Below, in pieces: positions 1 to 64,000 of a stretch of 64,000 bases of DNA. The translations under genes and the position numbers were made by a program. Source of the stretch: an uncultured Gammaproteobacteria bacterium (GTDB taxonomy: Bacteria; Patescibacteriota; Patescibacteriia; UBA1558; GWA2-36-10). How positions within the stretch are numbered: position 1 is the first letter of the stretch; each line of letters starts with the position of its first letter. The stretch is from assembly GCA_964638415.1 (NCBI GenBank), contig CAZWYP010000001.1, forward strand, positions 148,650 through 212,649. Reading direction: 5' to 3'. The notes beneath the pieces were generated by a model. It had not been told where the DNA came from, ran no database searches, and saw only the letters and a list, made by a program, of their open reading frames with translations.

Positions 1-732
1 GAAGTGCCGGTGCAGAGCCGTACCGCTAAGGGTCAGAACATTGTTAACTTCCTACAATTATCTCCAGAAGAAAGAGTATCTTCTATTCGGCAGTCAAATA
101 AGTCGGAAACCAGGAAGTATTTTGTCATGGTTACCACTAAAGGCTTAATTAAAAGAGTGGAAGTGGAGCAGTTTGCCAATGTTCGTCGCAATGGTTTAAT
201 TGCCATCAAACTAAAAGATAATGATAGCTTACTCTGGGTGCGGGCAACTTCCGGCAAGGACGATATTGTTCTGGTAACACAAAAAGGCCAGGCCATTAGA
301 TTCAAGGAAGAGAAAGTTAGAGCCATGGGTCGTTCAGCGGCCGGCGTGCATGGTATCCGCCTGAAAGGCAATGATGAAGTAATAGGAATGGATGTTATTA
401 AAGGCGGCAAAGAAGCTGGCGATGAACAATTGCTGGTAGTAATGGCTAATGGTTTTGGTAAGCGCACCAAGCTTAAAGAATATAAAATTCAGGGCAGAGG
501 AGGTTCCGGTATTAAGACGGCGCAGGTAACTGCTAAAACCGGCAATATTACTTCCTCCAGCATTGTTTCTTCAGAAGCTAAAGATCAGGATCTGATCATT
601 ATCTCCCGCAAAGGACAGGTAATCCGCTTAGCGGTGAAATCCATTAGTGTCTTGGGTCGCGCTACTCAGGGCGTGCGTCTAATGCGCTTCAAAGATCCTG
701 ATGATAAAGTTTCTTCAGTCACTTATATTTAA
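1..732 (+). CDS. gyrA: DNA gyrase (or topo IV) subunit A, C-terminal beta-pinwheel domain; 5' end lies outside the window
   Basis: Translation shows repeated GyrA-CTD blade motifs and ends ...VSSVTYI; the reading frame is open from position 1. Confidence 0.7.
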   Translation, partial: EVPVQSRTAKGQNIVNFLQLSPEERVSSIRQSNKSETRKYFVMVTTKGLIKRVEVEQFANVRRNGLIAIKLKDNDSLLWVRATSGKDDIVLVTQKGQAIRFKEEKVRAMGRSAAGVHGIRLKGNDEVIGMDVIKGGKEAGDEQLLVVMANGFGKRTKLKEYKIQGRGGSGIKTAQVTAKTGNITSSSIVSSEAKDQDLIIISRKGQVIRLAVKSISVLGRATQGVRLMRFKDPDDKVSSVTYI

Positions 733-744
733 CTAACTCCGGTT

Positions 745-1758
745 ATGGAAGAGCGAATAATTTCCGGCAGCAAGCAAAAGCAGGATAAGGCGTGGGACAC
801 AACTCTGCGTCCCCAGTCCCTGCAGGATTATGTTGGTCAAGAGCAGGTGAAGGCCAATTTAGACATTGTCTTAACGGCGGCTAAAGGTCGCAGTGAGCCT
901 TTGGATCATGTTTTGCTATTTGGTCCGCCGGGCTTAGGCAAAACTACTTTAGCTCATATCATTGCCAAGGAAATGGGCGTAGGCATTAAAGTGACATCCG
1001 GACCTACCATTACCAAGGCTGGAGATTTAGCGGCGATTATTACCAACTTGCAGGAAGGGGATATTTTGTTTATCGATGAAATCCACCGTTTAAATAAAGT
1101 AATTGAAGAGATTCTTTATCCGGCCATGGAAGACTATGCTTTGGATATTATCTTAGGCAAAGGACCGAGTGCGCAGATTCTGCGCTTGGATCTACCTAAA
1201 TTTACCATCATTGGCGCTACCACCAGATACAATTTAATTTCTTCTCCCCTAAGAGACAGGTTTGGCGCTACCTTCCGTCTGGATTTTTATTCGCCGGAAG
1301 AATTGCAAACTATTGTTAAGCGGTCGGCAGATATTTTAGGAGTGAAGATAATCAAGGAAGCCTTAGAGGAGATTTCCCGCCGTTCTCGCGGCACTCCCCG
1401 CATTGCTAACCGCATTTTAAAAAGAGTCAGGGATTATGCGCAGGTGAAATCCAATGGCGATGTGGAAATGGAAATGACTAAGGCCGCTTTGGATTTAATG
1501 GCTATTGACCACAATGGTTTGGATGAATTAGACCGGAGGTTGTTAAAGATAATTATAGAGAATTATCAGGGAGGGCCGGTAGGTTTAAGCACTTTGGCCG
1601 CCGCTTTAAATGAAGAAGCTGGCACGATTGAAGAAGTATTTGAACCTTATTTGATGCAATTAGGATTATTAGCTAGAACGGCCAAAGGCCGGATGGCAAC
1701 ACCCAAAGCTTATGATTATTTGGGAGTTAATAAGTTGGAAGATAATAGTTTGTTTTAA
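745..1758 (+). CDS. ruvB: Holliday junction branch-migration ATPase RuvB
   Basis: Walker [14 protein letters not shown], sensor motifs and a winged-helix C-terminus; 337 aa, typical RuvB length. Confidence 0.9.
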
Positions 1759-2340
1759 ATGAAGCCTAAACTTTTATTGCACGCTTGTTGTGCGCCGTGT
1801 TCAATTTATGTCTTGAAGAAATTGTCAGCCGATTGGCAGGTGACGATTTTTTTCTATGATCCCAATATTCATCCAAAAGAAGAATATGACAAGCGCCGTG
1901 ATGAATTGAAAAAGTATGCAGAGAAGATAGGTATTAATTTTGAGGAAGGCGAGTATGATGTGGATGTCTGGCTGGAAAAAACCAAAGGATTGGAATTAGA
2001 GCCGGAGCGGGGCCGTCGCTGTATAATCTGTTTTGATATCCGCCTGTCCAAAACTGCTATTAAAGCCAAGCAGGAAAATTATGATGCTTTTGCCACGGTA
2101 ATGTCCATTAGTCCGCATAAGGATTACCAGGCTTTAAGCCGGGTTGGTAATCGCTTGGCTCATAAATTCAATATTCTATTCTTAGACGGTAATTGGAAGA
2201 AGCAGGGTGGTTTTATCCAGGCTTTAGCCCTGTCTAAAGCCGAAGGTTTTTACCGCCAGGATTACTGCGGCTGCATTTATTCACAGGCGGCTAGAGAAAA
2301 GATAAAATCAGCCAAACAGCATGAACATCAAACTGTTTAA
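1759..2340 (+). CDS. queH: Epoxyqueuosine reductase QueH (DUF208)
   Basis: N-terminal LLHACCAPCS Cys motif plus downstream CxxC...C; ~190 aa; sits next to queA. Confidence 0.8.
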   Translation: MKPKLLLHACCAPCSIYVLKKLSADWQVTIFFYDPNIHPKEEYDKRRDELKKYAEKIGINFEEGEYDVDVWLEKTKGLELEPERGRRCIICFDIRLSKTAIKAKQENYDAFATVMSISPHKDYQALSRVGNRLAHKFNILFLDGNWKKQGGFIQALALSKAEGFYRQDYCGCIYSQAAREKIKSAKQHEHQTV

Positions 2341-3349
2341 TTACCATCTTCCCCAGGAGCTAATCGCTCAGGCTCAAGTTAAACCGCGGGATCACTCGCG
2401 GCTTTTGGTTTTAGATAAAAGCAGCAAGAAATTAAAGCATCTGCATTTTTATGATTTACCCAAGCTGTTAACTGGAAATGATGTTTTAGTCTTAAACCAG
2501 ACTAAGGTATTTCCGGCGCGTTTAATCGGCAAGAAGATTACTGGCGGTAAGGCAGAAATTTTCTTAATGGCTAGAATAAATAAAGATAATTGGCAGGCTC
2601 TGATTGGCGGCAGGCATTTGCAAGTTGGTGACAGTATTTTTTTGCCAAAAAAATTACAGGCTAGATTAATTAAAAAGCTGGATGATAAATCCTGGCAAGT
2701 GCAATTTAACATCGCTGGCCGCCAGTTAGATAGAATAATCGAGCAGGTTGGACAGACACCGCTCCCGCCGTATATTAAAACTGAAGACAATAAAAAAGTC
2801 AGGCAGGATTACCAGACAGTTTTTGCGGCTATTAAAGGTTCGGTAGCCGCTCCCACGGCTGGTCTGCATTTTACTCCTAAGCTATTGCAGGCATTAAAGA
2901 AGAAAGGAGTGCAGATTTTTAAAATAACTTTGCATGTTGGTTGGGGTACGTTTGCACCGGTGCAAGTCCAGCAGATTGAGCAGCATAAATTGCATCAGGA
3001 GTGGGTGGAGATAGACAGGGCTACCGTTAAAAGCCTGAATAAACTAAAACAGCAGGGCAGGAATATTATTGCAGTGGGCACCACTACTTGTCGGGCTTTA
3101 GAAGCTTTCAGTAACCAGCGGGGAAAATTATCTGCTGGTAAGAAATTTATTAATATTTATATTTATCCGGGATACAAGTTTAAATTTATTGACGAGCTTA
3201 TTACTAATTTCCACTTGCCCCAAAGCTCGCTGTTGTTTTTAGTCTCAGCTTTGGCCGGACGGAAATTAATGATGGATACTTACTTGGAAGCAGTTAAGAA
3301 AAAATATCGTTTTTACTCTTTTGGCGATGCGATGTTTATTAGGAAATAA
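2321..3349 (+). CDS. queA: S-adenosylmethionine:tRNA ribosyltransferase-isomerase QueA
   Basis: N-terminus MNIKLFNYHLPQELIAQ...RDHSRLLVL matches the QueA family; 342 aa; overlaps queH by 20 nt. Confidence 0.88.
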   Translation: MNIKLFNYHLPQELIAQAQVKPRDHSRLLVLDKSSKKLKHLHFYDLPKLLTGNDVLVLNQTKVFPARLIGKKITGGKAEIFLMARINKDNWQALIGGRHLQVGDSIFLPKKLQARLIKKLDDKSWQVQFNIAGRQLDRIIEQVGQTPLPPYIKTEDNKKVRQDYQTVFAAIKGSVAAPTAGLHFTPKLLQALKKKGVQIFKITLHVGWGTFAPVQVQQIEQHKLHQEWVEIDRATVKSLNKLKQQGRNIIAVGTTTCRALEAFSNQRGKLSAGKKFINIYIYPGYKFKFIDELITNFHLPQSSLLFLVSALAGRKLMMDTYLEAVKKKYRFYSFGDAMFIRK

Positions 3350-3362
3350 TATTTTAAACAAA

Positions 3363-3400
3363 TGAAAAAGGGATTACAGCCCTTCTTTTGCAATCCCTTT
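3363..3400 (+). terminator. Intrinsic terminator after queA (9-bp inverted repeat AAAGGGATT...AATCCCTTT with a U-tract)
   Basis: Inverted repeat and T-run read directly from the sequence. Confidence 0.5.
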
Positions 3401-3599
3401 ATGTGTGAACTTCGTGTTCGTTTTTCTATATTCAATTGTATGTTTTTCTTTAGCTTAAGTTGCCAACTATATAAAATCTAATTTGTAGTACTCCTCAGAG
3501 TACGCTTTAGTTATGCCAACTGGCTTTAGAAATGTATGTAATGTACTATCACTAAAGGTAGTATAGCATACTTTTTAGCGTTTGTCAACTTTTTAACTG

Positions 3600-4169
3600 T
3601 TATCTTAAAGAATTTCTGGTAGATACTGGCCAATTAAGTCGGTTAATTAATATAGAAGAGATATTATCTTCATCTGTTGTCTTCCAAAGCAGGTAAATTT
3701 GCTGCTCATTAAGAGTAATAGCCAAATCTCTGGTATTAGCTGGTATAGGTAAACTGGTTAGATGCTGGTTTACTATTATCTGCTCATCATTGTTTGGGAA
3801 AAAGTCAGCGGAGAATAATACCGAAGAAGTAATTAAGTCATTTTCTGTGGTAGTTAAGCTTAAATAAAGAGTGTAATTACCATAACGGCTGGTTAGAACT
3901 TGCAGGGTAAGATCTTGCTCGGGTAAATTCCTTAAGTGATCTGGCAAGTCAAAGGAAATCCAAGCTAGACGAGTCCCCTCTTCATTTAAGATGCTTAACT
4001 CTATTGACCAGGGAGTTAAAACTCCCGTTGCCAGATAGTGGTTGAAGCTTGCTAAGGCCAGCTGACGGTAAGGTCCGCCGTCATCATGTAAAGCAGTGGG
4101 CCACGCCCAGGCAGTTAAGGGAAGGGTTAATAATACAAAGAGCATAAAAATAGATACTAATCGCTTCAT
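3600..4169 (-). CDS. Hypothetical secreted protein (signal peptide MKRLVSIFMLFVLLTLPLTAWA)
   Basis: Long ORF with a cleavable N-terminal signal; no recognisable domain. Confidence 0.55.
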   Translation of the reverse strand: MKRLVSIFMLFVLLTLPLTAWAWPTALHDDGGPYRQLALASFNHYLATGVLTPWSIELSILNEEGTRLAWISFDLPDHLRNLPEQDLTLQVLTSRYGNYTLYLSLTTTENDLITSSVLFSADFFPNNDEQIIVNQHLTSLPIPANTRDLAITLNEQQIYLLWKTTDEDNISSILINRLNWPVSTRNSLR

Positions 4170-4385
4170 CTTCTTTTTAGTTAATTATTATTTAGCAAAC
4201 AAAGGGCCTGTCATCTTAGAAAGATAACAGGCCTGTTTAATGTTTGTGCTTGTATCTTAGCACTAGCGTAATAATAGTCAAGTTTAAGAAGATAATTGAC
4301 AAAAATTCTTAATTAGTTTAAATTATTAGCTTATTCTAAGGTTCTTTAGGTTATTAAACATTTGTTCAACCATAGGAGATGTCTG

Positions 4386-5036
4386 ATGGAAAAGAGAGGC
4401 CGTCCGAGATTAACGGATATGCAGATTTTGGTGCTGGTTATTCAAGAGCTGATCTGGGAAAAACAGTTGCTGACGGGATCAGTTCGCCCGGCTGTCCGCT
4501 GGAAGAAGGATCGCATTTTGTTTCATCTGGAGCGTAAGCTCATTCAGTTGAAGCGCTTGCCAGCTGGCAGTAAATTGACCGGTAGCGATCAGCGCCACTT
4601 CACTATTCTGCTGCAACAGGCTGCCAGGCAGACGCAGTCCCGCAGTCCTTTGATAGTCATCGGGCGGGGCAGTCAGAAGAATCGCTTGATTCGTCTGCCG
4701 AAAGTGCAAGCAGCAGCCAAGATGACTGCTGCTAGGGTCGTTTATGAGGATGATCAGGATATTCTGCTCTGTGTTTTGCGTCAAGCGATTAAGCTGCGGA
4801 GCGCTATGACCGGTAGCAAGAATCCGGCAGTGAAATGGAAGCGAGACAATTTGCTGGCTTTGCTGGAGATGGAGTTGATCCGGCGCAATATCATGAAGTC
4901 TGATCAGGAGCTGACTGAATATGGCAAACGCCATTTCACTTCTTTACTGGCGCGTTTGGGGCAAACTACTAAGGCGCGGGCGGCCTTGGTGGTGATGTCC
5001 GGACAAAAGCATAATCGCAGCATGCGTTTGGCTTGA
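4386..5036 (+). CDS. Hypothetical basic protein with two internal ~100-aa tandem repeats (shared motifs PAV(R/K)WK(K/R)D and (Q/K)RHFT(I/S)LL)
   Basis: ORF 4362-5036; start is probably ATG 4386, preceded by AGGAGA; GC content visibly above neighbouring genes. Confidence 0.55.
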   Translation: MEKRGRPRLTDMQILVLVIQELIWEKQLLTGSVRPAVRWKKDRILFHLERKLIQLKRLPAGSKLTGSDQRHFTILLQQAARQTQSRSPLIVIGRGSQKNRLIRLPKVQAAAKMTAARVVYEDDQDILLCVLRQAIKLRSAMTGSKNPAVKWKRDNLLALLEMELIRRNIMKSDQELTEYGKRHFTSLLARLGQTTKARAALVVMSGQKHNRSMRLA

Positions 5037-5045
5037 ACTGTGGTT

Positions 5046-5082
5046 TTGAAAAAAAGAACCCTGTCACATTGTGACAGGGTTT
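5046..5082. terminator. Palindromic bidirectional intrinsic terminator AAAAAAAGAACCCTGTCACATTGTGACAGGGTTTT (copy 1)
   Basis: Perfect 12-bp arms flanked by an A-tract and a T-tract; identical to copy 2 at 6906-6940. Confidence 0.7.
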
Positions 5083-5134
5083 TTGTATGGACTTTTTTAT
5101 TATTTTATGGTAGAATAGCGGGCACATATTATTT

Positions 5135-6895
5135 ATGGATAAAAGTTATACCAGACAGACATTAAAGATTTATTGGCAGCATGTGAAAAAATACCGCTGG
5201 TCTTTTTTTGTTTTGATTTTTTCCATTATTGCCGCTTCTGTGGCTAATCTAATCGGTCCGATTTTTTATAAGGAATTTTTTGATGCTATTACTTCTCCAG
5301 AAACTTTATCAGACAATGGTTTGCTGAACATTTTGTTAATTATCTTGACTGTCAATTTAATTGCCTGGTTTTTCTGGAGACTGTCAACTTTTATGATTGC
5401 CTATTTTGAAGCTAAGGTAATCCGTGATTTATATAATACCTGCTTTGCTTATCTGCATAAGCATTCCTTTTCTTTCTTTAATAATAATTTTGTTGGCTCT
5501 TTGGTTAAAAAGGTAAACCGCTTTCCCCGTTCTTTTGAGGGTATTACCGACTTGTTCTCTTTTGAAGTCCTAGGCTTATTGGTCAGTATGATTTTTATCA
5601 TTAGCGTGGTCTGGTCAAGAAGCTGGCTATTAGGTAGCGGAATATTAGTCTGGGTAATAATCTATTGCGCTATTAATTATTTTTTCAGTTTATATAAATT
5701 AAAATTTGATCTAGAAAGGAGCCTGGCTGATTCCGAAGTGACGGCGGTTTTAGCTGATACTATTACCAATAACCGGAACGTTAAATTATTTAACGGCTAT
5801 GAGCGGGAAAAAAAGTTTTTTGGCCAAGCGACAGATAAGCTGCAGCGCTTGCAATTATTTACTTGGAATTTAGGCAACAAGTTTGAAGCGTTGCAGACAA
5901 TATTAATGGTTGGTTTGGAATTCGGAGTTTTTTATGCTGCTATACATCTTTGGCGGCAAGGGCTGGTGACTATTGGTGATTTTGTCCTACTGCAATCCTA
6001 TATTTTAGTAATCTTTAATAGGTTGTGGAATTTTGGCAGAATTATTCGCCGTTATTATGAGAATATGTCTGATGCTAATGAGATGACGGAGATTTTATTA
6101 AAAGAGCATGAAATTAAAGATGTTTTACAGGCTAAAGATTTATTAGTTAGCAAGGGCCAGATTGATTTCCAGCAGCTGACTTTTAATTATAAGAGCACTA
6201 GAAAGATATTCTCACAATTAAATTTATCAGTGAAAGCTCAGGAGAAAATTGCTCTAGTCGGGCCATCTGGTTGTGGCAAGTCCACTTTAGTTAATCTATT
6301 ATTAAGGAATTATGATTTAGCTTCAGGGAAGATTCTAATTGACGGACAAGATATTGCCAAAGTCACTCAGGAAAGTTTATGGAAAAATGTCAGTTTAGTT
6401 CCCCAAGATCCTATTCTATTCCACCGAACCTTGAAAGAGAATATCAGTTATGGTTGTCCTCAGGCAACTGACGCAGAAATTATCCAAGCTGCTAAATTAG
6501 CTAATTGCCATGAGTTTATTAAGGAGCTATCGGCTGGTTATGATACTTATGTTGGTGAGCGCGGTATTAAATTATCCGGAGGTGAAAGGCAGCGGGTGGC
6601 TATTGCCAGAGCAATTTTAAAAAACTCCCCGATTTTAATTTTTGACGAAGCTACTTCCAGTCTGGATTCAGAATCCGAGAAACTAATCCAAGAAGCCCTT
6701 AATGTTTTAATGGTAGATAAGACGGTTATGGTTATTGCTCACCGCTTGTCCACCATAATAAAAATGGATAGGATAATTGTTTTTGATAAAGGCAGAATAA
6801 TTGAAGAAGGAACTCATCAGCAATTGCTTAAGATTAAAAATGGATTTTATAAAAACTTATGGAATAAGCAGGTAGGTGGTTTTTTGGGAGAGTAA
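5135..6895 (+). CDS. ABC transporter, fused permease/ATPase exporter (MsbA/type I exporter-like)
   Basis: Six-TM N-terminal domain; Walker A GPSGCGKST, signature LSGGERQR, Walker B ILIFDEATSSLD, H-loop. Confidence 0.88.
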   Translation: MDKSYTRQTLKIYWQHVKKYRWSFFVLIFSIIAASVANLIGPIFYKEFFDAITSPETLSDNGLLNILLIILTVNLIAWFFWRLSTFMIAYFEAKVIRDLYNTCFAYLHKHSFSFFNNNFVGSLVKKVNRFPRSFEGITDLFSFEVLGLLVSMIFIISVVWSRSWLLGSGILVWVIIYCAINYFFSLYKLKFDLERSLADSEVTAVLADTITNNRNVKLFNGYEREKKFFGQATDKLQRLQLFTWNLGNKFEALQTILMVGLEFGVFYAAIHLWRQGLVTIGDFVLLQSYILVIFNRLWNFGRIIRRYYENMSDANEMTEILLKEHEIKDVLQAKDLLVSKGQIDFQQLTFNYKSTRKIFSQLNLSVKAQEKIALVGPSGCGKSTLVNLLLRNYDLASGKILIDGQDIAKVTQESLWKNVSLVPQDPILFHRTLKENISYGCPQATDAEIIQAAKLANCHEFIKELSAGYDTYVGERGIKLSGGERQRVAIARAILKNSPILIFDEATSSLDSESEKLIQEALNVLMVDKTVMVIAHRLSTIIKMDRIIVFDKGRIIEEGTHQQLLKIKNGFYKNLWNKQVGGFLGE

Positions 6896-6905
6896 TTTTT
6901 TGTAA

Positions 6906-6940
6906 AAAAAGAACCCTGTCACATTGTGACAGGGTTTTAT
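6906..6940. terminator. Palindromic bidirectional intrinsic terminator (copy 2), serving convergent genes
   Basis: Same 35-nt sequence as 5046-5082. Confidence 0.7.
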
Positions 6941-6957
6941 TTTCCCGTTAGGGACAG

Positions 6958-7557
6958 CTACCAGCGGTAGCCAACGCCGAGAATTAATTTCTCGGTATTG
7001 CCTTCCCCGGAGCCAAAGGTGTACCACGGCTTCAGGTAGAATTGTCCCAAGTTGATCAGCGCGGTCGGTCCGATATCCACTTGGGAAGAAAATCCTGAAG
7101 TGAATTCATGGTAAACCTGTTCTCCGATGCCCACCTTAACCAGTAGATGTGCCTGGTAAGTGACGTCCATCCACTGGTAGGCCCAGTCAGGCATGCTGCC
7201 GGCACCGGTCCAGGCGGCGTATTGGTAGAGGCTGAAGAAGCCGAACTTGCCGCGTCCACCGCCGACATAGACTTCGGGACTGAAACCATCATAGTCTCCG
7301 CTCAAGATGCCGATGGCCGGAGTGACATTGAGACGCCTGTCGCCATAGGGTTTGCCGGCGAAGATGCCGAAGGTGTTGGGTGCGTCGAAGTCGTAGCGCG
7401 CTTCAAAGAAGAGGTTTTCCGTGACTTGGGTGTACCAGAAGATATTGGTCTTCTGGCCGTCGACGTTCTTGTAGAAATACGAGAGGTCGTTCAGGGCCCA
7501 GACTTGGCTGGATAAGGCGATCAGGCTGATCAGGGTGGTCAAAAAGAGCTTCAACAT
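6958..7557 (-). CDS. Small outer-membrane-like beta-barrel protein (signal peptide, alternating amphipathic strands, C-terminal ...GVGYRW)
   Basis: ORF 6958-7629; likely start is ATG at 7555-7557 after AAAGGAAG; C-terminal aromatic residue; GC clearly above the local background. Confidence 0.55.
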   Translation of the reverse strand: MLKLFLTTLISLIALSSQVWALNDLSYFYKNVDGQKTNIFWYTQVTENLFFEARYDFDAPNTFGIFAGKPYGDRRLNVTPAIGILSGDYDGFSPEVYVGGGRGKFGFFSLYQYAAWTGAGSMPDWAYQWMDVTYQAHLLVKVGIGEQVYHEFTSGFSSQVDIGPTALINLGQFYLKPWYTFGSGEGNTEKLILGVGYRW

Positions 7558-7721
7558 GGAGACTTCCTTTGGTTGGGAAATATGGTAGATAGATTGAAAG
7601 AAGAACAAAGTAATATGATATACTATCATATTATTGCTATTTTGTCAAGGTATATGTGTTTCCTTTATTTTTTTAAGATCTTCATGATATAGTTAATAAA
7701 GCTAATTTTTAGGATAAAATT

Positions 7722-9131
7722 ATGAAAAAGAATATTTTAGCAATTTTAGTTTTAATTATTATTGCTTTAGCAATGGTTTTCTTTTTGCGGCAGAATAACA
7801 CTTCTTTGCCGGAAGCAATATTAAAAGAAGAAATAAAACTCTATGCTTATTTAGCAGAAGAAGTTAATACCGGACAATTAAGCGTGTCTATTCCCTTTAA
7901 CAAACAGTTAGCAGAAGATTACCAAGTGGATTTAGCTGTAGATTGGAACAATGACGGTCAGTGGTCAGCTGATGAATGGGTATGGAAAGATTTAGCCGTG
8001 CATTTAGTGCAGGGCTTGCGGAATAATTTCTATTTCGCCGATGAGCAGAATAGGTTGGCAGTAAATCAGGAAGTGGGAATTAAAATTAATTTAAAGAAAG
8101 TTGGTAACAATGATTTGTTAGAAACTTTAGAGCAGAAAGTCAAAGTGGAGAAAATAGAATTAGAGCAGATTTTTGGTTTTAATGTTCCGGGGGCGGCTGA
8201 AGATTTGAAGCGAGGTATTGGTTTACCACAAGCTATTACCCAAATTGCTTATGCGCAGGATAATGGCGAGATTTTCCGGGAAGCAATGACACCAGATTTA
8301 GCTCAAGGGAGAATGGAATGTGCAGCAGTATCCACTGCTAATAATTTAATGTCTTTAGCTGGGCAATATGACCGCTTAGCAGATTTGCCGGAATTTACCG
8401 GTGAACTGATTGAAGAATTAAAGAAAGATATGAAATTCAATAATGGCATTTTATTACCCAATATGGTACCGGGCAAGAATGCTTTTGTTGCCCGCCACAA
8501 TTTACCAATTGCCAGCGAACTTAAAACTGCTCCGACTTTGGAGCAGATCAGACAGGCTTTGGCTTCAGGAGCAGCGGTAGAATTAAGCATGAATTTTACT
8601 CGTTCACGCAGTGGGCGAGCTGCTACCGGCCACGTGGTAACTTTAGTGGGTGTTTCTGGTAACCAGGTTTTTGTCCATGATTCCGGCACGCCGGAAGGCA
8701 TGGATGCTTTAGATATTACCAGTACAGTGAGAACTAAGGTAGGAGATTTTGTTGGAGTAAATTATCCCTTGTGGGATGGAGTAGCTTATATTGACGGTAT
8801 TGTCATCCAGAATTGGACAGAAGCGCAACGAGCTAATGAATCATACACTGATGCTGGCGAGCAAGCCAGCGAAGTGGAAATGTTGGTAATTAACGGGTCA
8901 TATTTTCCCAAAAGCCAGTTTAAAGTAGCCGGTGCTGACGCTTGCGATGCTAGCCATTACCATTCCCATCAGCCCGTCTGGGGTTTAAGAGCTAAAGACT
9001 CAACAGAAGTGATTTCTTTAATGGATCCTCTACCTAATGCTTGTGGTTTTGGCAAGATATCGGAAGTGCCGGTAGAAAAGATTACCATTAGCTTTGAACA
9101 GTCAACAGCTTTATTACAGTATTTACCTTAG
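7722..9131 (+). CDS. Hypothetical secreted/membrane-anchored protein, 469 aa
   Basis: N-terminal TM/signal MKKNILAILVLIIIALAMVFF; no recognisable motif. Confidence 0.55.
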   Translation: MKKNILAILVLIIIALAMVFFLRQNNTSLPEAILKEEIKLYAYLAEEVNTGQLSVSIPFNKQLAEDYQVDLAVDWNNDGQWSADEWVWKDLAVHLVQGLRNNFYFADEQNRLAVNQEVGIKINLKKVGNNDLLETLEQKVKVEKIELEQIFGFNVPGAAEDLKRGIGLPQAITQIAYAQDNGEIFREAMTPDLAQGRMECAAVSTANNLMSLAGQYDRLADLPEFTGELIEELKKDMKFNNGILLPNMVPGKNAFVARHNLPIASELKTAPTLEQIRQALASGAAVELSMNFTRSRSGRAATGHVVTLVGVSGNQVFVHDSGTPEGMDALDITSTVRTKVGDFVGVNYPLWDGVAYIDGIVIQNWTEAQRANESYTDAGEQASEVEMLVINGSYFPKSQFKVAGADACDASHYHSHQPVWGLRAKDSTEVISLMDPLPNACGFGKISEVPVEKITISFEQSTALLQYLP

Positions 9132-9145
9132 GAGTTAATTAAATA

Positions 9146-9176
9146 AAAAACCGGCAATTAGCCGGTTTTTTAGGGC
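9146..9176 (+). terminator. Intrinsic terminator CCGGCAATTAGCCGG followed by TTTTTT
   Basis: Stem-loop and T-run directly downstream of the stop codon at 9131. Confidence 0.75.
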
Positions 9177-9293
9177 TTAAGTGATTTATATTTCGGCTAA
9201 CGGGCGTGCGTATGCGAAGTCGTGATTGAGCAAATATGATAAAATTTATGAAATCATATTTGCGAAAGGACGATTTGCGTGAGCGGACTAAAA

Positions 9294-9815
9294 CTATTCT
9301 TTATCTTTTTTATTTAGCTTGTCTTGTTTAGCTAATGCGAAAAATATTTTTATAAATACCGGTATAGTAACTAGTGTTTTAAGAATATTTTTTCGCTTTT
9401 TTATTTTATTTCTTTTTCCATCCAAGACTTCTTTTATTCTATCATATTGTTTTTCTAATCCTTTATGAACCCATAATCCATCGGTGGCTAATCCACCACC
9501 CATACCGCCAGCAATACCTTGTCCAGGTTCCATTTCTTCAAAAAATATTCTTGCCCCGTCAGGATCTTCATAGTCTATATCTTTAAGAAGATTTTCCAAA
9601 GCTTTATAATCACATTTTATTTGCTGCACAGGTGCTGAAAGATAAATCTGGCCACCATAATCACCCTGCATAATCATATATGCATTAGAATGTTTTTTAG
9701 CTTCCTCGAAGTTTTTAAAAGCTTTGTATTTAATACCTTGGCTTTCAGACATTAATTTTCTGACACCACTTTCATGTTCTGGTATTATTATTTCTTTGAT
9801 TTCTTGTTCTTTCAT
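9294..9815 (-). CDS. Hypothetical protein with a Gly-rich loop (GIAGGMGGGL) and a C-terminal TM helix; its start and stop codons abut an 11-bp perfect inverted repeat
   Basis: ORF track; TM segment ILKTLVTIPVFIKIFFALA. Confidence 0.5.
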   Translation of the reverse strand: MKEQEIKEIIIPEHESGVRKLMSESQGIKYKAFKNFEEAKKHSNAYMIMQGDYGGQIYLSAPVQQIKCDYKALENLLKDIDYEDPDGARIFFEEMEPGQGIAGGMGGGLATDGLWVHKGLEKQYDRIKEVLDGKRNKIKKRKNILKTLVTIPVFIKIFFALAKQDKLNKKDKE

Positions 9816-9862
9816 ATTTTTAGTCCGCGAACCGCATACGCGGTGTTAGGCGCTGTTATTTT

Positions 9863-10327
9863 TTATTCCCACTCCTTTTGCATTTTTTCCATTAATTCAT
9901 TTTCTGTAAATTTGAATGGTGTAAAACAGAGCTGAAGTGTCCGACCCTCTTTGGCAATTTTTTTTATTTCAGAATAACTTTTTTCTTTTTTGAGTAATTG
10001 GTGAATAATTTTATTTCTATTATTGTTAAATTTTTTAATTGCTTCATATCCATCCTTATTAATGCAGGATAATAGAAAGGCAATTTCAATATAATCATTA
10101 AAATATTTTATAAAATTGCCTTGATTATTTTGAAGAATTTTGATTTTTTCTATAAAATCATCTGAGGATTTTTCTTGGCTAATTAATTTGTTGGCTATTA
10201 AGCTTTTTATATGTAGCTCTAGGTAATTATGTACAAGCGAAATCACCTCAATATAGCATTTTTGTTTAACAGCTCTAGAAATTACTTCGTCAAAATTCTT
10301 CTCGTCTATTTGAAAGTCATTTTCCAT
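9863..10327 (-). CDS. Hypothetical all-alpha cytoplasmic protein with an Rx4H motif (RNKIIH), HEPN-like
   Basis: ORF track; motif lies in the C-terminal third, as in HepT/HEPN RNases; bracketed by GTTAGGCGC/GCGCCTAAC. Confidence 0.45.
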   Translation of the reverse strand: MENDFQIDEKNFDEVISRAVKQKCYIEVISLVHNYLELHIKSLIANKLISQEKSSDDFIEKIKILQNNQGNFIKYFNDYIEIAFLLSCINKDGYEAIKKFNNNRNKIIHQLLKKEKSYSEIKKIAKEGRTLQLCFTPFKFTENELMEKMQKEWE

Positions 10328-10391
10328 AATTGTTATTTAAATTTGAAATAATGGCGCCTAACCACTGTGTTGACGAACCTATTGACATCAT

Positions 10392-10405
10392 AGCCAATAT
10401 TGGCT
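10392..10405. promoter_or_regulatory. Perfect 14-bp palindrome AGCCAATATTGGCT in the divergent region between the small genes and the recombinase; overlaps a TTGACA -35 box (10382-10387)
   Basis: Read directly from the sequence. Confidence 0.5.
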
Positions 10406-10440
10406 AAAAAGTAAATAATAATCATTAATCACAATTAGTT

Positions 10441-11307
10441 ATGAAGAAAAGCGATAACACAGGCGGAAAGCCTGTAGATTTGGCTAATATCAGCAATCAG
10501 CATCCCTTGCGTTCTTTAGCTCAAGAATTAGTAATTAGGGGATTTTCTCGGCGGACAATTAAGGGTTATTTGGCATATAATCAGTCTTTCCTTAATTTTA
10601 TTGGTAAGTCAGCTAAGGAAGTTAATCAGCAGGATCTTAAGGATTATTTGTTATATCTAAAGGGTAGAAAATATAGTAATACTTCCTTGAATAATGTTAT
10701 TTCAGCCTTGAAGTTTTATTACCAGCAGATTCTTAAGAGGAAGCTGTTTTTTAATATACAGCGTCCTAGGCGGGAAAAATTTTTGCCGGTAGTTTTATCT
10801 AAAGAAGAGATTTATGCTTTACTGGCTGCTATAGTTAACTCTAAGCATAAGCTAATAATTTCTTTGGCTTACAGCGCTGGTTTGCGGGTTAGTGAAGTTG
10901 TTAATTTAAAAATTAAAGATATTGATTTTCCTAGTAGCAGTATTACTGTGCGTGGAGGCAAGGGGAATAAAGATAGGGTTACTGTCTTTTCTGAAAAGTT
11001 AAAAACGGAATTGCTAAATTTAATTTCTAACAGAGATAAAAATGATTTTGTGTTTATTAGCCAGTCAGGGGAAAAATTGACCATTCGCACTCTGCAGAAG
11101 ATTTTTGCCAGTGCGCTTATTCGTTCTGGCATTGCTAAAGCTGCGACTTTTCATTCTTTGCGCCATAGCTTTGCTACGCATTTGCTGGAAAATGGTACGA
11201 ACATCAGATACATTCAGGAGTTATTGGGTCATCAGAATATTAAAACCACCCAAGTGTATACTCAGGTGGCTAGTTGGAGGTTGAAGAATATTATTAGTCC
11301 TTTATAA
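10441..11307 (+). CDS. Tyrosine site-specific recombinase (Xer/phage-integrase family)
   Basis: SAM-like N-terminal domain; catalytic ...AGLRVSE... (Arg), HSLRHSFATHLL (His-x-x-Arg), LLGHQNIKTTQVYTQV (Tyr); 288 aa with no IntI-specific insertion. Confidence 0.85.
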   Translation: MKKSDNTGGKPVDLANISNQHPLRSLAQELVIRGFSRRTIKGYLAYNQSFLNFIGKSAKEVNQQDLKDYLLYLKGRKYSNTSLNNVISALKFYYQQILKRKLFFNIQRPRREKFLPVVLSKEEIYALLAAIVNSKHKLIISLAYSAGLRVSEVVNLKIKDIDFPSSSITVRGGKGNKDRVTVFSEKLKTELLNLISNRDKNDFVFISQSGEKLTIRTLQKIFASALIRSGIAKAATFHSLRHSFATHLLENGTNIRYIQELLGHQNIKTTQVYTQVASWRLKNIISPL

Positions 11308-11310
11308 AGC

Positions 11311-12372
11311 TTAATTAAACAAGAAATAAACCGTATCACCGTCTTGCATGACATATTCTTTGCCTTCAGTACGGATTAAGCCTAGCTCTTTTCCTTTAGA
11401 CCAGGATCCAGCTTGTAATAATTTTTCCCAATTTACTATTTCTACTCTAATAAACCCTTGTTCAAAATCCGTATGAATTACTCCCGCTGCTTGTGGAGCT
11501 TTGGTGCCGGCAGTAATAGTCCAGGCTTTAGTTTCTTCCTGACCGGTAGTAAGGTAAGTAATTAGATTAAGTAATTTATAACTGGTAGTGATTAAATTAT
11601 CCAAGCCGCTTTGGGGAATACCCAAGTCAATTAATAATTGTTTGGCTTCTTCATCTGACATATCCGCTAATTCAGATTCCAGCTTAGCACAGATGGCTAG
11701 GGAATTTTCTGGCAGATTAAGATCTTTGCCTAAATCATTTTCAGAAATATTGTAAAGGTAAATTATTGGTTTAATGGTTAGTAGATTTACCATCTTCAGG
11801 ATCTTCTTTTCTTCCGGTTGCCAATTAATGCTATTTAGCAATTGGTTGCTTTCTAAGATCTGCTTGGCTTTGATAATTAAATCCCTTTCTATTTCCGTAT
11901 TTTTGTCATGCGGGCCTTTAAGCTTGCTGTTTACCTTCTCCAAGTATTTATTGACTGTATCCAGATCGGCTAAGATTAATTCCAGGTTAATGACTGCTTT
12001 GTCATTTTCCGGATCAATAGTACCATGGACATGAATAACATCAGGATTCTGGAAATAGCGCACTACTTGGATAATAGCGTCCACTTCCCTAATATGCGAC
12101 AGGAATTTATTGCCCAAACCTTCTCCTTCGGAAGCACCTTTGACTAAGCCGGCAATATCTACGAATTCAATGGTAGTAGGGATTATTTTTTTGGACTGAG
12201 ACATCGCTCCCAGCTTTACTAATCTTTCATCAGGGACGGCCACCACGCCGACATTGGGATCAATGGTGCAGAAAGGATAATTAGAAGCATCCACTTTGTT
12301 TTTAGTCAAAGCTTGGAATAGTGTTGATTTGCCGACATTAGGCAGGCCGACGATGCCGAGAGAAAATGACAT
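11311..12372 (-). CDS. ychF: Ribosome-binding ATPase YchF (Obg-family GTPase)
   Basis: G1 motif [15 protein letters not shown]-like C-terminus; 353 aa. Confidence 0.9.
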
Positions 12373-12499
12373 AATTTAGCTATTTAACAGACAGATTAAA
12401 TCATAATTAAAGCAAAATAGCAAGATAATTGACATGGTTAGTTATTTTCAGTAAGGTAGATGAAAATGAGTTCGTTTCACAATTTTCAAGAGGTGCATA

Positions 12500-13246
12500 A
12501 TGGAGCTGGGTCTTCAAGGCAGAGTAGCCATTGTTACTGGCGGCAATAAAGGGATAGGCAGGGAAATCTCCAGGGCTTTTGCCCAGGAAGGCTGCAACGT
12601 TGCGATTTTTTCCCGCCACGCCAATCAGGATTTTTCTCGGGAGATTCTTCAGTTGGGAGTTGATGTTTTGGATTTGGAGGTTGATATTTCCGATGAATTT
12701 TTAGTGAGAGAAGCAGTACAGAAAGTTGTTGGCAGATTCACGCGCATTGACGCTCTGGTCAACAACGCCGGCATGACTGATGACGGTTTATTCGTCAAAG
12801 AAACGTTGGCGGATTGGGATCGCGTGCTGACAGTTAATTTAACCGGTTCGCGCAACTGCATTCAGGCGGTTCTGCCGATAATGATGAAGCAGCGGTCTGG
12901 CGCCATTGTCAACATTGGTTCAGTAGTGGGCTTAACCGGTAATGCTGGTCAAGTCAGTTATGTGGCTAGCAAAGCTGGCTTATTAGGTCTGACTTTAGGA
13001 GTTGCTCAGGAATATGGTCCGAAAGGAATTTGTTGCAACATTATTTGTCCCGGCTTCATTGAAACTGACATGACTCAAAATTTGAAGTCGGAACAGAAAT
13101 CCGCAATGATCGCGAATACTCCTTTGGGACGCGCTGGCCGTTCGGCGGACATTGCTCCTACTGTCATTTTTTTGGCTTCCCATAAAGCCAGTTTTCAGAC
13201 CGGCACGGTGGTTACCATTGACGGCGGCCTAACCATGCACTTGTAG
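12500..13246 (+). CDS. fabG: Short-chain dehydrogenase/reductase, 3-oxoacyl-ACP reductase-like
   Basis: TGGNKGIG Rossmann motif, NNAG, catalytic S...YxxxK (YVASK). Confidence 0.75.
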   Translation: MELGLQGRVAIVTGGNKGIGREISRAFAQEGCNVAIFSRHANQDFSREILQLGVDVLDLEVDISDEFLVREAVQKVVGRFTRIDALVNNAGMTDDGLFVKETLADWDRVLTVNLTGSRNCIQAVLPIMMKQRSGAIVNIGSVVGLTGNAGQVSYVASKAGLLGLTLGVAQEYGPKGICCNIICPGFIETDMTQNLKSEQKSAMIANTPLGRAGRSADIAPTVIFLASHKASFQTGTVVTIDGGLTMHL

Positions 13247-13344
13247 ATTGTCAGGGCTGTTTTCTGTAAAAGGAAAGCGGCCCTTTTTGTTTAGTTTGAC
13301 AATTTCTACTTTAGTTATATATTTAAAGTATAAGGTATAATATT

Positions 13345-13599
13345 ATGCCGGAAAAATTAATAGGAAAAGTAGTCCATTATTTTGATAAAATCCAGGTAGC
13401 GGTTGTGAAGGTGGATCGGAATAGCCTGAAAGTAGGCGATACTGTCCATTTTGTGCATGGCGAACGGGACTTTACTCAGACAGTGGATTCGCTGCAAGTA
13501 GACCATACCCAGATTGAGAATATCACCGCTGGGCAGGAAGCGGGCTTAAAGGTTATCCAGCCAGTTAGGCCCGGAGATAAGGTTTATTTGGTCAGCTAA
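13345..13599 (+). CDS. Small hypothetical protein (84 aa, beta-rich)
   Basis: ORF with a TATAAT box immediately upstream; no recognisable motif. Confidence 0.4.
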   Translation: MPEKLIGKVVHYFDKIQVAVVKVDRNSLKVGDTVHFVHGERDFTQTVDSLQVDHTQIENITAGQEAGLKVIQPVRPGDKVYLVS

Positions 13600-13661
13600 A
13601 GATTAAATAAATAGATAAAATAAAGTTTAACAAGTCGGAAATGGCTAGTTAAACTTTTTTG

Positions 13662-13690
13662 TTGCTTTTTCTGACATCAGAGATTATAAT
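13662..13690 (+). promoter_or_regulatory. Sigma70-like promoter: TTGCTT, 17-nt spacer, TATAAT, upstream of uvrD
   Basis: Motif and spacing read from the sequence. Confidence 0.45.
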
Positions 13691-13701
13691 ACCAGCAAGT
13701 T

Positions 13702-15744
13702 TTGCTTATGCGCCAGATAGATTTTGCCAAGGAATTAAATGAAGAGCAATTAAAAGTGGTGACTGCTTCGGCAGGGCCACATTTAGTTTTAGCCGGAGCC
13801 GGCTCGGGCAAGACCAGAACCTTGGTTTACCGAGTAGCTTGGCTAATTAAGCAGTCAGTTAAGCCGGATAAAATTCTTTTGCTGACTTTTACCAATAAGG
13901 CGGCCAATGAGATGATGAGCAGAGTAAAAAGCCTATTGGGATTATCTCTTAATGACAGTTTGGCTGTCTGGGGAGGTACTTTTCATTCCATTGCCAATCG
14001 TTTGTTGCGGTATTATGGCGAAGCGATTAGCTTAAAGAATAATTTTATCATCGCGGATGAAGAGGACAGTAAGTCTTTGTTAAAAAAAGTAATTCAAGAG
14101 ATTTTTGGCAGTCTAGACAGCAAGCGCCACCCTTCAACTAATATTGTCAAAGAAGTAATCAGCTATGCGGCCAATGCTAGGATTAAATTAGCTGACAGCT
14201 TGGAAAAGAAATTTCCGGAGTGGTTACCTTTAGTTGGTTACTTTGAACAGATTGGGCAGGAATACAAGAAAAGAAAGCAAGCTAATAATATTTTGGATTT
14301 TGATGATCTGTTAATCTATTGGCTGCAACTGGTCAAGCACCCGGTAGTAGGAGAAAAGCTGAAGAATAAATGGCAGCATATTCTAGTTGACGAATACCAG
14401 GATACTAATAGTCTGCAGGCGGAAATAATCTACCATTTGGTCAATAAGGAGCAGAATCTTTTGGTGGTGGGTGATGATGCGCAGAGCATTTATTCCTTCC
14501 GGGCAGCGGATATCCAGAACATTCTAGATTTTCCTAAAAAGTTCAAGCAAGCCAGCATCCATAAATTGGAGACTAATTACCGCTCCAGTCCCGAGATTTT
14601 AGCTTTGGCTAATTTAATCATTGCCGCTAATGCCGAACAATTTCCCAAGAGCCTCAAAGCTGTAAATTCCAGTTTAGTTAAACCAGAGCTTTTGGCATTA
14701 CAGACTAATTTGCATGAAGCGAAGTGGATTGTTGATCGCATTATTGCTTTGATGAATGAAGGCGTGCCGGCCGAGGAAATTGCCGTATTGTTTCGAGCGG
14801 CTCACCATAGCCAAATGCTGGAAATGGAATTAAATAAGCGGGGGATTAATTACCAGATGCGGGGCGGTTTGCGCTTTTTTGAGCGGGCGCATATTAAGGA
14901 TGTAATTGCCTGGCTGAAGATTTTAGTTAATCATCAAGAGGAAATTTCCTGGTCTAGGATTTTAAATCTTTACCAGGGCATTGGACCAGCTACCGCCACT
15001 AAGATTATTTTATCGTTGAGGAATTTAAAAAGATTGTCGGACTTGCCAAAGTTATCTATTGAGTTAAGCGCTAAAGCCAGAAGTAGCTGGCAAAAGATTT
15101 TAAACACCATTGCCAATTTAGCCAGTCAGTCAGAGGGTAATCCGGCAGAGATTATTCGCCTGGCTAGCCGGGAATATGACGAATACTTGCTGGAGCAATA
15201 TCCAGATTACCGCCAGCGCCAGGATGATTTGGAGCAGTTAGCAGCGTTTGCTGCTAATTACTCTAAGCTGGAAGATTTTTTGGCAGAAGTAAGCTTGCAG
15301 GAGAATTTTAATTTGCAGAATAAGGATAATTCTGCCGCTATTGTGTTGAGTACCATCCATCAGGCGAAGGGCTTGGAATGGCAGGCGGTATTTTTGATGA
15401 ATTTAACCAGCCAGTCTCTGCCTCATCCGCTGTCGGTGTCAGAGAATAATATCGCGGAAGAGCGCCGCTTGTTTTACGTGGCAGTCACCCGCGCTAAGCG
15501 CCAGCTGTATTTAACTTACCCCTTAAGCAGCTTTAATTACCGCGGTTACCAGAGCCTGCAGCCTTCAGAATTTATTACCGAGCTTAATATCGGATTATTG
15601 TCGCTTAATCCTTTAGCGCAAGGAACAGTAGATAGTTTTTCTGCTGACCAGCAGTATGAGCAGGATGACAGCGCTGGAGATTTTTGGGACGAGGATAATG
15701 ATACCAAGGCTAAGAGTTTTCTGCCCGACATTGATGAGTGGTAG
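13702..15744 (+). CDS. uvrD: ATP-dependent DNA helicase UvrD/PcrA family (true start probably ATG 13708)
   Basis: Motif I AGAGSGKT, motif II VDEYQDTN, Q-motif, C-terminal 2B/2A motifs; 680 aa. Confidence 0.88.
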   Translation: MLMRQIDFAKELNEEQLKVVTASAGPHLVLAGAGSGKTRTLVYRVAWLIKQSVKPDKILLLTFTNKAANEMMSRVKSLLGLSLNDSLAVWGGTFHSIANRLLRYYGEAISLKNNFIIADEEDSKSLLKKVIQEIFGSLDSKRHPSTNIVKEVISYAANARIKLADSLEKKFPEWLPLVGYFEQIGQEYKKRKQANNILDFDDLLIYWLQLVKHPVVGEKLKNKWQHILVDEYQDTNSLQAEIIYHLVNKEQNLLVVGDDAQSIYSFRAADIQNILDFPKKFKQASIHKLETNYRSSPEILALANLIIAANAEQFPKSLKAVNSSLVKPELLALQTNLHEAKWIVDRIIALMNEGVPAEEIAVLFRAAHHSQMLEMELNKRGINYQMRGGLRFFERAHIKDVIAWLKILVNHQEEISWSRILNLYQGIGPATATKIILSLRNLKRLSDLPKLSIELSAKARSSWQKILNTIANLASQSEGNPAEIIRLASREYDEYLLEQYPDYRQRQDDLEQLAAFAANYSKLEDFLAEVSLQENFNLQNKDNSAAIVLSTIHQAKGLEWQAVFLMNLTSQSLPHPLSVSENNIAEERRLFYVAVTRAKRQLYLTYPLSSFNYRGYQSLQPSEFITELNIGLLSLNPLAQGTVDSFSADQQYEQDDSAGDFWDEDNDTKAKSFLPDIDEW

Positions 15745-15748
15745 ATTG

Positions 15749-15757
15749 TGGTATAAT
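15749..15757 (+). promoter_or_regulatory. Extended -10 promoter TGGTATAAT for the exonuclease-WYL gene
   Basis: TGnTATAAT motif 20 nt upstream of ATG 15777. Confidence 0.5.
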
Positions 15758-15776
15758 ATATAAACGAATAATTTTT

Positions 15777-16562
15777 ATGGATAAGGATACCATAGTTCTA
15801 GATTTAGAAACCCAGAAGACTTTTGATGAAGTCGGCGGGCACCACAACTCCCATTTGTTGGGAGTGTCTTTAGTCGGAGTCTATTCTTACCAGCGGGATA
15901 AATACCGCGGCTTTAAGGAAGAAGAATTTCCAGAGTTATTGGAACTGCTAAAAAACACCGGATTAGTCATTGGCTTTAATAGCAAGTCTTTTGACTTCAC
16001 CGTTCTGCAGCCATACTTCAAGGATTTTGATTTAAGAACTATTCCCCATCTGGATATTCTGGAAGAAATAGTTTTTGCCTTGGGCCATCGCTTGAAATTG
16101 GAATCAGTAGCCCAGAGCACTTTAGGCTATGGCAAGTCTGGCTCTGGTTTGGATGCTATTATGTATTACCGTAATAAAGATTGGGATAACTTAATTAGAT
16201 ATTGCTTGGATGACGTTAAAGTTACTAAGGAAGTTTATGACTATGGCTTGCAGCACGGGCATATTTGGTATACTACCGGGGGCAACAAGGAAAAAATAAT
16301 TGCTAGGTGGTATAAGGTGGACCGGCCAACGGTCGGTAAAATTATTACTGATGCTTTGGCTTCTGGTCAGCAATTGGAAATAGATTATATGGATGATCAA
16401 GGGCAGGTGTCTAAGCGGAAAATAGACATTCAGGCGGTTAAGGGTAATAAGGTTAAGGCTTTCTGCCATTTGCGTGACGCTATCCGTATCTTTGATTTAG
16501 ACAGGATAAAATCTGCTAAAGTAGTTGGTCAAATGACCAGTTTCCAGAAAAGTTTACTATAA
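15777..16562 (+). CDS. DnaQ-like 3'-5' exonuclease fused to a C-terminal WYL domain
   Basis: Exo I VLDLETQ, Exo II GFNSKSFDF, Exo III YCLDDVKVTKEVY; C-terminus LEIDYMDDQGQVSKRKIDIQAV...RIFDLDRIKSAKV matches the WYL consensus. Confidence 0.7.
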   Translation: MDKDTIVLDLETQKTFDEVGGHHNSHLLGVSLVGVYSYQRDKYRGFKEEEFPELLELLKNTGLVIGFNSKSFDFTVLQPYFKDFDLRTIPHLDILEEIVFALGHRLKLESVAQSTLGYGKSGSGLDAIMYYRNKDWDNLIRYCLDDVKVTKEVYDYGLQHGHIWYTTGGNKEKIIARWYKVDRPTVGKIITDALASGQQLEIDYMDDQGQVSKRKIDIQAVKGNKVKAFCHLRDAIRIFDLDRIKSAKVVGQMTSFQKSLL

Positions 16563-16784
16563 AAAAGAGGCCTAGTTGATTAGACTAGGCCTCGAACGAG
16601 TCCCTGCCCGTCAGCTCAAGGAGAATTGAGTCGAGCAAAGACTATCATGAGTGGCCGCACCACCCAGGCATTTTCCCTTAGACAGGGAGAAAAAGGTGGT
16701 GTGCCGTTGAGGGCAAGTCCGGCACACCGGGCGCATGATTTACTCCTGGGGAGAAAAGGTAAACATACGCCATTGTACTAAATC
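16561..16784 (-). ncRNA. Candidate sRNA, ~220 nt, GC-rich and structured; identity unknown (6S-like size)
   Basis: Minus-strand promoter (TTGACA at 16814-16819, 17-nt spacer, TATATT at 16791-16796) and minus-strand intrinsic terminator (9-bp stem 16567-16593 plus a U6 run); no ORF of 60 aa or more on either strand; GC far above flanking sequence. Confidence 0.4.
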
Positions 16785-16825
16785 TTACCAAATATAATAT
16801 ATTTTTTGCTTTATGTCAATAGTAA

Positions 16826-16858
16826 AAGCCCAAGTTGGTTAACCTGGGCTTTTTTTGA
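16826..16858. terminator. Bidirectional intrinsic terminator AGCCCAAGTTGGTTAACCTGGGCT with TTTTTTT; ends folD operon transcripts (minus) and plus-strand read-through from the exonuclease-WYL gene
   Basis: Stem-loop flanked by an A-tract and a T-tract. Confidence 0.7.
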
Positions 16859-16979
16859 GGTCTGACTTTGTATCCCCATGAGGAGGATTGAAAAAAGTGG
16901 TGGCAAAGTTTGCGATCTCGGCGATGGTCCAGCGGGAGCTGGGAGAGTAGAATATTCAGAGAGCTAATTATTAATTTGA

Positions 16980-17816
16980 TTATAATATATTTTTTGCCAA
17001 TTGCACAGTGTTATAAAGCAGCATAGCTACGGTCATGGGACCGACGCCGCCCGGCACTGGGGTAATATGGGAAGCTTTGGGAAAGATAGCTGAATAGTCA
17101 GCGTCGCCAACCAAATACTTATTGTCAATTTTATTGGTGCCGACATCAATTAGAATAACCCCTTCTTTAACCATGTCTTCTTTAATGAAGAAAGCTTGGC
17201 CTACTGCGGTAATTAAAATATCTGCAGTCAGAGTTTTTTCTTTTATATTTTTTTGAGCAGGTTTAATGATTTCAGTTTTTATTTTTTTATCTTGCAGCAG
17301 CTTAGCTAGCGGTTCGTAAAATACTTCACTTTTAGCAATAATAACTGCTTGCTTGTTAGCTAAGTTCTCGCCAGTAGCTTCCAGCAATTTAATAATGCCT
17401 AAAGGCAAGCCGGGAATAAAGCTGCTTTGATTATTGAGTAATTTTTTAATGTTAGCCGGATGAAAACCGTCAACATCCTTATTTGGATCAATGGCCGAGA
17501 TTACTTTGTCCGTATCCAAATGCTTAGGCAGGGGAAGCTGAACTAGAATAGCGTCTATTTCTGGATCGTTATTTAAAAATTCTATAGTCTCTAAAACATC
17601 TTTGTTTTGGCAATTCTCAGCAATTAAATATTCATGGAAAGCAATGCCGATTTTTTCACAGGCCTTCTTTTTTAAGCCGACATAGGTCTGGGAAGCCGGA
17701 TCAGTACCGACTAAAATAACGGCTAAATTGGGAGTTAGCTTTTGTCTATATATTTCCTGTTGTAGTTCTATTTGGATTTGTTCGGCTAAAGCTTTGCCGT
17801 CAATTATTTCCGCCAT
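16980..17816 (-). CDS. folD: Bifunctional methylenetetrahydrofolate dehydrogenase/cyclohydrolase FolD
   Basis: N-terminus MAEIIDGKALAEQIQ..., substrate motif YVGLKKKA, VGxSxxVGxP-like NAD motif; 278 aa. Confidence 0.9.
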   Translation of the reverse strand: MAEIIDGKALAEQIQIELQQEIYRQKLTPNLAVILVGTDPASQTYVGLKKKACEKIGIAFHEYLIAENCQNKDVLETIEFLNNDPEIDAILVQLPLPKHLDTDKVISAIDPNKDVDGFHPANIKKLLNNQSSFIPGLPLGIIKLLEATGENLANKQAVIIAKSEVFYEPLAKLLQDKKIKTEIIKPAQKNIKEKTLTADILITAVGQAFFIKEDMVKEGVILIDVGTNKIDNKYLVGDADYSAIFPKASHITPVPGGVGPMTVAMLLYNTVQLAKNIL

Positions 17817-17820
17817 AGTT

Positions 17821-19080
17821 TTATAATTCTGGATAAAGGGGGAATCGCTGCATTAAGTCTATAATCTTTTTCTTGCTATCTGCTGTTGCTTGCTTGTTTT
17901 TTAGGGTAGCAATAATTACTTCAGCAATAATTTCCATGTCCACTTCTTTTAGTCCGCGGGTAGTTAAAGCAGGTGTGCCTAGGCGGATGCCGGATGGATC
18001 CATTGGTTTGCGCTGGTCAAAAGGTATCATGTTTTTATTGGTATAAACATAAACTTCATCCAGTAATTTTTCCGCCTCTTTGCCGGATAATCCTAAAGGA
18101 GTGACGTCTAGCAGCAGCAGATGATTGTCAGTTCCTTGGCTAATAATCCTAATGCCTGCTGCTTTGAATTTATTTTCCAAAACTTTAGCATTAGCTAAAA
18201 CTTGTTTTTGGTAATCAACAAATTCAGGCTGTAAAGCTTCCTGGAAAGCAATAGCTTTAGCGGCGATAATATGCTCTAATGGTCCGCCTTGCATGCCGGG
18301 AAAAACCGCAGAATCTATTTTCTGGGCTAAGGTTTTTTCTCCGGGATTAATGCGATCTTCAATTTTGGAAAGGATCATCGCTCCCCGCGGTCCACGTAGA
18401 GTTTTGTGAGTGGTGGTTGTTACCACGTCAGCATAGGGAAGAGGATCCGGGTGTAATTTGGCGGCAACTAGGCCGGCAATATGCGCCATGTCTACCATTA
18501 GGTAAGCGCCGACTTCATCAGCGATTTTTTTGAAAGCGGCAAAGTCTATGGCGCGGGAATAAGCGGAAGCACCGGCTAAGATTATTTTCGGCTTATGCAT
18601 CATGGCCTGGTTGCGCACTTCATCAAGGTCAATCATCTCAGTTTTTTGGTCAACACCATAGCTGACAAAATGGTAGAATTTGCCGGAGAAATTGACTGGA
18701 TGGCCGTGAGTCAAATGCCCGCCATGAGCTAGAGAAAAACCCAAAATAGTATCTCCCAAATTACAGAGAGCAAAATATGCTTCCATATTAGCTTGAGAGC
18801 CGGCATGAGGCTGGACATTGGCGTGTTCAGCGCCGAATAATTTTTTGGCCCGTTCTATAGCTAAGCTTTCTACCTGGTCAATAAACTCATTACCGCCATA
18901 GTATCTTTTGTTAGGATAGCCTTCAGCATATTTATTGGTTAAGACTGAGCCGGCGGCGGCTAAGACTGCCGGAGAGACAAAGTTTTCCGAAGCAATCATT
19001 TCCGCGCCTTGACGCTGGCGCTCTAATTCCTGACGGATAATTGCATTAATTTGCGGATCTGTTTTTTCTAATATTTTCAT
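17821..19080 (-). CDS. glyA: Serine hydroxymethyltransferase GlyA
   Basis: [16 protein letters not shown]-binding [13 protein letters not shown] motifs; 419 aa. Confidence 0.92.
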
Positions 19081-19084
19081 TGGT

Positions 19085-20698
19085 TTATAATTCTTTATTC
19101 ATATAAGTTCCTTCCAGAGAATAGCCTAAGTTTTTGTAATATTCCCTGACGCCGATGCCGGAAATAACTGCTACCTTATTTAATCCTTTGGCTTTGGTTA
19201 TTTTTTCCGCTTCGGCCATTAGCTTGCGGCCAAAACCCATGTGCTGGGTTTGGTTAGCGCTTACTTCTTCATCACTGCTTTCGCCTTTGACTGGTATCAT
19301 TTTACCATAGACATGCAGTTCGCGCACTAAAGAAGCGCCAACTAATTCCGGCAGGATATTATTATTAGGATCGGCATTGAATCTTAATCTTAAGAAGGCA
19401 TAAATTTTTGTCCGATCTTTGCTTTCAAAGCTTAAGAAATATTCTTCTCCTCCGGAAGCCGGATAAGTTCTGGTTACTAATTCCACTTGGCTAGGATCAA
19501 CACTTTCACCTTTAACTTCCCGACAGCGGATGCATTGGCAGGCTAAATTTCTCCTCTTCATTTCTTCCTGCAGAAATTGCCTCAAGTTAGTTATCTTATT
19601 GCCGGCAATAATTGACTCTTCCGGAATATCGCGGATTAGGCGGTTGATGCGCATGTAGGGTGGTACGATTTTTTTAATTTCCAAAAGCAGTTCCATTAAT
19701 TCTTTTGGCTGATAGGGTTTGTATTGTCCGGACAAGAACCACTGATGAAGTTCAGCGTATTCATTGACGACACAAGGATAGATTTTTAATTGATCAGGCT
19801 GCAGATCCGGAGAAGTAAAGACATATTTAAACATGCTCAGGTCTTTGGCGGGAGTAGAGCCTGGCAAGTCCGGCATATAGTGATGGTCAACTTTAAAGCC
19901 GGCCTCTTTTAATTTTCTGGTAGCCCGGATGGAATCTTCAATGTGCTCGCCGCGCTTGATGTAATCCAAGATTTGGTTATCTGTATGCTGGACTCCCAAT
20001 TGGACGCGGGTGCAGCCTAATTCCCGCAAGCGTTTGATTTCAAAATCGCTGACAAAGTCCGGTCGGGTTTCTAAGGTTAAGCCGATAATCCGGTAGCGGG
20101 TAGTCTCATTAATATCCTGTTCTTCTTTTAAGCTTAATTTTTCCCGCAGTTCTTTTTCCCCGTAAGTATTGGCGGCGTAAAATAAATCACGGATAAATTC
20201 TCGTTGGTATTTGTCAGGATAAACAGACCAGGTGCCTCCCAAAACCAGTATTTCTATCTTATCTACTGCATGGCCGTTGTTTTCCAGCGCCATGATACGC
20301 ATTCTTACCTGACGTTCAGGATCGAATAAATTGCGTTTAGCACGTTGAGCTGCTGGCTCATTGGATAAATAGCTTTTAGGCATGTCCGGTTCAGTCGGAC
20401 AGTACACGCATTTGCCCGGACAGACAAAGGGCTTGGTTAAGACAGTAATAACAGAAACGCCGGATAAAGTCCGCACTGCTCTTTTAGTTAAGAGCCGCAG
20501 AAATTTTTTATCTTCCGGCAATTTACCCTCTTTAACCAATTGACTGTAGATGGAAATAAGAGTAGCCTTAGAATCAGGAGCAAGCTGGCGGCGGCTGAAA
20601 GTTTTGCGCAAAGCCGTGACAAAATCAGCATCGGTAGGATATTCCTGCGCTGCCAGTTCGCTAACTATTTCTCTTAATTGTTTTTCCTGTTTTAACAT
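19085..20698 (-). CDS. elp3: Elp3-like tRNA uridine(34) acetyltransferase (radical SAM plus GNAT)
   Basis: CPGKCVYCP radical-SAM cysteine triad; C-terminal GNAT with [14 protein letters not shown]...[11 protein letters not shown]; 537 aa. Confidence 0.8.
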
Positions 20699-21347
20699 GG
20701 ATAAAATTTCTGAAAACTTGCAGCAATCTTATGATAATATTGCTGATGAATTTTCTTTAAGCCGGGCCTATCCCTGGCCAGAATTACAAGTGTTTATACC
20801 ATATTTGACTGATGATAGCAAGATTCTGGACCTAGGCTGCGGCAATGGAAGATTGATTAAAGTTTTGGAGAACAGCAATAAGAAATTCTCTTATATCGGG
20901 GTGGATTTTTCCGCCAATTTAATTATGCAGGCCAAGCAGATTTTTCCCGAGTATGAATTCCAAGTTAAAGATATGCGGGAAGCAGAGTTTCCGGACAACA
21001 GCTTTGACTTAATAGCTATTGTGGCTGCTTTCCATCATCTACCTACCGCCCGGCACCGGGAAGAAGTTATGGCTAATGTTTATCGCTGGCTAAAACCAAG
21101 CGGACTATTATTTATGACTAACTGGAATTTATTTCAAAAAAGATATTTTCCCCATATCTATAACAAGCTGTTAAGCAAGCGGGCTTGGAATGACTTCTTT
21201 ATTCCCTGGAATCATGGCAATTTCCGCTATTACCACAGCTTTACCCAAAAAGAGCTGGAGAAGCTGTTAAAAAAAACCGGCTTTGTGCTGGAGCCCAAAG
21301 GAGTATACAAAACAGAATACAATTTAAATTGTTTAGTGAGAAAATAA
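20697..21347 (+). CDS. Class I SAM-dependent methyltransferase (start ATG 20697 overlaps the elp3 start codon on the opposite strand)
   Basis: Motif I ILDLGCGNGRL, motif II/III; the ORF 20550-21347 reading frame, trimmed to the first internal ATG. Confidence 0.7.
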   Translation: MDKISENLQQSYDNIADEFSLSRAYPWPELQVFIPYLTDDSKILDLGCGNGRLIKVLENSNKKFSYIGVDFSANLIMQAKQIFPEYEFQVKDMREAEFPDNSFDLIAIVAAFHHLPTARHREEVMANVYRWLKPSGLLFMTNWNLFQKRYFPHIYNKLLSKRAWNDFFIPWNHGNFRYYHSFTQKELEKLLKKTGFVLEPKGVYKTEYNLNCLVRK

Positions 21348-21375
21348 CCCTGAATACTTCAGGGTTATTTATTTA
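21347..21375 (+). terminator. Intrinsic terminator AACCCTGAATACTTCAGGGTT with a T-tract
   Basis: Stem-loop and T-run after stop codon 21347. Confidence 0.75.
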
Positions 21376-21450
21376 TCTTTAGCTGCTGCCACGATGCCGA
21401 TAATAATGACAGCTAAGATAATTATTCCAACAAAGATTATCATTGTCATT

Positions 21451-21831
21451 TTATTTTCCCATTATGAGTATTAAAAAAACAAAAATAAAGACGGCTATAA
21501 TAGTGCCAAAAAGCATAAGGGAGATTAATTTTATTTTGTCCGGAGTCAATGGCTGCTGTTTAGAGAACTCCACTGCCATTTTCTTTTTCTTAATGGCCAT
21601 TAAGGGTATGAAAATAGCAATCCAGACAGGGAAGAGTATGGTGGCGATATTATTACTTTGGCCGCTTTTATCATTTGTTTGGAAAAATCCCGGGTTATTT
21701 TTTATCAGCCACCAGGCGAAAATGCCAATAATTAATAAGCCCAAAGCTACTACTAGCAGAGCATTCCTTTTCTTATTCTCAGCGTCTGGATTTACTGGGC
21801 TGCCTACTGGTTTTGGTAGATTAGAAAGCAT
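21451..21831 (-). CDS. Small integral membrane protein (3 TM helices)
   Basis: Hydrophobicity pattern; ORF 21443-21847 (+) is antisense to it. Confidence 0.5.
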   Translation of the reverse strand: MLSNLPKPVGSPVNPDAENKKRNALLVVALGLLIIGIFAWWLIKNNPGFFQTNDKSGQSNNIATILFPVWIAIFIPLMAIKKKKMAVEFSKQQPLTPDKIKLISLMLFGTIIAVFIFVFLILIMGK

Positions 21832-21957
21832 TTTTTATAGATTATGATTATAGTATAATTTTACCGCTAAAGTGGTTAAAAGTAAATGTTTATTAGGCTG
21901 TATTTTTTTGCTTAAATATGGTAAAATGCAAGCGAATTAACAATTAACTCTAGATAT

Positions 21958-23088
21958 ATGAAAAAGAAAATATTCTTGGCAATTATGGCTTTGGCTGTTC
22001 TTTTGCCGCTGCCGATTTTGGCCGGGGAAATGATTGCTAAAGACGCGGTTATTTTTGCCAAAGACAAGGTGGTTAATGGCAACTATTATGCTGCGGGAAA
22101 AACCATTGAGATTTATGGCGAGGTCAACGGCGATTTATTTTTAGCCGGAGAGAAAATAATTATTGATTCTGACAAAGTCAATGGTGATGTCTTTATTGCC
22201 GGACGCAACATTACCGTTAAGCAGCAGGTTAATGGTTCAGTTAGAGTAGCAGGAGAAAATTTGGAATTAAGCGGACAAGTTCGAGATAATGTATTATTTT
22301 TTGGCAGTAACTTAATTGCTTTGCCGGAAAGTAGAGTAGGCGGTCATTTAAGCGTTTGGGGAGCGCAGGCGACAATTAGCGGAGAAGTTGGTAGTCAAGT
22401 AGAAGGAGGATTGGGATTATTGGTGATCAATGGAAAAGTAGGTGGTGATGTCAATGTTCATTTATCTGGCATGGATAAGAATAAAAGCAGCTTGCAGGTG
22501 ACGGAATCGGCAGTGATTGGTGGTAGTTTGAATTATACCGCTTTAGCTGCTGGTGAAATTTCCGAACAGGCGCAGATTGCCGGCGGTGCCCATTTTTCTG
22601 AATTAACTAAGCCGGTTAAAGAGAAGTATCATACTAATGAAGTTTGGGAATTAGTTGTTAAATTCTTCATGATGTTGGTAGTCGGCATGATCTTGGTTTA
22701 TCTCTGGCCTAAGCTGATGTCTAAAACCTATACCGATACCATGGCTAAGCCGATAAAGACAATTCTATGGGGCTTGGTTTTCTTAATCCTCACTCCTTTA
22801 GCTTGCGTCCTATTAATGATTACTTTCATTGGCTTGCCGGTAGCCTTTATGGTATTAGCCTTATGGCTTATTTATCTTTATGTTGCTCAAATCATTGCCG
22901 CTTGGCTTGCCGGTAATTGGCTGAAAGAAAAAATGTTGAAGGATAAGAATTGGTCAGCAGTCAGCATTATGGCTTTGGGTATTGCTGTTTATATTATTAT
23001 CGGACAGATTCCAGTTGTTGGCTGGCTAATAATCATGTTGCTTTACTTGGCGGCTTGGGGAAATATCCGTTACTTATTCAATAAATAA
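21958..23088 (+). CDS. Membrane protein: N-terminal signal, bactofilin/polymer-forming beta-helix repeats (GEVNGD..., VNGDVFIAG...), C-terminal multi-TM domain
   Basis: Repeated (V/I)NG(D/S)-containing ~18-aa segments; four predicted TM helices at the C-terminus. Confidence 0.55.
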   Translation: MKKKIFLAIMALAVLLPLPILAGEMIAKDAVIFAKDKVVNGNYYAAGKTIEIYGEVNGDLFLAGEKIIIDSDKVNGDVFIAGRNITVKQQVNGSVRVAGENLELSGQVRDNVLFFGSNLIALPESRVGGHLSVWGAQATISGEVGSQVEGGLGLLVINGKVGGDVNVHLSGMDKNKSSLQVTESAVIGGSLNYTALAAGEISEQAQIAGGAHFSELTKPVKEKYHTNEVWELVVKFFMMLVVGMILVYLWPKLMSKTYTDTMAKPIKTILWGLVFLILTPLACVLLMITFIGLPVAFMVLALWLIYLYVAQIIAAWLAGNWLKEKMLKDKNWSAVSIMALGIAVYIIIGQIPVVGWLIIMLLYLAAWGNIRYLFNK

Positions 23089-23090
23089 GC

Positions 23091-24467
23091 ATGAAAGACA
23101 GTATCTTCAAATCATACGATATCCGTGGTGTATATAATGAGGAGTTTAATGCTGAGGATGTTAAATTAATCGCTCGCGCTTATTTGCAGGAGTTGGTGAA
23201 ATTAACTCACCGTCGTTTGCCGGAAATGAACATACTGGTTGCTCGAGATATGCGCCAGTCTTCCGGGGAAATATCAGAAACTTTTATCCGGGAAGTTATT
23301 CGTTACGGCGTGACAGTGGCAGATATTGGCTTGGCGCCGATTGAAGTGCTGTATTATATTTTAGGCAAACACGGTTATCACGGAGGCGTGATGATCACCG
23401 CTTCCCATAATCCGCCGCAATATGGAGGCTTGAAAATGCTAGCAGAGAATGTTCAGGCTATCGCTGGCTTGCAGCTTAAAGAGACGGTTAAGAACCTAGC
23501 TAAATTAGATTTGTATGAAGGCAAGGTAGAGAAGCTGGATGTCTGGGAAGAGTACATTACCAATGTTTTGGGATATATTAATCTTGGAAATATTAAACCC
23601 TTAAAAGTGGTAATTGATGCCGGTAATGGCATGGCGGGTTTGGTAATAGAAAAGCTTTTTAAACATTTGCCACAGCTGGAATTAATCCCCTTGTTTTTTG
23701 AACCGAATGGAAATTTCCCCAATCACGCCCCTAATCCTTTAGCTAAAGGTGCGGCAGATAAGCTATTAGCTAAAGTCAAAGAAGTACAAGCTGATTTAGG
23801 AGCGATTTTTGACGCTGATGCTGACCGAGTTTTTTTGGTAGATGAGACTGGTAAGTTTGTTCAGGGTGATCAAACTTTGATGTTATTGGCGGAAAAAGTT
23901 TTAAGAGATAATCCCGGTGCTGGCGTTGTATATAATGTTATCTGCTCTCAAGCGGTGCCGGAAAAAATTGAAGCGTTGGGTGGCATAGCTTTACGCAGCC
24001 AAGTGGGCTGGAAGAATATTAAAGAGAAATTAGAGGGTAATCCCCGGGCTTTATTAGGCGGGGAAGTTTCCGGGCATTTCAGTTTTAAGAAAAATTATTG
24101 TTCCGATGAGGCTTTTGGCGCCTGGCTATTGGCTTTGGAGATTATTTCCACCAAAGACAAGAAGCTGTCCGAATTGGTCGCTGCTAATGCCAAGTATTAC
24201 CGCGGCGATGAAATAAATTTAACAGTGGAAAATATTCCAGCTATTTTGTCAGCGTTTCGTGAAGTTTATAAAAATAATCTGCGGGATGAATTGGATGGCT
24301 TGACCATAGAGTTTTGGCAGGAAGACGGTTCTTTGGATTGGTGGTTTAATATTCGTCCTTCTAATACTGAACCACTATTGCGGATTACTATTGAAACAGT
24401 TAAAGTTGAAGATTTTGCCAAGCGCCAGGAAGAGATAATTAAATTAATTAATCAAGCTAATAAGTAA
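23091..24467 (+). CDS. Phosphoglucomutase/phosphomannomutase family protein
   Basis: Active-site TASHNPPQYGG, metal-binding DADADR, sugar-binding GEVSGH. Confidence 0.85.
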   Translation: MKDSIFKSYDIRGVYNEEFNAEDVKLIARAYLQELVKLTHRRLPEMNILVARDMRQSSGEISETFIREVIRYGVTVADIGLAPIEVLYYILGKHGYHGGVMITASHNPPQYGGLKMLAENVQAIAGLQLKETVKNLAKLDLYEGKVEKLDVWEEYITNVLGYINLGNIKPLKVVIDAGNGMAGLVIEKLFKHLPQLELIPLFFEPNGNFPNHAPNPLAKGAADKLLAKVKEVQADLGAIFDADADRVFLVDETGKFVQGDQTLMLLAEKVLRDNPGAGVVYNVICSQAVPEKIEALGGIALRSQVGWKNIKEKLEGNPRALLGGEVSGHFSFKKNYCSDEAFGAWLLALEIISTKDKKLSELVAANAKYYRGDEINLTVENIPAILSAFREVYKNNLRDELDGLTIEFWQEDGSLDWWFNIRPSNTEPLLRITIETVKVEDFAKRQEEIIKLINQANK

Positions 24468-24471
24468 ATAT

Positions 24472-25215
24472 ATGGGGTACTTTATTCTCATCATTATTTT
24501 GTTCATTTTATTAATTTCCATCCGCCAGGTTAATCAGTTTGAGCGCGGCGTAAAGTTCATGCTGGGTAAATATATTAGGACGGTTAATCCCGGTTGGCGT
24601 TTAGTTATTCCGATTTTTCAATCCATGACTAAGGTGGATATCCGCGTTAAGGCGGTTGATGTGCCGGATCAGAAAGCGATTACCAAGGATAATATTGCCG
24701 TGGGAGTTAATGCGGTAATTTATTACAAAGTTGCTGATGCAGCGAAGGCCGTACTAGAAGTAGAGAATTTCTACTATGCCATGTCGCAGTTGGCGCAGAC
24801 CACTATGCGTAATATTGTGGGACAGGTAGAGCTGGATGAATTATTAAGCCAGCGGGAAAAGATTTCTGAACATATTCGGAGTATTGTTGATCAAGCGTCA
24901 GATGAATGGGGTATTAAAGTAGATAATGTGGAATTAAAAGATGTAGCGCTGCCGGAGAACATGGAGCGCACTATTGCTAAACAAGCGGAAGCGGAACGCG
25001 AGCGCCGCGCCGTAATCATTAAGGCTGAGGGAGAAGTAGTTTCAGCAGATAATATGGCCAAGGCGGCACAAATTTTAGCTGGTTCACCTGGCGCTTTGCA
25101 TTTGCGTACACTACAATCCATTAACGATATTTCTTCAGATCAAAGCAACACCGTAGTCTTTGCCGTGCCTTTGGAAATTTTGCGGGCCATTGAAGGCATG
25201 GTGGGAAAAAAATAA
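24472..25215 (+). CDS. SPFH/Band-7 (stomatin/prohibitin-like) membrane protein
   Basis: N-terminal TM followed by an SPFH domain; AEAERERRAVIIKAEGE coiled-coil region. Confidence 0.8.
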   Translation: MGYFILIIILFILLISIRQVNQFERGVKFMLGKYIRTVNPGWRLVIPIFQSMTKVDIRVKAVDVPDQKAITKDNIAVGVNAVIYYKVADAAKAVLEVENFYYAMSQLAQTTMRNIVGQVELDELLSQREKISEHIRSIVDQASDEWGIKVDNVELKDVALPENMERTIAKQAEAERERRAVIIKAEGEVVSADNMAKAAQILAGSPGALHLRTLQSINDISSDQSNTVVFAVPLEILRAIEGMVGKK

Positions 25216-25221
25216 TCAGTC

Positions 25222-26022
25222 ATGATTGGTGTTTTTGATTCTGGTTTTGGGGGTTTAACTATTTTTAAAGAAATAAGGAATAAGCTTCCGGATTATGATT
25301 ATATCTATTTGGGAGATAATGCCCGAGCGCCTTACGGCCACCATACTCAGTCGGTAATTTATGAATATACCAGACAGGCTGTAGATTATTTATTTTCCCA
25401 AGGCTGTCATCTAATAATCCTGGCATGCAATACTGCTTCCAGCGAAGCCTTGCGCACCTTGCAGCAGGAGTATCTGCCAAAAAAATATCCAGGGAGAAAT
25501 GTCTTGGGAGTAGTTAGGCCTTTAGCGGAAGCAGCGGCTGCTGTTTTACCCAACAAAGTGGCAGTAATTGGTACAGTCAGCACCATAGAATCCCAAGCAT
25601 ATTTTAGGGAACTTAAGGATTTAAACCAAGAGATTAATCTCAAGCAGCAAGCTTGCCCGCTATTAGTGCCTTTAGTAGAAGAATCGCAAGAACAGACGCC
25701 GGAAGCCAAGAGTATTCTGCATAAATACTTAGAGCCGATTAAAATCTGGCAGCCTCAAGTTTTAATCTTAGGCTGTACGCATTACGGGTTTTTTACTCAA
25801 GAGATTAGCCAATATCTGGGGCCGGATGTTATAATATTAAATAGCGGAGAAATTGTAGCGGAGAAATTAAAAGAGTATCTCAAGCGTCATCCGGAGTTTG
25901 CTATTAAGTCGGTTAAGCCGCAGACAGAATTTCTTACCACTGACGATAATGTAAAATTTGATTCCGCTGCTACTAAATATTTTGGAGAGATTATTAAATC
26001 AAAAACTATTAAGTTGTTGTAA
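25222..26022 (+). CDS. murI: Glutamate racemase MurI
   Basis: IGVFDSGFGGLT, ACNTAS and GCTHY catalytic-Cys motifs. Confidence 0.9.
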   Translation: MIGVFDSGFGGLTIFKEIRNKLPDYDYIYLGDNARAPYGHHTQSVIYEYTRQAVDYLFSQGCHLIILACNTASSEALRTLQQEYLPKKYPGRNVLGVVRPLAEAAAAVLPNKVAVIGTVSTIESQAYFRELKDLNQEINLKQQACPLLVPLVEESQEQTPEAKSILHKYLEPIKIWQPQVLILGCTHYGFFTQEISQYLGPDVIILNSGEIVAEKLKEYLKRHPEFAIKSVKPQTEFLTTDDNVKFDSAATKYFGEIIKSKTIKLL

Positions 26023-26023
26023 T

Positions 26024-27082
26024 ATGGCTAAAACAAAAATATCTAAAAAAATAGAAGTTGCTTTTTTTGAAGTAGAGCCTTGGGAACAGGAGTATATTGA
26101 GAAAAAATTAGCTGGTTTTAAATTGCACTTTTTTCATAAGATTATCAGCAAAAAAGATTTAGAGCATATCAGCGAAATAGCGGTCTTGTCTCCTTTTGTT
26201 TATGACCAGGTGACAGCAGAAACAATTAAAGCTTTACCCAAATTAAAGTTTATTGCTACTCGTTCTACTGGTTTTGACCACATTGATCTTAAGGCTGCTG
26301 CTCAAGCCGGTATTAAGGTGGCTAATGTGCCTTTTTATGGAGAAAATACGGTAGCGGAACATGCCTTTGCCTTGATCTTATCTTTATCTCGCAACATTCA
26401 TAATTCTTATGTGCGTACCAGCCGGGGAGATTTCCGTTTAGACGGACTGCAGGGTTTTGATCTCAAAGGAAAAACTATTGGCATTATTGGCGGCGGACAT
26501 ATTGGCCAGCATGTAGTAAAAATGGCTCAAGGCTTTGAAATGAATGTTTTAGTCTATGATCCTTTTCCTAATAAGCAATTAGCTAAAGATCTGCATTTTA
26601 AGTATGTCAGTCTGAATGATTTACTGAAGAAGTCCGAGGTAATTACTCTCCATGCTCCTTACAACAAAAAGACTCATCATTTATTGAATCGCCAGAATTT
26701 GAAATTGGTAAAACCGGGAGCGATTTTGGTCAATACTGCCCGCGGTGGTTTAATTGACACCACAGCTTTGGTAGAAGCTTTGCGGGCAGGCAGACTAGCC
26801 GGTTTAGGATTGGATGTCTTAGAAGTAGAGAAGTATATCTTTAAGGAAGAGCGGGAATTAGTTTCACCTAAATTTTCTGGGAAAGTTAATCAGGATAAGG
26901 AAATGCTGAAAACCATAGTAGAGCAGCATGTGCTGATTAACTCAGATAAGGTAGTGCTTACTCCGCATAATGCTTTTAACAGTAGAGAGGCGCTGATGAG
27001 GATTTTAGATACAACCATAGATAATATATTGGCTTGGAAAAATAAGAAGGAGATTAAAAATTTAGTAACTTTGAAGAAATAA
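26024..27082 (+). CDS. D-isomer-specific 2-hydroxyacid dehydrogenase (D-lactate dehydrogenase-like)
   Basis: GIIGGGHIGQ NAD motif and catalytic R/E/H arrangement; start set at ATG 26024 immediately after the murI stop. Confidence 0.8.
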   Translation: MAKTKISKKIEVAFFEVEPWEQEYIEKKLAGFKLHFFHKIISKKDLEHISEIAVLSPFVYDQVTAETIKALPKLKFIATRSTGFDHIDLKAAAQAGIKVANVPFYGENTVAEHAFALILSLSRNIHNSYVRTSRGDFRLDGLQGFDLKGKTIGIIGGGHIGQHVVKMAQGFEMNVLVYDPFPNKQLAKDLHFKYVSLNDLLKKSEVITLHAPYNKKTHHLLNRQNLKLVKPGAILVNTARGGLIDTTALVEALRAGRLAGLGLDVLEVEKYIFKEERELVSPKFSGKVNQDKEMLKTIVEQHVLINSDKVVLTPHNAFNSREALMRILDTTIDNILAWKNKKEIKNLVTLKK

Positions 27083-27116
27083 AAAATTCCCCACCTTAAG
27101 TGGGGAATTTTTAGTT
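27083..27116. terminator. Bidirectional terminator AAAAATTCCCCACTTAAGTGGGGAATTTTT between convergent genes
   Basis: Palindrome with flanking A-tract and T-tract. Confidence 0.75.
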
Positions 27117-28070
27117 TAAGCCAATAATCTTTTTAATAGTCTGGAGATTCTTATCAGCTATTTTCTGGGCCGCTTGGGCTCCTTCATTTAGAATTTTCAT
27201 TACCTTCTTAGGGTTAGCCTCGTACTCTTTTCTTTTTTCTCTACTTGGTTCTAAAAATTTGCAGATAGACTCGGTTAATTTTTTCTTTAAGTCGACGTTC
27301 ATCAATTTATTCTGCTGGAATAATTCAATCATAGCCTGGTGTTCATCCGGATCACCAAAATAAGAATAGAGCTCTAGTAGGTTTTTTACCCCCTGTTCGT
27401 CAGTAACCGCTTTTTTTATTTTACTCTCTACAGTTTTAGCATCATCTCGGACAGCGATATAGCTTGCTGCTCCCAAGCTTTTGCTCATTTTCTTGTCAGA
27501 CTGATTCAATGACATTACTCGCGGAGTAGGAGATAATACCGGCTTTACTTCCGAGAAATATTGTCTATAGCGGTTATTGAATTTGCGGGCGACAATTCTA
27601 GTTAATTCCAAATGTTGCACTTGATCTTCGCCAACCGGCACGAATTCTCCCTGGTAGAGCAGAACATCTGCTGCCTGTAGAGCGGGGTAAGTTAATAAGC
27701 CGGCATTGGTATTATTAGGACTGCGCTGGGCCATATCTTTGAATTGAGTCATTCTTTCCAGTTCCGCTACCGGCAGTAAACAGTTAAAAATCCAAGCTAA
27801 TTCAGCATGACCGACAATATCTGATTGGCGGAAGAAAATAGCTTCTTTGGGGTTAATTCCCAAGGATAATAGATCTATAGCTAAATTGGTGATTTGCCGG
27901 TTTAAGTCTTCAGGCTTAATTTCAATAGTTAAAGCATGCAAATCGGCAATAAAAAATAGGCATTTATATTGTCCGCTATTCTGTAAGTCAATCCAGTTTT
28001 TAATTGCTCCCAAGTAGTTTCCCAAATGCAATTCTCCAGTCGGCTTGATGCCGGAAATAAGTATTTTCAT
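27111..28070 (-). CDS. trpS: Tryptophanyl-tRNA synthetase
   Basis: HIGH-type motif TGELHLGNY, KMSKS motif (KKMSKSLG); 319 aa. Confidence 0.92.
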   Translation of the reverse strand: MKILISGIKPTGELHLGNYLGAIKNWIDLQNSGQYKCLFFIADLHALTIEIKPEDLNRQITNLAIDLLSLGINPKEAIFFRQSDIVGHAELAWIFNCLLPVAELERMTQFKDMAQRSPNNTNAGLLTYPALQAADVLLYQGEFVPVGEDQVQHLELTRIVARKFNNRYRQYFSEVKPVLSPTPRVMSLNQSDKKMSKSLGAASYIAVRDDAKTVESKIKKAVTDEQGVKNLLELYSYFGDPDEHQAMIELFQQNKLMNVDLKKKLTESICKFLEPSREKRKEYEANPKKVMKILNEGAQAAQKIADKNLQTIKKIIGLN

Positions 28071-28148
28071 AAAGTTAAATTATAACTATATTTTAGTTTT
28101 ATTCAGCGAAAAAATCAATCCCGTCCTTTTTAAAGACGGGATTTAATT

Positions 28149-29972
28149 TTAAACTTCAATGACTACCGGTAAGACCATTGGTCTTCGTTTAGTCTTTTGG
28201 AAAATAAACTGGCCGAGATTATTCCTTAATTTCTCCTTAATAAAAGTTTCATTGGAGCTGGTTTCTGTCTTGTTGTAATCGTTAATTATTTTCTTGACTT
28301 GCGAGCGAATGTCTTCTACTAACTTTTTGTTTTCTTTCATATAGATAAACCCGCGGGAAATAATATCCGGTGAAGCAACTAGATTGCCGGTTTTGCGGGA
28401 AGTGGTGGCAATAACTACTACCATGCCGTCTTCAGCCATCATCTGCCGATCGCGCAAAACTATATGGGAAACATCGCCGACTCCTAAGCCATCAACAAAA
28501 ACGTAATCGGTGGGAATTTTTTCATTAGTCAAAGCTCCACCTTGGGCAGTGAATTCAATCACTTGCCCATTATCCGGGACAAAGATATTCTTTTCTTTAA
28601 AGCCTTGATCTTTAGCTAGCTTGGCTGCTTCTTTCAGCATGTAGTGGTAAGCGTAGACGGGAACAAAATAATCCGGTCGGACGTTTTTCAGCATGTAAAT
28701 AATATCTTCTCTGGTGCCGTGTCCGGAGACATGAATATCCATCAGTTCGCCATGAATGACATTGTCGCATTGGCGGTATAAGCCATCCTTTAATTTTTGG
28801 ATAGTATTTTCATTGCCGGGAATAATAGAAGATGACAATATTACCGTATCGCTTTTCTTTAGTCTAATATTTTTATGCGAGCCAGTAATAATTCTGGACA
28901 ACACCGCATTGCCTTCGCCCTGGGCGCCGGTAGCGATAATAACTATTTTATTGTCCGGATATTTATGGACTTCTTCTACTTTAATGAAGGTCTCTTTTTT
29001 AGCCTTGATGTAGCCTAGTTGTTTGGAAATCTCCACATTCATTTTCATGCTGTAGCCGTCTAAGGCCACTTTTTTTCCTAAGCGTTCAGCAGTAGCAATA
29101 ATCCAGCCAACACGCTCAATCTGGGAAGAAAAGGTTCCAACGATTAATCTTCCTTTAGCAGTAGAAATTAATTTGTCTAAATTAGCTTTCATCTGGTCGC
29201 TGGTGGAACTTTTGCGCACATCGACAGCGCCCAAGCTTTCTAGCATCAAGACTGTGGGGCGGGGCAATTTAGCCAAATGGCTGTAATCGATCAGGGGCTG
29301 ACCTTTAGCATTTTTTTCCATAGTCCAATCCCCAGGATGCAGGACAGTAGCCACTGGTGTCTGTAAGATTACACCCACTGCGTCCATAATTGAGTGTTCA
29401 ATTTGGAAGAATTTAATGGTGAATTGTCCAAACTTAAATTGGTCGGTCAGCTTATGGACGGTAATGGTTTTTAGTTTAGCAGTGCTGCCTTTTTTATAGT
29501 CTTCCAGCTTGTGTTTGGTCATGGCCAAAGTTAATGGTCGTCCAACCACGGGTGGATAGTTTAATTTTTCCAGCAAGACTGGTGCCGCACCAATATGGTC
29601 TAAGTGGCCATGGGAGAGGATTACGGCACGGATATTTTTTTCTTTGCCTTTCAGGTAAGAAACATTGGGAATGATATAGTCAATGCCCGGCATGTCTTCG
29701 CCGGGAAATTGCAAACCCATGTCCAGCAGGACAATATCATTACCGTATTCAAAAAGAGTCATATTGCGGCCGACTTCTTCGCAGCCGCCTAAAGGAATGA
29801 TTCTTAACTTATTAGGTTTTGCTCCGCGATTGGCGGCAAAAAATGGCCGGCGCGGTTGATTATTAGGCATTGCCAATTTTTTAGGCAATGTTTTTATTGG
29901 TCTTGCCACTCTTCTTTTTAAGGGAGCAGTAGTGCCCAGCAACTTATCTGTTGCGTCTTTAAATTTTTTCAT
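28149..29972 (-). CDS. rnj: Ribonuclease J (metallo-beta-lactamase/beta-CASP)
   Basis: HGHLDHIGA zinc motif, beta-CASP and C-terminal domain; 607 aa with a basic N-terminal extension. Confidence 0.88.
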   Translation of the reverse strand: MKKFKDATDKLLGTTAPLKRRVARPIKTLPKKLAMPNNQPRRPFFAANRGAKPNKLRIIPLGGCEEVGRNMTLFEYGNDIVLLDMGLQFPGEDMPGIDYIIPNVSYLKGKEKNIRAVILSHGHLDHIGAAPVLLEKLNYPPVVGRPLTLAMTKHKLEDYKKGSTAKLKTITVHKLTDQFKFGQFTIKFFQIEHSIMDAVGVILQTPVATVLHPGDWTMEKNAKGQPLIDYSHLAKLPRPTVLMLESLGAVDVRKSSTSDQMKANLDKLISTAKGRLIVGTFSSQIERVGWIIATAERLGKKVALDGYSMKMNVEISKQLGYIKAKKETFIKVEEVHKYPDNKIVIIATGAQGEGNAVLSRIITGSHKNIRLKKSDTVILSSSIIPGNENTIQKLKDGLYRQCDNVIHGELMDIHVSGHGTREDIIYMLKNVRPDYFVPVYAYHYMLKEAAKLAKDQGFKEKNIFVPDNGQVIEFTAQGGALTNEKIPTDYVFVDGLGVGDVSHIVLRDRQMMAEDGMVVVIATTSRKTGNLVASPDIISRGFIYMKENKKLVEDIRSQVKKIINDYNKTETSSNETFIKEKLRNNLGQFIFQKTKRRPMVLPVVIEV

Positions 29973-30042
29973 AAATTAGTAATATTTTAATCTTCTTTAA
30001 GATTAAGTTAGCGTCTTAAACCAGTTAGTTTAAGACTATTGG

Positions 30043-31836
30043 TTAATTAGATAGTTGACGCTTGGTATTGATATACCAAGTGTTGATATTCACAAAGCGA
30101 TCGGCTGGCAAATTGATAAAATTCAACTCTCCTAAGCCCAGTATTTTTTTATCCAAAGGATAAATGTAAGTGGGATTGTAGAGGAAAATAGCAAAATGGT
30201 TAGCCAGCAGTTTGTTTTGAAAATTTTTCAAAGGTTCAATTTTTTCTTGATCAGTTTTAGCGGCTCTTATTTTCTCCAGAGCGGTATCAATATCCTTGTC
30301 GGATAAGATGCTTAAATTAAGTCCGGATCCTTGAGTTTGGCTGGAATGCCAGAACGGGTAAGGGCCGGAATTAATGTTAATTACCTGGCCGAATAATAAT
30401 ACTTGGTAAGCGCGGGGCTCGATGATGTCATTTTTAATCCGACTTTTAGCTACTATTTCCAATTCGGTTTTAATTCCAATATTCTCCCACGCCTCTTTAA
30501 TAAGGGAAACAGTTTTGACATTTTCCGGTTGATCTACCGTAGTAAGCTTAATGGTTAATTCTTGGTCAGACTGTTTGCGGTATTGGCTGCTGTGGTCTTC
30601 AGGAAAACTCCATTTTAATTTATCCAGTATTTCCGCCGCGGCTGTGGGGTCGTAATTAACGTCTTTAAGTTCAGGATCATAGCCTAGCATGTCTGGCAGA
30701 ATTGGAGTGTCGATTAACTGGCCGTCATTATCCAAAGCTTCAGTCAGGATGCGCTGTTTGTCGATCGCTAAAGCCAGCGCTTTGCGCAATTCCAGATTTT
30801 TTAGCAATTCGTTATTATTGGGATTGAAAAAGAGCGCGGTATATTGGGGGAAGCGCAGATTCTTTTGATCTATGTTTCTATTTTTAATTTCATCTTTGTA
30901 TTGGCGGGGGAGATAAACTAGGCCCTCAATATTTTTGTTTTCCAAAGCTGCAACGGCAGTTTCAAAATCCGGATAGAATTTAAATTGCAGCTCGTTAATA
31001 AATGGTCGGCCCTGGTAATATTTATCCCAGGCAGTTAGAACATAATTTTTAATGCTACCATTCTGATCCTTGGTTAAAGATTTAAATTGGTAAGGACCGG
31101 AGCCAATTGGTTTTTTATTTATTTCCGCTAAGTCAGCGCCAAAAGCCGGAATGCTGTACCACAAGTGTTCAGGAATAATGCCGACAGTTAGGATAGAAAG
31201 AAAAGGAGCAAATGGTTCTAACAGGGTAAATTGAACAGTTTTTTCATTTAGCTCTTTTACTTGCACTCCATTGAAACTAGCGCGCAAGGGGCTTTTGAAA
31301 TCCGGATCCTTAATGCGGTTAATGGTAAACACCACATCATCCGCCAGTAATTTTTCCCCATCATGCCAGTAAATTTCATCCTTAAGCTCAAAGGTATATA
31401 CCTTTTGTTCAGCATCAATGGTATAGCCAGCGGCTAAATCTGGAGCAATATTGCCCTGTTCGTCAATTTTGACTAAGCCGGAAAATACTAATTTTACTAA
31501 ATCGCGGTCAACATCGGAAGTGGCCAAGATTGGATTAATGAAATTAGGGGAGCCAACTAATCCTTCGGTATAGCTGCCGCCAAAGCTTGGTGCTACTGCA
31601 GAATTGCGCAGCCACCATTGCCAAGTAATGCCGGCCAAGGAAAATACTAAGATGATTATGGCGACTAAAGCCTGAATTTTTTCCTGTTTAGTCAAAACTT
31701 CGGAGATTTTTTTTAACTGTTGCCAGTTAGGAAACTTCTTTTTGTTTAATTGCCAGATTAATTGCTTGTTGATGTCTATCTGCTGATCGGCGGAAGGAGG
31801 ATTAGTTTTTTTAAATAAAGTTAAAATCGGCACCAA
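30043..31836 (-). CDS. ABC transporter substrate-binding protein, family 5 (Opp/Dpp-like), with an N-terminal TM anchor; no cognate permease/ATPase genes nearby
   Basis: SBP_bac_5 architecture plus a hydrophobic anchor helix. Confidence 0.75.
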   Translation of the reverse strand: MVPILTLFKKTNPPSADQQIDINKQLIWQLNKKKFPNWQQLKKISEVLTKQEKIQALVAIIILVFSLAGITWQWWLRNSAVAPSFGGSYTEGLVGSPNFINPILATSDVDRDLVKLVFSGLVKIDEQGNIAPDLAAGYTIDAEQKVYTFELKDEIYWHDGEKLLADDVVFTINRIKDPDFKSPLRASFNGVQVKELNEKTVQFTLLEPFAPFLSILTVGIIPEHLWYSIPAFGADLAEINKKPIGSGPYQFKSLTKDQNGSIKNYVLTAWDKYYQGRPFINELQFKFYPDFETAVAALENKNIEGLVYLPRQYKDEIKNRNIDQKNLRFPQYTALFFNPNNNELLKNLELRKALALAIDKQRILTEALDNDGQLIDTPILPDMLGYDPELKDVNYDPTAAAEILDKLKWSFPEDHSSQYRKQSDQELTIKLTTVDQPENVKTVSLIKEAWENIGIKTELEIVAKSRIKNDIIEPRAYQVLLFGQVININSGPYPFWHSSQTQGSGLNLSILSDKDIDTALEKIRAAKTDQEKIEPLKNFQNKLLANHFAIFLYNPTYIYPLDKKILGLGELNFINLPADRFVNINTWYINTKRQLSN

Positions 31837-31932
31837 AACAATTCGGGTGTATTTTTTTAAGTTGGTTGCTAAAAACCCAGTTATTTTAGACAGTAACTGT
31901 ATAATCTTATTCGTTAATTATTATATTGTCTT

Positions 31933-32151
31933 TTAGCTAAGGAAAATATTAGCTAAAGCGGACAGTAAGAAGAGAATAGAAAAGATAATAGTCAAACGAA
32001 AAATGGTTTTTTCCGCGCCTCGTTTAGTGCGGTAAACAGTGCTTTCGCCGCCAAAAGCCGCGCCTAAGCCGGAACCTTTCTGCTGGATAAGTACTAAGAC
32101 TATCAGAATAACTGAAATAGCTATCTGAACGATATATAAGGTATTTTGCAT
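31933..32151 (-). CDS. secG: Preprotein translocase subunit SecG
   Basis: 72 aa, two TM helices, glycine-rich GSGLGAAFGG loop. Confidence 0.85.
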   Translation of the reverse strand: MQNTLYIVQIAISVILIVLVLIQQKGSGLGAAFGGESTVYRTKRGAEKTIFRLTIIFSILFLLSALANIFLS

Positions 32152-32202
32152 ATTGTTTACGTTGAATAACTTTAAATATACTAGCAGGAATTATTAACTT
32201 TG

Positions 32203-33753
32203 TCAACCTTGTTTAAATTCTGCTCGATGTTTACGCCGATAGTTTTTAATGCCAAATTTATGAGCCTGGTTACGCATATGCTGTAGTAATAGGGAAATCG
32301 GGTCAGTTTTAGGTATCCTTAATGGCTGGGATTTCTTTGGTAAAAAGATCTCTTCTTCCCGCTTAGCTAAAGCAATTACTTTTTGTTTCCATTCTTTGCT
32401 AAGAATAGGATAAACAGTATTTAACTGCGGCTTGCCCCCATCTAAGACTATTAAGTCAGGTGTCGGCCAGTCCTGATGCTGCTGTCTTCTCTGTAATACT
32501 TGTTTCATCATTGCTACGTCATTAGGCTCGGTAAAGCCCCGGATTTTAAATAGCCGGTACTGGTCAGCGGCAATCTGCCCGTCAATAAACACCACTAAAG
32601 AGCCGTAAGCAAATTGGCCCTGGATATTGGAGATGTCATAAATTTCCACCCTAGCAGGAAAAGAATCAAGCTTTAGTAGTTTTTGCAAAGCTAGCAATTT
32701 ATCTAATTGTGGATTAAGGGTATTTTTATGCAGATTGTCTTCAGCATTTTTTTTAAGCAAAGCCAACAGCTGTTTATTCTTACCTATTTTAGGCAAGGAG
32801 ATTTTAATGGCTGGTAAATTTAATTTAATCTTAAGGGGAGTAATAATAGTCTTGGGCAAGTCTATTTGCCGGCTGTAATATTGCTCAAGGGCATTGGTTA
32901 AGATTTCTTCAGTGGCCAGCTTTAATTTATTGGTTAAGCGCAAAATAAATTTGTCTCCCAAGATTCCTTGGCGGATTTTCATCAAAATCACCACCGCCTG
33001 ATCTTGGAAAGCGGCAATATTAACTAAGTCCTGGTTTAACTTAGTCGGTCCAATAATCTTCTGTTTATTTTTTAGTTTAATCAAAGCTTCCAGTTGGTCT
33101 TTCTTGATTTGGGCTAATTCGAAATTGCGTTCATTACTAGCCTGCTTTATTTTTTTAAGCAATTCTTGCTCCAAAGACTGCGTATCTCCGCGGATTATTC
33201 TAATCGCTTGCTTAACTATTTTTTGGTATTCAGTTGGATTGTTTAATTCTTGGTTAAGGCCCAATCTCTGGTAGCTTAAATTCTGACTACCGCGTTTAAG
33301 AGGGAGAATGCGGTTAAGCAATTTGACTAAATTACGGGCGGCTAAAGTGGAGGAATAAGGGCCGAAATACTGGCCTTGGTATTTTTTCCGGCCATGGGCC
33401 ACTTTTAATTGCGGAAAGTCTTCCTTAGTCAGTACGATATATCCCCAGTTTTTGTCATCCTTTAAGACAATATTATATTTTGGCTGGTGTTTTTTTATCT
33501 GAGTTGCTTCCAGTAACAAGCTTTCCCATTCATTATCTACTATGGTGTATTGGATTTTAGCCACTTCCAAAATCATCTGTTGTTTAGCGGCTGTTAATTG
33601 ATTACTCTTGCTCCAGTAGGAAGCTACTCGTTTCTGCAGATTTTTAGCTTTGCCGATATAAATAATTTCTTCCTGCTGGTTTAGGAAAAAATAAATGCCG
33701 GGCTGACTGGGGATTTTATTAAGATTAAGCTTCATGAGATTATCATAGAGCAA
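32203..33753 (-). CDS. uvrC: Excinuclease ABC subunit C (GIY-YIG N-terminus, UvrBC-interacting region, RNase H-like endonuclease domain); appears to lack the C-terminal (HhH)2 tail
   Basis: PGIYFFLNQQEEIIYIGKAKNLQKRVASY GIY-YIG motif; 516 aa. Confidence 0.8.
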   Translation of the reverse strand: MLYDNLMKLNLNKIPSQPGIYFFLNQQEEIIYIGKAKNLQKRVASYWSKSNQLTAAKQQMILEVAKIQYTIVDNEWESLLLEATQIKKHQPKYNIVLKDDKNWGYIVLTKEDFPQLKVAHGRKKYQGQYFGPYSSTLAARNLVKLLNRILPLKRGSQNLSYQRLGLNQELNNPTEYQKIVKQAIRIIRGDTQSLEQELLKKIKQASNERNFELAQIKKDQLEALIKLKNKQKIIGPTKLNQDLVNIAAFQDQAVVILMKIRQGILGDKFILRLTNKLKLATEEILTNALEQYYSRQIDLPKTIITPLKIKLNLPAIKISLPKIGKNKQLLALLKKNAEDNLHKNTLNPQLDKLLALQKLLKLDSFPARVEIYDISNIQGQFAYGSLVVFIDGQIAADQYRLFKIRGFTEPNDVAMMKQVLQRRQQHQDWPTPDLIVLDGGKPQLNTVYPILSKEWKQKVIALAKREEEIFLPKKSQPLRIPKTDPISLLLQHMRNQAHKFGIKNYRRKHRAEFKQG

Positions 33754-33837
33754 AATTATACAATTGACAATTTGTCTCTTTCATGGTAATCTTCCTTAAT
33801 TAAATTGTTCTGTCAAATTTTTTCCAGAAGGAGAATT

Positions 33838-34194
33838 ATGGCTAATGAGAATGGTAAATCCAAAACGCCTTATGGCATAGTCCAAGGTGAGCCAACTATG
33901 GATTTTTCTTGTCCATACGAAGGCTGCGGTTGTAATAAGCCGCATAATACCAGACAAGAGCTTGACCGAATTGATGTTCGTCGTCAATGCGCAACGCCAG
34001 GCTGTCTGGAGACATTTTACGGGGACACTTGCCACCGGTGCCATGGCGCAGCTGGCGCTACCGTTAAGATTGAGATTTTCAAGACCGTGAAGACCTGCTC
34101 CGGTTGTGGTCAAGATTTTGAAATCACTCCGTGTTTCGAAATGCCTATCCCTTATCGAGGGAAGGGAGCTACTGCTAATGCTAACGCGGCTTGA
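33838..34194 (+). CDS. Small Cys-rich (probably zinc-ribbon) protein, GC-rich (CPYEGCGC, CATPGC, CHRCHG, CSGCG)
   Basis: ORF 33805-34194, trimmed to ATG 33838 preceded by AAGGAGAATT; followed by terminator CCGCCTGTCTGAA...TTAGGCAGGCGG with a T-run (34196-34250). Confidence 0.55.
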   Translation: MANENGKSKTPYGIVQGEPTMDFSCPYEGCGCNKPHNTRQELDRIDVRRQCATPGCLETFYGDTCHRCHGAAGATVKIEIFKTVKTCSGCGQDFEITPCFEMPIPYRGKGATANANAA

Positions 34195-34316
34195 CCAAGA
34201 TCCGCCTGTCTGAATTTTCGCTCAGCGAAGTTTAGGCAGGCGGTTTTTCTTTAATCATTGACAGCTCTGTTTTTTCATGGTATCCTTTCCAAGATTATAT
34301 TTATTAAAATAAAAAG

Positions 34317-37169
34317 ATGTCTAAATTCATAACGATCAAAGGCGCTCGAGTCCATAATCTCAAGAATATTGATGTTAAGATTCCGCGGGATAAACTGGTA
34401 GTAATTACTGGCTTATCTGGTTCCGGAAAATCATCTCTGGCCTTTGACACTATTTACGCTGAAGGCCAGCGTCGTTATGTAGAATCACTGTCGGCTTATG
34501 CCCGGCAGTTTTTAGGTTTAATGGATAAGCCGGATGTTGATCAAATTGACGGTTTGTCGCCAGCTATTTCCATTGACCAGCGAACTTCTTCCCGCAATCC
34601 GCGCTCTACTGTCGGTACCGTGACGGAAATCTATGATTATCTCCGATTATTATATGCTCGTATTGGCTTGCCCCATTGTCATATCTGTGGAAGTGAAGTA
34701 GTCCACCAATCTTTGCAGCAGATGGCGGAAAAAATTTGGGCCTTGCCGGCTGATACTGATTTCATGCTCTTAGCCCCAATGGTGCGTGACAAAAAAGGCG
34801 AGCATAAAAAAGCTATGGAGCGAGTGAAGATTGCCGGTTATCGTCGCGTGCGTTTGGATGGTGAATTAATGACTTTTGAGGAATTTGAAGCGCAGGAAAT
34901 AGACAAACAGAAGAAGCATACTATTGAAGTAGTGGTAGATCGGCTGCGCCAGGATGGCAGTCGGGAGACTAAAGCCAGGCTTTTGCAGTCCTTGGAAACT
35001 GCTTTGGATTTAGGTAATGGCTATATCACCATCCACACCCCTAAAGATGGTAAGGATTATAATTTCAGCGAGCACTTTACCTGTCCTAATCATGCGGAAG
35101 TAAGCTTTCCGGAAATCGAAGCGCGCAGCTTTTCTTTCAATAGTCCGCATGGCGCCTGTCCCACTTGTACCGGTTTAGGAACCAAGCTTTTGGTTGATCA
35201 GGATTTAGTTATTCCCAACAAAAAATTATCTTTAGCTGAAGGAGCAATTCGCCCCTGGTCACGGACCGCTGCTAATCAGACTTGGTATTATCGGATTTTG
35301 GAAGCAGTAGCCAAGAAGAATAAATTTTCCACTCGGCTGCCGGTAGAAAAATTAACCAAGAAGCAGCTGGATATTATTTTATTTGGCACTGGCGATGAGC
35401 GCTATAATTTAGAATTCTCGGGAGAGAAGTTTTCCGGAGATTACAAAACCACTTTTGAGGGAGTCATTCCTAATTTAGAGAGGCGTTACCGCGAGACAGA
35501 TTCCGATTATATCCGTTCGGAAATTGAGCGGTATATGCGCATTACTCCTTGCGAATCCTGCCAGGGAAAAAGGCTGAAGCCGGAAGTTTTAAGCATTACG
35601 GTAGCTAGCAAGAATATTGCCGAAGTAAGTGCCTTGACTATTGCTGACTTAAAAACTTTTTTTGCCGATATCGATAAAAAGCTTTCCGATCGGGAATTGC
35701 TAATCGTCCGTCAGGTATTAAAAGAAGTTAGAGAGCGCTTAAGCTTCCTGCATAATGTCGGCTTGAATTATCTGACTTTAGACAGATCAGCCAGCACTTT
35801 GTCTGGTGGCGAAGCGCAGCGCATTCGTTTGGCTACTCAGATCGGCTCTTCTTTAATGGGAGTCTTATATATCTTAGATGAGCCGTCAATCGGTTTGCAT
35901 CAGCGGGACAATGCCCGGTTAATTGAAACTCTGAAGAATCTCCGAGATTTAGGTAATACCGTTATTGTCGTCGAGCATGATGAGGAGACTATTTTGGAAG
36001 CGGATCATGTTATTGACATTGGTCCGGGCGCCGGCAAGCATGGCGGCGAGATTATTGCCGAAGGCACCCCGGAAGCGATTAAGAAAAATAAGAAATCTTT
36101 GACTGGCAAGTATTTATCCGGCGCTCTAGCTATTCCTATTCCTAAAAAATACCGCCAAGGCAATGGTAAGAAGCTATCTATTCTTGGCGCATCCGCTTTT
36201 AATTTGAAAGATATTGATGTGCATTTTCCCTTAGGCAAGTTTATCAGCATCACTGGAGTTTCTGGCTCCGGCAAATCTACTTTGATGACCGAGATTTTAG
36301 CCAAAGCCTTAACTCAGCATTTCTATCGGTCAAAAGATGCTCCCGCCGAGCATAAGGAAATTAAAGGCTTAGAGCATATCGACAAAGTAATTGATATTGA
36401 CCAGTCGCCGATCGGCCGCACGCCCCGCTCTAATCCCGCCACTTATACTGGTGTCTTTACCTATATCCGTGATTTATTCGCTGAATTGCCGGAAGCTAAA
36501 ATCCGCGGCTACAAAGCCGGACGCTTTAGCTTCAATGTCAAAGGCGGAAGATGCGAAGCCTGTCAGGGAGATGGCGTAGTGAAGATTGAAATGAATTTCC
36601 TGCCCAATGTTTATGTGGAATGCGAGGAGTGTAAAGGTAAGCGCTATAATAATGAAGCACTGGAGATCCATTACAAAGGCAAGGATATTGCCGAGGTATT
36701 AAAAATGACTGCGGAAGAAGCCATGAACTTCTTTAACAACATTCCCAATATTTACAGCAAGCTGAAAACTTTGGTTGATGTAGGTTTAGGCTATGTGCAA
36801 TTAGGACAGCCGGCAACGACTTTATCCGGCGGTGAAGCGCAGCGCATTAAGCTGGCTACGGAATTATCCCGCCGCTCATCCGGCAAGACTTTGTATATTC
36901 TGGATGAGCCGACTACCGGTTTGCATTTTGACGACGTCAAAAGATTATTGGAGGTTCTCCATCGCTTGGTAGATAAAGGCAATACCGTTTTGGTTATTGA
37001 GCATAACTTAGATGTTATTAAAAGCTCGGACTGGGTGATTGACTTGGGTCCGGAAGGCGGACAGCTGGGTGGTTATTTATTGGCCGCCGGCACGCCCAGA
37101 GAAGTAGCTAAAGAAAAGAAAAGCTATACCGGACAGTATCTGGCTAAGATTTTTGCCAGCAACAAGTAA
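34317..37169 (+). CDS. uvrA: Excinuclease ABC subunit A
   Basis: Two ABC ATPase modules ([21 protein letters not shown]), zinc-finger Cys clusters, signature LSGGEAQR twice; 950 aa. Confidence 0.95.
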
Positions 37170-37244
37170 AATAAATTAACTCTGTCTTAGTGACGGAGTT
37201 TTTTATTTGCCAAAAAGATTTTATCGGCTTAAGATAAAGGTAAT

Positions 37245-38204
37245 ATGCCTAATCCCTTGGAACAATCCATTATTAAAACTCTAGCTTTTTTTGATATTTT
37301 CAATTATCCGCTGACTTTAACGGAGCTTTGGAAATGGTTGTATCGTCCGGGTACTGGCCGGCAGCCAGTCAGCTTGTCTGAGTTGAAAGAAATACTTGCT
37401 ACCAGCCAGTGGCTGAAAGAAAAAGTAGTTCAAGTGGAAGGCTTCTATGCTTTAGTCGGACGGGAAGCGAGTTATTTAATCCGCAAGCGGCATAATAATC
37501 TAGCGGAGCATAAGTTTGATTTGGCAGTCCGGCTGATTAAGATTTACCGTTATCTGCCGTTTATTAAAATGATTGCCGTTTGTAATAGCTTGGCGTATAG
37601 CAATACCCGGGAAGAAAGCGATATAGATTTATTCATTATTACCGCCAGAGGAAAACTTTGGCTGGTTCGTCTGCTGACTATTGCGGTGGTTAAGATTTTG
37701 CATTTGCGTCCCCAGCCGGATCACAGCCGTGATACTTTCTGTTTGAGTTTTTTTATTGATGAAGATTATTTGAACATCAAAGACGTGATGATTACCTCTC
37801 AGACTGATGTTTATTACCCTTACTGGCTGGAGCAGGTATTGCCGATTTATGACCAAGATAATACTTATGCCAAATTTTTAGCAGCTAATGACTGGTGTCA
37901 GGATTATCTGCCCAATGGCCTGCCTAACCAATTCGTGCATGAAGTTAAAGACAATATTTTTTCCCGTTTAATTAAAAGCATCTTAGGTTTTATTTTCTCG
38001 CCGCCTTTATTAAATCATTGGCTGGATAATGTTTACCGCCGTCTGCAGACTAGGATCATTGACCGCAACTTGCATGAATTAGTCAATCTGGATACGCGGG
38101 TAGTAATTAATGAGCGGATGCTGAAATTCCACCAAAATGACCGCCGGGAAGTTTTTTCCAAAAAATGGCGGGAAAAAACCAGACAATTATTAGGGCAAGA
38201 ATGA
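37245..38204 (+). CDS. Hypothetical protein with a minimal nucleotidyltransferase-fold signature (NSLAYSNTREESDIDLFIIT)
   Basis: GS...DxD-like polymerase-beta nucleotidyltransferase motif. Confidence 0.5.
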   Translation: MPNPLEQSIIKTLAFFDIFNYPLTLTELWKWLYRPGTGRQPVSLSELKEILATSQWLKEKVVQVEGFYALVGREASYLIRKRHNNLAEHKFDLAVRLIKIYRYLPFIKMIAVCNSLAYSNTREESDIDLFIITARGKLWLVRLLTIAVVKILHLRPQPDHSRDTFCLSFFIDEDYLNIKDVMITSQTDVYYPYWLEQVLPIYDQDNTYAKFLAANDWCQDYLPNGLPNQFVHEVKDNIFSRLIKSILGFIFSPPLLNHWLDNVYRRLQTRIIDRNLHELVNLDTRVVINERMLKFHQNDRREVFSKKWREKTRQLLGQE

Positions 38205-39487
38205 GAAAATTCTGGCAGCCAGCATTTTATTTTTTCACTTATCTGACTTTATTCTTACTGCCTTGGCAGACGCGGTGGATTTTTTTTGAACAGCCGCTTA
38301 ATGGCCAAGTGTGGGAATACGGACGCTTAGGATTATACTCCTCCATGCTTACTCTACTGGCAGCAGTTATTTGTTTTTATCTGGCTAAGATAAAAACAGG
38401 GGAGAAGAAAATAATTCTGCAGTATTGGCCATTATGGCTATTATTTTCTTATTTATTTATTACCAGTTGGCTAAGCGAATTGCCAATAGTTTCTCTTTAC
38501 TATTTTAATTTAATTGTCTTAGCTTTTCTTTTTTCTTTTTTGCTTCAATACTTAGAAATAAAAAAGATTCTTGTTGTTTTATCTTTAAGCGGGCTATTAC
38601 AAGGACTACTAGCGCTTTGGCAATTAATTACTCAGCAGGTGGTTGCTAATAAATGGTTAGGGTTAGCTGAGCACTTACCTAATAACTTAGGTACCTCCGT
38701 AGTTGAGTTAGATAGCCTACGCTGGTTGCGAGCTTATGGCAGCCTGCCTCATCCCAATCTGCTTGGCGGTTTTTTAGTAATTTGCATTTTAGCTGCACTT
38801 AGCTGGTGGCTGCTCACTTACCAGCGGGCGGCGCAAGATTATTGGCAAGAAGCTAAGAAATTTGTCTGGGAGATTATTTTAATAATCTTCAGTCTGACTG
38901 TTATGACTTTCGGGTTATTAGCTTCTTTTTCCCGCAGCGCTATCCTATCTTTGTTCTTAGTTATTATTTTAGGGATTATCTGGTATGGGTATAAGAGAAT
39001 AAAATTATCTTGGATTGTTTTATTAAAGTATCTGGCGATATTATTCTTATGCCTCACTGCTTTTAATTTTATCTTGCCTGGCAGTTTGACTGCACGCTGG
39101 CAGCTACAGAATCGGCTGGAAGTAAAGTCAGTCAATGAGAGAGTATTAAGCTGGCAGCAGCTTGACTGGCAGAATGCTAAGCAATTATTTTTTGGCCAAG
39201 GCTTAGGTTTAAACAGTTATGTAAATAATTATAAGTTGCCGCCCTATGCCGTGCAGCCTATTCATAATTACTGGCTGTTAGCTTTAGCGGAGATAGGCGT
39301 AATAGGGGTAATATTATTGCTGTTGGTTTTCTGGCAAGTATTTAGAAGGTTAAAAAATGCTCAAGCTATTGCTAGTCTGCTGGTTTGGCTAGCTATTGGC
39401 CTCTTTGATCACTACTGGTGGACAAGCTGGACAGGTTGGCTAATTTTAGCCATAATATTAGCACATAACCAGCCTAAATTAACTTAA
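38201..39487 (+). CDS. O-antigen ligase/polymerase (WaaL/Wzy-like) multi-TM protein; its start ATGA overlaps the upstream stop
   Basis: About 10 TM helices, a large periplasmic loop with conserved basic/aromatic residues, Wzy_C-like region. Confidence 0.65.
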   Translation: MRKFWQPAFYFFTYLTLFLLPWQTRWIFFEQPLNGQVWEYGRLGLYSSMLTLLAAVICFYLAKIKTGEKKIILQYWPLWLLFSYLFITSWLSELPIVSLYYFNLIVLAFLFSFLLQYLEIKKILVVLSLSGLLQGLLALWQLITQQVVANKWLGLAEHLPNNLGTSVVELDSLRWLRAYGSLPHPNLLGGFLVICILAALSWWLLTYQRAAQDYWQEAKKFVWEIILIIFSLTVMTFGLLASFSRSAILSLFLVIILGIIWYGYKRIKLSWIVLLKYLAILFLCLTAFNFILPGSLTARWQLQNRLEVKSVNERVLSWQQLDWQNAKQLFFGQGLGLNSYVNNYKLPPYAVQPIHNYWLLALAEIGVIGVILLLLVFWQVFRRLKNAQAIASLLVWLAIGLFDHYWWTSWTGWLILAIILAHNQPKLT

Positions 39488-39497
39488 AAAACTTTTC

Positions 39498-39538
39498 TTG
39501 ACAAACGATTTTTAGCACTCTATAATGTAGAGTGCTAA
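39498..39538 (+). promoter_or_regulatory. groESL promoter (TTGACA, 17 nt, TATAAT) overlapped by a perfect CIRCE operator TTAGCACTC-N9-GAGTGCTAA (39512-39538)
   Basis: Exact consensus for the sigma70 promoter and for the HrcA-binding CIRCE element, read directly. Confidence 0.9.
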
Positions 39539-39556
39539 TTAATTTAATTAAAAAAT

Positions 39557-39832
39557 ATGATGCTAAAACCATTAGGAGATAGGGTGGTTGTCAAGCCTCT
39601 GCCTAAAGAGGAAATGACCAAGTCTGGAATTATTTTGCCAGACAGCGCTAACAAAGAAGCTCGCCAAGAAGGAGAAATTATTGCTTTGGGTAATGGTGAA
39701 AAGTTGCAGAAACTGGATTTGCAAGTCGGCCAGAAAGTAGTTTTTTCCGAATACGGCGGCTCAGAAGTAAAATTAGATGGACAAGAGTATAAGATTCTTA
39801 ACCACGATGATTTACTGGCAGTTATTCAGTAA
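39557..39832 (+). CDS. groES: Co-chaperonin GroES
   Basis: 91 aa; mobile-loop and roof-hairpin pattern. Confidence 0.95.
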   Translation: MMLKPLGDRVVVKPLPKEEMTKSGIILPDSANKEARQEGEIIALGNGEKLQKLDLQVGQKVVFSEYGGSEVKLDGQEYKILNHDDLLAVIQ

Positions 39833-39836
39833 TTAA

Positions 39837-41489
<1,653 letters not shown>

Positions 41490-41507
41490 ATTATATTTTT
41501 AAGATAA

Positions 41508-41543
41508 AGAATCTCACTTAAGCGGTGAGATTTTTTATTTTCC
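41508..41543 (+). terminator. Intrinsic terminator after groEL (TCTCACTTAAGCGGTGAGA with a T-tract)
   Basis: Stem-loop plus T-run. Confidence 0.7.
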
Positions 41544-41576
41544 TCTAAATATTGTATAATATACTTAAAGTTTTTT

Positions 41577-42233
41577 ATGCCAGATAATAATTTCCAATAT
41601 CAAAGCAATGATAAATACCCTTGGGAATACGATGACCAAGTGGAGATTTGGGTAGCGGATTTTCATGTGAGAAAAGCAGAAGCTAAACAGGCAGCCATTG
41701 CCGATGGTTTGGTTGCTGACACTGAAGAGATTACCGAAGTTATACCACCCACAGAGGAAGTTGCGGAAGAAATAGATGTTTTATTTGCTGAATCTATTAA
41801 GCAGCGGGAAGAGAATTTAGCGGCGCTTAAGGCTAAGCGGGAATTCAGCTGGATTCTGGCTACTTTAATTCTAGCTATTTTTGTCTTAGCTGGGGAAATC
41901 GCCTTATATGATTTAGGGGATAAATATTTCTGGCCATTAAATTATCTGACGCTGTCTTTTTGGTTATGGCGTTTCTTTATCCTTATTATCTGGTTATGGC
42001 TGTCGCAAAAAAAATGGCATTTTGATAGCACTAAAGTCTATGCTACTACCGTGGCCGGCTTCACTTTGGGAGTGCTGGTAGCGGCAATTTGGAAGATAGT
42101 AATTATTGGTTCAATCTGGACTTGGCTTAACTTATTAATTGAGCCAGTCTGGATGGTTTTAATTATTGCCTTAGTAGGCAGTTTATTCACTAAATTTATT
42201 TTGCCGGACAAATATGGCCGGTACCAAGGTTAA
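41577..42233 (+). CDS. Hypothetical membrane protein (acidic N-terminal domain, 4 TM helices)
   Basis: ORF and hydropathy only. Confidence 0.5.
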   Translation: MPDNNFQYQSNDKYPWEYDDQVEIWVADFHVRKAEAKQAAIADGLVADTEEITEVIPPTEEVAEEIDVLFAESIKQREENLAALKAKREFSWILATLILAIFVLAGEIALYDLGDKYFWPLNYLTLSFWLWRFFILIIWLWLSQKKWHFDSTKVYATTVAGFTLGVLVAAIWKIVIIGSIWTWLNLLIEPVWMVLIIALVGSLFTKFILPDKYGRYQG

Positions 42234-42249
42234 TTATTAAAGAAAAATT

Positions 42250-42564
42250 ATGGCGGAAGCAAATATTACTCCCAATCCCAAAGATATTGAAGAGAATAAA
42301 ACTATAGCGGCGATTGGCTATGTCTGGATTTTATGCCTAGTGCCTTTATTGTTAAAAAGAAAATCTCCCTTTGCCCAATTCCACGCTAAGCAGGCTTTGA
42401 TCCTGTTTATTATTGAAGTGATCGGCTGGGTAATCCCCGGCCTAGGAATTATTTTAATCATCCTAGCAATGATTTATGCCGTTATTGGTATTGCTATGGC
42501 TTTGGAGGGTAAATACTGGAAAATGCCTTTTCTCTACCAGTTCGTAGAAAAGTTAAATTTATAA
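42250..42564 (+). CDS. Small integral membrane protein (DUF4870-like, 2-3 TM helices)
   Basis: ORF and hydropathy; AKQALILFIIE motif. Confidence 0.45.
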   Translation: MAEANITPNPKDIEENKTIAAIGYVWILCLVPLLLKRKSPFAQFHAKQALILFIIEVIGWVIPGLGIILIILAMIYAVIGIAMALEGKYWKMPFLYQFVEKLNL

Positions 42565-42567
42565 CTA

Positions 42568-43362
42568 GTGCCTTATTCTTTACTTACAGCTTATCCGACA
42601 GCCTGGTTTAGCCGTCGGCGTAATTTGCCGCTGAGCCGTATTTCTCATAACGCGGCAGTGCTTTTACAATTAGATTCGCTTAGTCTAGTAAAGAAATTAA
42701 AAAATAAGATACCAACTGTCTTAATTTGGCCGGAACAGCAGATTAGAATCGGTAAGATTAAAGCTAATGGCTTGGTATTGCTTAAAGGGCAGCAGGTAGC
42801 CTTAGCTGGTAATAATCATCTGCACAATGTTAATGTTTTTAACTGGCACGAGCAAGTCATTCCGTTGACTGGAGATATTAGTGAACAGGTAAAAATTTCT
42901 GATCGCATTTTTATTAATCACGGCCAAGTGATCTTAATTGTCAGAGAGAATAAGCAGGGGATTATTAGGGCGGAAGTCAGTCGGGGAGGCAAAGTAGCTA
43001 GTAATAGTTTAATCACCTATGCCCGTCAGCAGATAGCTATGGATTTATCTTCCCAGGTAATTGACAATTTAAAGCAGCAAGAAGTTGACTACCTTGCTCT
43101 ACCTGCTGGAAAATACAAAAATATTGTGCAGGCTAAAAAGATTATTGGCAAAGACAAAGCAAAATTAGTTTTGAAAATAAGCCAGTTAAAGCAGTTGGAT
43201 TATCTGGGAGACGCTTGGCCTTTAATTGACGGTGTCTTATTTGATGCTTTGACTCTGGCTACTCAAGTGCCTACAGCCAAAATGGTGATGATTGAAAAAC
43301 AGCTTAATAAGCTAGCTCAGGAAAAGAAAAAGGTTTTAATGATTTATGGAAGATTAAAATAA
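42568..43362 (+). CDS. Hypothetical protein (GTG start)
   Basis: ORF only. Confidence 0.4.
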   Translation: MPYSLLTAYPTAWFSRRRNLPLSRISHNAAVLLQLDSLSLVKKLKNKIPTVLIWPEQQIRIGKIKANGLVLLKGQQVALAGNNHLHNVNVFNWHEQVIPLTGDISEQVKISDRIFINHGQVILIVRENKQGIIRAEVSRGGKVASNSLITYARQQIAMDLSSQVIDNLKQQEVDYLALPAGKYKNIVQAKKIIGKDKAKLVLKISQLKQLDYLGDAWPLIDGVLFDALTLATQVPTAKMVMIEKQLNKLAQEKKKVLMIYGRLK

Positions 43363-43429
43363 TATTAGCAATTATTGATATTTTTCTGGTATAATATAAG
43401 CAATAATTTAATTAAAATAAAAAAGATTT

Positions 43430-45835
43430 ATGGGCAAACCAAAGATGATACTCTGGTTCAAGGAAACCGGAATCAAAGATATTCCCAAAGTAGGCGGCAA
43501 GAACGCTTCCTTAGGGGAAATGTACAGCAAATTAACCAAGCAGGGCGTCCGAGTTCCCAACGGTTTTTCCGTCACCGCTGCTGCTTATGATTACTTCTTA
43601 GAAAGCACCGGTGTAAAAAAACAAATCAAGCAGATTCTCAAAGGTTTGGATTCAGACAATATTCCGGAATTGCAGTCCAAAGGCAAGCAAGTCAGGGAAG
43701 CGATTTTAGCGGCGGAATTTCCTGCAGACTTAAAGCAGGAGATTGTTGAGGCTTACCATAAATTATCTAAAGAATTTAAAACTGCCAATACCGATGTAGC
43801 AGTGCGTTCATCAGCAACAGCTGAAGATTTGCCGGATGCTTCTTTTGCCGGCCAGCAGGAAACTTATTTGAATATTAAGGGAGAAAAAGATTTATTAGTG
43901 GCCTGCAAGAAATGCGTATCCTCTTTATTTACTGACCGGGCTATTTCTTACCGGGGAGATAAGAAATTTGACCATTTCAGCATTAAATTATCTATTACCG
44001 TCCAGAAGATGGTTAGATCAGATAAAGGTGTTTCCGGCGTAATGTTTTCCATTGATACCGAATCCGGCTTTAGGGACGCGGTATTAATCAATGGATCTTA
44101 CGGTTTGGGTGAATATGTAGTTTTAGGCGCTGTTAATCCCGATGAATATTATATTTTCAAACCAAGTTTAGCCGCCGGCAAAAATGCCATCATTAGCCGC
44201 AACTTAGGATCCAAGGCCCGTAAATTGATTTACAACGATGCCAAAGCTGCTAAAAGCACTAAAGGCGTATTAGTTTCCAAAGAAGACCGCAACAGATTTT
44301 GTTTGACTGATTCGGAAGTAACGCAACTGGCTAAGTGGGCAGTACAGATTGAAAAGCATTACAAAAAGCCGATGGATATGGAATGGGCCAAAGACGGTAT
44401 TACCGGCAAGTTATTTATTGTCCAAGCTCGCCCAGAAACTGTCCGTTCCCAGGATGATAAAAGATTTTTATTGGAGTATGTTTTAAAAGAGAAAGGCAAG
44501 TTATTAACTACCGGTGCTTCTGTTGGCGCTAAGATCGGCTCGGGAACAGCGCATATTATTAAGGATGTTTCTCAAATCAACCAATTTAAAAACGGCGAGG
44601 TATTAATTACGGAAATGACTGATCCAGATTGGGAACCGATTATGAAAGAAGCTTCGGCGATTGTGACTGAATCTGGCGGCCGGACTTGCCATGCGGCCAT
44701 TATTTCCCGTGAATTAGGCATCCCTTGCGTAGTTGGTACCAAAGATGCAACGCAGAAGATTAAGAATGGCCAAGTTGTCACCGTTAGTTGTGCCGAAGGA
44801 GAACAAGGTCATGTTTACCAGGGAGCGTTGAAATTCGTGGTCAATAAAACGGACTTAAGGAAGATTAAAAAACCGCAGACGAAGATCATGATGAATATTG
44901 GCAATCCGGAAATGGCGATGGCGCAGAGTTTCATACCCAATGACGGAGTAGGATTAGCCAGAGAAGAATTTATTATCTCTACTTATATTAAGATCCATCC
45001 GTTGGCTTTATTGAATTTCAGCAAGGTAACCAGTCCCAAAGTCAGGCAGCAGATTACCGATATGACAGCCGCTTATTCCAGCAAGCCCCAATTCTTTATT
45101 GATAAATTAGCTGAAGGCATTGCTCGCATTGCTGCCAGCTTCTACCCGCAGGATGTTATTGTTCGTTTGTCGGATTTCAAATCTAATGAGTATGCCAATT
45201 TAATTGGCGGTCAGTATTTTGAGCCGGTGGAAAGTAATCCAATGATTGGCTGGCGCGGTGCTTCCCGCTACTATGATCCTAAATATTTGCCGGCTTTTAA
45301 GCTAGAGTGCAAGGCTTTGGTTAAAGTCAGGGAGCAAATGGGTTTGACCAATGTCAAAGTCATGGTGCCTTTTTGCCGAACAGTGACGGAAGGAAAGAAT
45401 GTTTTGAAAATCATGGCCGATAATGGTTTAAAGCGCGGTAAGAATGGCTTAGAAGTTTATGTTATGTGCGAAATTCCCTCCAATGTTATTTTAGCTGATG
45501 AATTCTCTCAGATTTTTGACGGCTTTTCCATTGGTTCTAATGATTTGACGCAATTAGCCTTAGGAGTTGATCGCGATTCAGAATTGGTTTCTCATGTCTA
45601 TGATGAGCGCAATGCGGCAGTTAAGAATTTGATTTCCCAGGTGATTAAAGCAGCTAAAAAGAATAAAAGGAAAATAGGCATTTGCGGACAAGCACCTTCA
45701 GACTTTCCTGACTTTGCCCAGTTCTTAGTAGAGCAGGGTATTGATTCTATCTCGCTTAATCCAGACACGGTTATTAAGACCATGATTGCCATCAACCAAA
45801 CAGAAAAGAAGCTGAAATCGTCCCGCCGTAAATAA
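43430..45835 (+). CDS. ppsA: Phosphoenolpyruvate synthase (pyruvate, water dikinase)
   Basis: ATP-grasp N-terminus, phosphohistidine region GGRTCHAAIISRELGIPCVVG, PEP-utilising TIM barrel; 801 aa; extended -10 TGGTATAAT about 35 nt upstream. Confidence 0.92.
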   Translation: MGKPKMILWFKETGIKDIPKVGGKNASLGEMYSKLTKQGVRVPNGFSVTAAAYDYFLESTGVKKQIKQILKGLDSDNIPELQSKGKQVREAILAAEFPADLKQEIVEAYHKLSKEFKTANTDVAVRSSATAEDLPDASFAGQQETYLNIKGEKDLLVACKKCVSSLFTDRAISYRGDKKFDHFSIKLSITVQKMVRSDKGVSGVMFSIDTESGFRDAVLINGSYGLGEYVVLGAVNPDEYYIFKPSLAAGKNAIISRNLGSKARKLIYNDAKAAKSTKGVLVSKEDRNRFCLTDSEVTQLAKWAVQIEKHYKKPMDMEWAKDGITGKLFIVQARPETVRSQDDKRFLLEYVLKEKGKLLTTGASVGAKIGSGTAHIIKDVSQINQFKNGEVLITEMTDPDWEPIMKEASAIVTESGGRTCHAAIISRELGIPCVVGTKDATQKIKNGQVVTVSCAEGEQGHVYQGALKFVVNKTDLRKIKKPQTKIMMNIGNPEMAMAQSFIPNDGVGLAREEFIISTYIKIHPLALLNFSKVTSPKVRQQITDMTAAYSSKPQFFIDKLAEGIARIAASFYPQDVIVRLSDFKSNEYANLIGGQYFEPVESNPMIGWRGASRYYDPKYLPAFKLECKALVKVREQMGLTNVKVMVPFCRTVTEGKNVLKIMADNGLKRGKNGLEVYVMCEIPSNVILADEFSQIFDGFSIGSNDLTQLALGVDRDSELVSHVYDERNAAVKNLISQVIKAAKKNKRKIGICGQAPSDFPDFAQFLVEQGIDSISLNPDTVIKTMIAINQTEKKLKSSRRK

Positions 45836-45841
45836 ATATAT

Positions 45842-45871
45842 AAACCCCTGACAATTATTGTCAGGGGTTTT
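45842..45871 (+). terminator. Intrinsic terminator AACCCCTGACAATTATTGTCAGGGGTTTT
   Basis: Palindrome plus T-run after the ppsA stop. Confidence 0.8.
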
Positions 45872-45964
45872 GACTAAGCAGGAATATTTTGTTAGTTTTA
45901 ATAATGAGATCTTTGTAAAGGGCAGATTTAATCTGCTCACCATATAGTCAACCAAGGAGTGATT

Positions 45965-46321
45965 ATGCCATTAGAAGAAGAGGAGCAGGTTTTCAAGGAA
46001 GAGCTGTTGGCACGCTTCGGTAATGATCGGGCTTTTCGGTTGCGCGCAACCAAAAAGCACGGGCAACGGACGGTGTCTTTGGTTTTTGAACGCGAACGCT
46101 TGGCTATTGCCGACGGTCGCTTGCATGAATTGCAAAGACAATTGAAATTTAATTTCACCAAGCAGCGCATCATTTTATCTGGCAAGCTAGCCGATATTGA
46201 GCATGCTGTTTACCGGCTTTTATCCAGCAGTGAAATTGTTTCTCCCACGCCCTTGCCTAAGATCAAATTGCCGATCAGGAGGCGTTCAATTAGATTCGCT
46301 GCTGTGCCTGCTGTCCACTGA
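45965..46321 (+). CDS. Hypothetical protein, GC-rich island gene 1
   Basis: ORF 45959-46321, trimmed to ATG 45965 after AAGGAG. Confidence 0.45.
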   Translation: MPLEEEEQVFKEELLARFGNDRAFRLRATKKHGQRTVSLVFERERLAIADGRLHELQRQLKFNFTKQRIILSGKLADIEHAVYRLLSSSEIVSPTPLPKIKLPIRRRSIRFAAVPAVH

Positions 46322-46477
46322 TAATATATTGGTTGCTGCCCGCTTAGAAAGGAGCGGGCTTTTTGTTTTATTATTGACTAAAGCTTTTTTTTCTGCTAAT
46401 ATTCAAAATTGTCAAATAGTACACTTTATTATTTTACCCGGCCAATTTTGGCCATAAATCAACCAGGGAGTTTGCTA

Positions 46478-46822
46478 ATGAGTCCACACAAGCAGCAGAT
46501 GATTGATGGTTTATCGCGTAAGCTGCTGGAAGTTTTTTCCAGCCACAAGATGTTCACGGTACGCGTTGTCGGCGACGGCCAATTTCGGCTGATCATCAAC
46601 CGCAAGCACTTCAACATCGACGAAGTCAAGCTGTTTGATCTCAAGCCGCTTTCATCCGATTCCGGCCAAGTTCACTTCGTCGGTACTGAAGACAAGGTTC
46701 TGGGCTTTGCCAAGGATTTTTCCGCCGCTTCCCAAAAGCGCCCACTGGAACCGAAGATCAGAAATTCCAAGAATCCCCAGCCGACCCAGCATACCAGCGA
46801 TCACGTTCAGCAGACCATTTGA
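46478..46822 (+). CDS. Hypothetical protein, GC-rich island gene 2
   Basis: ORF 46409-46822, trimmed to ATG 46478 after GGGAG; followed by terminator CCCCAC...GTGGGG with a T-run (46843-46880). Confidence 0.45.
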   Translation: MSPHKQQMIDGLSRKLLEVFSSHKMFTVRVVGDGQFRLIINRKHFNIDEVKLFDLKPLSSDSGQVHFVGTEDKVLGFAKDFSAASQKRPLEPKIRNSKNPQPTQHTSDHVQQTI

Positions 46823-46918
46823 CATTGCGCCGTTGATATTTCCCCACCCCGTTAAGCTTAGCTTAGTGGGGTTTATTTTTTAAATAAAAAAACTTCTGGT
46901 GCAGAAGTATAAATTTAA

Positions 46919-47009
46919 TGGCGGAGAGTGAGGGATTTGAACCCTCGAGGGCTTTGACACCCTACTCGCTTTCCAAGCGAGCGCACTAGACCACTATGCG
47001 AACTCTCCA
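46919..47009 (-). tRNA. tRNA-Ser (anticodon GGA), long variable arm, encoded CCA
   Basis: Reverse complement folds as a cloverleaf: acceptor GGAGAGU/ACUCUCC, anticodon stem CUCGC/GCGAG, loop UUGGAAA, T-loop GGGTTCAAATCCC; promoter TTGACT, 16-17 nt, TATACT upstream (47027-47054); terminator CTTCTGCACCAGAAG with a T-run downstream (46887-46912). Confidence 0.9.
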
Positions 47010-47146
47010 GAAATTGACGTTTCTTAGTATAATTTTTTGCTGGAAAAAAGTCAATGTAGATTATTAGCAGCTAATCTAATTGACTTTATTGGTAATAAAA
47101 GCTATTTTTATTTTATAATAAAAGTAATAATTAATGCTAAAATTTT

Positions 47147-47779
47147 ATGAATAAAACTATTATTGGAGTAATTATTGCCGTTATTTTACTAGGCGGCGGC
47201 TGGTGGTTAATGAGTAATAACCAACCGGCAGAACAGAACAGTCAGGTTAATGAAGAAAACACCGAATCAGCAACTATGAAAAGCTCATTAACTTCTCTGC
47301 TTAAATTAGGCAGAAATATGACTTGCACTTACCGCTATAGCGCTGAAGAAGGCGAACAGTCGGGCACAATATATATTGCCGGCAATAAAATGAGCGGAGA
47401 TTTTAATATGATGGCTGATGGCAAACCATTTGTCGGGCATATGATCCAGGATGGTGAATGGAGTTATACCTGGGGCGGTCCAATGTCGGAGAAGCAGGGG
47501 GTGAAAATAAAACTATCAGAGATTGAAGATAAGCAGTCAGGTGATGTTCCAGAACAGAGCAGCATTGATCCGGATGTTGAATATGATTATGATTGCGATA
47601 ACTGGTCGCCGGATAATGATAAATTTACTCCACCGGCTGATGTGGTTTTCCAAGACCTAAGTCAGTTAATTCCGTCCTTGCCTACCAAAGAGACTAATGA
47701 TAATTCCCAATGCGCGGTTTGTGATCAGGTGCCGGCTGGAGAGGCGCAAGAGCAATGCCGTCAGGCTTTAGGCTGCTAA
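47147..47779 (+). CDS. Hypothetical secreted/membrane-anchored protein, Cys-containing
   Basis: Signal/anchor IIGVIIAVILLGGGWWL; first gene of the NOX cluster. Confidence 0.5.
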   Translation: MNKTIIGVIIAVILLGGGWWLMSNNQPAEQNSQVNEENTESATMKSSLTSLLKLGRNMTCTYRYSAEEGEQSGTIYIAGNKMSGDFNMMADGKPFVGHMIQDGEWSYTWGGPMSEKQGVKIKLSEIEDKQSGDVPEQSSIDPDVEYDYDCDNWSPDNDKFTPPADVVFQDLSQLIPSLPTKETNDNSQCAVCDQVPAGEAQEQCRQALGC

Positions 47780-47792
47780 TTTTATAGCTAAA

Positions 47793-49097
47793 ATGAAAAA
47801 AATAAAGTTTTATTTTTTCTTATTACTGATTTCTTTATTAGTACTCTGGCCGGTGATTGGCTTGTATTTTAATGGGAGCTGGCAGGGAATGTTTGCTTCC
47901 TGGGTTAGCTTGTCTAATGCTGCGGGAAAAATTTTAGGCTTAATTGGTCTAGCTACTTTTTCCTTAGGCTTAATCTTATCTGCCCGCTTTGTTTGGATGG
48001 ATAAATTATTATCTGATTTTACCAAGATCTTGAAAGTCCATCGCTGGCTGGGGGTTATTTCTTTTTCTTTTATTCTTTTTCATCCTTTATTATTAGCTTT
48101 CAGCTTACTGCCGGCTTCCAGCCAATATGCCTGGGGACTGTTTTGGACTTGGTCCGATGCTTCTCTAGTCTTTGGTTATCTGGCTCTCTTATTATTCATG
48201 CTGCTAGTCTTGATGACTTTTTTCTGGCGCTTGCAATATGAACGCTTAAAAATGCTGCATAGCCTATTAGCTGTGCCTTTGATGCTGGGGGGTATTCATG
48301 CTTTGTTAATCGGCAGTGATGTTAAAGCACATGCTTGGCTGGCTTGGTATTATATAATTTTAATTTCTTTGGGAGTTTTGGCTTACCTTTGGCGCATCTA
48401 TACTGTTTCCTGGGGGATTAAAAGCAAGCAGTATATTATTGATGCTATTTCTCAACCGACGCCGCAAACCGTTAAAATTACTTTCCGCCCTAAAGCCAAA
48501 AGCTTAGCTGTCCAGGCTGGCCAGTTTATCTTTGTCAGCTTTGAGCAATTAGGAAAAGCTGAAGAGCATCCGTTCTCCGTGGCTGGCATTGATCAGGATA
48601 AGATAACTATTGTTGCCAAAGCTTTAGGAGATTTTACCCAGAGGTTAGCCACGCTTAAGGTTAATAGTCTAGCCATGATTGACGGCCCTTATGGTTCTTT
48701 CGGTCAAGTCAGTGAGCGCTACAAGCATCAGGTGTGGATTGCTGGCGGTATCGGCATTACACCGTTCTTAAGCTTAGCTCAGGAGTTTGCCAAGAATAAT
48801 AAACCTAATGATAAAGTGGATTTAATTTATGCCGTAGCCAAGTCTGCAGACTTTGTAGGTCTAGATAAATTAGAGCAACTAGCCAAAGCCTATCCGCAGT
48901 TTAGAGTTATCCCTTATGTTAGTGAAGAGCAGGGTAGATTAGATGTTAACCAGATTAAAAAAATAACCAATGATTTTACTGACTGTGTTTTTTGCTTATG
49001 CGGACCGCAGGGTATGGTAGCCAGCTTAGTGGCTCAGCTGAAGAAAGCTTCTATTCCCAAATCTCGTATTAATATTGAAGCTTTTGAATTATTGTAA
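47793..49097 (+). CDS. NADPH-oxidase/ferric-reductase-family flavocytochrome (TM bis-His heme domain, FAD domain, NAD(P)H domain)
   Basis: Two His pairs spaced 13 apart in TM helices (HRWLGVISFSFILFHP; HSLLAVPLMLGGIHA), HPFS FAD motif, GGIGITPF NAD motif, C-terminal CGP. Confidence 0.75.
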   Translation: MKKIKFYFFLLLISLLVLWPVIGLYFNGSWQGMFASWVSLSNAAGKILGLIGLATFSLGLILSARFVWMDKLLSDFTKILKVHRWLGVISFSFILFHPLLLAFSLLPASSQYAWGLFWTWSDASLVFGYLALLLFMLLVLMTFFWRLQYERLKMLHSLLAVPLMLGGIHALLIGSDVKAHAWLAWYYIILISLGVLAYLWRIYTVSWGIKSKQYIIDAISQPTPQTVKITFRPKAKSLAVQAGQFIFVSFEQLGKAEEHPFSVAGIDQDKITIVAKALGDFTQRLATLKVNSLAMIDGPYGSFGQVSERYKHQVWIAGGIGITPFLSLAQEFAKNNKPNDKVDLIYAVAKSADFVGLDKLEQLAKAYPQFRVIPYVSEEQGRLDVNQIKKITNDFTDCVFCLCGPQGMVASLVAQLKKASIPKSRINIEAFELL

Positions 49098-49101
49098 TTA
49101 T

Positions 49102-49566
49102 ATGAATAAGATTGTAATTATTGCCGTGTTTATTTTCTGGGCTATTGTCAGTTTTTTCTTTGTCCGGAGCTTATTTGATAAGCAACCTGAGGTTTTGCTT
49201 AATAGTACTAATAGCCAGTTGCCAGCAGAAGACGCTACTGGTCAGGCCTTCAGCGTTGATTTAGTAGCTCAGCACAATACTGCGGCTGACTGTTGGGTAA
49301 CTTATGGCAATACCGTTTATAACGTCACGGATTATCTCAACTCCCATCCTGGCGGTAGAGATCGCATTATTCCCTACTGTGGTTCAGACATTGCCGCTGC
49401 TTTTGCTGCTCAAGGACACTCTAATACTGCCACCAGTATTTTAAATGGTTTAGCTATTGGGACTATTGGTCAAATAATTTCTAATGATCCTAACACTATT
49501 ACTCCACCGCCGGTAAGTAACCCAAAGAAGGACGATGATGACGATGAAAAAGAAGATGATGATTAA
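49102..49566 (+). CDS. Membrane-anchored cytochrome b5-like heme-binding protein with an acidic tail
   Basis: HPGG motif (YLNSHPGG) and a second His in AQGHS; N-terminal TM; ORF 49075-49566, trimmed to ATG 49102. Confidence 0.7.
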   Translation: MNKIVIIAVFIFWAIVSFFFVRSLFDKQPEVLLNSTNSQLPAEDATGQAFSVDLVAQHNTAADCWVTYGNTVYNVTDYLNSHPGGRDRIIPYCGSDIAAAFAAQGHSNTATSILNGLAIGTIGQIISNDPNTITPPPVSNPKKDDDDDEKEDDD

Positions 49567-49570
49567 ATAA

Positions 49571-49600
49571 GATACCCTATAGTTTTATAGGGTATTTTTT
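49571..49600 (+). terminator. Intrinsic terminator GATACCCTATAGTTTTATAGGGTATTTTTT
   Basis: Palindrome plus T-run. Confidence 0.8.
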
Positions 49601-49608
49601 GTTATAAT
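49600..49608 (+). promoter_or_regulatory. Extended -10 promoter TGTTATAAT upstream of the beta-lactamase-like gene
   Basis: TGnTATAAT read from the sequence; similar elements at 15749, 43387 and 54725. Confidence 0.45.
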
Positions 49609-49623
49609 ATATACTGATATTTT

Positions 49624-50616
49624 ATGAATAATAATAACGAGCAAACAGCCTATTTGACTAATAAGTCAAAAACACACAAGTTAATTATATTTTTTTTGCT
49701 ATTAACCAATATTTTTACTGGGGGATGGTTTTTTATTTACCAAAAAGATCATCTAATAAACCCAAAAGAATACCCGTACATAGATGTTACTAGAAGTTTA
49801 ATTCCCCAGGAGCATTTTGTGGTTAATTTGGAGCCGCTTAGAGAAAGCTTAGATCAATTAGTTAAAGATTTTGGCGAAGATTCAGTGTCCATTTATATAG
49901 AATTTTTAAATACTGGAGCTAATATTTCAATTAATAAAGATAATTATATTTGGCCAGCTAGTTTAACTAAACTTCCGGTAGCTATGGCGACAATGAAAAA
50001 GATTGAGAAAGGGGAATGGGAATTTAATAATGAACTGGTTTTAACAAGAGAAGATGTAAATCAATTTTCCGGGGATGCTAAGGATCCCTTATCTGAATAT
50101 CCGGTGGGCAGCAGATTTACTATTCGCAAACTTTTGGAGGAATTATTAATAAATTCTGATAATACTGCTTATTATATTTTACTTCGCAATATTCATGAAG
50201 ATGAGCTGAAAGAAGTAATTTTAAATATCGGAATTGAAACATTATTTTCTCCTTCCGGCCAGATTTCATCCAAAGAATATTCCAGAATCTTTAGGGCTTT
50301 ATACACTTCCAGTTTTTTAAAGAGAGAAAACTCCCAGTATTTATTGGAAATATTAGATCAATCTGTCTTTGATGAATTTTTATCTGGCGCTGTGGCAAAA
50401 GAAATTCCTTTTCCCCATAAATATGGGCAAGATGACAAGAACAAGGCTTATTCTGATTCGGGTATAGTATATTTGCCATACCGACCTTATATAATTACGG
50501 TGATGGTACAGGGCGATCAGAATGAATCTTTTGAAAGTGAAAAAACCAAGGCGGCAGATTTTATGAATAAAGTTTCTCAGATTACTTACGAATATTTTTC
50601 TCTACAGACTAAATAA
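49624..50616 (+). CDS. Class-A beta-lactamase-like serine hydrolase, membrane-anchored
   Basis: SxxK (ASLTK), SDN (NSDNTAY), K(T/Y)G (HKYGQD) motifs; N-terminal TM. Confidence 0.65.
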   Translation: MNNNNEQTAYLTNKSKTHKLIIFFLLLTNIFTGGWFFIYQKDHLINPKEYPYIDVTRSLIPQEHFVVNLEPLRESLDQLVKDFGEDSVSIYIEFLNTGANISINKDNYIWPASLTKLPVAMATMKKIEKGEWEFNNELVLTREDVNQFSGDAKDPLSEYPVGSRFTIRKLLEELLINSDNTAYYILLRNIHEDELKEVILNIGIETLFSPSGQISSKEYSRIFRALYTSSFLKRENSQYLLEILDQSVFDEFLSGAVAKEIPFPHKYGQDDKNKAYSDSGIVYLPYRPYIITVMVQGDQNESFESEKTKAADFMNKVSQITYEYFSLQTK

Positions 50617-50618
50617 TT

Positions 50619-53600
50619 ATGTCGAAGAAGATAAAAAATATTATTAGGATATTTTCAATTACTTTTGTTTCTTTTATTTTTTTATTGACTAATGTTTTTA
50701 GCGGGCTAACCAGCTGGTTTTACGAGTATCTTAAAAACAGCAATATAGTAGATATATTATGGCAGGCTCAGCACAGTAAATCCGTAGTGGATAATTTCTT
50801 AAAGGATAACTTAACCGTAAGGCAGACTTCTGCAGCAGAAATAACAATTGAATCGGATACTACTGATGCTACTTTTGAGTACGGCACTTCTCCAGCGGTA
50901 GTCTTTACTACTGATCAGATTGGCTATGTTTTTTTTGTTGACGCTGGCAATGATCTGGTCTACAGAAAAACTACTAATGGGGGTACTAATTGGGCAGCAC
51001 CGACGATCATAGACAATGTAGTGACTGGCTGGGTTTCAGTTGCTGTTTGGTATGACCAATGGACTCCCGGAGATAGTAGTAATACCAAGATTCATATTGC
51101 TGCTTCCGATAATGCTTCTGACGATATTTTTTATACTTACTTGGACACTAACGGAGATAATCTAAAGGGTAGCGTGGTAACGGCAGTGTCGGGCTCAGCC
51201 ACTTTAACTGCTGGCGCTGACGGCCCACCCAGCATTACCAAAGGCGCTGGTGGAGCATTATTTGTATCAGGTAATTTCACCAGCACTGCCGGAGGCAAGG
51301 TTTCTAAGTCAACGGACGGCGCTGGAGATAGTTGGTCCGATGTCACTCCTTCCGGCTGGAGTTCAGTAGCAATTGACCAGATCCAATTATTACCTCTTTT
51401 AACTGGAGATGACATCATAGCGATTAAAGCAGAAACTGCTAATAATGCCATAAAATACCAAATTTACGATGAAACCAATGATCAATGGCCAGCCTCCTGG
51501 AGTAATATTGCTACACTAACCGAAAACACCACCTATGATCAATGGTTTTCCGCTACCATCAAGAAATCCACTGGCGATGTTTATCTGACTTTTGCTAATC
51601 AGACAGCCAATGCTGCTAATGATATTGAATTCTGGAGCTTTGATGAAAGTAATAGGGGTAGTGGCTTTGTGAAAGGCACTAACAATGTTTATGATAACAG
51701 CAATTTGATTATTTCCCCAGTGCCCTTAACAGATGAAAATACTGGAGATATTTATGTGGCGTATATCAGTGGAAGAATTCAAGGAACGATAGGTGCGGTA
51801 ACTCATGTGTTTTATAAAAAATCTACTGACGGCGGCAATACCTGGAGTAATGAATACGGTAATATCAATAACGATGTTGGTGATGACTACCGTTATTTGA
51901 GAGGCAATTTATTAAGTAGTGATCGCTTGTTTATTATTTATCACGATGATGATGACAATGATATACTTGGTACTACGATTGAGTCTCAGGATACTACCGT
52001 TGAAGCCAATGTAGATACTGCCATTATTGATGCTACGGATGAATATGGGCCATCACCATCAGGGGTGTTCACTACGGAAGATGTTGGTTATAAATTTTTT
52101 GTAAAAACCAATACTGTTTTGGATGGCACTGATGAATTTGGCCCATCACCGTCAGTGGTTTTTACAGATGCTAATACTGGCTATGCTTTTTTTGTTAGCG
52201 CTGTTAATCAGGATTTAGTTTACGCCAAGACGATTAATGGCGGAGCCAATTGGAGCGGACAAGTGATAATTGATTCAGCAGTTGGTGGCTGGACAATGGC
52301 TTCTGTCTGGTACGATCAGTGGACGCCGGGGGATACTACTGGAACCAAGATTCACATTGCTGCTTCTGATGATGTGTCTGATGACATTTACTATACTTAT
52401 CTGGATACTAATGGTGATACTTTGAAGGGTAGCGTGGTAACGGCGGTTTCAGGGTCAACTACTTTAACGGAAGCAAGCGACGGTCCACCCAGCATTACCA
52501 AAGGCGCTGGTGGGGCATTATTTGTATCAGGCAATTTCACCAGCACTGCTGGAGGCAAAGTTTCTAAGTCAACGGACGGTGCTGGAGATAGTTGGTCCGA
52601 TGTCACTCCTTCGGGCTGGAGCTCAGTAGCAATTGACCAAATACAACTACTGCCGTTGTTAACTGGAAATGATATTATGGCGATTAAAGCCCAGACGGCA
52701 GATAACACTATTAGATACCAAATTTACGACGAAACTAATGATCAATGGCCAGCCTCCTGGACTAATATTGCCACTTTAACTGAGAACCTTACCTATTACC
52801 AATGGTTTTCTGCTACCATCAAGAAATCCACTGGTGATGTTTATCTGACTTTTGCCAATCAGACAGCTAATGCTGCTAATGATATTGAATTCTGGAGCTT
52901 TGATGAAAGTAATAGGGGCAGTGGTTTTGTTCAAGGTGCTAATATATTTACTGATAATGCCACCGTTATTTCCCCAGTCCCTATCATAGAAGAAGATACG
53001 GGTAATATTTATGTAGCTTATATCAGAGGCACGTTAAATGCTACCGTGAGGGTTTATTATAAAAGCTCAACTGACGGCGGAGCTAATTGGGGCAGTGAGT
53101 CGTCCAGTGTTAGTCCGACTACTGCTGATGATCATAAGTACTTAAGAGGAAATATTCTTAACAATGATACTTTATATGTCGTTTGGTACAATGACGATAC
53201 TAATATCCTAAGGGGGAACTCTCTTTTGTCACCAATCGCTACTGATGTGCCTTTGACCGGTCAGTCCATAGCTTTTAGAAAGACTACCACCGGCGGGGCT
53301 GCTTGGGGGACTTTGCGTATTTTAGCACCAGGTTTAGGCGCCACCATGGTTTCTGTCTGGTATGATCGATGGACGCCTGGGGACACCACTGGAACCAAGA
53401 TCCATGTTGTTTATTCTGATGATGTGACTGATGATTATTATTATACTTATTTAGATACCAATGGCGATGAGATTGGCTTTAATAAACCAGTAATTTTAGG
53501 ATCAGCTATTACTGAGTTGGGTGTCGGTACGCCAGGTATTACCAAAGGCGCTGGGGGAGCTTTATTTTTATCTGGTCAATTTAATACTACTGCCGGAGGC

Positions 53601-54686
53601 AAAGTATATAAGTCGGTCAATGGTGGAGACACCTGGTCCGATGTTACTCCTTCCGGTTGGAGCTCAGTAGCAATTGACCAGATCCAATTATTACCGCTTT
53701 TAACTGGAGATGACATTATGGCTATCAAAGCCCAGACAGCAGATGATACTATTAGATACCAAATTTACGATGAAACCAATGATCAATGGCCTGATTCTTG
53801 GACTAGTATTGCTACACTAACCGAAAACACTACCTATGACCAATGGTTTTCCGCTACCATCAAGAAATCCACTGGCGATGTTTATCTGACTTTTGCTAAT
53901 CAGACGGCCAATGCTGCTAATGATATTGAATTCTGGAGCTTTGATGAAAGTAATAGGGGCAGTGGCTTTGTGAAGGGCACCAATAATGTTTATGATAATA
54001 GCAACGTTATTCTTTCCCCCATAACTTTAATTGATGAAAATAATGGTAATTTATATGTGGCTTATTTACGAGGCACTCTGGAAAATAATATGGGGGTGTA
54101 TTACAAGACTTCCACTGACGGCGGGGACACCTGGAGCGCAGAATCAGCTAATTTAGGTCCAGGCTTGGTTGATGATCATAAGTATCTACACAGCACCTTA
54201 TTGAGCGGAGATAGGCTTTATATATTTTGGTATAACGATGATTTAGAGGATATTATGGGTAATACCATTCCATTTTTGGTGGCAGCGGAAATATCAATTA
54301 CTTTATCTACCGATGGTTCCATTTCTTTTGGCGGACTCTCTTTAGAAGCAGTTGAAGACACTACTGCTGGAGGAATTAATGATGTGGAAACGATTAATGT
54401 GGATTCAGGCCCAGTTGATTTGGATATTAGAAGTACAACGTGGTCTGAAGGGGCTAATATTTGGACCCTAGGCAATGATAGTGCGGATAATCAGGTATTA
54501 TGGGAATTCTCTCCCAATGGCAGCTCTTGGTCAACTTTTCTAGTGGCTGATAATTTATATAATTTGGCAACCAATGTTTCTCAAGGTAATAGTCAGAATG
54601 TCTATTTCCGTCTTAGTATGCCCACGATTACTGACTCTTATCAGGAATACAGCGCTGATGTTACTATAGTAGCCTCTAGTCCCTAA
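50619..54686 (+). CDS. Giant cell-surface protein (1355 aa) with an N-terminal TM anchor, three tandem ~420-aa modules carrying Asp-box/BNR motifs (SxDxGxTW), and a distinct C-terminal domain
   Basis: Asp-box motifs KSTDGGNTWS, SSTDGGANWG, TSTDGGDTWS, TTNGGTNWA, TINGGANWS, SVNGGDTWS; near-identical nucleotide repeats. Confidence 0.75.
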   Translation: MSKKIKNIIRIFSITFVSFIFLLTNVFSGLTSWFYEYLKNSNIVDILWQAQHSKSVVDNFLKDNLTVRQTSAAEITIESDTTDATFEYGTSPAVVFTTDQIGYVFFVDAGNDLVYRKTTNGGTNWAAPTIIDNVVTGWVSVAVWYDQWTPGDSSNTKIHIAASDNASDDIFYTYLDTNGDNLKGSVVTAVSGSATLTAGADGPPSITKGAGGALFVSGNFTSTAGGKVSKSTDGAGDSWSDVTPSGWSSVAIDQIQLLPLLTGDDIIAIKAETANNAIKYQIYDETNDQWPASWSNIATLTENTTYDQWFSATIKKSTGDVYLTFANQTANAANDIEFWSFDESNRGSGFVKGTNNVYDNSNLIISPVPLTDENTGDIYVAYISGRIQGTIGAVTHVFYKKSTDGGNTWSNEYGNINNDVGDDYRYLRGNLLSSDRLFIIYHDDDDNDILGTTIESQDTTVEANVDTAIIDATDEYGPSPSGVFTTEDVGYKFFVKTNTVLDGTDEFGPSPSVVFTDANTGYAFFVSAVNQDLVYAKTINGGANWSGQVIIDSAVGGWTMASVWYDQWTPGDTTGTKIHIAASDDVSDDIYYTYLDTNGDTLKGSVVTAVSGSTTLTEASDGPPSITKGAGGALFVSGNFTSTAGGKVSKSTDGAGDSWSDVTPSGWSSVAIDQIQLLPLLTGNDIMAIKAQTADNTIRYQIYDETNDQWPASWTNIATLTENLTYYQWFSATIKKSTGDVYLTFANQTANAANDIEFWSFDESNRGSGFVQGANIFTDNATVISPVPIIEEDTGNIYVAYIRGTLNATVRVYYKSSTDGGANWGSESSSVSPTTADDHKYLRGNILNNDTLYVVWYNDDTNILRGNSLLSPIATDVPLTGQSIAFRKTTTGGAAWGTLRILAPGLGATMVSVWYDRWTPGDTTGTKIHVVYSDDVTDDYYYTYLDTNGDEIGFNKPVILGSAITELGVGTPGITKGAGGALFLSGQFNTTAGGKVYKSVNGGDTWSDVTPSGWSSVAIDQIQLLPLLTGDDIMAIKAQTADDTIRYQIYDETNDQWPDSWTSIATLTENTTYDQWFSATIKKSTGDVYLTFANQTANAANDIEFWSFDESNRGSGFVKGTNNVYDNSNVILSPITLIDENNGNLYVAYLRGTLENNMGVYYKTSTDGGDTWSAESANLGPGLVDDHKYLHSTLLSGDRLYIFWYNDDLEDIMGNTIPFLVAAEISITLSTDGSISFGGLSLEAVEDTTAGGINDVETINVDSGPVDLDIRSTTWSEGANIWTLGNDSADNQVLWEFSPNGSSWSTFLVADNLYNLATNVSQGNSQNVYFRLSMPTITDSYQEYSADVTIVASSP
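51167..54010 (+). repeat. Three tandem intragenic repeats; core ~530-nt segments (about 51170-51700, 52430-52960, 53470-54000) are near-identical; period ~1260 and ~1040 nt
   Basis: Landmarks ATTACCAAAGGCGCTGG (51235/52494/53540) and TTCTGGAGCTTTGATGAAAGTAATAGGGG (51631/52891/53929). Confidence 0.85.
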
Positions 54687-54763
54687 GTAATTTTATTTAT
54701 GGGTCTTGTTTATGTGGCAAGTTGTGTTATAATATAAGCATTAAAAATAAACATAATAAAAAT

Positions 54764-55270
54764 ATGAAACAAAGTATTATAAGTATTTCTTTTGTAATCT
54801 TAGTCGGGTTATTTATCACCCTAGTTTCCCAAGCTGCAGATAATGCTACGGTAACCGCTACGGTAACTGCGCAGAATATAGCAATATCAGTAGCTGATGG
54901 ATCAATAACTTATGGCACTATAGCCTTAGGTGGGGCAGCTTCAACAACAGCTGACAGCATTAATGACAGTCAGACCGTTACTAATGACGGTAATATCACC
55001 TCCGATCTTGATATCCGGGGACAGAATACCGCTGCTTGGACTTTGGCGGGAAGTTCTGGAGCTGATCAGTATATTCACCAGTTTTGTGGAGAAGCTAATT
55101 GTGATTCCGCACCAGTTTGGACAGCTTTAACCACTAGTTACCAGGCTTTGGCTACTAGTATTGCCGCTGCCGGCACCAAGGTTTTTGATTTAAAGATTAC
55201 TTTACCTGCCTCTAGTAGCAGTTATACTCAGCAGTCCGTAGATGTTACTGTCTTAGCTTCCGCTTCTTAA
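54764..55270 (+). CDS. Secreted protein paralogous to the C-terminal domain of the giant protein
   Basis: Shared pattern IS..DGSI..G...L....TTA..IND..T...D....DLDIR...WTL...S.ADQ... and C-terminal SVDVTVLASAS versus SADVTIVASSP; extended -10 TGTTATAAT at 54725-54733. Confidence 0.6.
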   Translation: MKQSIISISFVILVGLFITLVSQAADNATVTATVTAQNIAISVADGSITYGTIALGGAASTTADSINDSQTVTNDGNITSDLDIRGQNTAAWTLAGSSGADQYIHQFCGEANCDSAPVWTALTTSYQALATSIAAAGTKVFDLKITLPASSSSYTQQSVDVTVLASAS

Positions 55271-55286
55271 AATTTTTACGATATTA

Positions 55287-55889
55287 ATGAAAAAAAGATT
55301 TACTTATTTTCTTATTGCTGTTTTTCTATTGATTCCAGGTTTATCGCTGGCTAAAATGGGAGTAGGTGTTGGTACCGGCAAAATCGTTATGGATCAGGAA
55401 TTAAAAGCTGGCACCTACCATAATTTGCCGGCTTTAACGGTGATTAATACCGGAGATGAGCCAGCGGATTATGGAGTTTCAGTATCTCATCGTGAGAATC
55501 AGCCAGAACTAAAACCTAATGCTGAGTGGTTTACTTTTTCTCCTAATAGTTTTCATCTTGATCCGGGGCAAGCTCAGAGAGTAGAAATCAAGGTAAATTT
55601 ACCAATAAAAATACAGCCCGGCGATTATTTCGCATTTTTGGAAGCACATCTTAATAATAGCAATCAAGACGCTTCCAAAACCAGCATTGGCATCGCCGCT
55701 GCTAGCAAGCTTTATTTTACAGTAGCCCCTTCCAATTTTATTCAGGGCATATATTATCGGATAATTTCATTTATATTCTATTATCGCCCTTGGACATACA
55801 TAGTCCCGATTGTAATATTTTTGGCTATTTTGATTACAATTTTCAGGAAAAAGTTTGTTTTTAATATTAGCATTGGTAAAAAACAATAG
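55287..55889 (+). CDS. Hypothetical surface protein (N-terminal signal, C-terminal TM anchor)
   Basis: ORF and hydropathy. Confidence 0.5.
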   Translation: MKKRFTYFLIAVFLLIPGLSLAKMGVGVGTGKIVMDQELKAGTYHNLPALTVINTGDEPADYGVSVSHRENQPELKPNAEWFTFSPNSFHLDPGQAQRVEIKVNLPIKIQPGDYFAFLEAHLNNSNQDASKTSIGIAAASKLYFTVAPSNFIQGIYYRIISFIFYYRPWTYIVPIVIFLAILITIFRKKFVFNISIGKKQ

Positions 55890-55894
55890 TTTTA

Positions 55895-56941
55895 ATGATT
55901 GTTTCCAAAGCCAAAATTTTTCTTTTCCTATTCCCTCTATTGTTAGTGGGAATATTTTTTGTAGCTAAGTTTGTTATTGCTCAATCTTACAATATTGATG
56001 CTCAGGTTAGAATCAGTGTTTGTGGTAACGGTGACGCTGAAGGTGGTGAAGAATGTGATGGAGCTGATTTTAATGGCTTAAGCTGCTCTAACTTTGGTTT
56101 TAGCTCTGGTAATTTAACTTGTGATATCGCTTGTGATATTGATGCCAGTGATTGCCGGAACACTACTGGCGGAGGAGGCGGTGGCGGAGGAGGCGGTGGT
56201 GGCGGCGGGGGAATTCCCCCGGTGCAGACTAGTGTTACTTTTTCCGGCCGGGCTTATCCGCAAAGCGAAGTCACTATTTTAAAAGACGGCCAGATTGCCA
56301 TAACTACTATTGCCGGCCCAGACGCTAATTTTTATGTATCATTAACTGGCTTGGCGGCGGGTAATTATAATTTTGCTGTTTATAGTGAAGACAGTGATAA
56401 TCGCCGCTCAACTCTTTTTACTTTCCCTGTATATATTACTGCTGGCGCTACCACCAATATTAGCGGTATTTATATCGCCCCTACCATTGCCGTAGATAAA
56501 AGTCAGGTTAGGCGCGGGGATAACATAGCTATTTTCGGCCAAACTGTGCCTAGTGCTAATGTGACTATTTCAGTTCATTCCAACCCAGAATATTTCCGTT
56601 ACATTATTGCTGACGAAGATGGTGTTTATTTGCATAATTTTGATACTTCAATTTTGGCTCAAGGCGGCCATAATACAAAATCTAAATCCGCAATAACTGG
56701 AGAAATCAGCTCTTTTGGTCAAACAGTAGGTTTTACCGTGGGTGAAGACAATGTGCCGGCAGAGGAAACAAATGATTTGCCAGCAGATGTTAATAATGAT
56801 AATAAGGTTAATTTAATTGATTTTTCCGTGGCCGCTTACTGGTATGGCCGGGCAAATCCTCCGGCTAATGTCGATCTTAATAAGGATGGCAAAGTGAATT
56901 TAGTTGATTTTAGTATCATGGCTTATCATTGGACTGGTTAA
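55895..56941 (+). CDS. Membrane-anchored protein with a Cys-rich module, a 29-residue poly-Gly linker, Ig-like region and a C-terminal type-I dockerin (two Ca-binding repeats)
   Basis: DVNNDNKVNLIDFSVAAYW and DLNKDGKVNLVDFSIMAYHW fit the D-x-N-x-D-x-x-x-N-x-x-D dockerin consensus exactly. Confidence 0.75.
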   Translation: MIVSKAKIFLFLFPLLLVGIFFVAKFVIAQSYNIDAQVRISVCGNGDAEGGEECDGADFNGLSCSNFGFSSGNLTCDIACDIDASDCRNTTGGGGGGGGGGGGGGGIPPVQTSVTFSGRAYPQSEVTILKDGQIAITTIAGPDANFYVSLTGLAAGNYNFAVYSEDSDNRRSTLFTFPVYITAGATTNISGIYIAPTIAVDKSQVRRGDNIAIFGQTVPSANVTISVHSNPEYFRYIIADEDGVYLHNFDTSILAQGGHNTKSKSAITGEISSFGQTVGFTVGEDNVPAEETNDLPADVNNDNKVNLIDFSVAAYWYGRANPPANVDLNKDGKVNLVDFSIMAYHWTG

Positions 56942-56944
56942 GAT

Positions 56945-57823
56945 ATGCGCAGGTATATATTTTTTATTTTATTAGGATTATTATTTTTTCCCTTCCGTCA
57001 GCTGCAAGCTGCCGAATTGTCGATTATTAACAATTACCAGGCCATAAATATTGGTCAGGAGTTTGAAGTTGTTGTTTATCTTAATACTGAAAATGAAAAA
57101 ATTAATGCTTTATCTGGAAAAATTATTTTTCCTGAACAATATCTGGAGTTAGTCAGAATAAAGAATAATGATTCAGTTATTAATTTTTGGATTGAAATGC
57201 CAAGCTTAAGCCAGCCGGGAGAGGTGTCTTTCTCGGGCATTATTCCTGGAGGATTGGAAGATAATCGTAGTAAAATATTTTCTTTGATTTTCCGAGCTAA
57301 ATCTGCCGGCAGTGAACAGGTGTCTATTTCAGATTTTTCTGCTCTACTTAATGATGGTCAAGGCACAGCGGTTAATACTAAAACTGTTTCTGCTTTATTT
57401 AATATCTCCGATGAAGTCATAGTTTATCAGCCAGGCATAGAGGAGGTGGCTGATTTTGATCTGCCGGAATCATTCAATCCTTTACTTACCCAGATCCCAG
57501 AAATTGCCGATAATAAATATCTTTTAGTCTTTTTGACCCAGGACAAAGGTTCTGGTATTAGCCACTATGAGGTAAAAGAAGGCTGGGGAAGCTTTAAGGT
57601 TGCCACTAGTCCTTATGTTTTAGAGAATCAGAAGTTAAATCAGAAGATTTTTGTCAAAGCTATTGACCAAGCTGGTAATGCCAGAGTGGTTACTTTTATT
57701 CCACCCAATTACCTTCCCTGGTATAAAAATTACCAATTATTTGGTATAATAATACTAGTAATTATCTTTGCTTATTTTTCTCAGCGTTATTCCCACAAAA
57801 ACAAAAAAACAACAAAAACATAA
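56945..57823 (+). CDS. Cohesin-like domain protein 1 (signal, cohesin-like N-domain, shared SGI(S/D)HYE(V/I) domain, C-terminal TM)
   Basis: N-domain pattern (IG..FEV.VYL......INALSGK.IFP...LELV...; ...FRAK..G...VS.......NDGQGT) typical of cohesin beta-sandwiches; paralog of the next gene. Confidence 0.55.
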   Translation: MRRYIFFILLGLLFFPFRQLQAAELSIINNYQAINIGQEFEVVVYLNTENEKINALSGKIIFPEQYLELVRIKNNDSVINFWIEMPSLSQPGEVSFSGIIPGGLEDNRSKIFSLIFRAKSAGSEQVSISDFSALLNDGQGTAVNTKTVSALFNISDEVIVYQPGIEEVADFDLPESFNPLLTQIPEIADNKYLLVFLTQDKGSGISHYEVKEGWGSFKVATSPYVLENQKLNQKIFVKAIDQAGNARVVTFIPPNYLPWYKNYQLFGIIILVIIFAYFSQRYSHKNKKTTKT

Positions 57824-59560
57824 ATGAAAAGATTTTTCGGCAAAGCAATAAGTGTATTTTTATTAGTTGGTGTTTTTTTATTTAACCAAGTCTTATTGGC
57901 TCAGGCCGCTACTATTTTTCCATCTCCTAATTCCGGTAGTTATAATATTGGCAAGTCATTCTCGGTTGGTGTTTTTGTTTCCAGCGCCGATCAGGCTATT
58001 AATGCCGTATCGGGAACTTTATCTTTCCCCAAAGATAAATTAGAAGTCACTTCTGTTTCCAAATCTGGTTCAGTTGTTTCTTTGTGGGTGCAGGATCCTT
58101 CTTTCTCCAATAGCGCCGGCACAGTAAGTTTTGAAGGTATTGTGCTTAATCCCGGTTTTACTGGCGCTAGCGGTAGGATTATAACGGTAAATTTCCGCGC
58201 TAAGAATGGCGGTGCTGCGCCGATTACTTTCTCCGCCGGTTCGGTACTGGCTAATGACGGGCAGGGTACTAATATTTTATCTGGCTTAGGCAGTGCTAGA
58301 TATGATATTGAAGTGCCGGTTTCCGGGCCAGCGGCGCCGGAAGCTGAAACCCCCTCAGCGATTATTGGCACACCGCCGGCTCCTTTGGTTTCTTCCCAAA
58401 CCCATGAAGATCCTGATCGCTGGTATAATAATAATCAGCCGCAATTCAGCTGGTCTTTGCCGGAAGGCATAACCGCCGTTAAATTATTGGCAGATAATAA
58501 GCCGCAAAGCGATCCGTCTGTAGTTTATGCCCAGCCGATTAGTTCCCGCAACCTTGATCAGCTGGAAGATGGTATTTGGTATTTCCATATTCAGTTGCAG
58601 AATAGCGTAGGCTGGGGAGGCATTGCCCATTTCCGTTTCCAGATTGATACCAAGAATCCAGAATATTTCAATATTTCGGAAGTAGCCCGCCAAGACTTAA
58701 CTGAGCCATTTGCCAAGTTTATCTTTGAGGCAGCTGATGAAGTTTCCGGTATTGACCATTATGAGATTCAGATTGATAACAATGAAGCTATTGTCTGGCA
58801 GGATGATGGCACTGGTATTTACCAGACGCCAGTTTTAGCGCCAGGCAAGCACCGGATGATGGTTAAGGTCTTTGACGGCGCCGGTAATAGCATTGCCAAT
58901 TTTGCGGAGTTTGAAATTACCGCTTTAACTTTGCCGACTATTAATAATTTCACCAAGGATTTAACCAGCAGCGAGCGCTTCCGGGCTACCGGCAGCTCTT
59001 ATCCTAATGCTCAGGTAATTTTTGAGCTTAATAAATCAGGTGAAGAAACCGTGACGCTTACCGCTAATACAGATGAGCAGGGTAATTTTGATTTAATCAG
59101 TGAAGACCCATTGGTTGACGGCAAGTATAAGTTGAGAGTGAAAGTGGTGGATAGCAGGGGAGCGCAGAGTTTCTGGACAGAGGATTTTGAGGTTAGGGTT
59201 CAGAAACCGGCATTATGGCGCTTCGGCTCGGTTGCCATCAGCGTTTTGTCAGTGATCATCCCGTTGTTTGCTCTAATTACCTTACTAGCATTTATGCTTT
59301 GGTATAGCTGGCATAAGTTCCGCTCTTTCCGCCGTCGGGTAAGCCGAGAAGTCAGCGAAGCAGAAGTGGTTTTACAGAATGCCTTTGCTAATTTAAAAGT
59401 TAGCGTAGCCAACAGGGTAAAGATGTTGGAAAAAACTGGTCAGAAAAGAGATTTAACACCAGAAGAGGCCAGAATGGTTATGCAGCTTCGCAAGGACTTG
59501 GATCGGGCAGAAAGCATTGTCGCCAAGGAAATTAGGGATATTCAGAAAGAAGTAAAGTAG
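57824..59560 (+). CDS. Cohesin-like domain protein 2 (signal, cohesin-like N-domain, Pro-rich linker, Ig-like domains, TM, cytoplasmic coiled-coil tail)
   Basis: N-domain homologous to the preceding gene (INAVSGTLSFPKDKLEV...FRAKNGGAAPITF...ANDGQGT). Confidence 0.55.
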   Translation: MKRFFGKAISVFLLVGVFLFNQVLLAQAATIFPSPNSGSYNIGKSFSVGVFVSSADQAINAVSGTLSFPKDKLEVTSVSKSGSVVSLWVQDPSFSNSAGTVSFEGIVLNPGFTGASGRIITVNFRAKNGGAAPITFSAGSVLANDGQGTNILSGLGSARYDIEVPVSGPAAPEAETPSAIIGTPPAPLVSSQTHEDPDRWYNNNQPQFSWSLPEGITAVKLLADNKPQSDPSVVYAQPISSRNLDQLEDGIWYFHIQLQNSVGWGGIAHFRFQIDTKNPEYFNISEVARQDLTEPFAKFIFEAADEVSGIDHYEIQIDNNEAIVWQDDGTGIYQTPVLAPGKHRMMVKVFDGAGNSIANFAEFEITALTLPTINNFTKDLTSSERFRATGSSYPNAQVIFELNKSGEETVTLTANTDEQGNFDLISEDPLVDGKYKLRVKVVDSRGAQSFWTEDFEVRVQKPALWRFGSVAISVLSVIIPLFALITLLAFMLWYSWHKFRSFRRRVSREVSEAEVVLQNAFANLKVSVANRVKMLEKTGQKRDLTPEEARMVMQLRKDLDRAESIVAKEIRDIQKEVK

Positions 59561-59926
59561 TTAAATTGTTTTTAAGTAAGTTATAAAACCATTGTTTTTA
59601 AGCAATGGTTTTTATAGCTCTTCAAGTATATGTTTTTTTATTGAAATGTGTTATAATAACCCTAGTTAAAAAATGGTTTTTAATAAAAATTATTTATATT
59701 TAACAGTATGGAAAAGAGAGTAAGTTGGAGAAAGGTTATTTTGTATTATAGCGCCATCATCGCTTCAATGACTAGTTTAGGTGGTTTTGTGACTTCTACT
59801 TCAGGGACATATTTTTTGGTGAACGTTTTGTTTTTACCAGTGCCGATTATTCTCTGGCTGACCATTTGGGAGAATAAGAGTAAGAAAGATAATCATTTCA
59901 ACTAATTCTATTTAATTACTAAACCT

Positions 59927-60106
59927 ATGTTTGGCTTAGGAAACAGGGAAATAATCATCATTGCTATTGTGCTAGTATTGTTGTTTGGAGCGAAAAAAAT
60001 ACCAGAATTGGCTAAGAATATTGTGGAAGCCTTCAAACATTTAACCAGTGTTTTCAAGGATGATTCTTCCCAGTCTAAAGATAAATTGACGGAAAATAAA
60101 AAATAA
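59927..60106 (+). CDS. tatA: Twin-arginine translocase subunit TatA/E (59 aa; below the 60-aa ORF-track cutoff)
   Basis: MFGLGNREIIIIAIVLVLLFGAKKIPELAKNIVEAFKHL: TM helix, FG hinge, amphipathic helix as in TatA. Confidence 0.8.
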   Translation: MFGLGNREIIIIAIVLVLLFGAKKIPELAKNIVEAFKHLTSVFKDDSSQSKDKLTENKK

Positions 60107-60121
60107 AAATAAACTGCGAAC

Positions 60122-60739
60122 TTGATGCTTGTCTCGCGCTATTCTTTTAAATTTTTGTCGCGGGCGGAAGTAAGGAATATCCGCCAGTCTTTGTATCCCG
60201 CTAAAGCCGATACAGCTAATGCTTCAGCAGCAGTAAGAGATGAGAGCAAGCGTTCTTTTCTCAAGCTAGCCGGTTTAGTTGGCTTGGGAGTATTTACCTC
60301 TTCTTTAATACCCAAAAAAGCCAAGGCTTTAGTTTTTGGCTCCACGCCTGCTTCCAATGTGGTAGGCGTCAAGAATGAGAGCGATGTCAGAATTAATCCG
60401 GCTACGGAGGAAACTCTCGGCTCGTTATTAACTGGTCAGGAAGTCAATAAATTGTCTACCAGTTTGTCTTCTTCAGGCAATGTGTTAGTGCCGGCTTCTG
60501 GCAAGAAAATTAGAGTGTATAGCACTCGTTTTTCTTTAACCGCTGATCTTACTTCAGTTTCTTTCCGCTTTACTTCCGGCGGCACTGACCACGAAAAATA
60601 TGTCAGTCCTAAAACTGGGGGCCTGTATGGCGCTAATAACCACCCTAATTTCGTAGAAGGCGGCATTGATGAAGCTTTATATTGCGTTATTTCCGGCACC
60701 GGCACTGTGCAAATTAATATTGATTATTTAGAAATATAA
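60122..60739 (+). CDS. Hypothetical exported protein with a KR-type twin-arginine-like signal (SKRSFLKLAGLVGLGVF...AKA)
   Basis: Matches the S/T-R-R-x-F-L-K consensus with a K-R variant, an h-region and AxA; directly downstream of tatA. Confidence 0.5.
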   Translation: MMLVSRYSFKFLSRAEVRNIRQSLYPAKADTANASAAVRDESKRSFLKLAGLVGLGVFTSSLIPKKAKALVFGSTPASNVVGVKNESDVRINPATEETLGSLLTGQEVNKLSTSLSSSGNVLVPASGKKIRVYSTRFSLTADLTSVSFRFTSGGTDHEKYVSPKTGGLYGANNHPNFVEGGIDEALYCVISGTGTVQINIDYLEI

Positions 60740-60751
60740 TAAAAAAATACT

Positions 60752-62899
60752 ATGGCCAAAAGAGTAGTTGAACATGTTTTCACCGGTGCAACAGTTTCTT
60801 ATACCGCTTATGATTCCACTAAAACAGTTCTAGGTGAAATGATCCAGCAGCAGACTGGCGCTAATCCCAAAGATAAATATGCCGGACCAATGCCCATTGG
60901 TTTAGCTAGGCCAATGGAAGCTGGTACTGCGATCTCCAGTGCCTATCCTCACGCCATTACTTTCAGTGATGATTTGATTTGGGTATTTTTGGCGGAAATC
61001 AGTACGGCGGCAGCAACTAGAAAAATTAGTGCTTATTCTTTCACTAAATCTACTAATGTTTTTGATTGGTTAGGTTATATTACCTTGACTTTCCCTCCTA
61101 ACACAGCTCATACCGTTCGTGGATTTCGTGTGAGTCGCGAACTTTATACCACCGGTACAGCATCAGCTAGCGGCACGGCTGTAACGGGAACTGGCACCGC
61201 TTGGTCAGCGAGTTTATTAGCAGCAGGCTGTCGGATAGGATTTGGATCAGCTGATCCTACCCAAATTACCACTTGGTACGAAATTTCCTCCATTGGAGGT
61301 GACACCTCTATTACTTTAACGGCCACAGCTGGCACAGTGGTTGATGGCCCCTATGTTATTGAAGATTTGCGAGCAGTAGTTTCAACAACTAATGCCACTT
61401 TAACTAATGGTGGTTTATTTGTAGCAAAGGGTTTAAGAATTGAAAACTTTAATAGCTCTGGAACAACCATTCCGGCCGCTACCACTACTGACAATATCCG
61501 AGCGGTTTATTGGCTGGCTGACGCTGCCACAGTTACCAATACCATTGCTTGCGGTTGCGCCATTGATGATAAAGTCTCTTGGACCGAGCAATACGTTTAT
61601 ATTATTGATGGTACTACTACGACTTGCCGGGTTTACAAATATAATATTAGAGCATCGCTTACCTCTTTATCTTCAGGTAAAAGTACAGCCGCTTGGTCTT
61701 TGACTACGGGAGCGCAAACTCCAACCGGCACGGTGTCCCAAGCTAATAATGGAAGAATTGGTGCTTTGAATCATAATCCAGATGCCGGCACTAAATTTTT
61801 ATATTTTGTTTCAACCACGCGTGTTCTCAGGGCTTTAGTCAGCGGTTTGACTAGTGGTAATACTTCTTGGCAGACTGACACAATGATGGAAGTCCCGCCT
61901 GGCGGATCCTCGACTTTTACGGTCAGCGGCGCCCTGTCTTCTTGCGAAATTTCCAGCATTATCGATCGTTTGGTGATTGTCAGCACTGGTGCAGCTAGCC
62001 AGCGCGGTTATGTGACTAAATTTTATACCGATGGTTCCAATTTTGATCACATTTTCTTAGTTGATGATAAACAGCTGGATCAGAGCTCAGCTGACAGCGG
62101 CGGAGTCACGCACCCGGGAATTTCGACCTCAGCTTTTTCTATTTGGTCAGAGCAAGGCATATTGTTTCTTTGTCGAGGCACTACTTCCGCTACTTCCAAT
62201 CAGTTATACAGTATGCCACTCGGTGCTCATTGGACTTATGCCGGTAATGCCGTAAAACAGCGTTTGATTACTCCGGTCTTAGCTTTGCCAGACATCTCGT
62301 CCTTCGGTAGAATTTTTGTTAATGCCGCTGTGCAATTAGGCAGCGGCACGATGGGTTTACCACCGGAGCCTTATCGTGTTTATTATCGGACCGAAGGTAT
62401 TGATGATGATAGTGGTGATTGGACGCTAATTTCTCAGCACGCGACTGCCGGTGATACTATGGATTTAAGCTCGGTTAGCGCGACTTCGCAAATTCAATTA
62501 ATGTTTGAATTTAAAACAATTGGAGGATATTGTATTCCCGCCAGAATTTACAGTTGTGGAGTAATTTATGAAGATAACACTACAGATTCTCATTATCAAC
62601 CATCAGTTGGTCAATCATCAATAACCAATAAATATTTTGCCTGGAGATTTTCCACCGCTTTTGGTTCTACAGTGCCGACCCTAACCATTAAATTATATGA
62701 TGCTGTTACTGCAGGTTTATTATTAACCGATGATACTGCCAGCCAAGCTAATGGAACTTTTGAAAAGAGTACTGATGGTGGGCAAAGTTGGGGAGCTTAT
62801 AATACCACCGACAAAGCTAATGAAACAACCTATATCCGTTATACGCCCAGTTCTTTGGCTGACAATATTAAAGTTAGAGCTTTACTAACTAGAGTTTAA
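60752..62899 (+). CDS. Large hypothetical Thr/Gly/Ser-rich beta-rich protein (715 aa), no N-terminal signal, GC-rich
   Basis: ORF only. Confidence 0.5.
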   Translation: MAKRVVEHVFTGATVSYTAYDSTKTVLGEMIQQQTGANPKDKYAGPMPIGLARPMEAGTAISSAYPHAITFSDDLIWVFLAEISTAAATRKISAYSFTKSTNVFDWLGYITLTFPPNTAHTVRGFRVSRELYTTGTASASGTAVTGTGTAWSASLLAAGCRIGFGSADPTQITTWYEISSIGGDTSITLTATAGTVVDGPYVIEDLRAVVSTTNATLTNGGLFVAKGLRIENFNSSGTTIPAATTTDNIRAVYWLADAATVTNTIACGCAIDDKVSWTEQYVYIIDGTTTTCRVYKYNIRASLTSLSSGKSTAAWSLTTGAQTPTGTVSQANNGRIGALNHNPDAGTKFLYFVSTTRVLRALVSGLTSGNTSWQTDTMMEVPPGGSSTFTVSGALSSCEISSIIDRLVIVSTGAASQRGYVTKFYTDGSNFDHIFLVDDKQLDQSSADSGGVTHPGISTSAFSIWSEQGILFLCRGTTSATSNQLYSMPLGAHWTYAGNAVKQRLITPVLALPDISSFGRIFVNAAVQLGSGTMGLPPEPYRVYYRTEGIDDDSGDWTLISQHATAGDTMDLSSVSATSQIQLMFEFKTIGGYCIPARIYSCGVIYEDNTTDSHYQPSVGQSSITNKYFAWRFSTAFGSTVPTLTIKLYDAVTAGLLLTDDTASQANGTFEKSTDGGQSWGAYNTTDKANETTYIRYTPSSLADNIKVRALLTRV

Positions 62900-62908
62900 A
62901 TTAAATTT

Positions 62909-63466
62909 ATGGTTCACATTGATCAACATCAAGCTGTGCCCGAACGGGAAGATCTAAAGGTTTTTAGCCCGACTGGGGATTATCAGGATAACGATTTAAT
63001 TGATTGTTATAAAATAACTGATCCCAGTTTTCCAATCTGTTCATTCCAGGCCCAATTTATTAAGTACGGTTCCTTAGTTTACAAATTTAATTCAGAGGAT
63101 TTATTAGCTGAGGAAATTATGAAAATTGACCCAGAGTCAATTCACGATTCGGTAGTTTTTTATAAAGAGGATAAGCAGAGGAAAAAGATGAGAGAAGAGG
63201 GTAAATTAAAACCTGAAAAACCGGATAGCCCAGTTGTGCCGGAACCGTTACCGCCAGTCCAAGAGGAGGAAATAATTCCTACTCCTATTCCTGAACCAAC
63301 ACCAGAAATAATCCCAGAAAAACCAGTTGTAATACCTAATGAAGAAGTAGTTCCTACTCCACCTTCAATCACCCCGGAGGCTACTCCTGATGTTATAGAT
63401 TATGGGTCAGATATTCCCAGTGTTGAGGATCGGAAGAAACTTTATAAGTATTTACCAAAAGAATAA
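62909..63466 (+). CDS. Hypothetical protein with a Pro-rich C-terminal half (PEP(L/T)P.. repeats)
   Basis: ORF only. Confidence 0.5.
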   Translation: MVHIDQHQAVPEREDLKVFSPTGDYQDNDLIDCYKITDPSFPICSFQAQFIKYGSLVYKFNSEDLLAEEIMKIDPESIHDSVVFYKEDKQRKKMREEGKLKPEKPDSPVVPEPLPPVQEEEIIPTPIPEPTPEIIPEKPVVIPNEEVVPTPPSITPEATPDVIDYGSDIPSVEDRKKLYKYLPKE

Positions 63467-63634
63467 ATGGCTTTATCTGATATAAATTTTCAAGAATCCG
63501 AAGGCCAGGATTTTATCCTAGAATTACCAGCCGGCACTTTAAATTCCCCGGATGATATATTAGCGGAAGCTGACGGCGGTTTGTTATTGATGGAAGAACC
63601 GGCTAAAGGTGATATTTTTATTATGTCTGAATAA
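63467..63634 (+). CDS. Small acidic protein (55 aa); ATG overlaps the upstream stop
   Basis: Read manually; not in the ORF track because it is under 60 aa. Confidence 0.35.
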   Translation: MALSDINFQESEGQDFILELPAGTLNSPDDILAEADGGLLLMEEPAKGDIFIMSE

Positions 63635-63635
63635 T

Positions 63636-64000
63636 ATGGGGGAAGTTAATAGAAAATTAACTGACTATTACCAGTACTTTGACGATATCAGGCAGAGGAT
63701 ATACGGATTAGCAATTATCTTTACCTTGTTCTTTATTGTCGGTTTTGCTGGCTCCGCCCAGATTTTAAAAGTGATTATTAGTTTCTTTAAATTAGAAAAT
63801 GTGGCTATTGTCATTACTTCCCCTTTTCAGTTTCTGGATTTAGCTATGAGCATTGGCGTTTATACCGGTTTGATTATTTGTTTGCCCCTGTTTATTTACC
63901 ACCTCTATGCTTTTTTAAAAGACAGTTTGTATAAAAAAGAAAGGAAATTGTTTTTCTGGCTATTGCCTATTGGCTTATTATTATTTTCCGCCGGTTTTAC
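63636..64000 (+). CDS. tatC: Twin-arginine translocase subunit TatC, N-terminal part (continues past the window end)
   Basis: Manual translation MGEVNRKLTDYYQYFDDIRQRIYGLAIIF...TSPFQFLD...PLFIYHLYAFLKDSLYKKERKLFFWLLPIGLLLF matches the TatC pattern (compare PLLFYQIWAFIAPGLY..ER). Confidence 0.75.
   Translation, partial: MGEVNRKLTDYYQYFDDIRQRIYGLAIIFTLFFIVGFAGSAQILKVIISFFKLENVAIVITSPFQFLDLAMSIGVYTGLIICLPLFIYHLYAFLKDSLYKKERKLFFWLLPIGLLLFSAGF

What the first reader, a model, noticed from the sequence alone, without database searches (positions are those of the whole stretch)
9180..11310. Tyrosine-recombinase module: two opposite-strand cassette-like genes, each bracketed exactly by inverted repeats that include integron-core-like GTTAGGC/GCCTAAC
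A Xer/phage-type tyrosine recombinase (10441-11307, +) is transcribed divergently from two small minus-strand genes. On the cassette (minus) strand the layout reads: GTTAGGC, then gene A (10327 to 9863), then GCCTAAC, CCGCGTATGCGG, GCGGACTAAAA. Gene B (9815 to 9294) follows, then TTTTAGTCCGC, CGCATACGC, GTTAGCC. Gene B's start and stop codons abut an 11-bp perfect inverted repeat, GCGGACTAAAA (9283-9293) and TTTTAGTCCGC (9818-9828). Gene A sits between GTTAGGCGC (9845-9853) and GCGCCTAAC (10354-10362). A further inverted pair, GCGTATGCG (9208-9216) and CGCATACGC (9833-9841), lies outside these, and GGCTAAC is at 9195-9201. GTTAGGC is the canonical integron core site (GTTRRRY) and GCCTAAC is its inverse core (RYYYAAC). 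The divergent recombinase/cassette layout is integron-like. However, the recombinase lacks the IntI-specific insertion and the repeat spacing is not that of a canonical attC. This may be a non-classical cassette-capture or Xer-mobilised (pdif-like) module. The module lies between an intrinsic terminator (9146-9176) and the 3' end of ychF.
Basis: partly seen in the sequence, partly recalled or inferred. Interest (0 to 1): 0.78.

Follow-up and report, generated by a model that had tools for sequence, protein, structure and literature searches.

The report
Integron-like cassette platform in Parcubacteria
A candidate-phyla-radiation bacterium carries what looks and behaves like an integron (recombinase, insertion site, promoter, mobile gene cassette ending in a folded recombination site), but its recombinase is a plain Xer-type enzyme without the extra helix thought to be essential for integrons, and a whole second gene sits inside the hairpin of the recombination site.

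Summary
The repeats are real, at the stated coordinates, local and non-random (0 of 5000 shuffles give both main pairs).

Read on the minus strand, the locus has five parts:
- a recombinase gene, divergently transcribed
- a conserved ~75-bp attI-like region with a cassette-ward promoter-like site
- the junction G|TTAGGC
- gene A, which is HEPN-like
- an attC-type site: R'' GCCTAAC, 3 nt, L'' GCGTATGCG, GTTC, stem-loop 1, TCAC, stem-loop 2, L' CGCATACGC, 6 nt, R' GTTAGCC

Gene B fills the apical loop of stem-loop 1. That is why the repeat spacing looked non-canonical.

The same attC architecture, with compensatory changes in L''/L', occurs in other Patescibacteria arrays next to 58-73 % identical recombinases. 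A 73 % relative (L181) has a 100 % identical attI core, then an unrelated first gene after GTTAGG. The gene A and gene B families occur as cassettes in other arrays; gene B relatives also sit beside a genuine IntI.

The recombinase lacks the IntI-specific insert and scores as XerA-type. The locus therefore works like an integron but fails the integrase membership criterion.

I found no description of this in the searchable literature. Verdict: new variant of a known kind, high interest. Recombination itself is inferred, not shown.

The parts
10441..11307 (+). Tyrosine recombinase, 288 aa, Xer type, with no IntI-specific insert. Putative integrase of the platform.
   Evidence: Pfam Phage_integrase 7.8e-46 plus SAM-like N domain. 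NCBIfam NF040815 XerA-type 254 bits (cutoff 220). TIGR02249 integron integrase 209 bits, below its cutoff of 265, and split into two stretches. In an alignment with a genuine IntI from L108, about 45 residues between KGxxDR and HxLRH are missing, while the catalytic R, K, H, R, H and Y are kept.
10363..10440 (-). attI-like region. It holds the conserved motifs CTGATTAAT and GTCAATAGGTTCGTCAAC (10369-10386), a 16-bp palindrome TAGCCAATATTGGCTA (10391-10406), and a cassette-ward promoter-like site (-35 TTTACT, -10 TATGAT; 10415 to 10387).
   Evidence: Conserved upstream of five recombinase genes of 58-73 % identity (A3). 100 % identical to L181 over 10376-10415, whereas the coding region is ~72 % identical and identity beyond the junction is 40-57 %. 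The motif is unique in the window and lies upstream of the recombinase in relatives L181-L192 (in L178 only as a divergent variant that the search pattern misses). Promoter scan.
10356..10362 (-). Core GTTAGGC at the attI/cassette junction. The cassette presumably starts at G|TTAGGC.
   Evidence: The window and L181 share sequence up to GTTAGG and then diverge into unrelated genes. Gene A relatives start at (G)|TTATATGCCATCACTC in two different flanks.
10346..10362 (.). 5' arm of the 17-nt inverted repeat closing gene A (cassette start). Its partner is 9845-9861.
   Evidence: I7, 88 %. The same kind of bracket is found in L097 (25 nt) and L183 (34 and 27 nt).
9863..10327 (-). Gene A, 154 aa, HEPN-like cassette gene. 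GC 26 % against 40 % for the window.
   Evidence: Weak Pfam HEPN_Apea hit (E 0.006). R104-x4-H109 is invariant in the three known members. Only two homologs exist, one inside a cassette array (L097) and one as a solitary cassette after a NUDIX gene (L096). GC.
9195..9851 (-). attC-type site of the gene A cassette, 657 nt including gene B. Components on the minus strand: R'' GCCTAAC 9851-9845; spacer ACC; L'' GCGTATGCG 9841-9833; GTTC; stem-loop 1 arms 9828-9818 and 9293-9283; TCACGC; stem-loop 2 9276-9217; L' CGCATACGC 9216-9208; spacer ACGCCC; R' GTTAGCC 9201-9195; then GAAAT.
   Evidence: Homologous segment by segment to attCs of L183, L097 and L178. R and L helices are 86 % paired, with 9 of 16 pairs changed on both sides; slid controls give at most 45 %. 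Both strands of the full 666 nt keep the R, L, SL1 and SL2 pairings in the MFE fold, and the centroid folds keep L, SL1 and SL2, with R retained only on the + strand. With gene B excised, folding gives -31.4 and -36.8 kcal/mol, z -5.2 and -7.2.
9294..9815 (-). Gene B, 173 aa, function unknown, lying in the apical loop of stem-loop 1 of the attC. GC 31 %.
   Evidence: ORF. Family of ~20 clusters plus ~90 metagenome loci, several in cassettes, including beside a genuine IntI. No Pfam, NCBIfam or PADLOC hit. AF2 pLDDT 88.9 with no PDB fold match.
9144..9172 (.). Bidirectional terminator-like hairpin that ends the array and the convergent 469-aa gene.
   Evidence: inverted repeat I20.

Best explanation
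The locus is a small integron-type gene-capture platform native to Patescibacteria. A Xer-type tyrosine recombinase is transcribed divergently from a conserved attI-like site. That site also carries an outward promoter-like element. The first cassette starts at G|TTAGGC and encodes gene A. It ends in a structured attC-type site in which R''/R' and L''/L' pair around two internal hairpins. Gene B lies in the loop of the first internal hairpin, so A and B would move as one ~1.16-kb unit.

By analogy with integrons, the attC half-sites would come together by folding of one DNA strand, and the recombinase would exchange strands at the R box with attI or another attC.

Shown here:
- the anatomy of the locus
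- homology and covariation of the attC family
- conservation of attI, with the break in homology at the core
- presence of both gene families in other cassette arrays
- absence of the IntI insert from the recombinase

Inferred:
- that this recombinase is the enzyme that acts on these sites
- that the substrate is single-stranded
- the exact crossover point
- whether an attC that carries a 520-nt loop is still active
For: Conserved site next to the recombinase
- The attI-like region is conserved in five loci whose recombinases are 58-73 % identical.
- Against L181 it is 100 % identical over 40 nt, versus ~72 % in the gene. Homology ends at GTTAGG, and the first genes are unrelated.

attC family
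- The architecture CATC-R''-3nt-L''(9)-GTTC-SL1-TCACCC-SL2-L'-6nt-R'-GAAAT is shared by the window, L183 (two sites), L097 (three) and L178 (two).
- The L helix is 94 % paired, with 6 of 9 pairs changed on both sides. The whole-structure covariation score is 0.454 versus 0.185 for shuffles, reached by 0 of 500.
- A covariance model built from six sites finds further sites in L082, L083 and L178 at E 5e-11 to 1e-3, and none elsewhere in the window.
- The attI core matches the attC cores within each locus: GTTAGG-type in the window, L181 and L178; GTTRTRY in L183 and L097.

Cassette mobility
- Gene A relatives start at TTATATGCC in two different flanks.
- The gene B relative P0007 sits in a unit that is 100 % identical in at least three flanks, bounded at ..AA|C.
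- Other gene B relatives have GTTA.../...TAAC brackets, and one lies beside a genuine IntI with a 70-nt attC.

Other support
- Folding keeps the attC skeleton both with and without gene B.
- An ORF in stem-loop 1 recurs in L178, bracketed by a 35-nt inverted repeat, and probably in L181.
- Genes A and B have foreign base composition: 26 % and 31 % GC against 40 %.
Against: - No recombination product was seen. The only other assembly of this genome is identical, so there is no strain-level presence/absence evidence.
- The nearest ychF relatives (69-72 %) are too distant to serve as empty sites.
- The recombinase lacks the IntI insert. The literature holds that insert necessary for attC recombination, because it docks the extrahelical bases (PMC9668308, PMC7790495).
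- The L stem here has no bulged bases.
- The recombinase family is extremely abundant and conserved in Patescibacteria: 7246 hits at E<1e-30. It may therefore be a housekeeping Xer whose neighbourhood is exploited by cassettes.
- Only five recombinase loci could be inspected.
- An attC with a 520-nt loop may be inactive. In the window and in L178 it is the last site of the array, and the R' of L178 is degenerate.
Confidence: 0.72

Rival explanations
1. Xer/dif module exploited by hitch-hikers. Here the recombinase is the cell's chromosome-dimer resolvase. The conserved site upstream of its gene is its dif-like site, as in XerS/difSL and XerH/difH. Genes A and B are IMEX-like elements that integrated there using hairpin mimics of the site, as CTX phage does with XerCD.
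For: - NCBIfam places the protein in the XerA-type equivalog above its cutoff.
- The family is near-universal and highly conserved in Patescibacteria.
- No second tyrosine recombinase lies in the 64-kb window.
- Single-recombinase Xer systems with the site next to the gene, and CTX hairpin integration, are established (own knowledge; the CTX scenario is discussed in PMC7790495).
Against: - GC skew is positive and steady across the whole window, with no switch at 10 kb, so the site is not at a replication terminus.
- The region is not a 28-31-bp 11-6-11 palindrome. Only xxxxAAC-N6-GTTGAxx is recognisable.
- The flanking elements are promoter-oriented, single-gene cassettes with a shared attC family. 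That is integron behaviour rather than the behaviour of phage- or island-type IMEXs.
- This rival overlaps with the best explanation rather than excluding it.
Confidence: 0.15
2. Invertible-DNA switch (inverton or shufflon type). In this reading the recombinase flips gene A and gene B between their flanking inverted repeats to turn them on or off relative to the promoter in the intergenic region.
For: - Each gene is exactly enclosed by an inverted repeat and lies next to a tyrosine recombinase.
- There are weak profile hits to tyrosine-type DNA invertases: 62-70 bits.
Against: - The invertase hits are far below their cutoffs of 221-222 bits.
- The repeats around A and B differ from each other.
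- The related locus L181 has a different gene after the same junction, which is replacement rather than inversion.
- The repeat system is homologous to attC sites of multi-cassette arrays, in which genes keep one orientation.
- Two independent assemblies show the same orientation.
Confidence: 0.04
3. RNA-level or incidental structure. Here the repeats are mRNA processing or stability stems, or terminator fragments, and the recombinase is an unrelated neighbour.
For: - The stems would also form in a transcript running from the outward promoter.
- The start codon of gene B lies in a stem.
- attC hairpins are known to influence the translation of cassettes (PMC8876359).
Against: - No Rfam family matches.
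- The conserved GTTRRRY/RYYYAAC cores sit exactly where homology between mobile units begins and ends.
- The attI core is conserved beyond the level of the coding sequence.
- The third base pair of stem-loop 2 is A.C on the sense strand but G.T on the complementary strand in all six sites, and the non-transcribed-sense strand folds better.
Confidence: 0.04

Closest known systems
Integrons (IntI / attI / Pc / attC cassettes), especially sedentary chromosomal integrons and the archaeal integrons of Ghaly et al. 2022 (PMC9668308)
   Same: - The recombinase gene is divergent from a conserved insertion site that carries an outward promoter-like element.
- Cassettes begin at G|TTRRRY.
- Each cassette ends in an imperfect-palindrome site with R''(RYYYAAC)-L''...L'-R'(GTTRRRY), unpaired spacers and a variable middle.
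- attCs within a lineage resemble each other.
- Cassette genes are foreign in composition and are found in other arrays.
- Gene B relatives also ride in classical IntI integrons.
   Different: - The recombinase has no IntI-specific (I2) insert and scores as XerA-type.
- The L stem has no extrahelical bases. The asymmetry lies instead in 3-nt versus 6-nt spacers.
- The attC middle has a conserved two-hairpin layout with fixed linkers (GTTC, TCACCC, AAAT..ACTT).
- The R pairing extends 15-35 nt outward, so that every ORF is closed by a long inverted repeat.
- A full-length ORF can occupy a hairpin loop inside the attC.
- IntegronFinder-type criteria would call these arrays integrase-less (CALIN).
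Xer/dif systems and IMEXs (XerS/difSL, XerH/difH, archaeal XerA; CTX phage hairpin integration)
   Same: - The recombinase is of Xer type.
- Its target lies immediately upstream of its own gene, as in XerS and XerH.
- Use of a folded single strand by a Xer enzyme has a precedent in CTX.
   Different: - The site is not at a skew-defined terminus and is not a recognisable 28-31-bp dif.
- The inserted units are promoterless single-gene cassettes with a dedicated attC family, not phages or islands.
pdif modules of Acinetobacter plasmids
   Same: Small gene modules associated with Xer-type recombination and bracketed by inverted sites.
   Different: pdif modules are flanked by complete double-stranded XerC-6-XerD sites in inverted orientation. 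Here the flanks are half-sites (R''L'' and L'R') that form a site only when folded together.
Elements that insert into attC sites (group IIC-attC introns, IS1111-attC)
   Same: A large insertion inside an attC that leaves the R and L boxes intact.
   Different: Gene B has no reverse transcriptase, ribozyme or transposase. The insert is essentially just the ORF, placed exactly in a hairpin loop, and the same arrangement recurs with unrelated ORFs in L178 and probably in L181, whose contig ends before the 3' arm.

Membership tests
Integron | Integrase is a tyrosine recombinase with the IntI-specific additional domain (I2 helix, ~35 aa near patch III) | tested here: not met
   There are 57 aa between KGNKDR and HSLRHSFA. 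About 45 residues present in the genuine IntI of L108 are absent. TIGR02249 scores 209 bits, below its cutoff of 265, and is split in two; NF011946 scores 144, below 435.
Integron | Catalytically competent tyrosine recombinase adjacent to the array | tested here: met
   Pfam PF00589 7.8e-46. The R, K, H-x-x-R, H and Y columns are invariant in A5. The gene starts 78 nt from the cassette junction.
Integron | attI: conserved primary insertion site next to intI, ending in a GTTRRRY core where cassettes join | tested here: met
   A3 alignment of five loci. 100 % identity to L181 up to GTTAGG, then unrelated genes. The first cassette's inverted-repeat bracket begins exactly at the core in the window and in L183.
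Integron | attC: R''(RYYYAAC)-L''...L'-R'(GTTRRRY) imperfect palindrome that folds as a hairpin | tested here: met
   GCCTAAC-ACC-GCGTATGCG ... CGCATACGC-ACGCCC-GTTAGCC. Covariation in six homologous sites. Folds with z -5.2 and -7.2. The third purine of R' is C.
Integron | Extrahelical bases in the L box that set strand choice | tested here: not met
   The L stem is 9 contiguous pairs without a bulge in every site folded. Asymmetry is present only as 3-nt versus 6-nt spacers and as an A.C / G.T pair in stem-loop 2.
   657 nt in the window because gene B sits in stem-loop 1; ~110 nt without it. Family members are ~108-150 nt.
Integron | Cassettes are mobile: the same gene in different arrays or flanks, with boundaries at the core | tested here: met
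   Gene A family in L097 (array) and L096 (solitary), with shared sequence starting at TTATATGCC. Gene B family in many cassette contexts. This is not shown for this genome itself.
Integron | Pc promoter directing cassette transcription | tested here: inconclusive
   Consensus match TTTACT-17-TATGAT pointing into gene A. Its position is conserved in L181, L182 and L183. There are no expression data.
Integron | Integrase-dependent excision and insertion through single-stranded attC | not testable with these tools
   Needs a recombination assay or junction reads.
Xer/dif chromosome-dimer resolution | Recombinase belongs to a Xer family | tested here: met
   NF040815 recomb_XerA_Arch scores 254 bits, above its cutoff of 220. 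XerC and XerD profiles score ~197 bits, below their cutoffs.
Xer/dif chromosome-dimer resolution | Target site at the replication terminus (GC-skew switch); 28-31-bp two-arm site | tested here: not met
   GC skew is positive throughout the 64 kb and cumulative skew is monotonic. No 11-6-11 palindrome at 10356-10386.
pdif module | Gene flanked by two complete XerC-6-XerD sites in inverted orientation | tested here: not met
   The flanks are unlike halves (R''L'' versus L'R', or stem arms). No complete site lies on either side.
Invertible DNA switch | Invertase-family recombinase and both orientations present in a population | tested here: not met
   Invertase profiles score 62-70 bits, below their cutoffs of 221-222. 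Two assemblies are identical in orientation. Population reads were not available.

The most novel reading that the evidence does not exclude
Across Patescibacteria, and perhaps DPANN archaea, whose arrays mostly lack an IntI, a Xer-type recombinase without the I2 helix serves as the integrase of hairpin-cassette arrays placed next to its own gene. That would make it a living counterpart of the hypothetical Xer-like ancestor of integron integrases. In the same system, ORFs carried inside attC hairpin loops and closed by long inverted repeats would reflect how new cassettes are made or paired.
Probability: 0.45. Interest if true: 0.9.

Novelty: new variant of a known kind. Interest (0 to 1): 0.8.

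Why it matters
Integron integrases are currently defined by the I2 insert. That insert is held to be what enabled recombination of folded single-stranded attC sites. The field notes a lack of evolutionary intermediates and proposes a Xer-like ancestor that handled hairpin-forming IMEXs (PMC7790495). IntegronFinder-type surveys discard recombinases without the insert and label such arrays integrase-less (PMC4889954, PMC9668308).

A conserved pairing of a Xer-type recombinase, an attI-like site and a dedicated attC family in an entire superphylum would have four consequences:
- It would make the origin-of-integrons question directly testable with extant proteins.
- It could explain many orphan attC arrays.
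- It would reveal a gene-exchange route in organisms with tiny genomes.
- Through the ORF-in-hairpin arrangement, it would touch the unsolved problem of how cassettes arise.

Tried and rejected
- Split structured RNA or intron with ORFs in its loops: rejected. Nothing in Rfam at gathering or E<=10 thresholds, and no tRNA or tmRNA nearby.
- Genome-wide REP/MITE-type repeat: rejected. The motifs are local.
- Empty-site comparison through ychF neighbours in GTDB genomes: uninformative. The best relatives are only 69-72 % identical and are not syntenic on that side.
- Exact-protein look-up of the recombinase from a DNA reference failed. It worked through protein ids.
- A naive pattern scan for R''/L''/L'/R' was useless: 829 real versus 686 shuffled hits. 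It was replaced by a covariance model.
- Other gene B contexts (L090, L091, L095) show no bracket, so the bracket belongs to cassette contexts and not to the gene.
- Function of gene B: no Pfam, NCBIfam or PADLOC hit, and no PDB fold match despite a confident model.
- Viral contigs hold no close relative of the recombinase. The ychF loci hold none either.
- Source names for the proteins: none on record.
- Contig breaks 108-161 nt upstream of the L183-type recombinase were considered as evidence of strain variability. All those contigs carry the same first cassette and end in or near its 34-nt inverted repeat, so they are more likely assembly artefacts of the repeat.
- Literature searches for integrons or attC in Patescibacteria/CPR, Xer-type integron integrases, and ORFs within attC found no description. 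Only short ORFs in attC are mentioned, in PMC8876359. The library excludes most subscription journals.
Full report
OBSERVATION

- The 11-nt perfect pair GCGGACTAAAA (9283-9293) / TTTTAGTCCGC (9818-9828) extends to 15 nt with one mismatch. It touches the stop and start codons of gene B (9294-9815, minus strand).
- GTTAGGCGC (9845-9853) / GCGCCTAAC (10354-10362) extends to 17 nt with two mismatches. It encloses gene A (9863-10327, minus strand).
- GCGTATGCG (9208-9216) / CGCATACGC (9833-9841) and GGCTAAC (9195-9201) complete the set.

I shuffled the three intergenic segments 5000 times. The 11-nt pair arose in 5 shuffles, the 9-nt pair in 116, and both together in none. The motifs are not dispersed repeats. 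The one extra exact 11-mer lies in the glyA coding sequence.

The window is a Parcubacteria/Patescibacteria genome. The closest ychF relatives are Parcubacteria MAGs. The window is base-for-base identical to an independent Logan assembly of run SRR10064596.

THE PROTEINS

The 288-aa recombinase has the Phage_integrase catalytic domain and a SAM-like N-terminal domain. It passes the NCBIfam XerA-type model (254 bits, cutoff 220). It fails the integron-integrase models: TIGR02249 gives 209 bits against a cutoff of 265, matched in two pieces. Aligned with a genuine IntI that I found next to a gene B relative (L108), it lacks about 45 residues between KGxxDR and HxLRH. That is the position of the IntI-specific insert. 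All catalytic residues are kept.

The family is very abundant and well conserved in Patescibacteria: 7246 hits at E<1e-30, with 55-76 % identity among the best 120.

Gene A is a small helical protein with a weak HEPN_Apea hit and an invariant R-x4-H motif. Gene B belongs to an uncharacterised ~140-aa family with no profile hit. Its model is confident (pLDDT 88.9) but matches no solved fold. Genes A and B are 26 % and 31 % GC in a 40 % GC window.

WHAT RELATED SEQUENCES SHOW

1. Gene A has only two homologs.
   - One (L097) lies inside a textbook cassette array. An upstream site ends ...CGGCGAC|GTTATAT. The cassette starts TTATATGCCATCACTC. After the stop codon come GAGTGACGGCACATAAC (R''), AC, GGTGTATACG (L''), about 100 nt, CGTATACACC (L'), GGAAC and GTTATAC (R').
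   - The other (L096) has the same TTATATGCCATCACTC start directly after a NUDIX gene, preceded by unrelated sequence. This pins the left cassette boundary at (G)|TT.
2. Gene B relatives occur in many cassette contexts.
   - Several have GTTA.../...TAAC brackets (L120, L125, L132, L139, L143, L149, L150).
   - One lies beside a genuine IntI with a 70-nt attC (L108/L112).
   - A marine unit (P0007) is 100 % identical in at least three different flanks, with boundaries at ..AA|C.
3. Four further recombinase loci were retrieved: L181 (73 % identical), L178 (67 %), L182 (65 %) and L183 (58 %).
   - All have a conserved region upstream of the recombinase start: CTGATTAAT, a -35/-10-like pair pointing away from the recombinase, GTCAAT.GGT.CG, and then a GTTA core about 80 nt from the ATG.
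   - Against L181 this region is 100 % identical over 10376-10415, although the gene is only ~72 % identical at the DNA level. Identity falls to background right after GTTAGG. The genes that follow are unrelated.
   - This is the behaviour expected of an attI with different first cassettes.

THE attC FAMILY

L183 carries two clean cassettes (NUDIX, SnoaL-like) whose 3' sites, together with those of L097 and L178, share one architecture:

CATC-R''-3 nt-L''(9)-GTTC-[stem-loop 1]-TCACCC-[stem-loop 2, AAAT...ACTT]-L'-6 nt-R'-GAAAT.

The window sequence fits this segment by segment:

CAGC-GCCTAAC-ACC-GCGTATGCG-GTTC-[GCGGACTAAAA ... TTTTAGTCCGC]-TCACGC-[AAATCGT...ACGACTT]-CGCATACGC-ACGCCC-GTTAGCC-GAAAT

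Structure tests:
- Across six sites the R and L helices are 86 % paired, against 72 % in shuffles (0 of 500 reach the observed value) and at most 45 % when the partner is slid.
- The L helix is 94 % paired, with 6 of 9 pairs changed on both sides. The sample is small and one 3' end (L178) is degenerate.
- A covariance model built from these six sites finds further sites in L082, L083 and L178 at E 5e-11 to 1e-3. It finds no other site in the 64-kb window.
- Folded as single-stranded DNA, both strands of the full 666-nt stretch keep the R, L, SL1 and SL2 pairings in the minimum-energy structure; the centroid structures keep L, SL1 and SL2, and R only on the + strand.
- With gene B cut out, the site folds at -31.4 kcal/mol (gene-sense strand) and -36.8 kcal/mol (complementary strand), with z -5.2 and -7.2.

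An ORF in stem-loop 1 is not unique to the window. In L178 a 270-aa gene sits at the same place between GTTC and TCACC, closed by a 35-nt inverted repeat. In L181 the second gene starts right after GCCTAAC-AC-AGGATTGCCG-ATTC-GCGGGCGAG..., but the contig ends before the 3' arm.

More generally, every ORF in these arrays is closed by a 15-35-nt inverted repeat that begins at R'/R'': window 17 nt, L097 25 nt, L183 34 and 27 nt.

HOW IT MOST LIKELY WORKS

The layout is that of an integron: recombinase, attI with an outward promoter, and a cassette joined at G|TTRRRY and ending in an attC whose halves can only form a recombinase site by folding together.

I therefore infer three things. The recombinase exchanges strands between a folded attC and attI (or a second attC). 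Gene A is expressed from the promoter-like site in the attI region. Genes A and B would be excised together as a ~1.16-kb unit running from 10361 to 9201.

Several steps are inferred only: catalysis by this enzyme, use of single-stranded DNA, the exact crossover point, and activity of an attC with a 520-nt loop. Two details hint at strand-specific single-strand function. The third pair of stem-loop 2 is A.C on the sense strand and G.T on the complementary strand in all six sites. The complementary strand also folds better.

Within each locus the attI core matches the attC cores: GTTAGG-type in the window, L181 and L178; GTTRTRY in L183 and L097. This supports a cognate enzyme-site system.

RIVALS

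- Xer/dif module colonised by IMEX-like elements. This is the serious alternative and partly overlaps with the best explanation. The protein is XerA-type and near-universal in the phylum. However, GC skew shows no terminus here, and the site is not dif-like.
- Inversion switch. Contradicted by gene replacement in L181 and by homology to arrays with a fixed gene orientation.
- RNA structure or chance. Contradicted by the coincidence of the cores with the boundaries of mobile units, by conservation of attI above the coding level, and by the absence of any Rfam match.

COMPARISON WITH WHAT IS KNOWN

The locus works like an integron. As for membership, it meets four criteria: attI, attC cores and pairing, cassette mobility across arrays, and an adjacent competent tyrosine recombinase.

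It fails three criteria: the IntI-specific insert, the extrahelical bases, and attC length.

The literature I could read treats the insert as necessary and as the innovation that created integron integrases (PMC9668308; PMC7790495). A genome survey concluded that the few insert-less recombinases found near attC sites are not integron integrases (PMC4889954). Seven full-text searches found nothing on integrons or attC arrays in Patescibacteria, on Xer-type integron integrases, or on full-length genes inside attC sites. The library lacks most subscription journals, so prior description cannot be excluded.

VERDICT

This is a new variant of a known kind.

Interest is high (0.8). It bears directly on how integron integrases arose from Xer-type enzymes and on how cassettes are built. 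It also suggests that many integrase-less attC arrays may have an unrecognised integrase.

The main weakness is that no recombination product has been observed, and only five recombinase loci could be inspected.

Noticed in passing
window 9294-9815 (-); alignment A2; loci L098-L177: Gene B belongs to an uncharacterised ~140-aa family (IPEHES..EGDYGGQIYLS..GGMGGG..LWVH). The family recurs as an integron-cassette passenger in soil, groundwater and marine metagenomes and in DPANN MAGs. Its AF2 model is confident but matches no PDB fold. The window copy alone has a ~30-aa hydrophobic C-terminal extension that reaches exactly to the stem.
   Followed up: partly
L082 3330-4180, L083, L084, L085, L086: A ~740-bp unit carrying the gene B relative P0007 is 100 % identical in at least three different flanks. 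The covariance model places the neighbouring attCs on the opposite strand, so the ORF is antisense to the array. The ORF is enclosed by three nested inverted repeats.
   Followed up: partly
L178 2581-3589 (-): A 270-aa gene sits in stem-loop 1 of the last attC of another Patescibacteria array and is closed by a 35-nt inverted repeat. The R' of that site is degenerate. Both ORF-bearing stems (here and in the window) contain ACTAAA/TTTAGT, one base away from an R box.
   Followed up: partly
L165 996-3348: A Xer-type recombinase 41 % identical to the window's lies co-directionally upstream of a GNAT gene. The cassette-like start of that gene is GTTATGTGAAAT. It is followed by a weak attC-like hit (E 0.098) and then a frameshifted gene B relative. 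This may be a second lineage of the same kind of platform.
   Followed up: no
window 10391-10406: Perfect 16-bp palindrome TAGCCAATATTGGCTA between the -35 and -10 of the cassette-ward promoter-like site, identical in L181. It could be an operator or a recombinase accessory site.
   Followed up: no
L185-L189, L192 (contig ends): Six independent assemblies of the L183-type locus end 108-161 nt upstream of the recombinase start, in or just past the 34-nt inverted repeat of the first cassette. This is probably an assembly effect of the repeat, which means such platforms are likely to be under-assembled in metagenomes.
   Followed up: partly
window 17947-17957: A third exact copy of GCGGACTAAAA lies inside the serine hydroxymethyltransferase (glyA) coding sequence. 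It is a chance match.
   Followed up: yes
window 6958-7629 (-) and 7722-9131 (+): The two genes flanking the array on the far side (223 aa, and 469 aa with an N-terminal hydrophobic segment) are not assigned to any family: the 469-aa protein has no Pfam hit and the 223-aa protein has only a '-' in the precomputed Pfam column. The 469-aa gene converges on the array at a shared terminator.
   Followed up: no

What the first reader, a model, noticed from the sequence alone, without database searches (positions are those of the whole stretch)
9863..10327. HEPN-like Rx4H motif in cassette gene A, paired with membrane-anchored gene B: possible toxin/abortive-infection pair
Gene A encodes a 154-aa all-alpha cytoplasmic protein. 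It has RNKIIH (R-x4-H) in its C-terminal third, which is the position and spacing of the catalytic motif of HEPN/HepT RNases. Its neighbour B (173 aa) has a glycine-rich loop and a single C-terminal TM helix. A small HEPN-like protein next to a membrane-anchored partner inside a recombinase-borne cassette suggests a toxin-antitoxin or anti-phage cargo pair. This is inferred from a single short motif, so confidence is low.
Basis: inference. Interest (0 to 1): 0.55.

Follow-up and report, generated by a model that had tools for sequence, protein, structure and literature searches.

The report
New HEPN-type cassette gene, unpaired
Gene A belongs to a previously unnamed family of HEPN-type (probable RNA-cutting) proteins and is carried as a mobile gene cassette, but its neighbour B is an unrelated, separately mobile cassette, not its partner.

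Summary
Gene A (9863-10327, minus strand, 154 aa) carries RNKIIH at residues 104-109. Gene B (9294-9815, minus strand, 173 aa) has a glycine-rich loop and a hydrophobic C-terminal tail.

The HEPN reading of A is supported. In 43 homologues averaging 19% column identity, R104 and H109 are invariant, and N105 is present in 42 of 43. An Ex3[K/R] motif sits in helix 2. A confident AlphaFold model (pLDDT 90) has HEPN helix topology. The only recurrent non-zinc-ribbon Pfam hits, and the most probable PDB fold matches, are HEPN proteins, but all are below significance. No Pfam, NCBIfam, PADLOC or PDB entry covers the family.

The toxin/partner reading is not supported:
- A homologues occur without B in three loci.
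- B homologues occur without A in six loci.
- B's membrane-like tail is absent from all 19 homologues.

Both genes are cassettes of a small integron-like array. The adjacent Patescibacteria-type tyrosine recombinase lacks the integron-integrase additional domain. Both families are otherwise mostly found in DPANN archaea.

Unexpectedly, B sits inside the palindromic recombination site that ends cassette A. The same nesting recurs in related loci.

Verdict: a new member of a known kind, in an unusual and possibly undescribed cassette system.

The parts
9863..10327 (-). Gene A: 154-aa stand-alone HEPN-superfamily protein of a new family. It is the first cassette of the array.
   Evidence: ORF. 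The family has 55 representatives. AlphaFold model: pLDDT 90.2, pTM 0.85.
10001..10018 (-). Codons for R104-N-K-I-I-H109, the Rx4H motif.
   Evidence: Read. R is 43/43, N105 is 42/43 and H is 43/43 in A2. The motif lies near the end of predicted helix 91-112.
10205..10219 (-). Codons for E37-x3-K41, the second HEPN-type motif (Ex3[K/R]) in predicted helix 2.
   Evidence: E37 is 41/41 non-gap residues; K or R at position 41 occurs in 24/43. The criterion is from PMC3710099.
9294..9815 (-). Gene B: 173-aa protein of an uncharacterised family with conserved EGDYGGQIYL, GGMGGG and W-x-H. It is an independent cassette.
   Evidence: No Pfam, NCBIfam, PADLOC, PHROG or PDB match.
9330..9386 (-). Codons for B residues 144-162, a hydrophobic, transmembrane-like tail found only in this copy.
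   Evidence: Hydropathy 2.05. Absent from all 19 homologues in A3.
10356..10440 (-). attI-like site plus the divergent promoter region. Conservation among five loci stops at the crossover G10362|T10361 of GTTAGGC.
   Evidence: Alignment A6 of the window, L141, L142, L140 and L003. Motif position. Promoter-like TTTACT-17-TATGAT at 10415-10387.
9845..9851 (-). R''-like box GCCTAAC at the 3' end of cassette A. Extended to GGCGCCTAAC, it is the reverse complement of the cassette's 5' end, GTTAGGCGCC.
9830..9841 (-). 5' stem arm GCGTATGCG followed by GTT, the proposed insertion point of cassette B.
9818..9828 (-). Left arm (GCGGACTAAAA) of the 11-bp perfect inverted repeat that brackets the B ORF.
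   Evidence: The same repeat flanks the B homologue in L003.
9283..9293 (-). Right arm (TTTTAGTCCGC) of the inverted repeat. It starts at the first base after B's stop codon.
9217..9276 (-). Inner imperfect hairpin of the palindromic site, with arms 9217-9240 and 9253-9276.
   Evidence: I3. Fold (z = -2.3 to -2.7).
9195..9216 (-). 3' stem arm CGCATACGC (9216-9208), spacer, and R'-like box GTTAGCC (9201-9195). This closes the palindrome that began at 9851.
9144..9172 (-). Intrinsic-terminator-like hairpin that ends the A-B transcription unit.
10441..11307 (+). 288-aa tyrosine recombinase of the Patescibacteria type. It lacks the additional domain that defines integron integrases.

Best explanation
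Gene A encodes a stand-alone protein of the HEPN superfamily, in a family not yet named in Pfam, NCBIfam or PADLOC. By analogy with characterised HEPN proteins, it is most likely a metal-independent endoribonuclease. Its active site would be built from the invariant Arg104, Asn105 and His109 at the end of core helix 3, helped by Glu37 in helix 2, probably across a dimer interface.

A is the first cassette of a two-gene, integron-like array. The array is inserted at a conserved attI-like site next to a Patescibacteria-type tyrosine recombinase, and is probably read from a promoter in that site.

Gene B is a separate cassette from an unrelated family of unknown function. It lies inside the palindromic attC-like site that ends cassette A. 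It probably arrived by recombination at the GTT at the tip of that hairpin. A and B are therefore physically fused and co-transcribed here, but they are not a dedicated functional pair.

A homologues persist as single-gene cassettes, so A's activity must be harmless or held latent without a linked antitoxin. The likely role is a conflict, defence or stress RNase, like other cassette-borne and island-borne HEPN proteins.

Shown: motif conservation, predicted fold topology, cassette boundaries, and the lack of A-B co-occurrence. Inferred: RNase activity, dimerisation, biological role, and the route by which B was inserted.
For: HEPN assignment:
- R104 and H109 are invariant and N105 is 42/43 in 43 homologues with 19% mean column identity. 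E37 is 41/41, with K or R four residues later in 24/43.
- The AlphaFold model built on that alignment has pLDDT 90.2. Its helices are 9-21, 25-51, an insert at 55-66 and 76-85, 91-112 (motif near its end), 118-135 and 142-153. This is the topology described for HEPN in PMC3710099.
- The Pfam hits of family members that are not zinc ribbons recur in the HEPN clan: Apea in 2 members (E = 0.006), RiboL-PSP in 2, MtlR in 1 (E = 4e-4), Cthe2314 in 1.
- The Foldseek PDB matches with the highest probability are HepT 7bxo_F (0.54, TM 0.48/0.55) and MtlR 3brj_D (0.51, TM 0.54/0.50). Other HEPN entries also appear: 8yuf, 6m6u, 6m6w, 3c8g, 5yep, 1wwp.

Cassette status:
- A 10-nt inverted repeat, GTTAGGCGCC...GGCGCCTAAC, brackets A.
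- The same A-type cassette, with shared 5' end TTATATGCCATCACTCT, sits behind three different upstream sequences in L001, L002 and L004.
- Conservation of the attI-like region stops at G|TT in five loci.

Not a pair:
- Searches show each family without the other.

Nesting of B:
- GCGTATGCG and CGCATACGC are the only exact copies in 64 kb, and together with GCCTAAC and GTTAGCC they flank B in the correct nested order.
- Across 10 such sites, the arms pair with their own partner at 8.6 of 9 positions, against 5.2 of 9 with other sites' partners.
- The same layout holds a 270-aa ORF in L140 and other ORFs in L003, L141 and L142.
Against: - No profile or fold match to a known HEPN family reaches significance. 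Pfam Apea scores 17.5 bits against a cut-off of 24.4. All Foldseek E-values exceed 0.1. PDB sequence and profile searches are empty.
- An RNase expressed without an antitoxin is unusual for a toxin.
- A and B are only 47 nt apart, with no terminator between them on their strand, so a functional link in this particular genome cannot be excluded.
- The insertion route for B is inferred from sequence alone.
- With loose criteria, attC-like patterns are common by chance. Even with strict criteria about one is expected per 64 kb.
Confidence: 0.65

Rival explanations
1. One reading: A is a HEPN toxin and B is its membrane-anchored antitoxin or sensor partner, forming a two-gene toxin-antitoxin or abortive-infection module.
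For: - The genes are adjacent on the same strand with a 47-nt gap.
- A single promoter-like site lies upstream and a single terminator lies downstream.
- Both are enclosed by one outer palindrome, so they could move as a unit.
- This B copy has a transmembrane-like tail.
Against: - There is no co-occurrence. Three A-homologue loci (L001, L002, L004) lack B, and six B-homologue loci (L003, L014-L019) lack A.
- In L003, B follows an unrelated 144-aa cassette.
- The tail is absent from 19 of 19 homologues.
- B matches no antitoxin, nucleotidyltransferase or defence profile.
Confidence: 0.08
2. A has the HEPN fold but is non-catalytic. It would be a ligand-binding or regulatory protein like MtlR/YggD, or the substrate-binding HEPN domains of nucleotidyltransferases.
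For: - One of the two best fold matches is MtlR (3brj_D), and YggD (3c8g) also appears.
- One family member hits Pfam MtlR at E = 4e-4.
- A is viable without an antitoxin.
Against: According to PMC3710099, non-catalytic HEPN lineages typically lose the Rx4-6H motif. Here R, N and H are essentially invariant, which argues for selection on catalysis.
Confidence: 0.15
3. A is not a HEPN protein at all. It would be an unrelated helical bundle whose conserved FNxxRNxxxH serves another purpose, such as metal or nucleic-acid binding.
For: - No significant sequence or structure match to any HEPN exists.
- Helical bundles give many spurious fold hits.
- Many archaeal members carry N-terminal zinc ribbons.
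Against: Four independent features coincide:
- the motif with a polar residue after Arg;
- Ex3[K/R] in helix 2;
- an insert between helices 2 and 3;
- the motif at the end of helix 3.

The sub-threshold hits also concentrate on HEPN families rather than scattering.
Confidence: 0.12

Closest known systems
'Integron cassette HEPN' family (PDB 3jrt) described in Anantharaman et al. 2013 (PMC3710099)
   Same: A solitary HEPN protein with a conserved Rx4-6H motif, carried as a single-gene integron cassette without an adjacent antitoxin. It was proposed to be a stress or dormancy RNase.
   Different: That family is gammaproteobacterial. 3jrt does not appear among the top 50 fold matches, and no sequence relation was detected. 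The present family is found in Patescibacteria and DPANN archaea, and often carries an N-terminal zinc ribbon.
HepT-MntA (HEPN/MNT, type VII toxin-antitoxin; PDB 7bxo, 6m6u, 5yep)
   Same: A small HEPN protein of about 130-150 aa with Rx4H. It gives the best-probability fold match.
   Different: No MNT nucleotidyltransferase gene lies next to A or to any homologue examined. Sequence similarity is undetectable.
Pfam HEPN_Apea (PF18739) and other HEPN-clan families (RiboL-PSP, Cthe_2314, MtlR)
   Same: These are the only non-zinc-ribbon Pfam families hit repeatedly by family members. The aligned region covers the motif-bearing helices.
   Different: All scores are below the gathering thresholds. 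The family is not a member of any of them.
Canonical integrons (IntI, attI, attC cassettes), including archaeal integrons (Ghaly et al. 2022, PMC9668308)
   Same: - A divergent recombinase gene, a conserved attI with a G|TT crossover, and promoter-proximal cassettes.
- Palindromic cassette ends with ...AAC / GTT... boxes and covarying stems.
- The same cassette occurs in different arrays.
- Cargo is enriched in conflict genes, and cassette families are shared across domains.
   Different: - The recombinase lacks the additional domain that defines IntI.
- The stems and spacers differ from the canonical R/L box layout.
- Whole genes are repeatedly found inside the palindrome.
- Some cassette breakpoints fall inside the palindrome (L002 vs L004, L014 vs L015), not at R'.
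Insertion of integron cassettes at non-att GWT sites (attG; Loot et al. preprint 10.1101/2022.09.11.507474)
   Same: It offers a route for a cassette to land at a bare GTT. That could explain B at the GTT tip of A's hairpin, and the solo A-type cassette in L001.
   Different: It was shown for IntI1, IntI2 and IntI3 in E. coli. Nothing is known for this recombinase family.

Membership tests
HEPN superfamily | Conserved Rx4-6H motif | tested here: met
   R104 is 43/43 and H109 is 43/43 in alignment A2, with 19% mean column identity.
HEPN superfamily | Polar residue (N, D or H) immediately after the conserved Arg | tested here: met
   N105 in 42/43. Criterion from PMC3710099.
HEPN superfamily | Second conserved acidic residue in helix 2, typically Ex3[K/R] | tested here: met
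   E37 in 41/41 non-gap sequences. K or R at +4 in 24/43. It lies in predicted helix 25-51.
HEPN superfamily | Four-helix up-down core with an insert between helices 2 and 3, and the motif at the end of helix 3 | tested here: met
   AlphaFold secondary structure (pLDDT 90): helix 1 at 9-21, helix 2 at 25-51, insert at 55-66 and 76-85, helix 3 at 91-112 with R104-H109, helix 4 at 118-135. Topology only; the 3D geometry of Arg and His was not measured.
HEPN superfamily | Statistically significant profile or structure match to an established HEPN family | tested here: inconclusive
   Best Pfam hit is HEPN_Apea at 17.5 bits against a cut-off of 24.4. MtlR reaches E = 4e-4 for one member. Foldseek HepT and MtlR matches have probability 0.51-0.54, TM about 0.5 and E > 1. 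PDB sequence searches are empty.
HEPN superfamily | Metal-independent endoRNase activity dependent on Arg and His | not testable with these tools
   Requires biochemistry.
HepT-MntA / HEPN-MNT toxin-antitoxin | Adjacent minimal nucleotidyltransferase (MNT) antitoxin gene | tested here: not met
   The neighbours are B (no Pfam or NCBIfam match) and the recombinase. No MNT lies beside the homologues in L001, L002, L004, L006, L007 or L010.
Two-gene toxin-antitoxin / Abi module (A+B) | Conserved co-occurrence of the two genes across genomes | tested here: not met
   0 of 3 close A loci carry B, and 0 of 6 other B loci carry A.
Two-gene toxin-antitoxin / Abi module (A+B) | Membrane anchoring of the partner as a family trait | tested here: not met
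   The hydrophobic tail is present only in the window copy. All 19 homologues end before it.
Integron (canonical) | Integrase with the IntI-specific additional domain around patch III | tested here: not met
   Alignment with IntI1 shows a gap of about 45 residues exactly at that domain. TIGR02249 scores 208.6, below its cut-off of 265. XerA_Arch scores 254, above its cut-off of 220.
Integron (canonical) | attI next to the integrase gene, with the crossover at G|TT | tested here: met
   The five-locus alignment is conserved up to ..ACAsTG|TTAG.. and unrelated beyond it.
Integron (canonical) | Cassettes ending in imperfect palindromes with RYYYAAC...GTTRRRY boxes and paired inner boxes | tested here: met
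   Seen in the window, L002, L004, L014, L015, L140 and L142. Stem covariation is 8.6/9 against 5.2/9. Folds have z-scores of -2.3 to -5.4.
Integron (canonical) | Cassette boundary only at R' (G|TT), with ORFs lying between attC sites | tested here: not met
   ORFs lie inside the palindrome in the window, L003, L140, L141 and L142. The breakpoints in L002/L004 and L014/L015 fall inside the palindrome.

The most novel reading that the evidence does not exclude
The locus is an example of an undescribed integron-like system of Patescibacteria (CPR bacteria). Its features would be:
- A widespread Xer-like tyrosine recombinase that lacks the integron-integrase additional domain.
- A conserved attI site served by that recombinase, and attC-like hairpins with their own architecture.
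- Recombination both at the outer GTT box and at a GTT near the hairpin tip, so that whole genes become nested inside the recombination site of the preceding cassette.
- Cassette families, including this new HEPN family and family B, shared with DPANN archaea. That would link the two groups of ultra-small, episymbiotic prokaryotes by cross-domain cassette exchange.
Probability: 0.35. Interest if true: 0.75.

Novelty: new member of a known kind. Interest (0 to 1): 0.45.

Why it matters
HEPN RNases are central effectors of prokaryotic conflict systems, including Cas13, Csm6, HepT and the Abi proteins. A new, compact, antitoxin-less HEPN family would add a candidate RNase whose control mechanism is unknown. 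Its distribution across Patescibacteria and DPANN archaea would be a concrete case of cross-domain cassette sharing.

The context may matter more than the gene. If a recombinase without the IntI additional domain really runs cassette arrays, with genes nested inside the recombination hairpins, the definition of an integron would widen. IntegronFinder requires a match to the IntI-specific domain profile to call an integron integrase (PMC9668308), so this recombinase would not be called one and such arrays could be reported at most as attC clusters without an integrase. The locus would also give a testable system for how the structure-specific recombination of integrons evolved from Xer-type recombinases.

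Tried and rejected
1. The first AlphaFold run used only three sequences and gave pLDDT 43, which is unusable. The run with 43 sequences was used instead.
2. PDB sequence and profile searches with P0001, A2 and A4 found nothing relevant. The same was true for family B.
3. PADLOC, NCBIfam and PHROGs gave nothing meaningful for A or B.
4. Foldseek against viral structures gave only unnamed or insignificant hits.
5. The metagenome scan for the junction 14-mer TTCGCGGACTAAAA returned at least 120 loci.
6. The search for related loci with the 43-sequence alignment failed because the alignment was too diverse. It was repeated with 10 sequences.
7. A loose pattern scan of the window for attC-like sites gave about 120 hits per strand, so it was non-specific, and it timed out. 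The strict version finds the A/B site plus one probable chance hit, with about one expected by chance. The pattern alone is therefore not proof.
8. A third exact TTTTAGTCCGC at 17947 lies inside a coding region and was dismissed as chance.
9. The short palindrome after the A homologue in L001 folds no better than shuffled sequence. It is only weak support for a 'minimal attC' ancestor.
10. I considered whether the recombinase site is a dif-like double-stranded Xer site, and the cassettes are pdif-type modules. The arms and spacers do not fit an 11-6-11 layout, and the arms covary as hairpin partners. I therefore kept the attC-like reading, though the alternative is not excluded.

Full report
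**1. Observation**

The ORF at 9863-10327 on the minus strand encodes 154 aa. RNKIIH occupies residues 104-109, which are codons 10018-10001. Gene B (9294-9815, minus strand, 173 aa) contains GIAGGMGGGLATDG. Its C-terminal segment ILKTLVTIPVFIKIFFALA has a mean Kyte-Doolittle hydropathy of 2.05. A tyrosine recombinase (10441-11307, plus strand) is divergent from both genes.

The cassette region has 28-33% G+C, against about 40% around it. The description is accurate. A lone R-x4-H is expected by chance in roughly one protein in ten (my estimate), so the motif needed an independent test.

**2. Is gene A a HEPN protein?**

Word-indexed searching found only two close relatives, at 67-69% identity. 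A profile search of 1.84 billion representatives found 55 proteins at E <= 1e-3, of which 33 were at E <= 1e-10.

In a 43-sequence alignment with 19% mean column identity, only four columns are invariant: F100, N101, R104 and H109. N105 is 42/43 and E37 is 41/41, with K or R four residues later in 24/43. E27, H33 and N34 are nearly invariant.

The criteria of Anantharaman et al. 2013 (PMC3710099) are:
- Rx4-6H at the end of helix 3;
- a polar N, D or H after the Arg;
- an Ex3[K/R] acidic motif in helix 2;
- a four-helix core with an insert between helices 2 and 3.

AlphaFold with this alignment gave pLDDT 90.2 and pTM 0.85. The helices are 9-21, 25-51, 55-66, 76-85, 91-112, 118-135 and 142-153. 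E37-K41 falls in helix 2. Two short helices form the insert. R104-H109 falls near the end of helix 3. All four criteria are therefore met at the level of sequence and topology.

Direct matches are only suggestive.
- Pfam HEPN_Apea scores E = 0.006, 17.5 bits, against a cut-off of 24.4.
- Across the 43 members, the recurrent Pfam hits are zinc ribbons (from N-terminal extensions of archaeal members) and HEPN-clan families: Apea x2, RiboL-PSP x2, MtlR x1 at 4e-4 and Cthe2314 x1.
- Foldseek against the PDB gave nothing at E <= 1e-3.
- The highest-probability PDB hits are HepT 7bxo_F (0.54; TM 0.48/0.55) and MtlR 3brj_D (0.51; TM 0.54/0.50). Other HEPN entries also appear: 8yuf, 6m6u, 6m6w, 3c8g, 5yep and 1wwp.
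- PDB sequence searches, PADLOC, NCBIfam and PHROGs gave nothing.

I conclude, with a probability of about 0.8, that A founds an unnamed family of the HEPN superfamily. The invariance of R, N and H argues for a catalytic (RNase) member rather than a degenerate one.

**3. Is B its partner?**

No.

The A homologue P0002 (L002, and L004 in a Candidatus Uhrbacteria MAG) is a single-gene cassette followed by a transporter gene. P0003 (L001) is a solo cassette between a NUDIX gene and an unrelated convergent gene. None has B.

The B family has 20 members, about 140-150 aa long, with conserved EGDYGGQIYL, GGMGGG and W-x-H. Source names include Nanoarchaeota and Micrarchaeota. It occurs in L003 behind an unrelated 144-aa cassette, and in L014-L019 in other contexts. 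It is never found with A.

B's hydrophobic tail is missing from all 19 homologues. B has no match in any library.

More distant A relatives lie in Nanoarchaeota and Woesearchaeota genomes. They sit among restriction-modification, DUF4411 with ImmA/IrrE, transposase and other variable genes, with no constant neighbour.

A survives as a single-gene cassette. It therefore does not need a linked antitoxin.

**4. The context: an integron-like array**

On the cassette (minus) strand the locus reads, in order:
- the conserved region ...GATGTCAATAGGTTCGTCAACACAGTG;
- G|TTAGGCGCC;
- gene A;
- GGCGCCTAAC;
- ACC-GCGTATGCG-GTT-C;
- GCGGACTAAAA-AT;
- gene B;
- TTTTAGTCCGC-TCAC;
- an imperfect hairpin;
- ACTT-CGCATACGC-ACGCCC;
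- GTTAGCC;
- a terminator.

The recombinase-proximal region is conserved in five loci: the window, L141, L142, L140 and L003. Similarity stops exactly at G|TT, as expected of an attI site. A promoter-like TTTACT-17-TATGAT lies within this region.

Related arrays in L002, L004, L014, L015, L140 and L142 show the same cassette-end design...AAC, a stem arm of about 11 nt, a variable centre, the complementary arm, a short spacer, then GTT.... Across 10 sites, the arms pair with their own partner at 8.6 of 9 positions, against 5.2 of 9 with other sites' partners. The elements fold better than shuffled sequence, with z-scores of -2.3 to -5.4.

The same A-type cassette (5' end TTATATGCCATCACTCT) follows three different upstream sequences. 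That shows it is mobile.

The recombinase is not a canonical integron integrase.
- It aligns with IntI1 at 32% identity but lacks the additional domain of about 45 residues.
- It scores above the cut-off only for NCBIfam XerA_Arch, 'tyrosine recombinase/integron integrase'.
- Its close relatives are abundant in Patescibacteria.

**5. An unexpected feature**

The two halves of cassette A's terminal palindrome lie on either side of gene B: GCCTAAC and the arm GCGTATGCG upstream of it, the arm CGCATACGC and GTTAGCC downstream. B is additionally bracketed by its own 11-bp perfect inverted repeat, which begins at the first base after its stop codon. The two 9-mers are the only exact copies in the window.

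Without B and its flanks, the site would be a compact hairpin, GCGTATGCG-GTT-CGCATACGC.

The same arrangement recurs elsewhere:
- a 270-aa ORF with a 21-bp inverted repeat in L140;
- the B homologue in L003;
- a 240-aa ORF in L141;
- 81-aa and 152-aa ORFs in L142.

In addition, L002 and L004 share sequence upstream of G|TT, back into the preceding palindrome. L014 and L015 diverge just after the ...AAC box. Breakpoints are therefore not confined to the canonical R' position.

The simplest reading is that a cassette can be inserted at the GTT near the hairpin tip. Canonical integrases do use bare GWT sites (preprint 10.1101/2022.09.11.507474). This is an inference, and I found no paper describing such arrays in Patescibacteria.

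**6. Mechanism proposed**

A is most likely a metal-independent endoRNase that uses R104, N105 and H109 with E37, probably as a dimer. It would be expressed from the attI-side promoter as the first cassette. Its activity would be either narrow in target or latent, since it has no antitoxin. It would serve in conflict or stress responses, as proposed for the known 'integron cassette HEPN' family (3jrt; PMC3710099). B is an unrelated passenger of unknown function. It is co-transcribed with A here only because of where it was inserted.

**7. Novelty and score**

A stand-alone HEPN cassette is a known kind of thing. This is a new family of it, with an unusual distribution across Patescibacteria and DPANN archaea. 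The pair hypothesis fails. The surrounding cassette system is the more novel lead, but it goes beyond the finding and needs a census and experiments. Interest is 0.45.

Noticed in passing
window 9195-9851 (minus strand): Gene B lies inside the palindromic attC-like site that terminates cassette A. The outer boxes GCCTAAC/GTTAGCC and the arms GCGTATGCG/CGCATACGC flank it. B also has its own 11-bp perfect inverted repeat, which starts right after the stop codon.
   Followed up: partly
L140 510-2010; L141 715-790; L142 200-400 and 2680-3245; L003 2920-3464: The same 'gene nested in the recombination hairpin' layout recurs next to related recombinases. Examples are a 270-aa ORF with a 21-bp inverted repeat in L140, a 240-aa ORF in L141, and 81-aa and 152-aa ORFs in L142. 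The motif order is conserved: AAC, an arm of about 12 nt, (G/A)TTC, then a centre that can be an ORF or a hairpin, TCAC-sMAAAT, AACTT, the partner arm, and GTT.
   Followed up: partly
window 10441-11307 (+) and 10356-10440: The recombinase lacks the IntI additional domain, yet it sits beside a conserved attI-like site and cassette arrays. More than 5600 relatives at E < 1e-40 exist; among the best-scoring hits that carry a source name, nearly all are from Patescibacteria. Some are annotated 'tyrosine recombinase/integron integrase'.
   Followed up: partly
L002 497-590 vs L004 1255-1370; L014 3460-3560 vs L015 1200-1290: Identical cassettes in different arrays share or lose sequence at breakpoints inside the palindrome. 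In one case the break is 5' of the inner hairpin. In the other it is just after the ...AAC box. Neither is at the canonical G|TT of R'.
   Followed up: partly
L014 2960-3475 and L015 700-1215: In these arrays the B homologue is also bracketed by a perfect inverted repeat that starts at the first base after the stop codon. The sequence differs (GGGGCAAAAT / ATTTTGCCCC) from that in the window and L003, so the pairing is kept while the sequence changes. B homologues outside cassette contexts (L017, L018) lack it.
   Followed up: no
L007 2990-3529: Two genes upstream of an archaeal A-family member lies another small protein of 179 aa with ...GIRNLVAH..., a second R-N-x3-H motif. It has no Pfam or PHROG match and may be another unnamed HEPN-like family.
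   Followed up: partly
L005-L011 (Nanoarchaeota / Woesearchaeota); alignment A2: Most A-family members are archaeal (DPANN), and many carry an N-terminal CxxC...CxxC zinc ribbon that the bacterial cassette copies lack. Named B-family members are also DPANN archaeal. This suggests cross-domain sharing of both cassette families.
   Followed up: partly
L140 about 1560-1830 (minus strand): An apparently ORF-less cassette of about 260 nt lies between G|TTAGACG and CGCCTAA|C. It contains a 10-bp inverted repeat, GCTGGCCGCA/TGCGGCCAGC, and may be a non-coding cassette.
   Followed up: no
window 7001-7500: A local G+C peak of 0.55, against 0.33-0.45 around it, lies inside the 223-aa minus-strand ORF at 6958-7629. 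That ORF has an N-terminal hydrophobic segment and no Pfam match. Long overlapping ORFs occur on both strands.
   Followed up: no
L003 2487-2921: The first cassette in L003 (144 aa, with an N-terminal hydrophobic segment) matches phage family phrog_7512, of unknown function, at E = 3.6e-10.
   Followed up: no

Follow-up and report, generated by a model that had tools for sequence, protein, structure and literature searches.

A DEDDy exonuclease–WYL fusion encoded beside a UvrD/PcrA-family helicase in a Patescibacteria contig: two genes that resemble chromosomal DNA-repair genes

Does a UvrD-like helicase gene form a functional unit with the small nuclease gene that follows it, or are the two neighbours by descent? 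The question is raised by a 64,000-nucleotide stretch of contig CAZWYP010000001.1 (assembly GCA_964638415.1), hereafter the window. An earlier note, made from the letters alone, read positions 13702-16562 of the window as a UvrD/PcrA helicase followed by an exonuclease-WYL fusion, and proposed a damage- or signal-gated nuclease/helicase pair serving either as a repair accessory or as an anti-phage module. Our analysis indicates that both genes are real and that they look like chromosomal DNA-repair genes; they do not have the look of a two-gene system that is dedicated or directed against phage.

The helicase gene and the signals around the exonuclease-WYL gene

The features on which the following sections rely are these:

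13702..15744, plus strand: UvrD/PcrA-family SF1A DNA helicase, 680 amino acids, open reading frame intact (Pfam, NCBIfam)
15749..15757, plus strand: extended -10 element TGGTATAAT, in the 32-nt spacer between uvrD and the exonuclease gene, 19 nt ahead of the ATG
15777..16562, plus strand: exonuclease-WYL fusion gene, 261 amino acids, both domains above Pfam cut-offs
15777..16301, plus strand: DEDDy 3'-5' exonuclease domain, residues 1-175 (PF13482, motifs, Foldseek)
15801-15803 (D9), 15807-15809 (E11), 15993-15995 (D73), 16200-16202 (Y142) and 16212-16214 (D146), plus strand: catalytic codons
16332..16532, plus strand: WYL domain, residues ~186-252, a predicted Sm-like beta-barrel after one helix
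16567..16593, minus strand: perfect 10-bp GC-rich hairpin, 5 nt past the exonuclease-WYL stop, scoring as a minus-strand intrinsic terminator
16824..16860, plus strand: hairpin followed by TTTTTTT, an inverted repeat and the first canonical plus-strand terminator after the exonuclease-WYL gene

The upstream product carries the Pfam domains UvrD-helicase (1.2e-79), UvrD_C (1.5e-60) and UvrD_C_2 (5e-13), and the SF1 motifs GAGSGKT, DEYQD, GDDAQSIYSFR, YRS, TIHQAKGLEW and VAVTRAK are legible in its translation. It is a member of the UvrD/PcrA/Rep group of SF1A helicases, matched to no single orthologue by the equivalog cut-offs of NCBIfam: the top model, PcrA, scores 490 bits against a cut-off of 911, UvrD 409 against 1144, and Rep 404 against 951. 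The NCBIfam match stops at about residue 637, and the remaining tail is a lineage-specific acidic peptide ending in ...SFLPDIDEW, a motif that is kept in 36 loci.

The start codon common to the exonuclease-WYL homologues is the ATG at 15777, not the GTG at 15738. Among the 24 closest loci, about 17 have the pattern TGnTAnAAT directly 5' of this start, in a spacer that otherwise diverges, and this conservation supports a separate promoter for the gene. Since TGGTATAAT lies only 19 nt from the ATG, a very short leader is implied; a conserved -10 element of its own and a near-leaderless mRNA suggest that the exonuclease-WYL gene is not strictly co-regulated with uvrD. On the downstream side, the hairpin at 16567-16593 has its T-run on the minus strand and no U-tract on the plus strand, and the terminator at 16824-16860 may be bidirectional, closing the minus-strand folD operon as well. 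The earlier note is thus upheld on the identity of the helicase, on a promoter with an extended -10 that most close relatives keep, and on the absence of a plus-strand terminator before 16826-16858, where we find the hairpin and T-run at 16824-16860. The GC-rich element between the two hairpins (16594-16790) matches no Rfam family on either strand and has no homologue in the related loci, and the metagenome collection does not contain its 20-mer.

A polymerase-type exonuclease domain joined to a WYL barrel

Profile searches, which the earlier note had named as a check, place both parts of the fusion protein above their Pfam cut-offs: PF13482 (RNase_H_2) covers residues 30-156 with 4.2e-11 and 43.5 bits (cut-off 22), and PF13280 (WYL) covers residues 189-249 with 6.8e-9 and 36 bits (cut-off 21.8). 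The AF2 model of the protein is confident, with a pLDDT of 91.2 and a pTM of 0.87.

The three exonuclease motifs that had been noticed by eye are present as D9-L-E11, N68-x3-F72-D73 and Y142-x3-D146, and the claim is strengthened by the invariance of D9, E11, D73, Y142 and D146 across 140 family representatives of all architectures. The four acidic metal ligands and the general base Tyr142 also stand at the spacing expected of DEDD exonucleases. Equally invariant is K120, a family-specific residue within a conserved G-K-S/T-G-x-G-L motif. The model has an RNase-H-like exonuclease fold, for which Foldseek returns the exonuclease domains of T7, RB69, Tgo, KOD and Pol epsilon with a probability of 1.00; the best PDB sequence-profile matches are T7 pol (E 0.0026) and Pol delta (E 0.0036). 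Membership in the DnaQ/epsilon family (PF00929, DEDDh) was rejected because PF00929 matches neither this protein at E<=1 nor 24 relatives at E<=0.01, and because the general base is Tyr rather than His. In a family sample of 24, PF13482 is matched by all 24, PF10108 by 23, PF01612 by 12 and PF00929 by none. The exonuclease is of the polymerase-proofreading DEDDy type, in the PF13482 branch, and the earlier label 'DnaQ-like' holds at the level of the DEDD superfamily only. With the proofreading domains of family A/B polymerases (T7 gp5, RB69, Tgo/KOD, Pol delta/epsilon, E. coli Pol II) it has in common Exo I (DxE), Exo II (Nx3FD), Exo III (Yx3D) and the fold; it differs from them in being a free-standing domain of 175 residues without a polymerase and in the invariant K120. 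The conserved motifs suggest that the gene product is a 3'-5' exonuclease, an activity predicted from its sequence. DEDDy enzymes include RNases too (RNase D, NrnC), a point that counts against a DNA-repair reading.

The C-terminal WYL domain reported in the earlier note is confirmed by the fold and the signature residues as well as by PF13280. The barrel in the AF2 model consists of five predicted strands (residues 198-252, pLDDT ~90); a PDB profile search gives a match to PafBC (6sj9, 1.8e-4), and Foldseek matches the barrel to PafBC, CapW and BrxR with a probability of 1.00. The WYL signature residues Y204, R214, C230, H231, R233, R237, F239 and R243 are kept in most of 34 exonuclease-WYL representatives (R214 in 22, C230 in 25, R233 in 21, R237 in 23 with Lys in 5 more, R243 in 23), while the W-Y-L tripeptide itself is replaced by V/I-K-A. 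The basic residues R214, R233, R237 and R243 together with C230 match the pattern described by Makarova et al. (2014), in which conserved basic residues and a Cys line the ligand groove of WYL domains (PMC4012209), and R237, located in an R-x-F-x-(L/I)-x-R-I strand, aligns with the Arg of CapW that contacts ssDNA (PMC11662680).

By analogy with such proteins, the barrel probably binds single-stranded DNA. [quoted passage not shown] Neither a wHTH nor a WCX is present, as the N-terminus is occupied by the exonuclease and the protein ends about 10 residues past the barrel, and therefore it is not a WYL transcription factor. Because the published WYL ligands are single-stranded nucleic acids, with ssDNA bound by the WYL domains of CapW, PafBC and DriD (PMC11662680, PMC11804915, PMC9186387), substrate tethering or activation by ssDNA appears likelier than ligand gating. 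The 'ligand-sensing' module of the earlier note is accordingly better described as a putative ssDNA tether or switch.

Linkage to uvrD and to MrfA-type helicases

Of the 38 closest exonuclease loci, 35 have a uvrD gene ahead of the exonuclease gene and on its strand; the spacer measures 20-140 nt in 21 of these 35. The two genes belong to a larger housekeeping block in this clade, in the order YchF-UvrD-EXO-FolD-GlyA-ELP3, which is conserved across dozens of species; in the window the pair is flanked by YchF, SDR, FolD, GlyA and ELP3, and the neighbours of the helicase gene are those for an 84-aa barrel protein, the SDR and the exonuclease-WYL protein. Unrelated genes separate uvrD from the exonuclease gene in 14 loci of the closest clade; by eye they encode a pilin, a NUDIX protein, a riboflavin kinase, a Cys-repeat secreted protein and others, with nothing repair-related among them. 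Three loci (L036, L038 and L040) retain YchF...EXO...GlyA-ELP3 and have lost UvrD from the block.

Outside the closest clade UvrD is found beside the exonuclease in 0 of 10 informative, more distant exonuclease-WYL loci and in 0 of 23 informative exonuclease-only loci. The neighbours in these other lineages are unrelated housekeeping genes (SOD, NUDIX, SufBCD, PNPase, DoxX). The sets of neighbours vary by lineage (SOD/NUDIX/Suf/PNPase; DoxX/PF04308; Cas4-like nuclease/LCP), and there is no universal partner gene among them. In Kerfeldbacteria-like loci, a Cas4-like PD-(D/E)XK nuclease gene lies directly upstream of the exonuclease gene or overlaps it. Rosetta-stone evidence for a UvrD partnership was also rejected, since no UvrD::exonuclease fusion occurs in the 150 best representatives and the fusions found join MrfA. 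The adjacency of uvrD and the exonuclease gene is an inherited synteny of the Komeilibacteria-like clade, not an obligate module. As the link is lost beyond one clade and is part of a larger block with frequent insertions within it, the adjacency carries little functional weight. The dedicated nuclease/helicase pair of the earlier note is therefore not borne out: the co-occurrence with uvrD that it proposed to examine holds in the closest clade and is absent from the informative loci elsewhere, and the contrary picture it had sketched, of a housekeeping orthologue unlinked to the helicase, largely applies outside the Komeilibacteria-like clade.

The exonuclease family is large and occurs in Patescibacteria-type contigs. 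The same domain is encountered alone across Patescibacteria (a stand-alone form of ~190 aa), fused to WYL, or at the C-terminus of MrfA-type SF2 repair helicases with the architecture DEAD/Helicase_C/WHD_HRQ1/MZB, whose DEDDy domains are 38-44% identical. This distribution of homologues points to MrfA, rather than UvrD, as the helicase link of the family. MrfA and MrfB are a known helicase-exonuclease pair of excision repair, and fused forms are known as well (bioRxiv 10.1101/426304; 10.1101/2025.09.15.676423); outside the exonuclease domain, neither the window nor 80 related loci show similarity to MrfA. The exonuclease-WYL architecture was catalogued, without study, by Makarova et al. in 2014 as WYL + '3'->5' exoRNase' (PMC4012209), so the combination has been known since then, and it is not known to have been characterised. 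Between loci whose UvrD proteins share 47-61% identity, the exonuclease domains share 66-87%, and a search of 50,697 phage and 72,556 plasmid records gave no full-length relative; the gene looks chromosomal and vertically inherited.

MrfB (YprB), the exonuclease of the B. subtilis MrfAB system for mitomycin-C excision repair, presumably belongs to PF13482, the family matched by the exonuclease-WYL protein. It is likewise a small RNase-H-fold DEDD 3'-5' exonuclease, with a core resembling the editing domains of family-B polymerases and a long alpha-C helix (PMC11194089). It also has a C-terminal accessory domain, which boosts its activity, and its partner, a 3'-5' helicase, is the product of the adjacent upstream gene; fused helicase::exonuclease forms exist, and the homologues of the window domain include such C-terminal fusions to MrfA-type helicases. 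In contrast, MrfB is a DEDDh enzyme (His258, PMC11194089) while the exonuclease-WYL protein and all 140 relatives are DEDDy (Tyr142); its accessory domain is a TPR, for which our protein gives no match, instead of a WYL; and its partner is the SF2 helicase MrfA, whereas the exonuclease-WYL gene adjoins that of an SF1 UvrD with no MrfA nearby. The B. subtilis MrfB chain is not among the PDB matches at E<=10 with either profile, in a searched copy whose inclusion of that chain is unconfirmed. Homology to the characterised MrfB may thus be distant at best.

In mismatch and excision repair of E. coli, the SF1A 3'-5' helicase UvrD unwinds the nicked strand, and the ssDNA-recognising DEDD 3'-5' exonucleases ExoI and ExoX remove it. 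The window offers a candidate for a similar pairing of an SF1A 3'-5' helicase with a DEDD 3'-5' exonuclease; ExoI and ExoX differ in being DEDDh enzymes of the DnaQ type, unlinked to uvrD and without a WYL domain.

Possible role of the exonuclease-WYL protein

We tentatively conclude that the protein is a housekeeping-type chromosomal 3'-5' exonuclease of DNA repair, with a WYL barrel that serves to hold or sense ssDNA, a reading that we consider somewhat probable. The catalytic domain, of the polymerase-proofreading DEDDy type, would trim or degrade 3'-ended single strands from excision repair or end processing, namely those displaced by a 3'-5' helicase. The WYL barrel would tether the exonuclease to this substrate, or would switch it on once ssDNA appears. 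The obvious candidate for this helicase in the Komeilibacteria-like lineage is the neighbouring UvrD/PcrA; other phyla carry the homologous exonuclease domain as a covalent part of MrfA-type SF2 helicases. We infer DNA rather than RNA as the substrate, and cooperation with UvrD is plausible. Of the two roles offered in the earlier note, DNA repair gains from the MrfA-fused relatives and from the genes for UvrA, UvrC and RuvB in the same window, while the anti-phage alternative falls away.

It is possible, if less likely, that the exonuclease repairs DNA without any functional relation to UvrD, alone or with another partner such as an MrfA homologue elsewhere in the genome, so that the adjacency is purely historical. 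Its own conserved promoter, the 14 loci with intervening genes, the three loci where the block persists and UvrD is gone, the absence of UvrD at distant exonuclease-WYL loci and the family-level fusion to MrfA are all consistent with this idea; it is harder to reconcile with the strand and order kept in 35 of 38 close loci with short spacers in 21, with the absence of an MrfA gene from the window and 80 loci, and with a conserved UvrD C-terminal peptide that has no assigned partner. One WYL protein, WYL1, binds RNA. An RNA-directed function is nevertheless unlikely in our view; an RNase D/NrnC-like DEDDy exoribonuclease or nano-oligonuclease, with a WYL barrel binding ssRNA, would then serve RNA turnover in reduced genomes without Orn or RNase T. 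Such a function would fit the matches of 12 of 24 family members to PF01612, which holds RNase D and WRN-type exonucleases, the weak PDB profile match to an 'ancestor of diDNase' chain (E 0.06), the NrnC-like size of the stand-alone form, the PNPase gene that one lineage has at a distance of two to three genes, the 'exoRNase' label given by Makarova et al. (PMC4012209), and the status of WYL1 as the accessory protein of an RNA system, Cas13d (PMC5935466). The nearest multidomain relatives, however, are fused to MrfA DNA-repair helicases, proofreading domains of DNA polymerases give the top matches in fold and in sequence, DNA enzymes adjoin in two lineages (UvrD; the Cas4-like nuclease), and ssDNA is the ligand of the best-studied WYL domains.

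The resemblance to polymerase editing domains could also mean that the protein is a trans-acting proofreading subunit, editing 3' mismatches for a replicative or repair polymerase without an editing domain while the WYL anchors on template ssDNA. Besides the Exo I/II/III motifs and the fold, a PHROG match to 'DNA polymerase exonuclease subunit' (1.3e-11) and a homologue named 'DNA polymerase III epsilon subunit-like' in one source agree with this proposal, which we hold to be improbable given that no polymerase gene was recognised beside the exonuclease in any lineage-specific neighbourhood examined, that the domain fusions of the sampled representatives involve helicases rather than polymerases, and that PF00929/epsilon similarity is absent. 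Hardly credible is an anti-phage or abortive-infection module, in which a GajB-like UvrD and a WYL-gated nuclease would respond to phage DNA ends or to a nucleotide signal by degrading DNA. In a PADLOC scan, the helicase and exonuclease-WYL proteins matched helicase models of the GajB/RTasHel type and WYL models, and no others; the GajB models match the helicase with 3.8e-95, the C-terminus of the fusion is matched by WYL models of CRISPR- and DRT-associated proteins, and WYL domains are common among defence regulators (PMC4012209). The GajB matches, however, reflect generic UvrD similarity. Gabija (GajA-GajB) likewise places a UvrD-like helicase gene beside a nuclease gene, but no GajA (OLD-family ATPase-TOPRIM nuclease) is among the helicase neighbours, no other defence gene is adjacent, and the nuclease is a DEDDy exonuclease in a syntenic housekeeping context. 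We rejected the defence reading on these grounds, together with the very high and apparently vertical conservation of the exonuclease, the absence of full-length relatives from the phage and plasmid records, and the lack of an HTH, so that the protein is not a WYL regulator; the anti-phage module of the earlier note is not sustained.

The DNA-repair exonuclease with an ssDNA-binding barrel remains our preferred reading. A more elaborate scenario, which we regard as quite unlikely, is that an MrfB-like DEDDy exonuclease in the Komeilibacteria-like clade exchanged TPR for WYL and SF2 MrfA for SF1 UvrD, creating a new ssDNA-gated excision/strand-removal pathway. The WYL would then act as an allosteric control that allows the nuclease to work only on ssDNA made by the helicase, and the UvrD peptide [FY]LP[DS][VI]x[DE][WL] would be the docking site.

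The locus does not represent a new class of system: the two domains were already listed together in 2014, and the linkage to a helicase gene is a synteny peculiar to one lineage. Patescibacteria have tiny genomes with few recognisable DNA-repair exonucleases, and a strongly conserved polymerase-type exonuclease may fill this role. The variable helicase context, MrfA fusion in one case and UvrD adjacency in the other, leads to testable hypotheses on how helicase-exonuclease repair pairs are assembled, and the WYL fusion provides a clean natural test of WYL as an ssDNA tether or switch on enzymes, beyond transcription factors.

Exonuclease and WYL domains of the encoded protein

The gene at 15777-16562 (+) encodes a 261-residue protein, exo-WYL, in which PF13482 (RNase_H_2) covers residues 30-156 (4.2e-11) and PF13280 (WYL) residues 189-249 (6.8e-9), both over their gathering scores. 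The profile search of the C-terminal region thus bears out the WYL assignment of the earlier note, and with it the description of an exonuclease-WYL gene beside a UvrD helicase. The protein has no NCBIfam model. Its start codon, as shared with homologues, is the ATG at 15777 rather than an upstream GTG.

In an alignment of 19 homologues, D9, E11, D73, Y142 and D146 are invariant, composing the Exo I (DxE), Exo II (Nx3FD) and Exo III (Yx3D) motifs as in polymerase editing domains; this pentad and K120 are also invariant in 140 of 140 representatives of any architecture. AF2 predicts the structure with high confidence (pLDDT 91.2, pTM 0.87), and over the N-terminal half the model can be superposed on exonuclease domains from the T7, RB69, Tgo/KOD and Pol epsilon polymerases. 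The best profile matches of the exonuclease among PDB sequences, T7 DNA polymerase and Pol delta, are weak. The domain remains 66-87% identical across loci where UvrD identity is 47-61%. Judged from its sequence, exo-WYL is an intact and strongly constrained DEDDy exonuclease. The term "DnaQ-like", as used previously, holds at the superfamily level but not as a family assignment, because 24 sampled family members match PF13482 (24/24), PF10108 (PolB-exo-like; 23/24) and PF01612 (PolA-exo/RNase D type; 12/24), and none matches PF00929 (0/24).

In sequence-profile searches the C-terminal ~65 residues match PafBC (6sj9, 1.8e-4), PafC and 7tb5, a chain with a WYL domain, and Foldseek matches the same part to 7tb5, which is P. 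aeruginosa CapW, as well as to PafBC and BrxR. The eponymous W-Y-L is replaced by V-K-A. Makarova et al. (PMC4012209) give as diagnostic of WYL domains a groove lined by a Cys and a number of basic residues, a pattern that is present and conserved here as R214, C230, H231, R233, R237, F239 and R243. R237 is aligned with the Arg of the CapW "FRDF" strand, an ssDNA-contacting residue whose mutation abolishes signalling (PMC11662680). The WYL barrel retains the nucleic-acid-binding signature. Neither an HTH nor a WCX domain is present in the protein, which is therefore not a WYL transcription factor. Since ssDNA is the published WYL ligand for CapW, PafBC and DriD (PMC11662680, PMC11804915, PMC9186387), we infer by analogy that the WYL domain of exo-WYL binds ssDNA, as a substrate tether or an activator, rather than providing small-molecule gating.

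UvrD linkage and distribution of the family

The upstream ORF, 13702-15744 (+), encodes a 680-residue SF1A helicase (Pfam UvrD-helicase 1.2e-79, UvrD_C 1.5e-60, and UvrD_C_2), with all helicase motifs intact in its translation. PcrA is the top NCBIfam model (490 bits), with UvrD and Rep slightly lower, and the protein is under the equivalog cut-offs of all three. The relevant features of the window are as follows.

745-1758 (+), RuvB
15655-15744 (+), UvrD C-terminus with conserved peptide, from comparison with relatives' loci L001-L037 and L048
15749-15757 (+), extended -10 TGGTATAAT in the 32-nt uvrD-exo spacer, 19 nt before the ATG
32203-33753 (-), UvrC
34317-37169 (+), UvrA
Other housekeeping genes: RNase J, GroES/EL-like ORFs, PEP synthase, YchF, FolD, GlyA and an ELP3-like radical-SAM protein

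The window is a chromosomal segment of ~40% GC. The presence of UvrC, UvrA and RuvB within the same 64 kb indicates canonical nucleotide excision repair in the organism, a pathway whose helicase is expected to be UvrD. The UvrD proteins of the clade (loci L001-L037, L048) lack the region past PcrA model position ~640, and ~31 of 36 end, after an acidic linker, in the peptide [FY]LP[DSE][VI]x[DEN][WL]-COOH, which resembles SSB-type C-terminal docking tails; exo-WYL is one candidate partner for this peptide.

Elsewhere in the window, a tyrosine recombinase (Phage_integrase and SAM-like N-domain) lies within 9863-11307 beside a 154-residue ORF that has no Pfam match. GC is lowest around it (0.339, 10001-12000), and it could be XerC/D or the border of an integrated element. 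A 715-residue ORF at 60752-62899 (+), which matches nothing in Pfam at E<=1e-5, comes after a group of ORFs (47147-59560) that look like genes for secreted or membrane proteins, one of them of 1355 residues.

The proposed linkage to the helicase was evaluated in 80 species-level genome loci, and it stands for close relatives only. UvrD is upstream on the same strand in 35 of the 38 closest loci (exonuclease domain >=66% identical), directly adjacent in 21 (spacers of 20-140 nt) and separated by at least one ORF in 14; two of the remaining three loci are truncated and one, L038, has no UvrD. Within 6 kb, however, UvrD was found in none of 10 informative more distant exo+WYL loci and none of 23 informative exo-only loci. 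The close clade keeps a larger block, YchF(-) UvrD(+) EXO(+) FolD(-) GlyA(-) ELP3(-), of which YchF...EXO...GlyA-ELP3 is kept without UvrD in L036, L038 and L040. The genes inserted between UvrD and EXO are unrelated ones: riboflavin kinase and, as judged by eye, NUDIX, a pilin-like protein and a large secreted protein with Cys repeats. Because the link is absent outside the close clade and is part of a larger block, it is inherited synteny of a single clade, not a family-wide association.

Neighbours in other lineages are lineage-specific: DeoC-like aldolase, SOD, EXO and NUDIX in one, with PNPase-like and SufBCD-like genes further out by eye, and DoxX, EXO and PF04308 in another. In Kerfeldbacteria-like loci (L041 at ~430-1198, L043, L047) a Cas4/AddB-like PD-(D/E)XK nuclease (PF12705, 1.9e-37) of ~250 residues, which has a Cys cluster at its C-terminus, is directly upstream of or overlaps the exo+WYL gene (gaps of -8, +60 and -52 nt), probably forming an operon of two nucleases.

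A word-indexed search returned 1151 homologues, the top 120 of which are 58-80% identical, ~260 residues long and, where named, labelled Komeilibacteria, Parcubacteria or Patescibacteria. An exhaustive profile search gave 3292, 1399 and 333 cluster representatives (50% identity) at E<=1e-3, <=1e-10 and <=1e-30. Many loci (L006, L011, L016, L022-L025, L049, L057 and others) have a gene order of Patescibacteria type, yet their records bear the titles "uncultured Gammaproteobacteria", "Pseudomonadales" or "Promethearchaeota archaeon". These are probably mislabelled bins, and their taxon names are therefore unfit for distribution claims.

Among the best 150 representatives and the window protein, stand-alone exonucleases (~190 residues) account for 69, exo+WYL for 37 and forms with N-terminal extensions for ~40; no UvrD::exo fusion occurs among the 150. 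The long forms (920-1000 residues) comprise DEAD, Helicase_C, WHD_HRQ1, MZB (the MrfA Zn-binding domain) and RNase_H_2, so that MrfA-type helicases (representatives P0199, P0226, P0233 and P0235) end in a DEDDy exonuclease domain of this family, 38-44% identical to the window protein; one such cluster is annotated from Candidatus Aerophobetes. Neighbour-joining ordering places exo+WYL mixed with stand-alone forms on one side and MrfA-fused mixed with stand-alone forms on the other. The family-wide helicase association is thus with MrfA. In B. subtilis, MrfA and MrfB are a helicase and an exonuclease that have been characterised as a pair in excision repair, and fused versions are on record (bioRxiv 10.1101/426304; 10.1101/2025.09.15.676423). 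B. subtilis MrfB, which profile searches of PDB sequences did not recover, is DEDDh with a C-terminal TPR (PMC11194089), whereas exo-WYL is DEDDy with a WYL domain and the exonuclease fused to MrfA-type helicases is likewise DEDDy.

Expression signals and the downstream spacer

The proposal that the exonuclease gene has its own promoter is supported by conservation. TGnTAnAAT, mostly TGTTATAAT, is found at the equivalent position in ~17 of the 24 closest loci, where the spacers otherwise diverge, and is kept where another gene is inserted upstream (L009, L011); we estimate a chance expectation of roughly 0.01 occurrences per 90-nt AT-rich spacer. This element weakens the argument for an operon with uvrD. 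Its distance from the ATG would imply a very short or absent mRNA leader.

No plus-strand terminator lies near the gene end, as had been noted: the T-run of the hairpin at 16567-16593 falls on the minus strand, and not until 16824-16860 does the plus strand have a hairpin followed by a T-run. The exo-folD spacer (16563-16980) is 417 bp, versus 0-382 bp, mostly <170 bp, in relatives. It contains a GC-rich, strongly structured element of ~200 nt (core 16594-16790; fold z -6.2 on the minus and -3.8 on the plus strand). On the minus strand this element lies between TTGACA-17-TATATT, a promoter-like site at 16819..16791, and an intrinsic terminator at 16593..16567. Neither strand matches an Rfam family, the 80 related loci hold no homologue, and the metagenome collection lacks its 20-mer; the element may encode a small RNA specific to the lineage or be what is left of an insertion. 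A direct repeat of 17 nt with identical copies, TATAATATATTTTTTGC, occurs at 16793-16809, where it contains the "-10" of the putative sRNA promoter, and at 16981-16997, where it is the folD 3' end including the stop codon. The arrangement suggests duplication or insertion as the origin of the ~188 bp that separate the two copies.

Proposed role of exo-WYL

We lean towards a DNA-repair exonuclease with an ssDNA-binding WYL domain. Exo-WYL would degrade 3'-ended ssDNA, and binding of that ssDNA by the WYL domain would increase affinity or processivity, or would license the activity. The ssDNA would be supplied by a 3'-5' helicase, UvrD/PcrA in this lineage and MrfA where fused. An analogous accessory-domain effect is known for MrfB, where TPR deletion lowers activity ~tenfold (PMC11194089). 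A specific functional partnership with UvrD is less likely than not.

WYL fusions to "3'->5' exoRNase" and to SF1 helicases have been catalogued (Makarova et al. 2014, PMC4012209); that exo-WYL acts on RNA or oligonucleotides nevertheless seems unlikely to us, and a trans-acting proofreader, which would use the same motifs as polymerase editing domains, somewhat less likely still. The setting of the gene is chromosomal and repair-rich, and the gene has its own promoter. The phage and plasmid collections hold no full-length relatives; that UvrD and exo-WYL form a defence module, as the earlier note had offered, is very improbable.

MrfA::exonuclease fusions are known, and the DEDDy/WYL subfamily is one without any studied member. 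The DNA-repair exonuclease proposed here is not a new system; exo-WYL is a good biochemical target for WYL as an enzyme module and for repair in reduced genomes.
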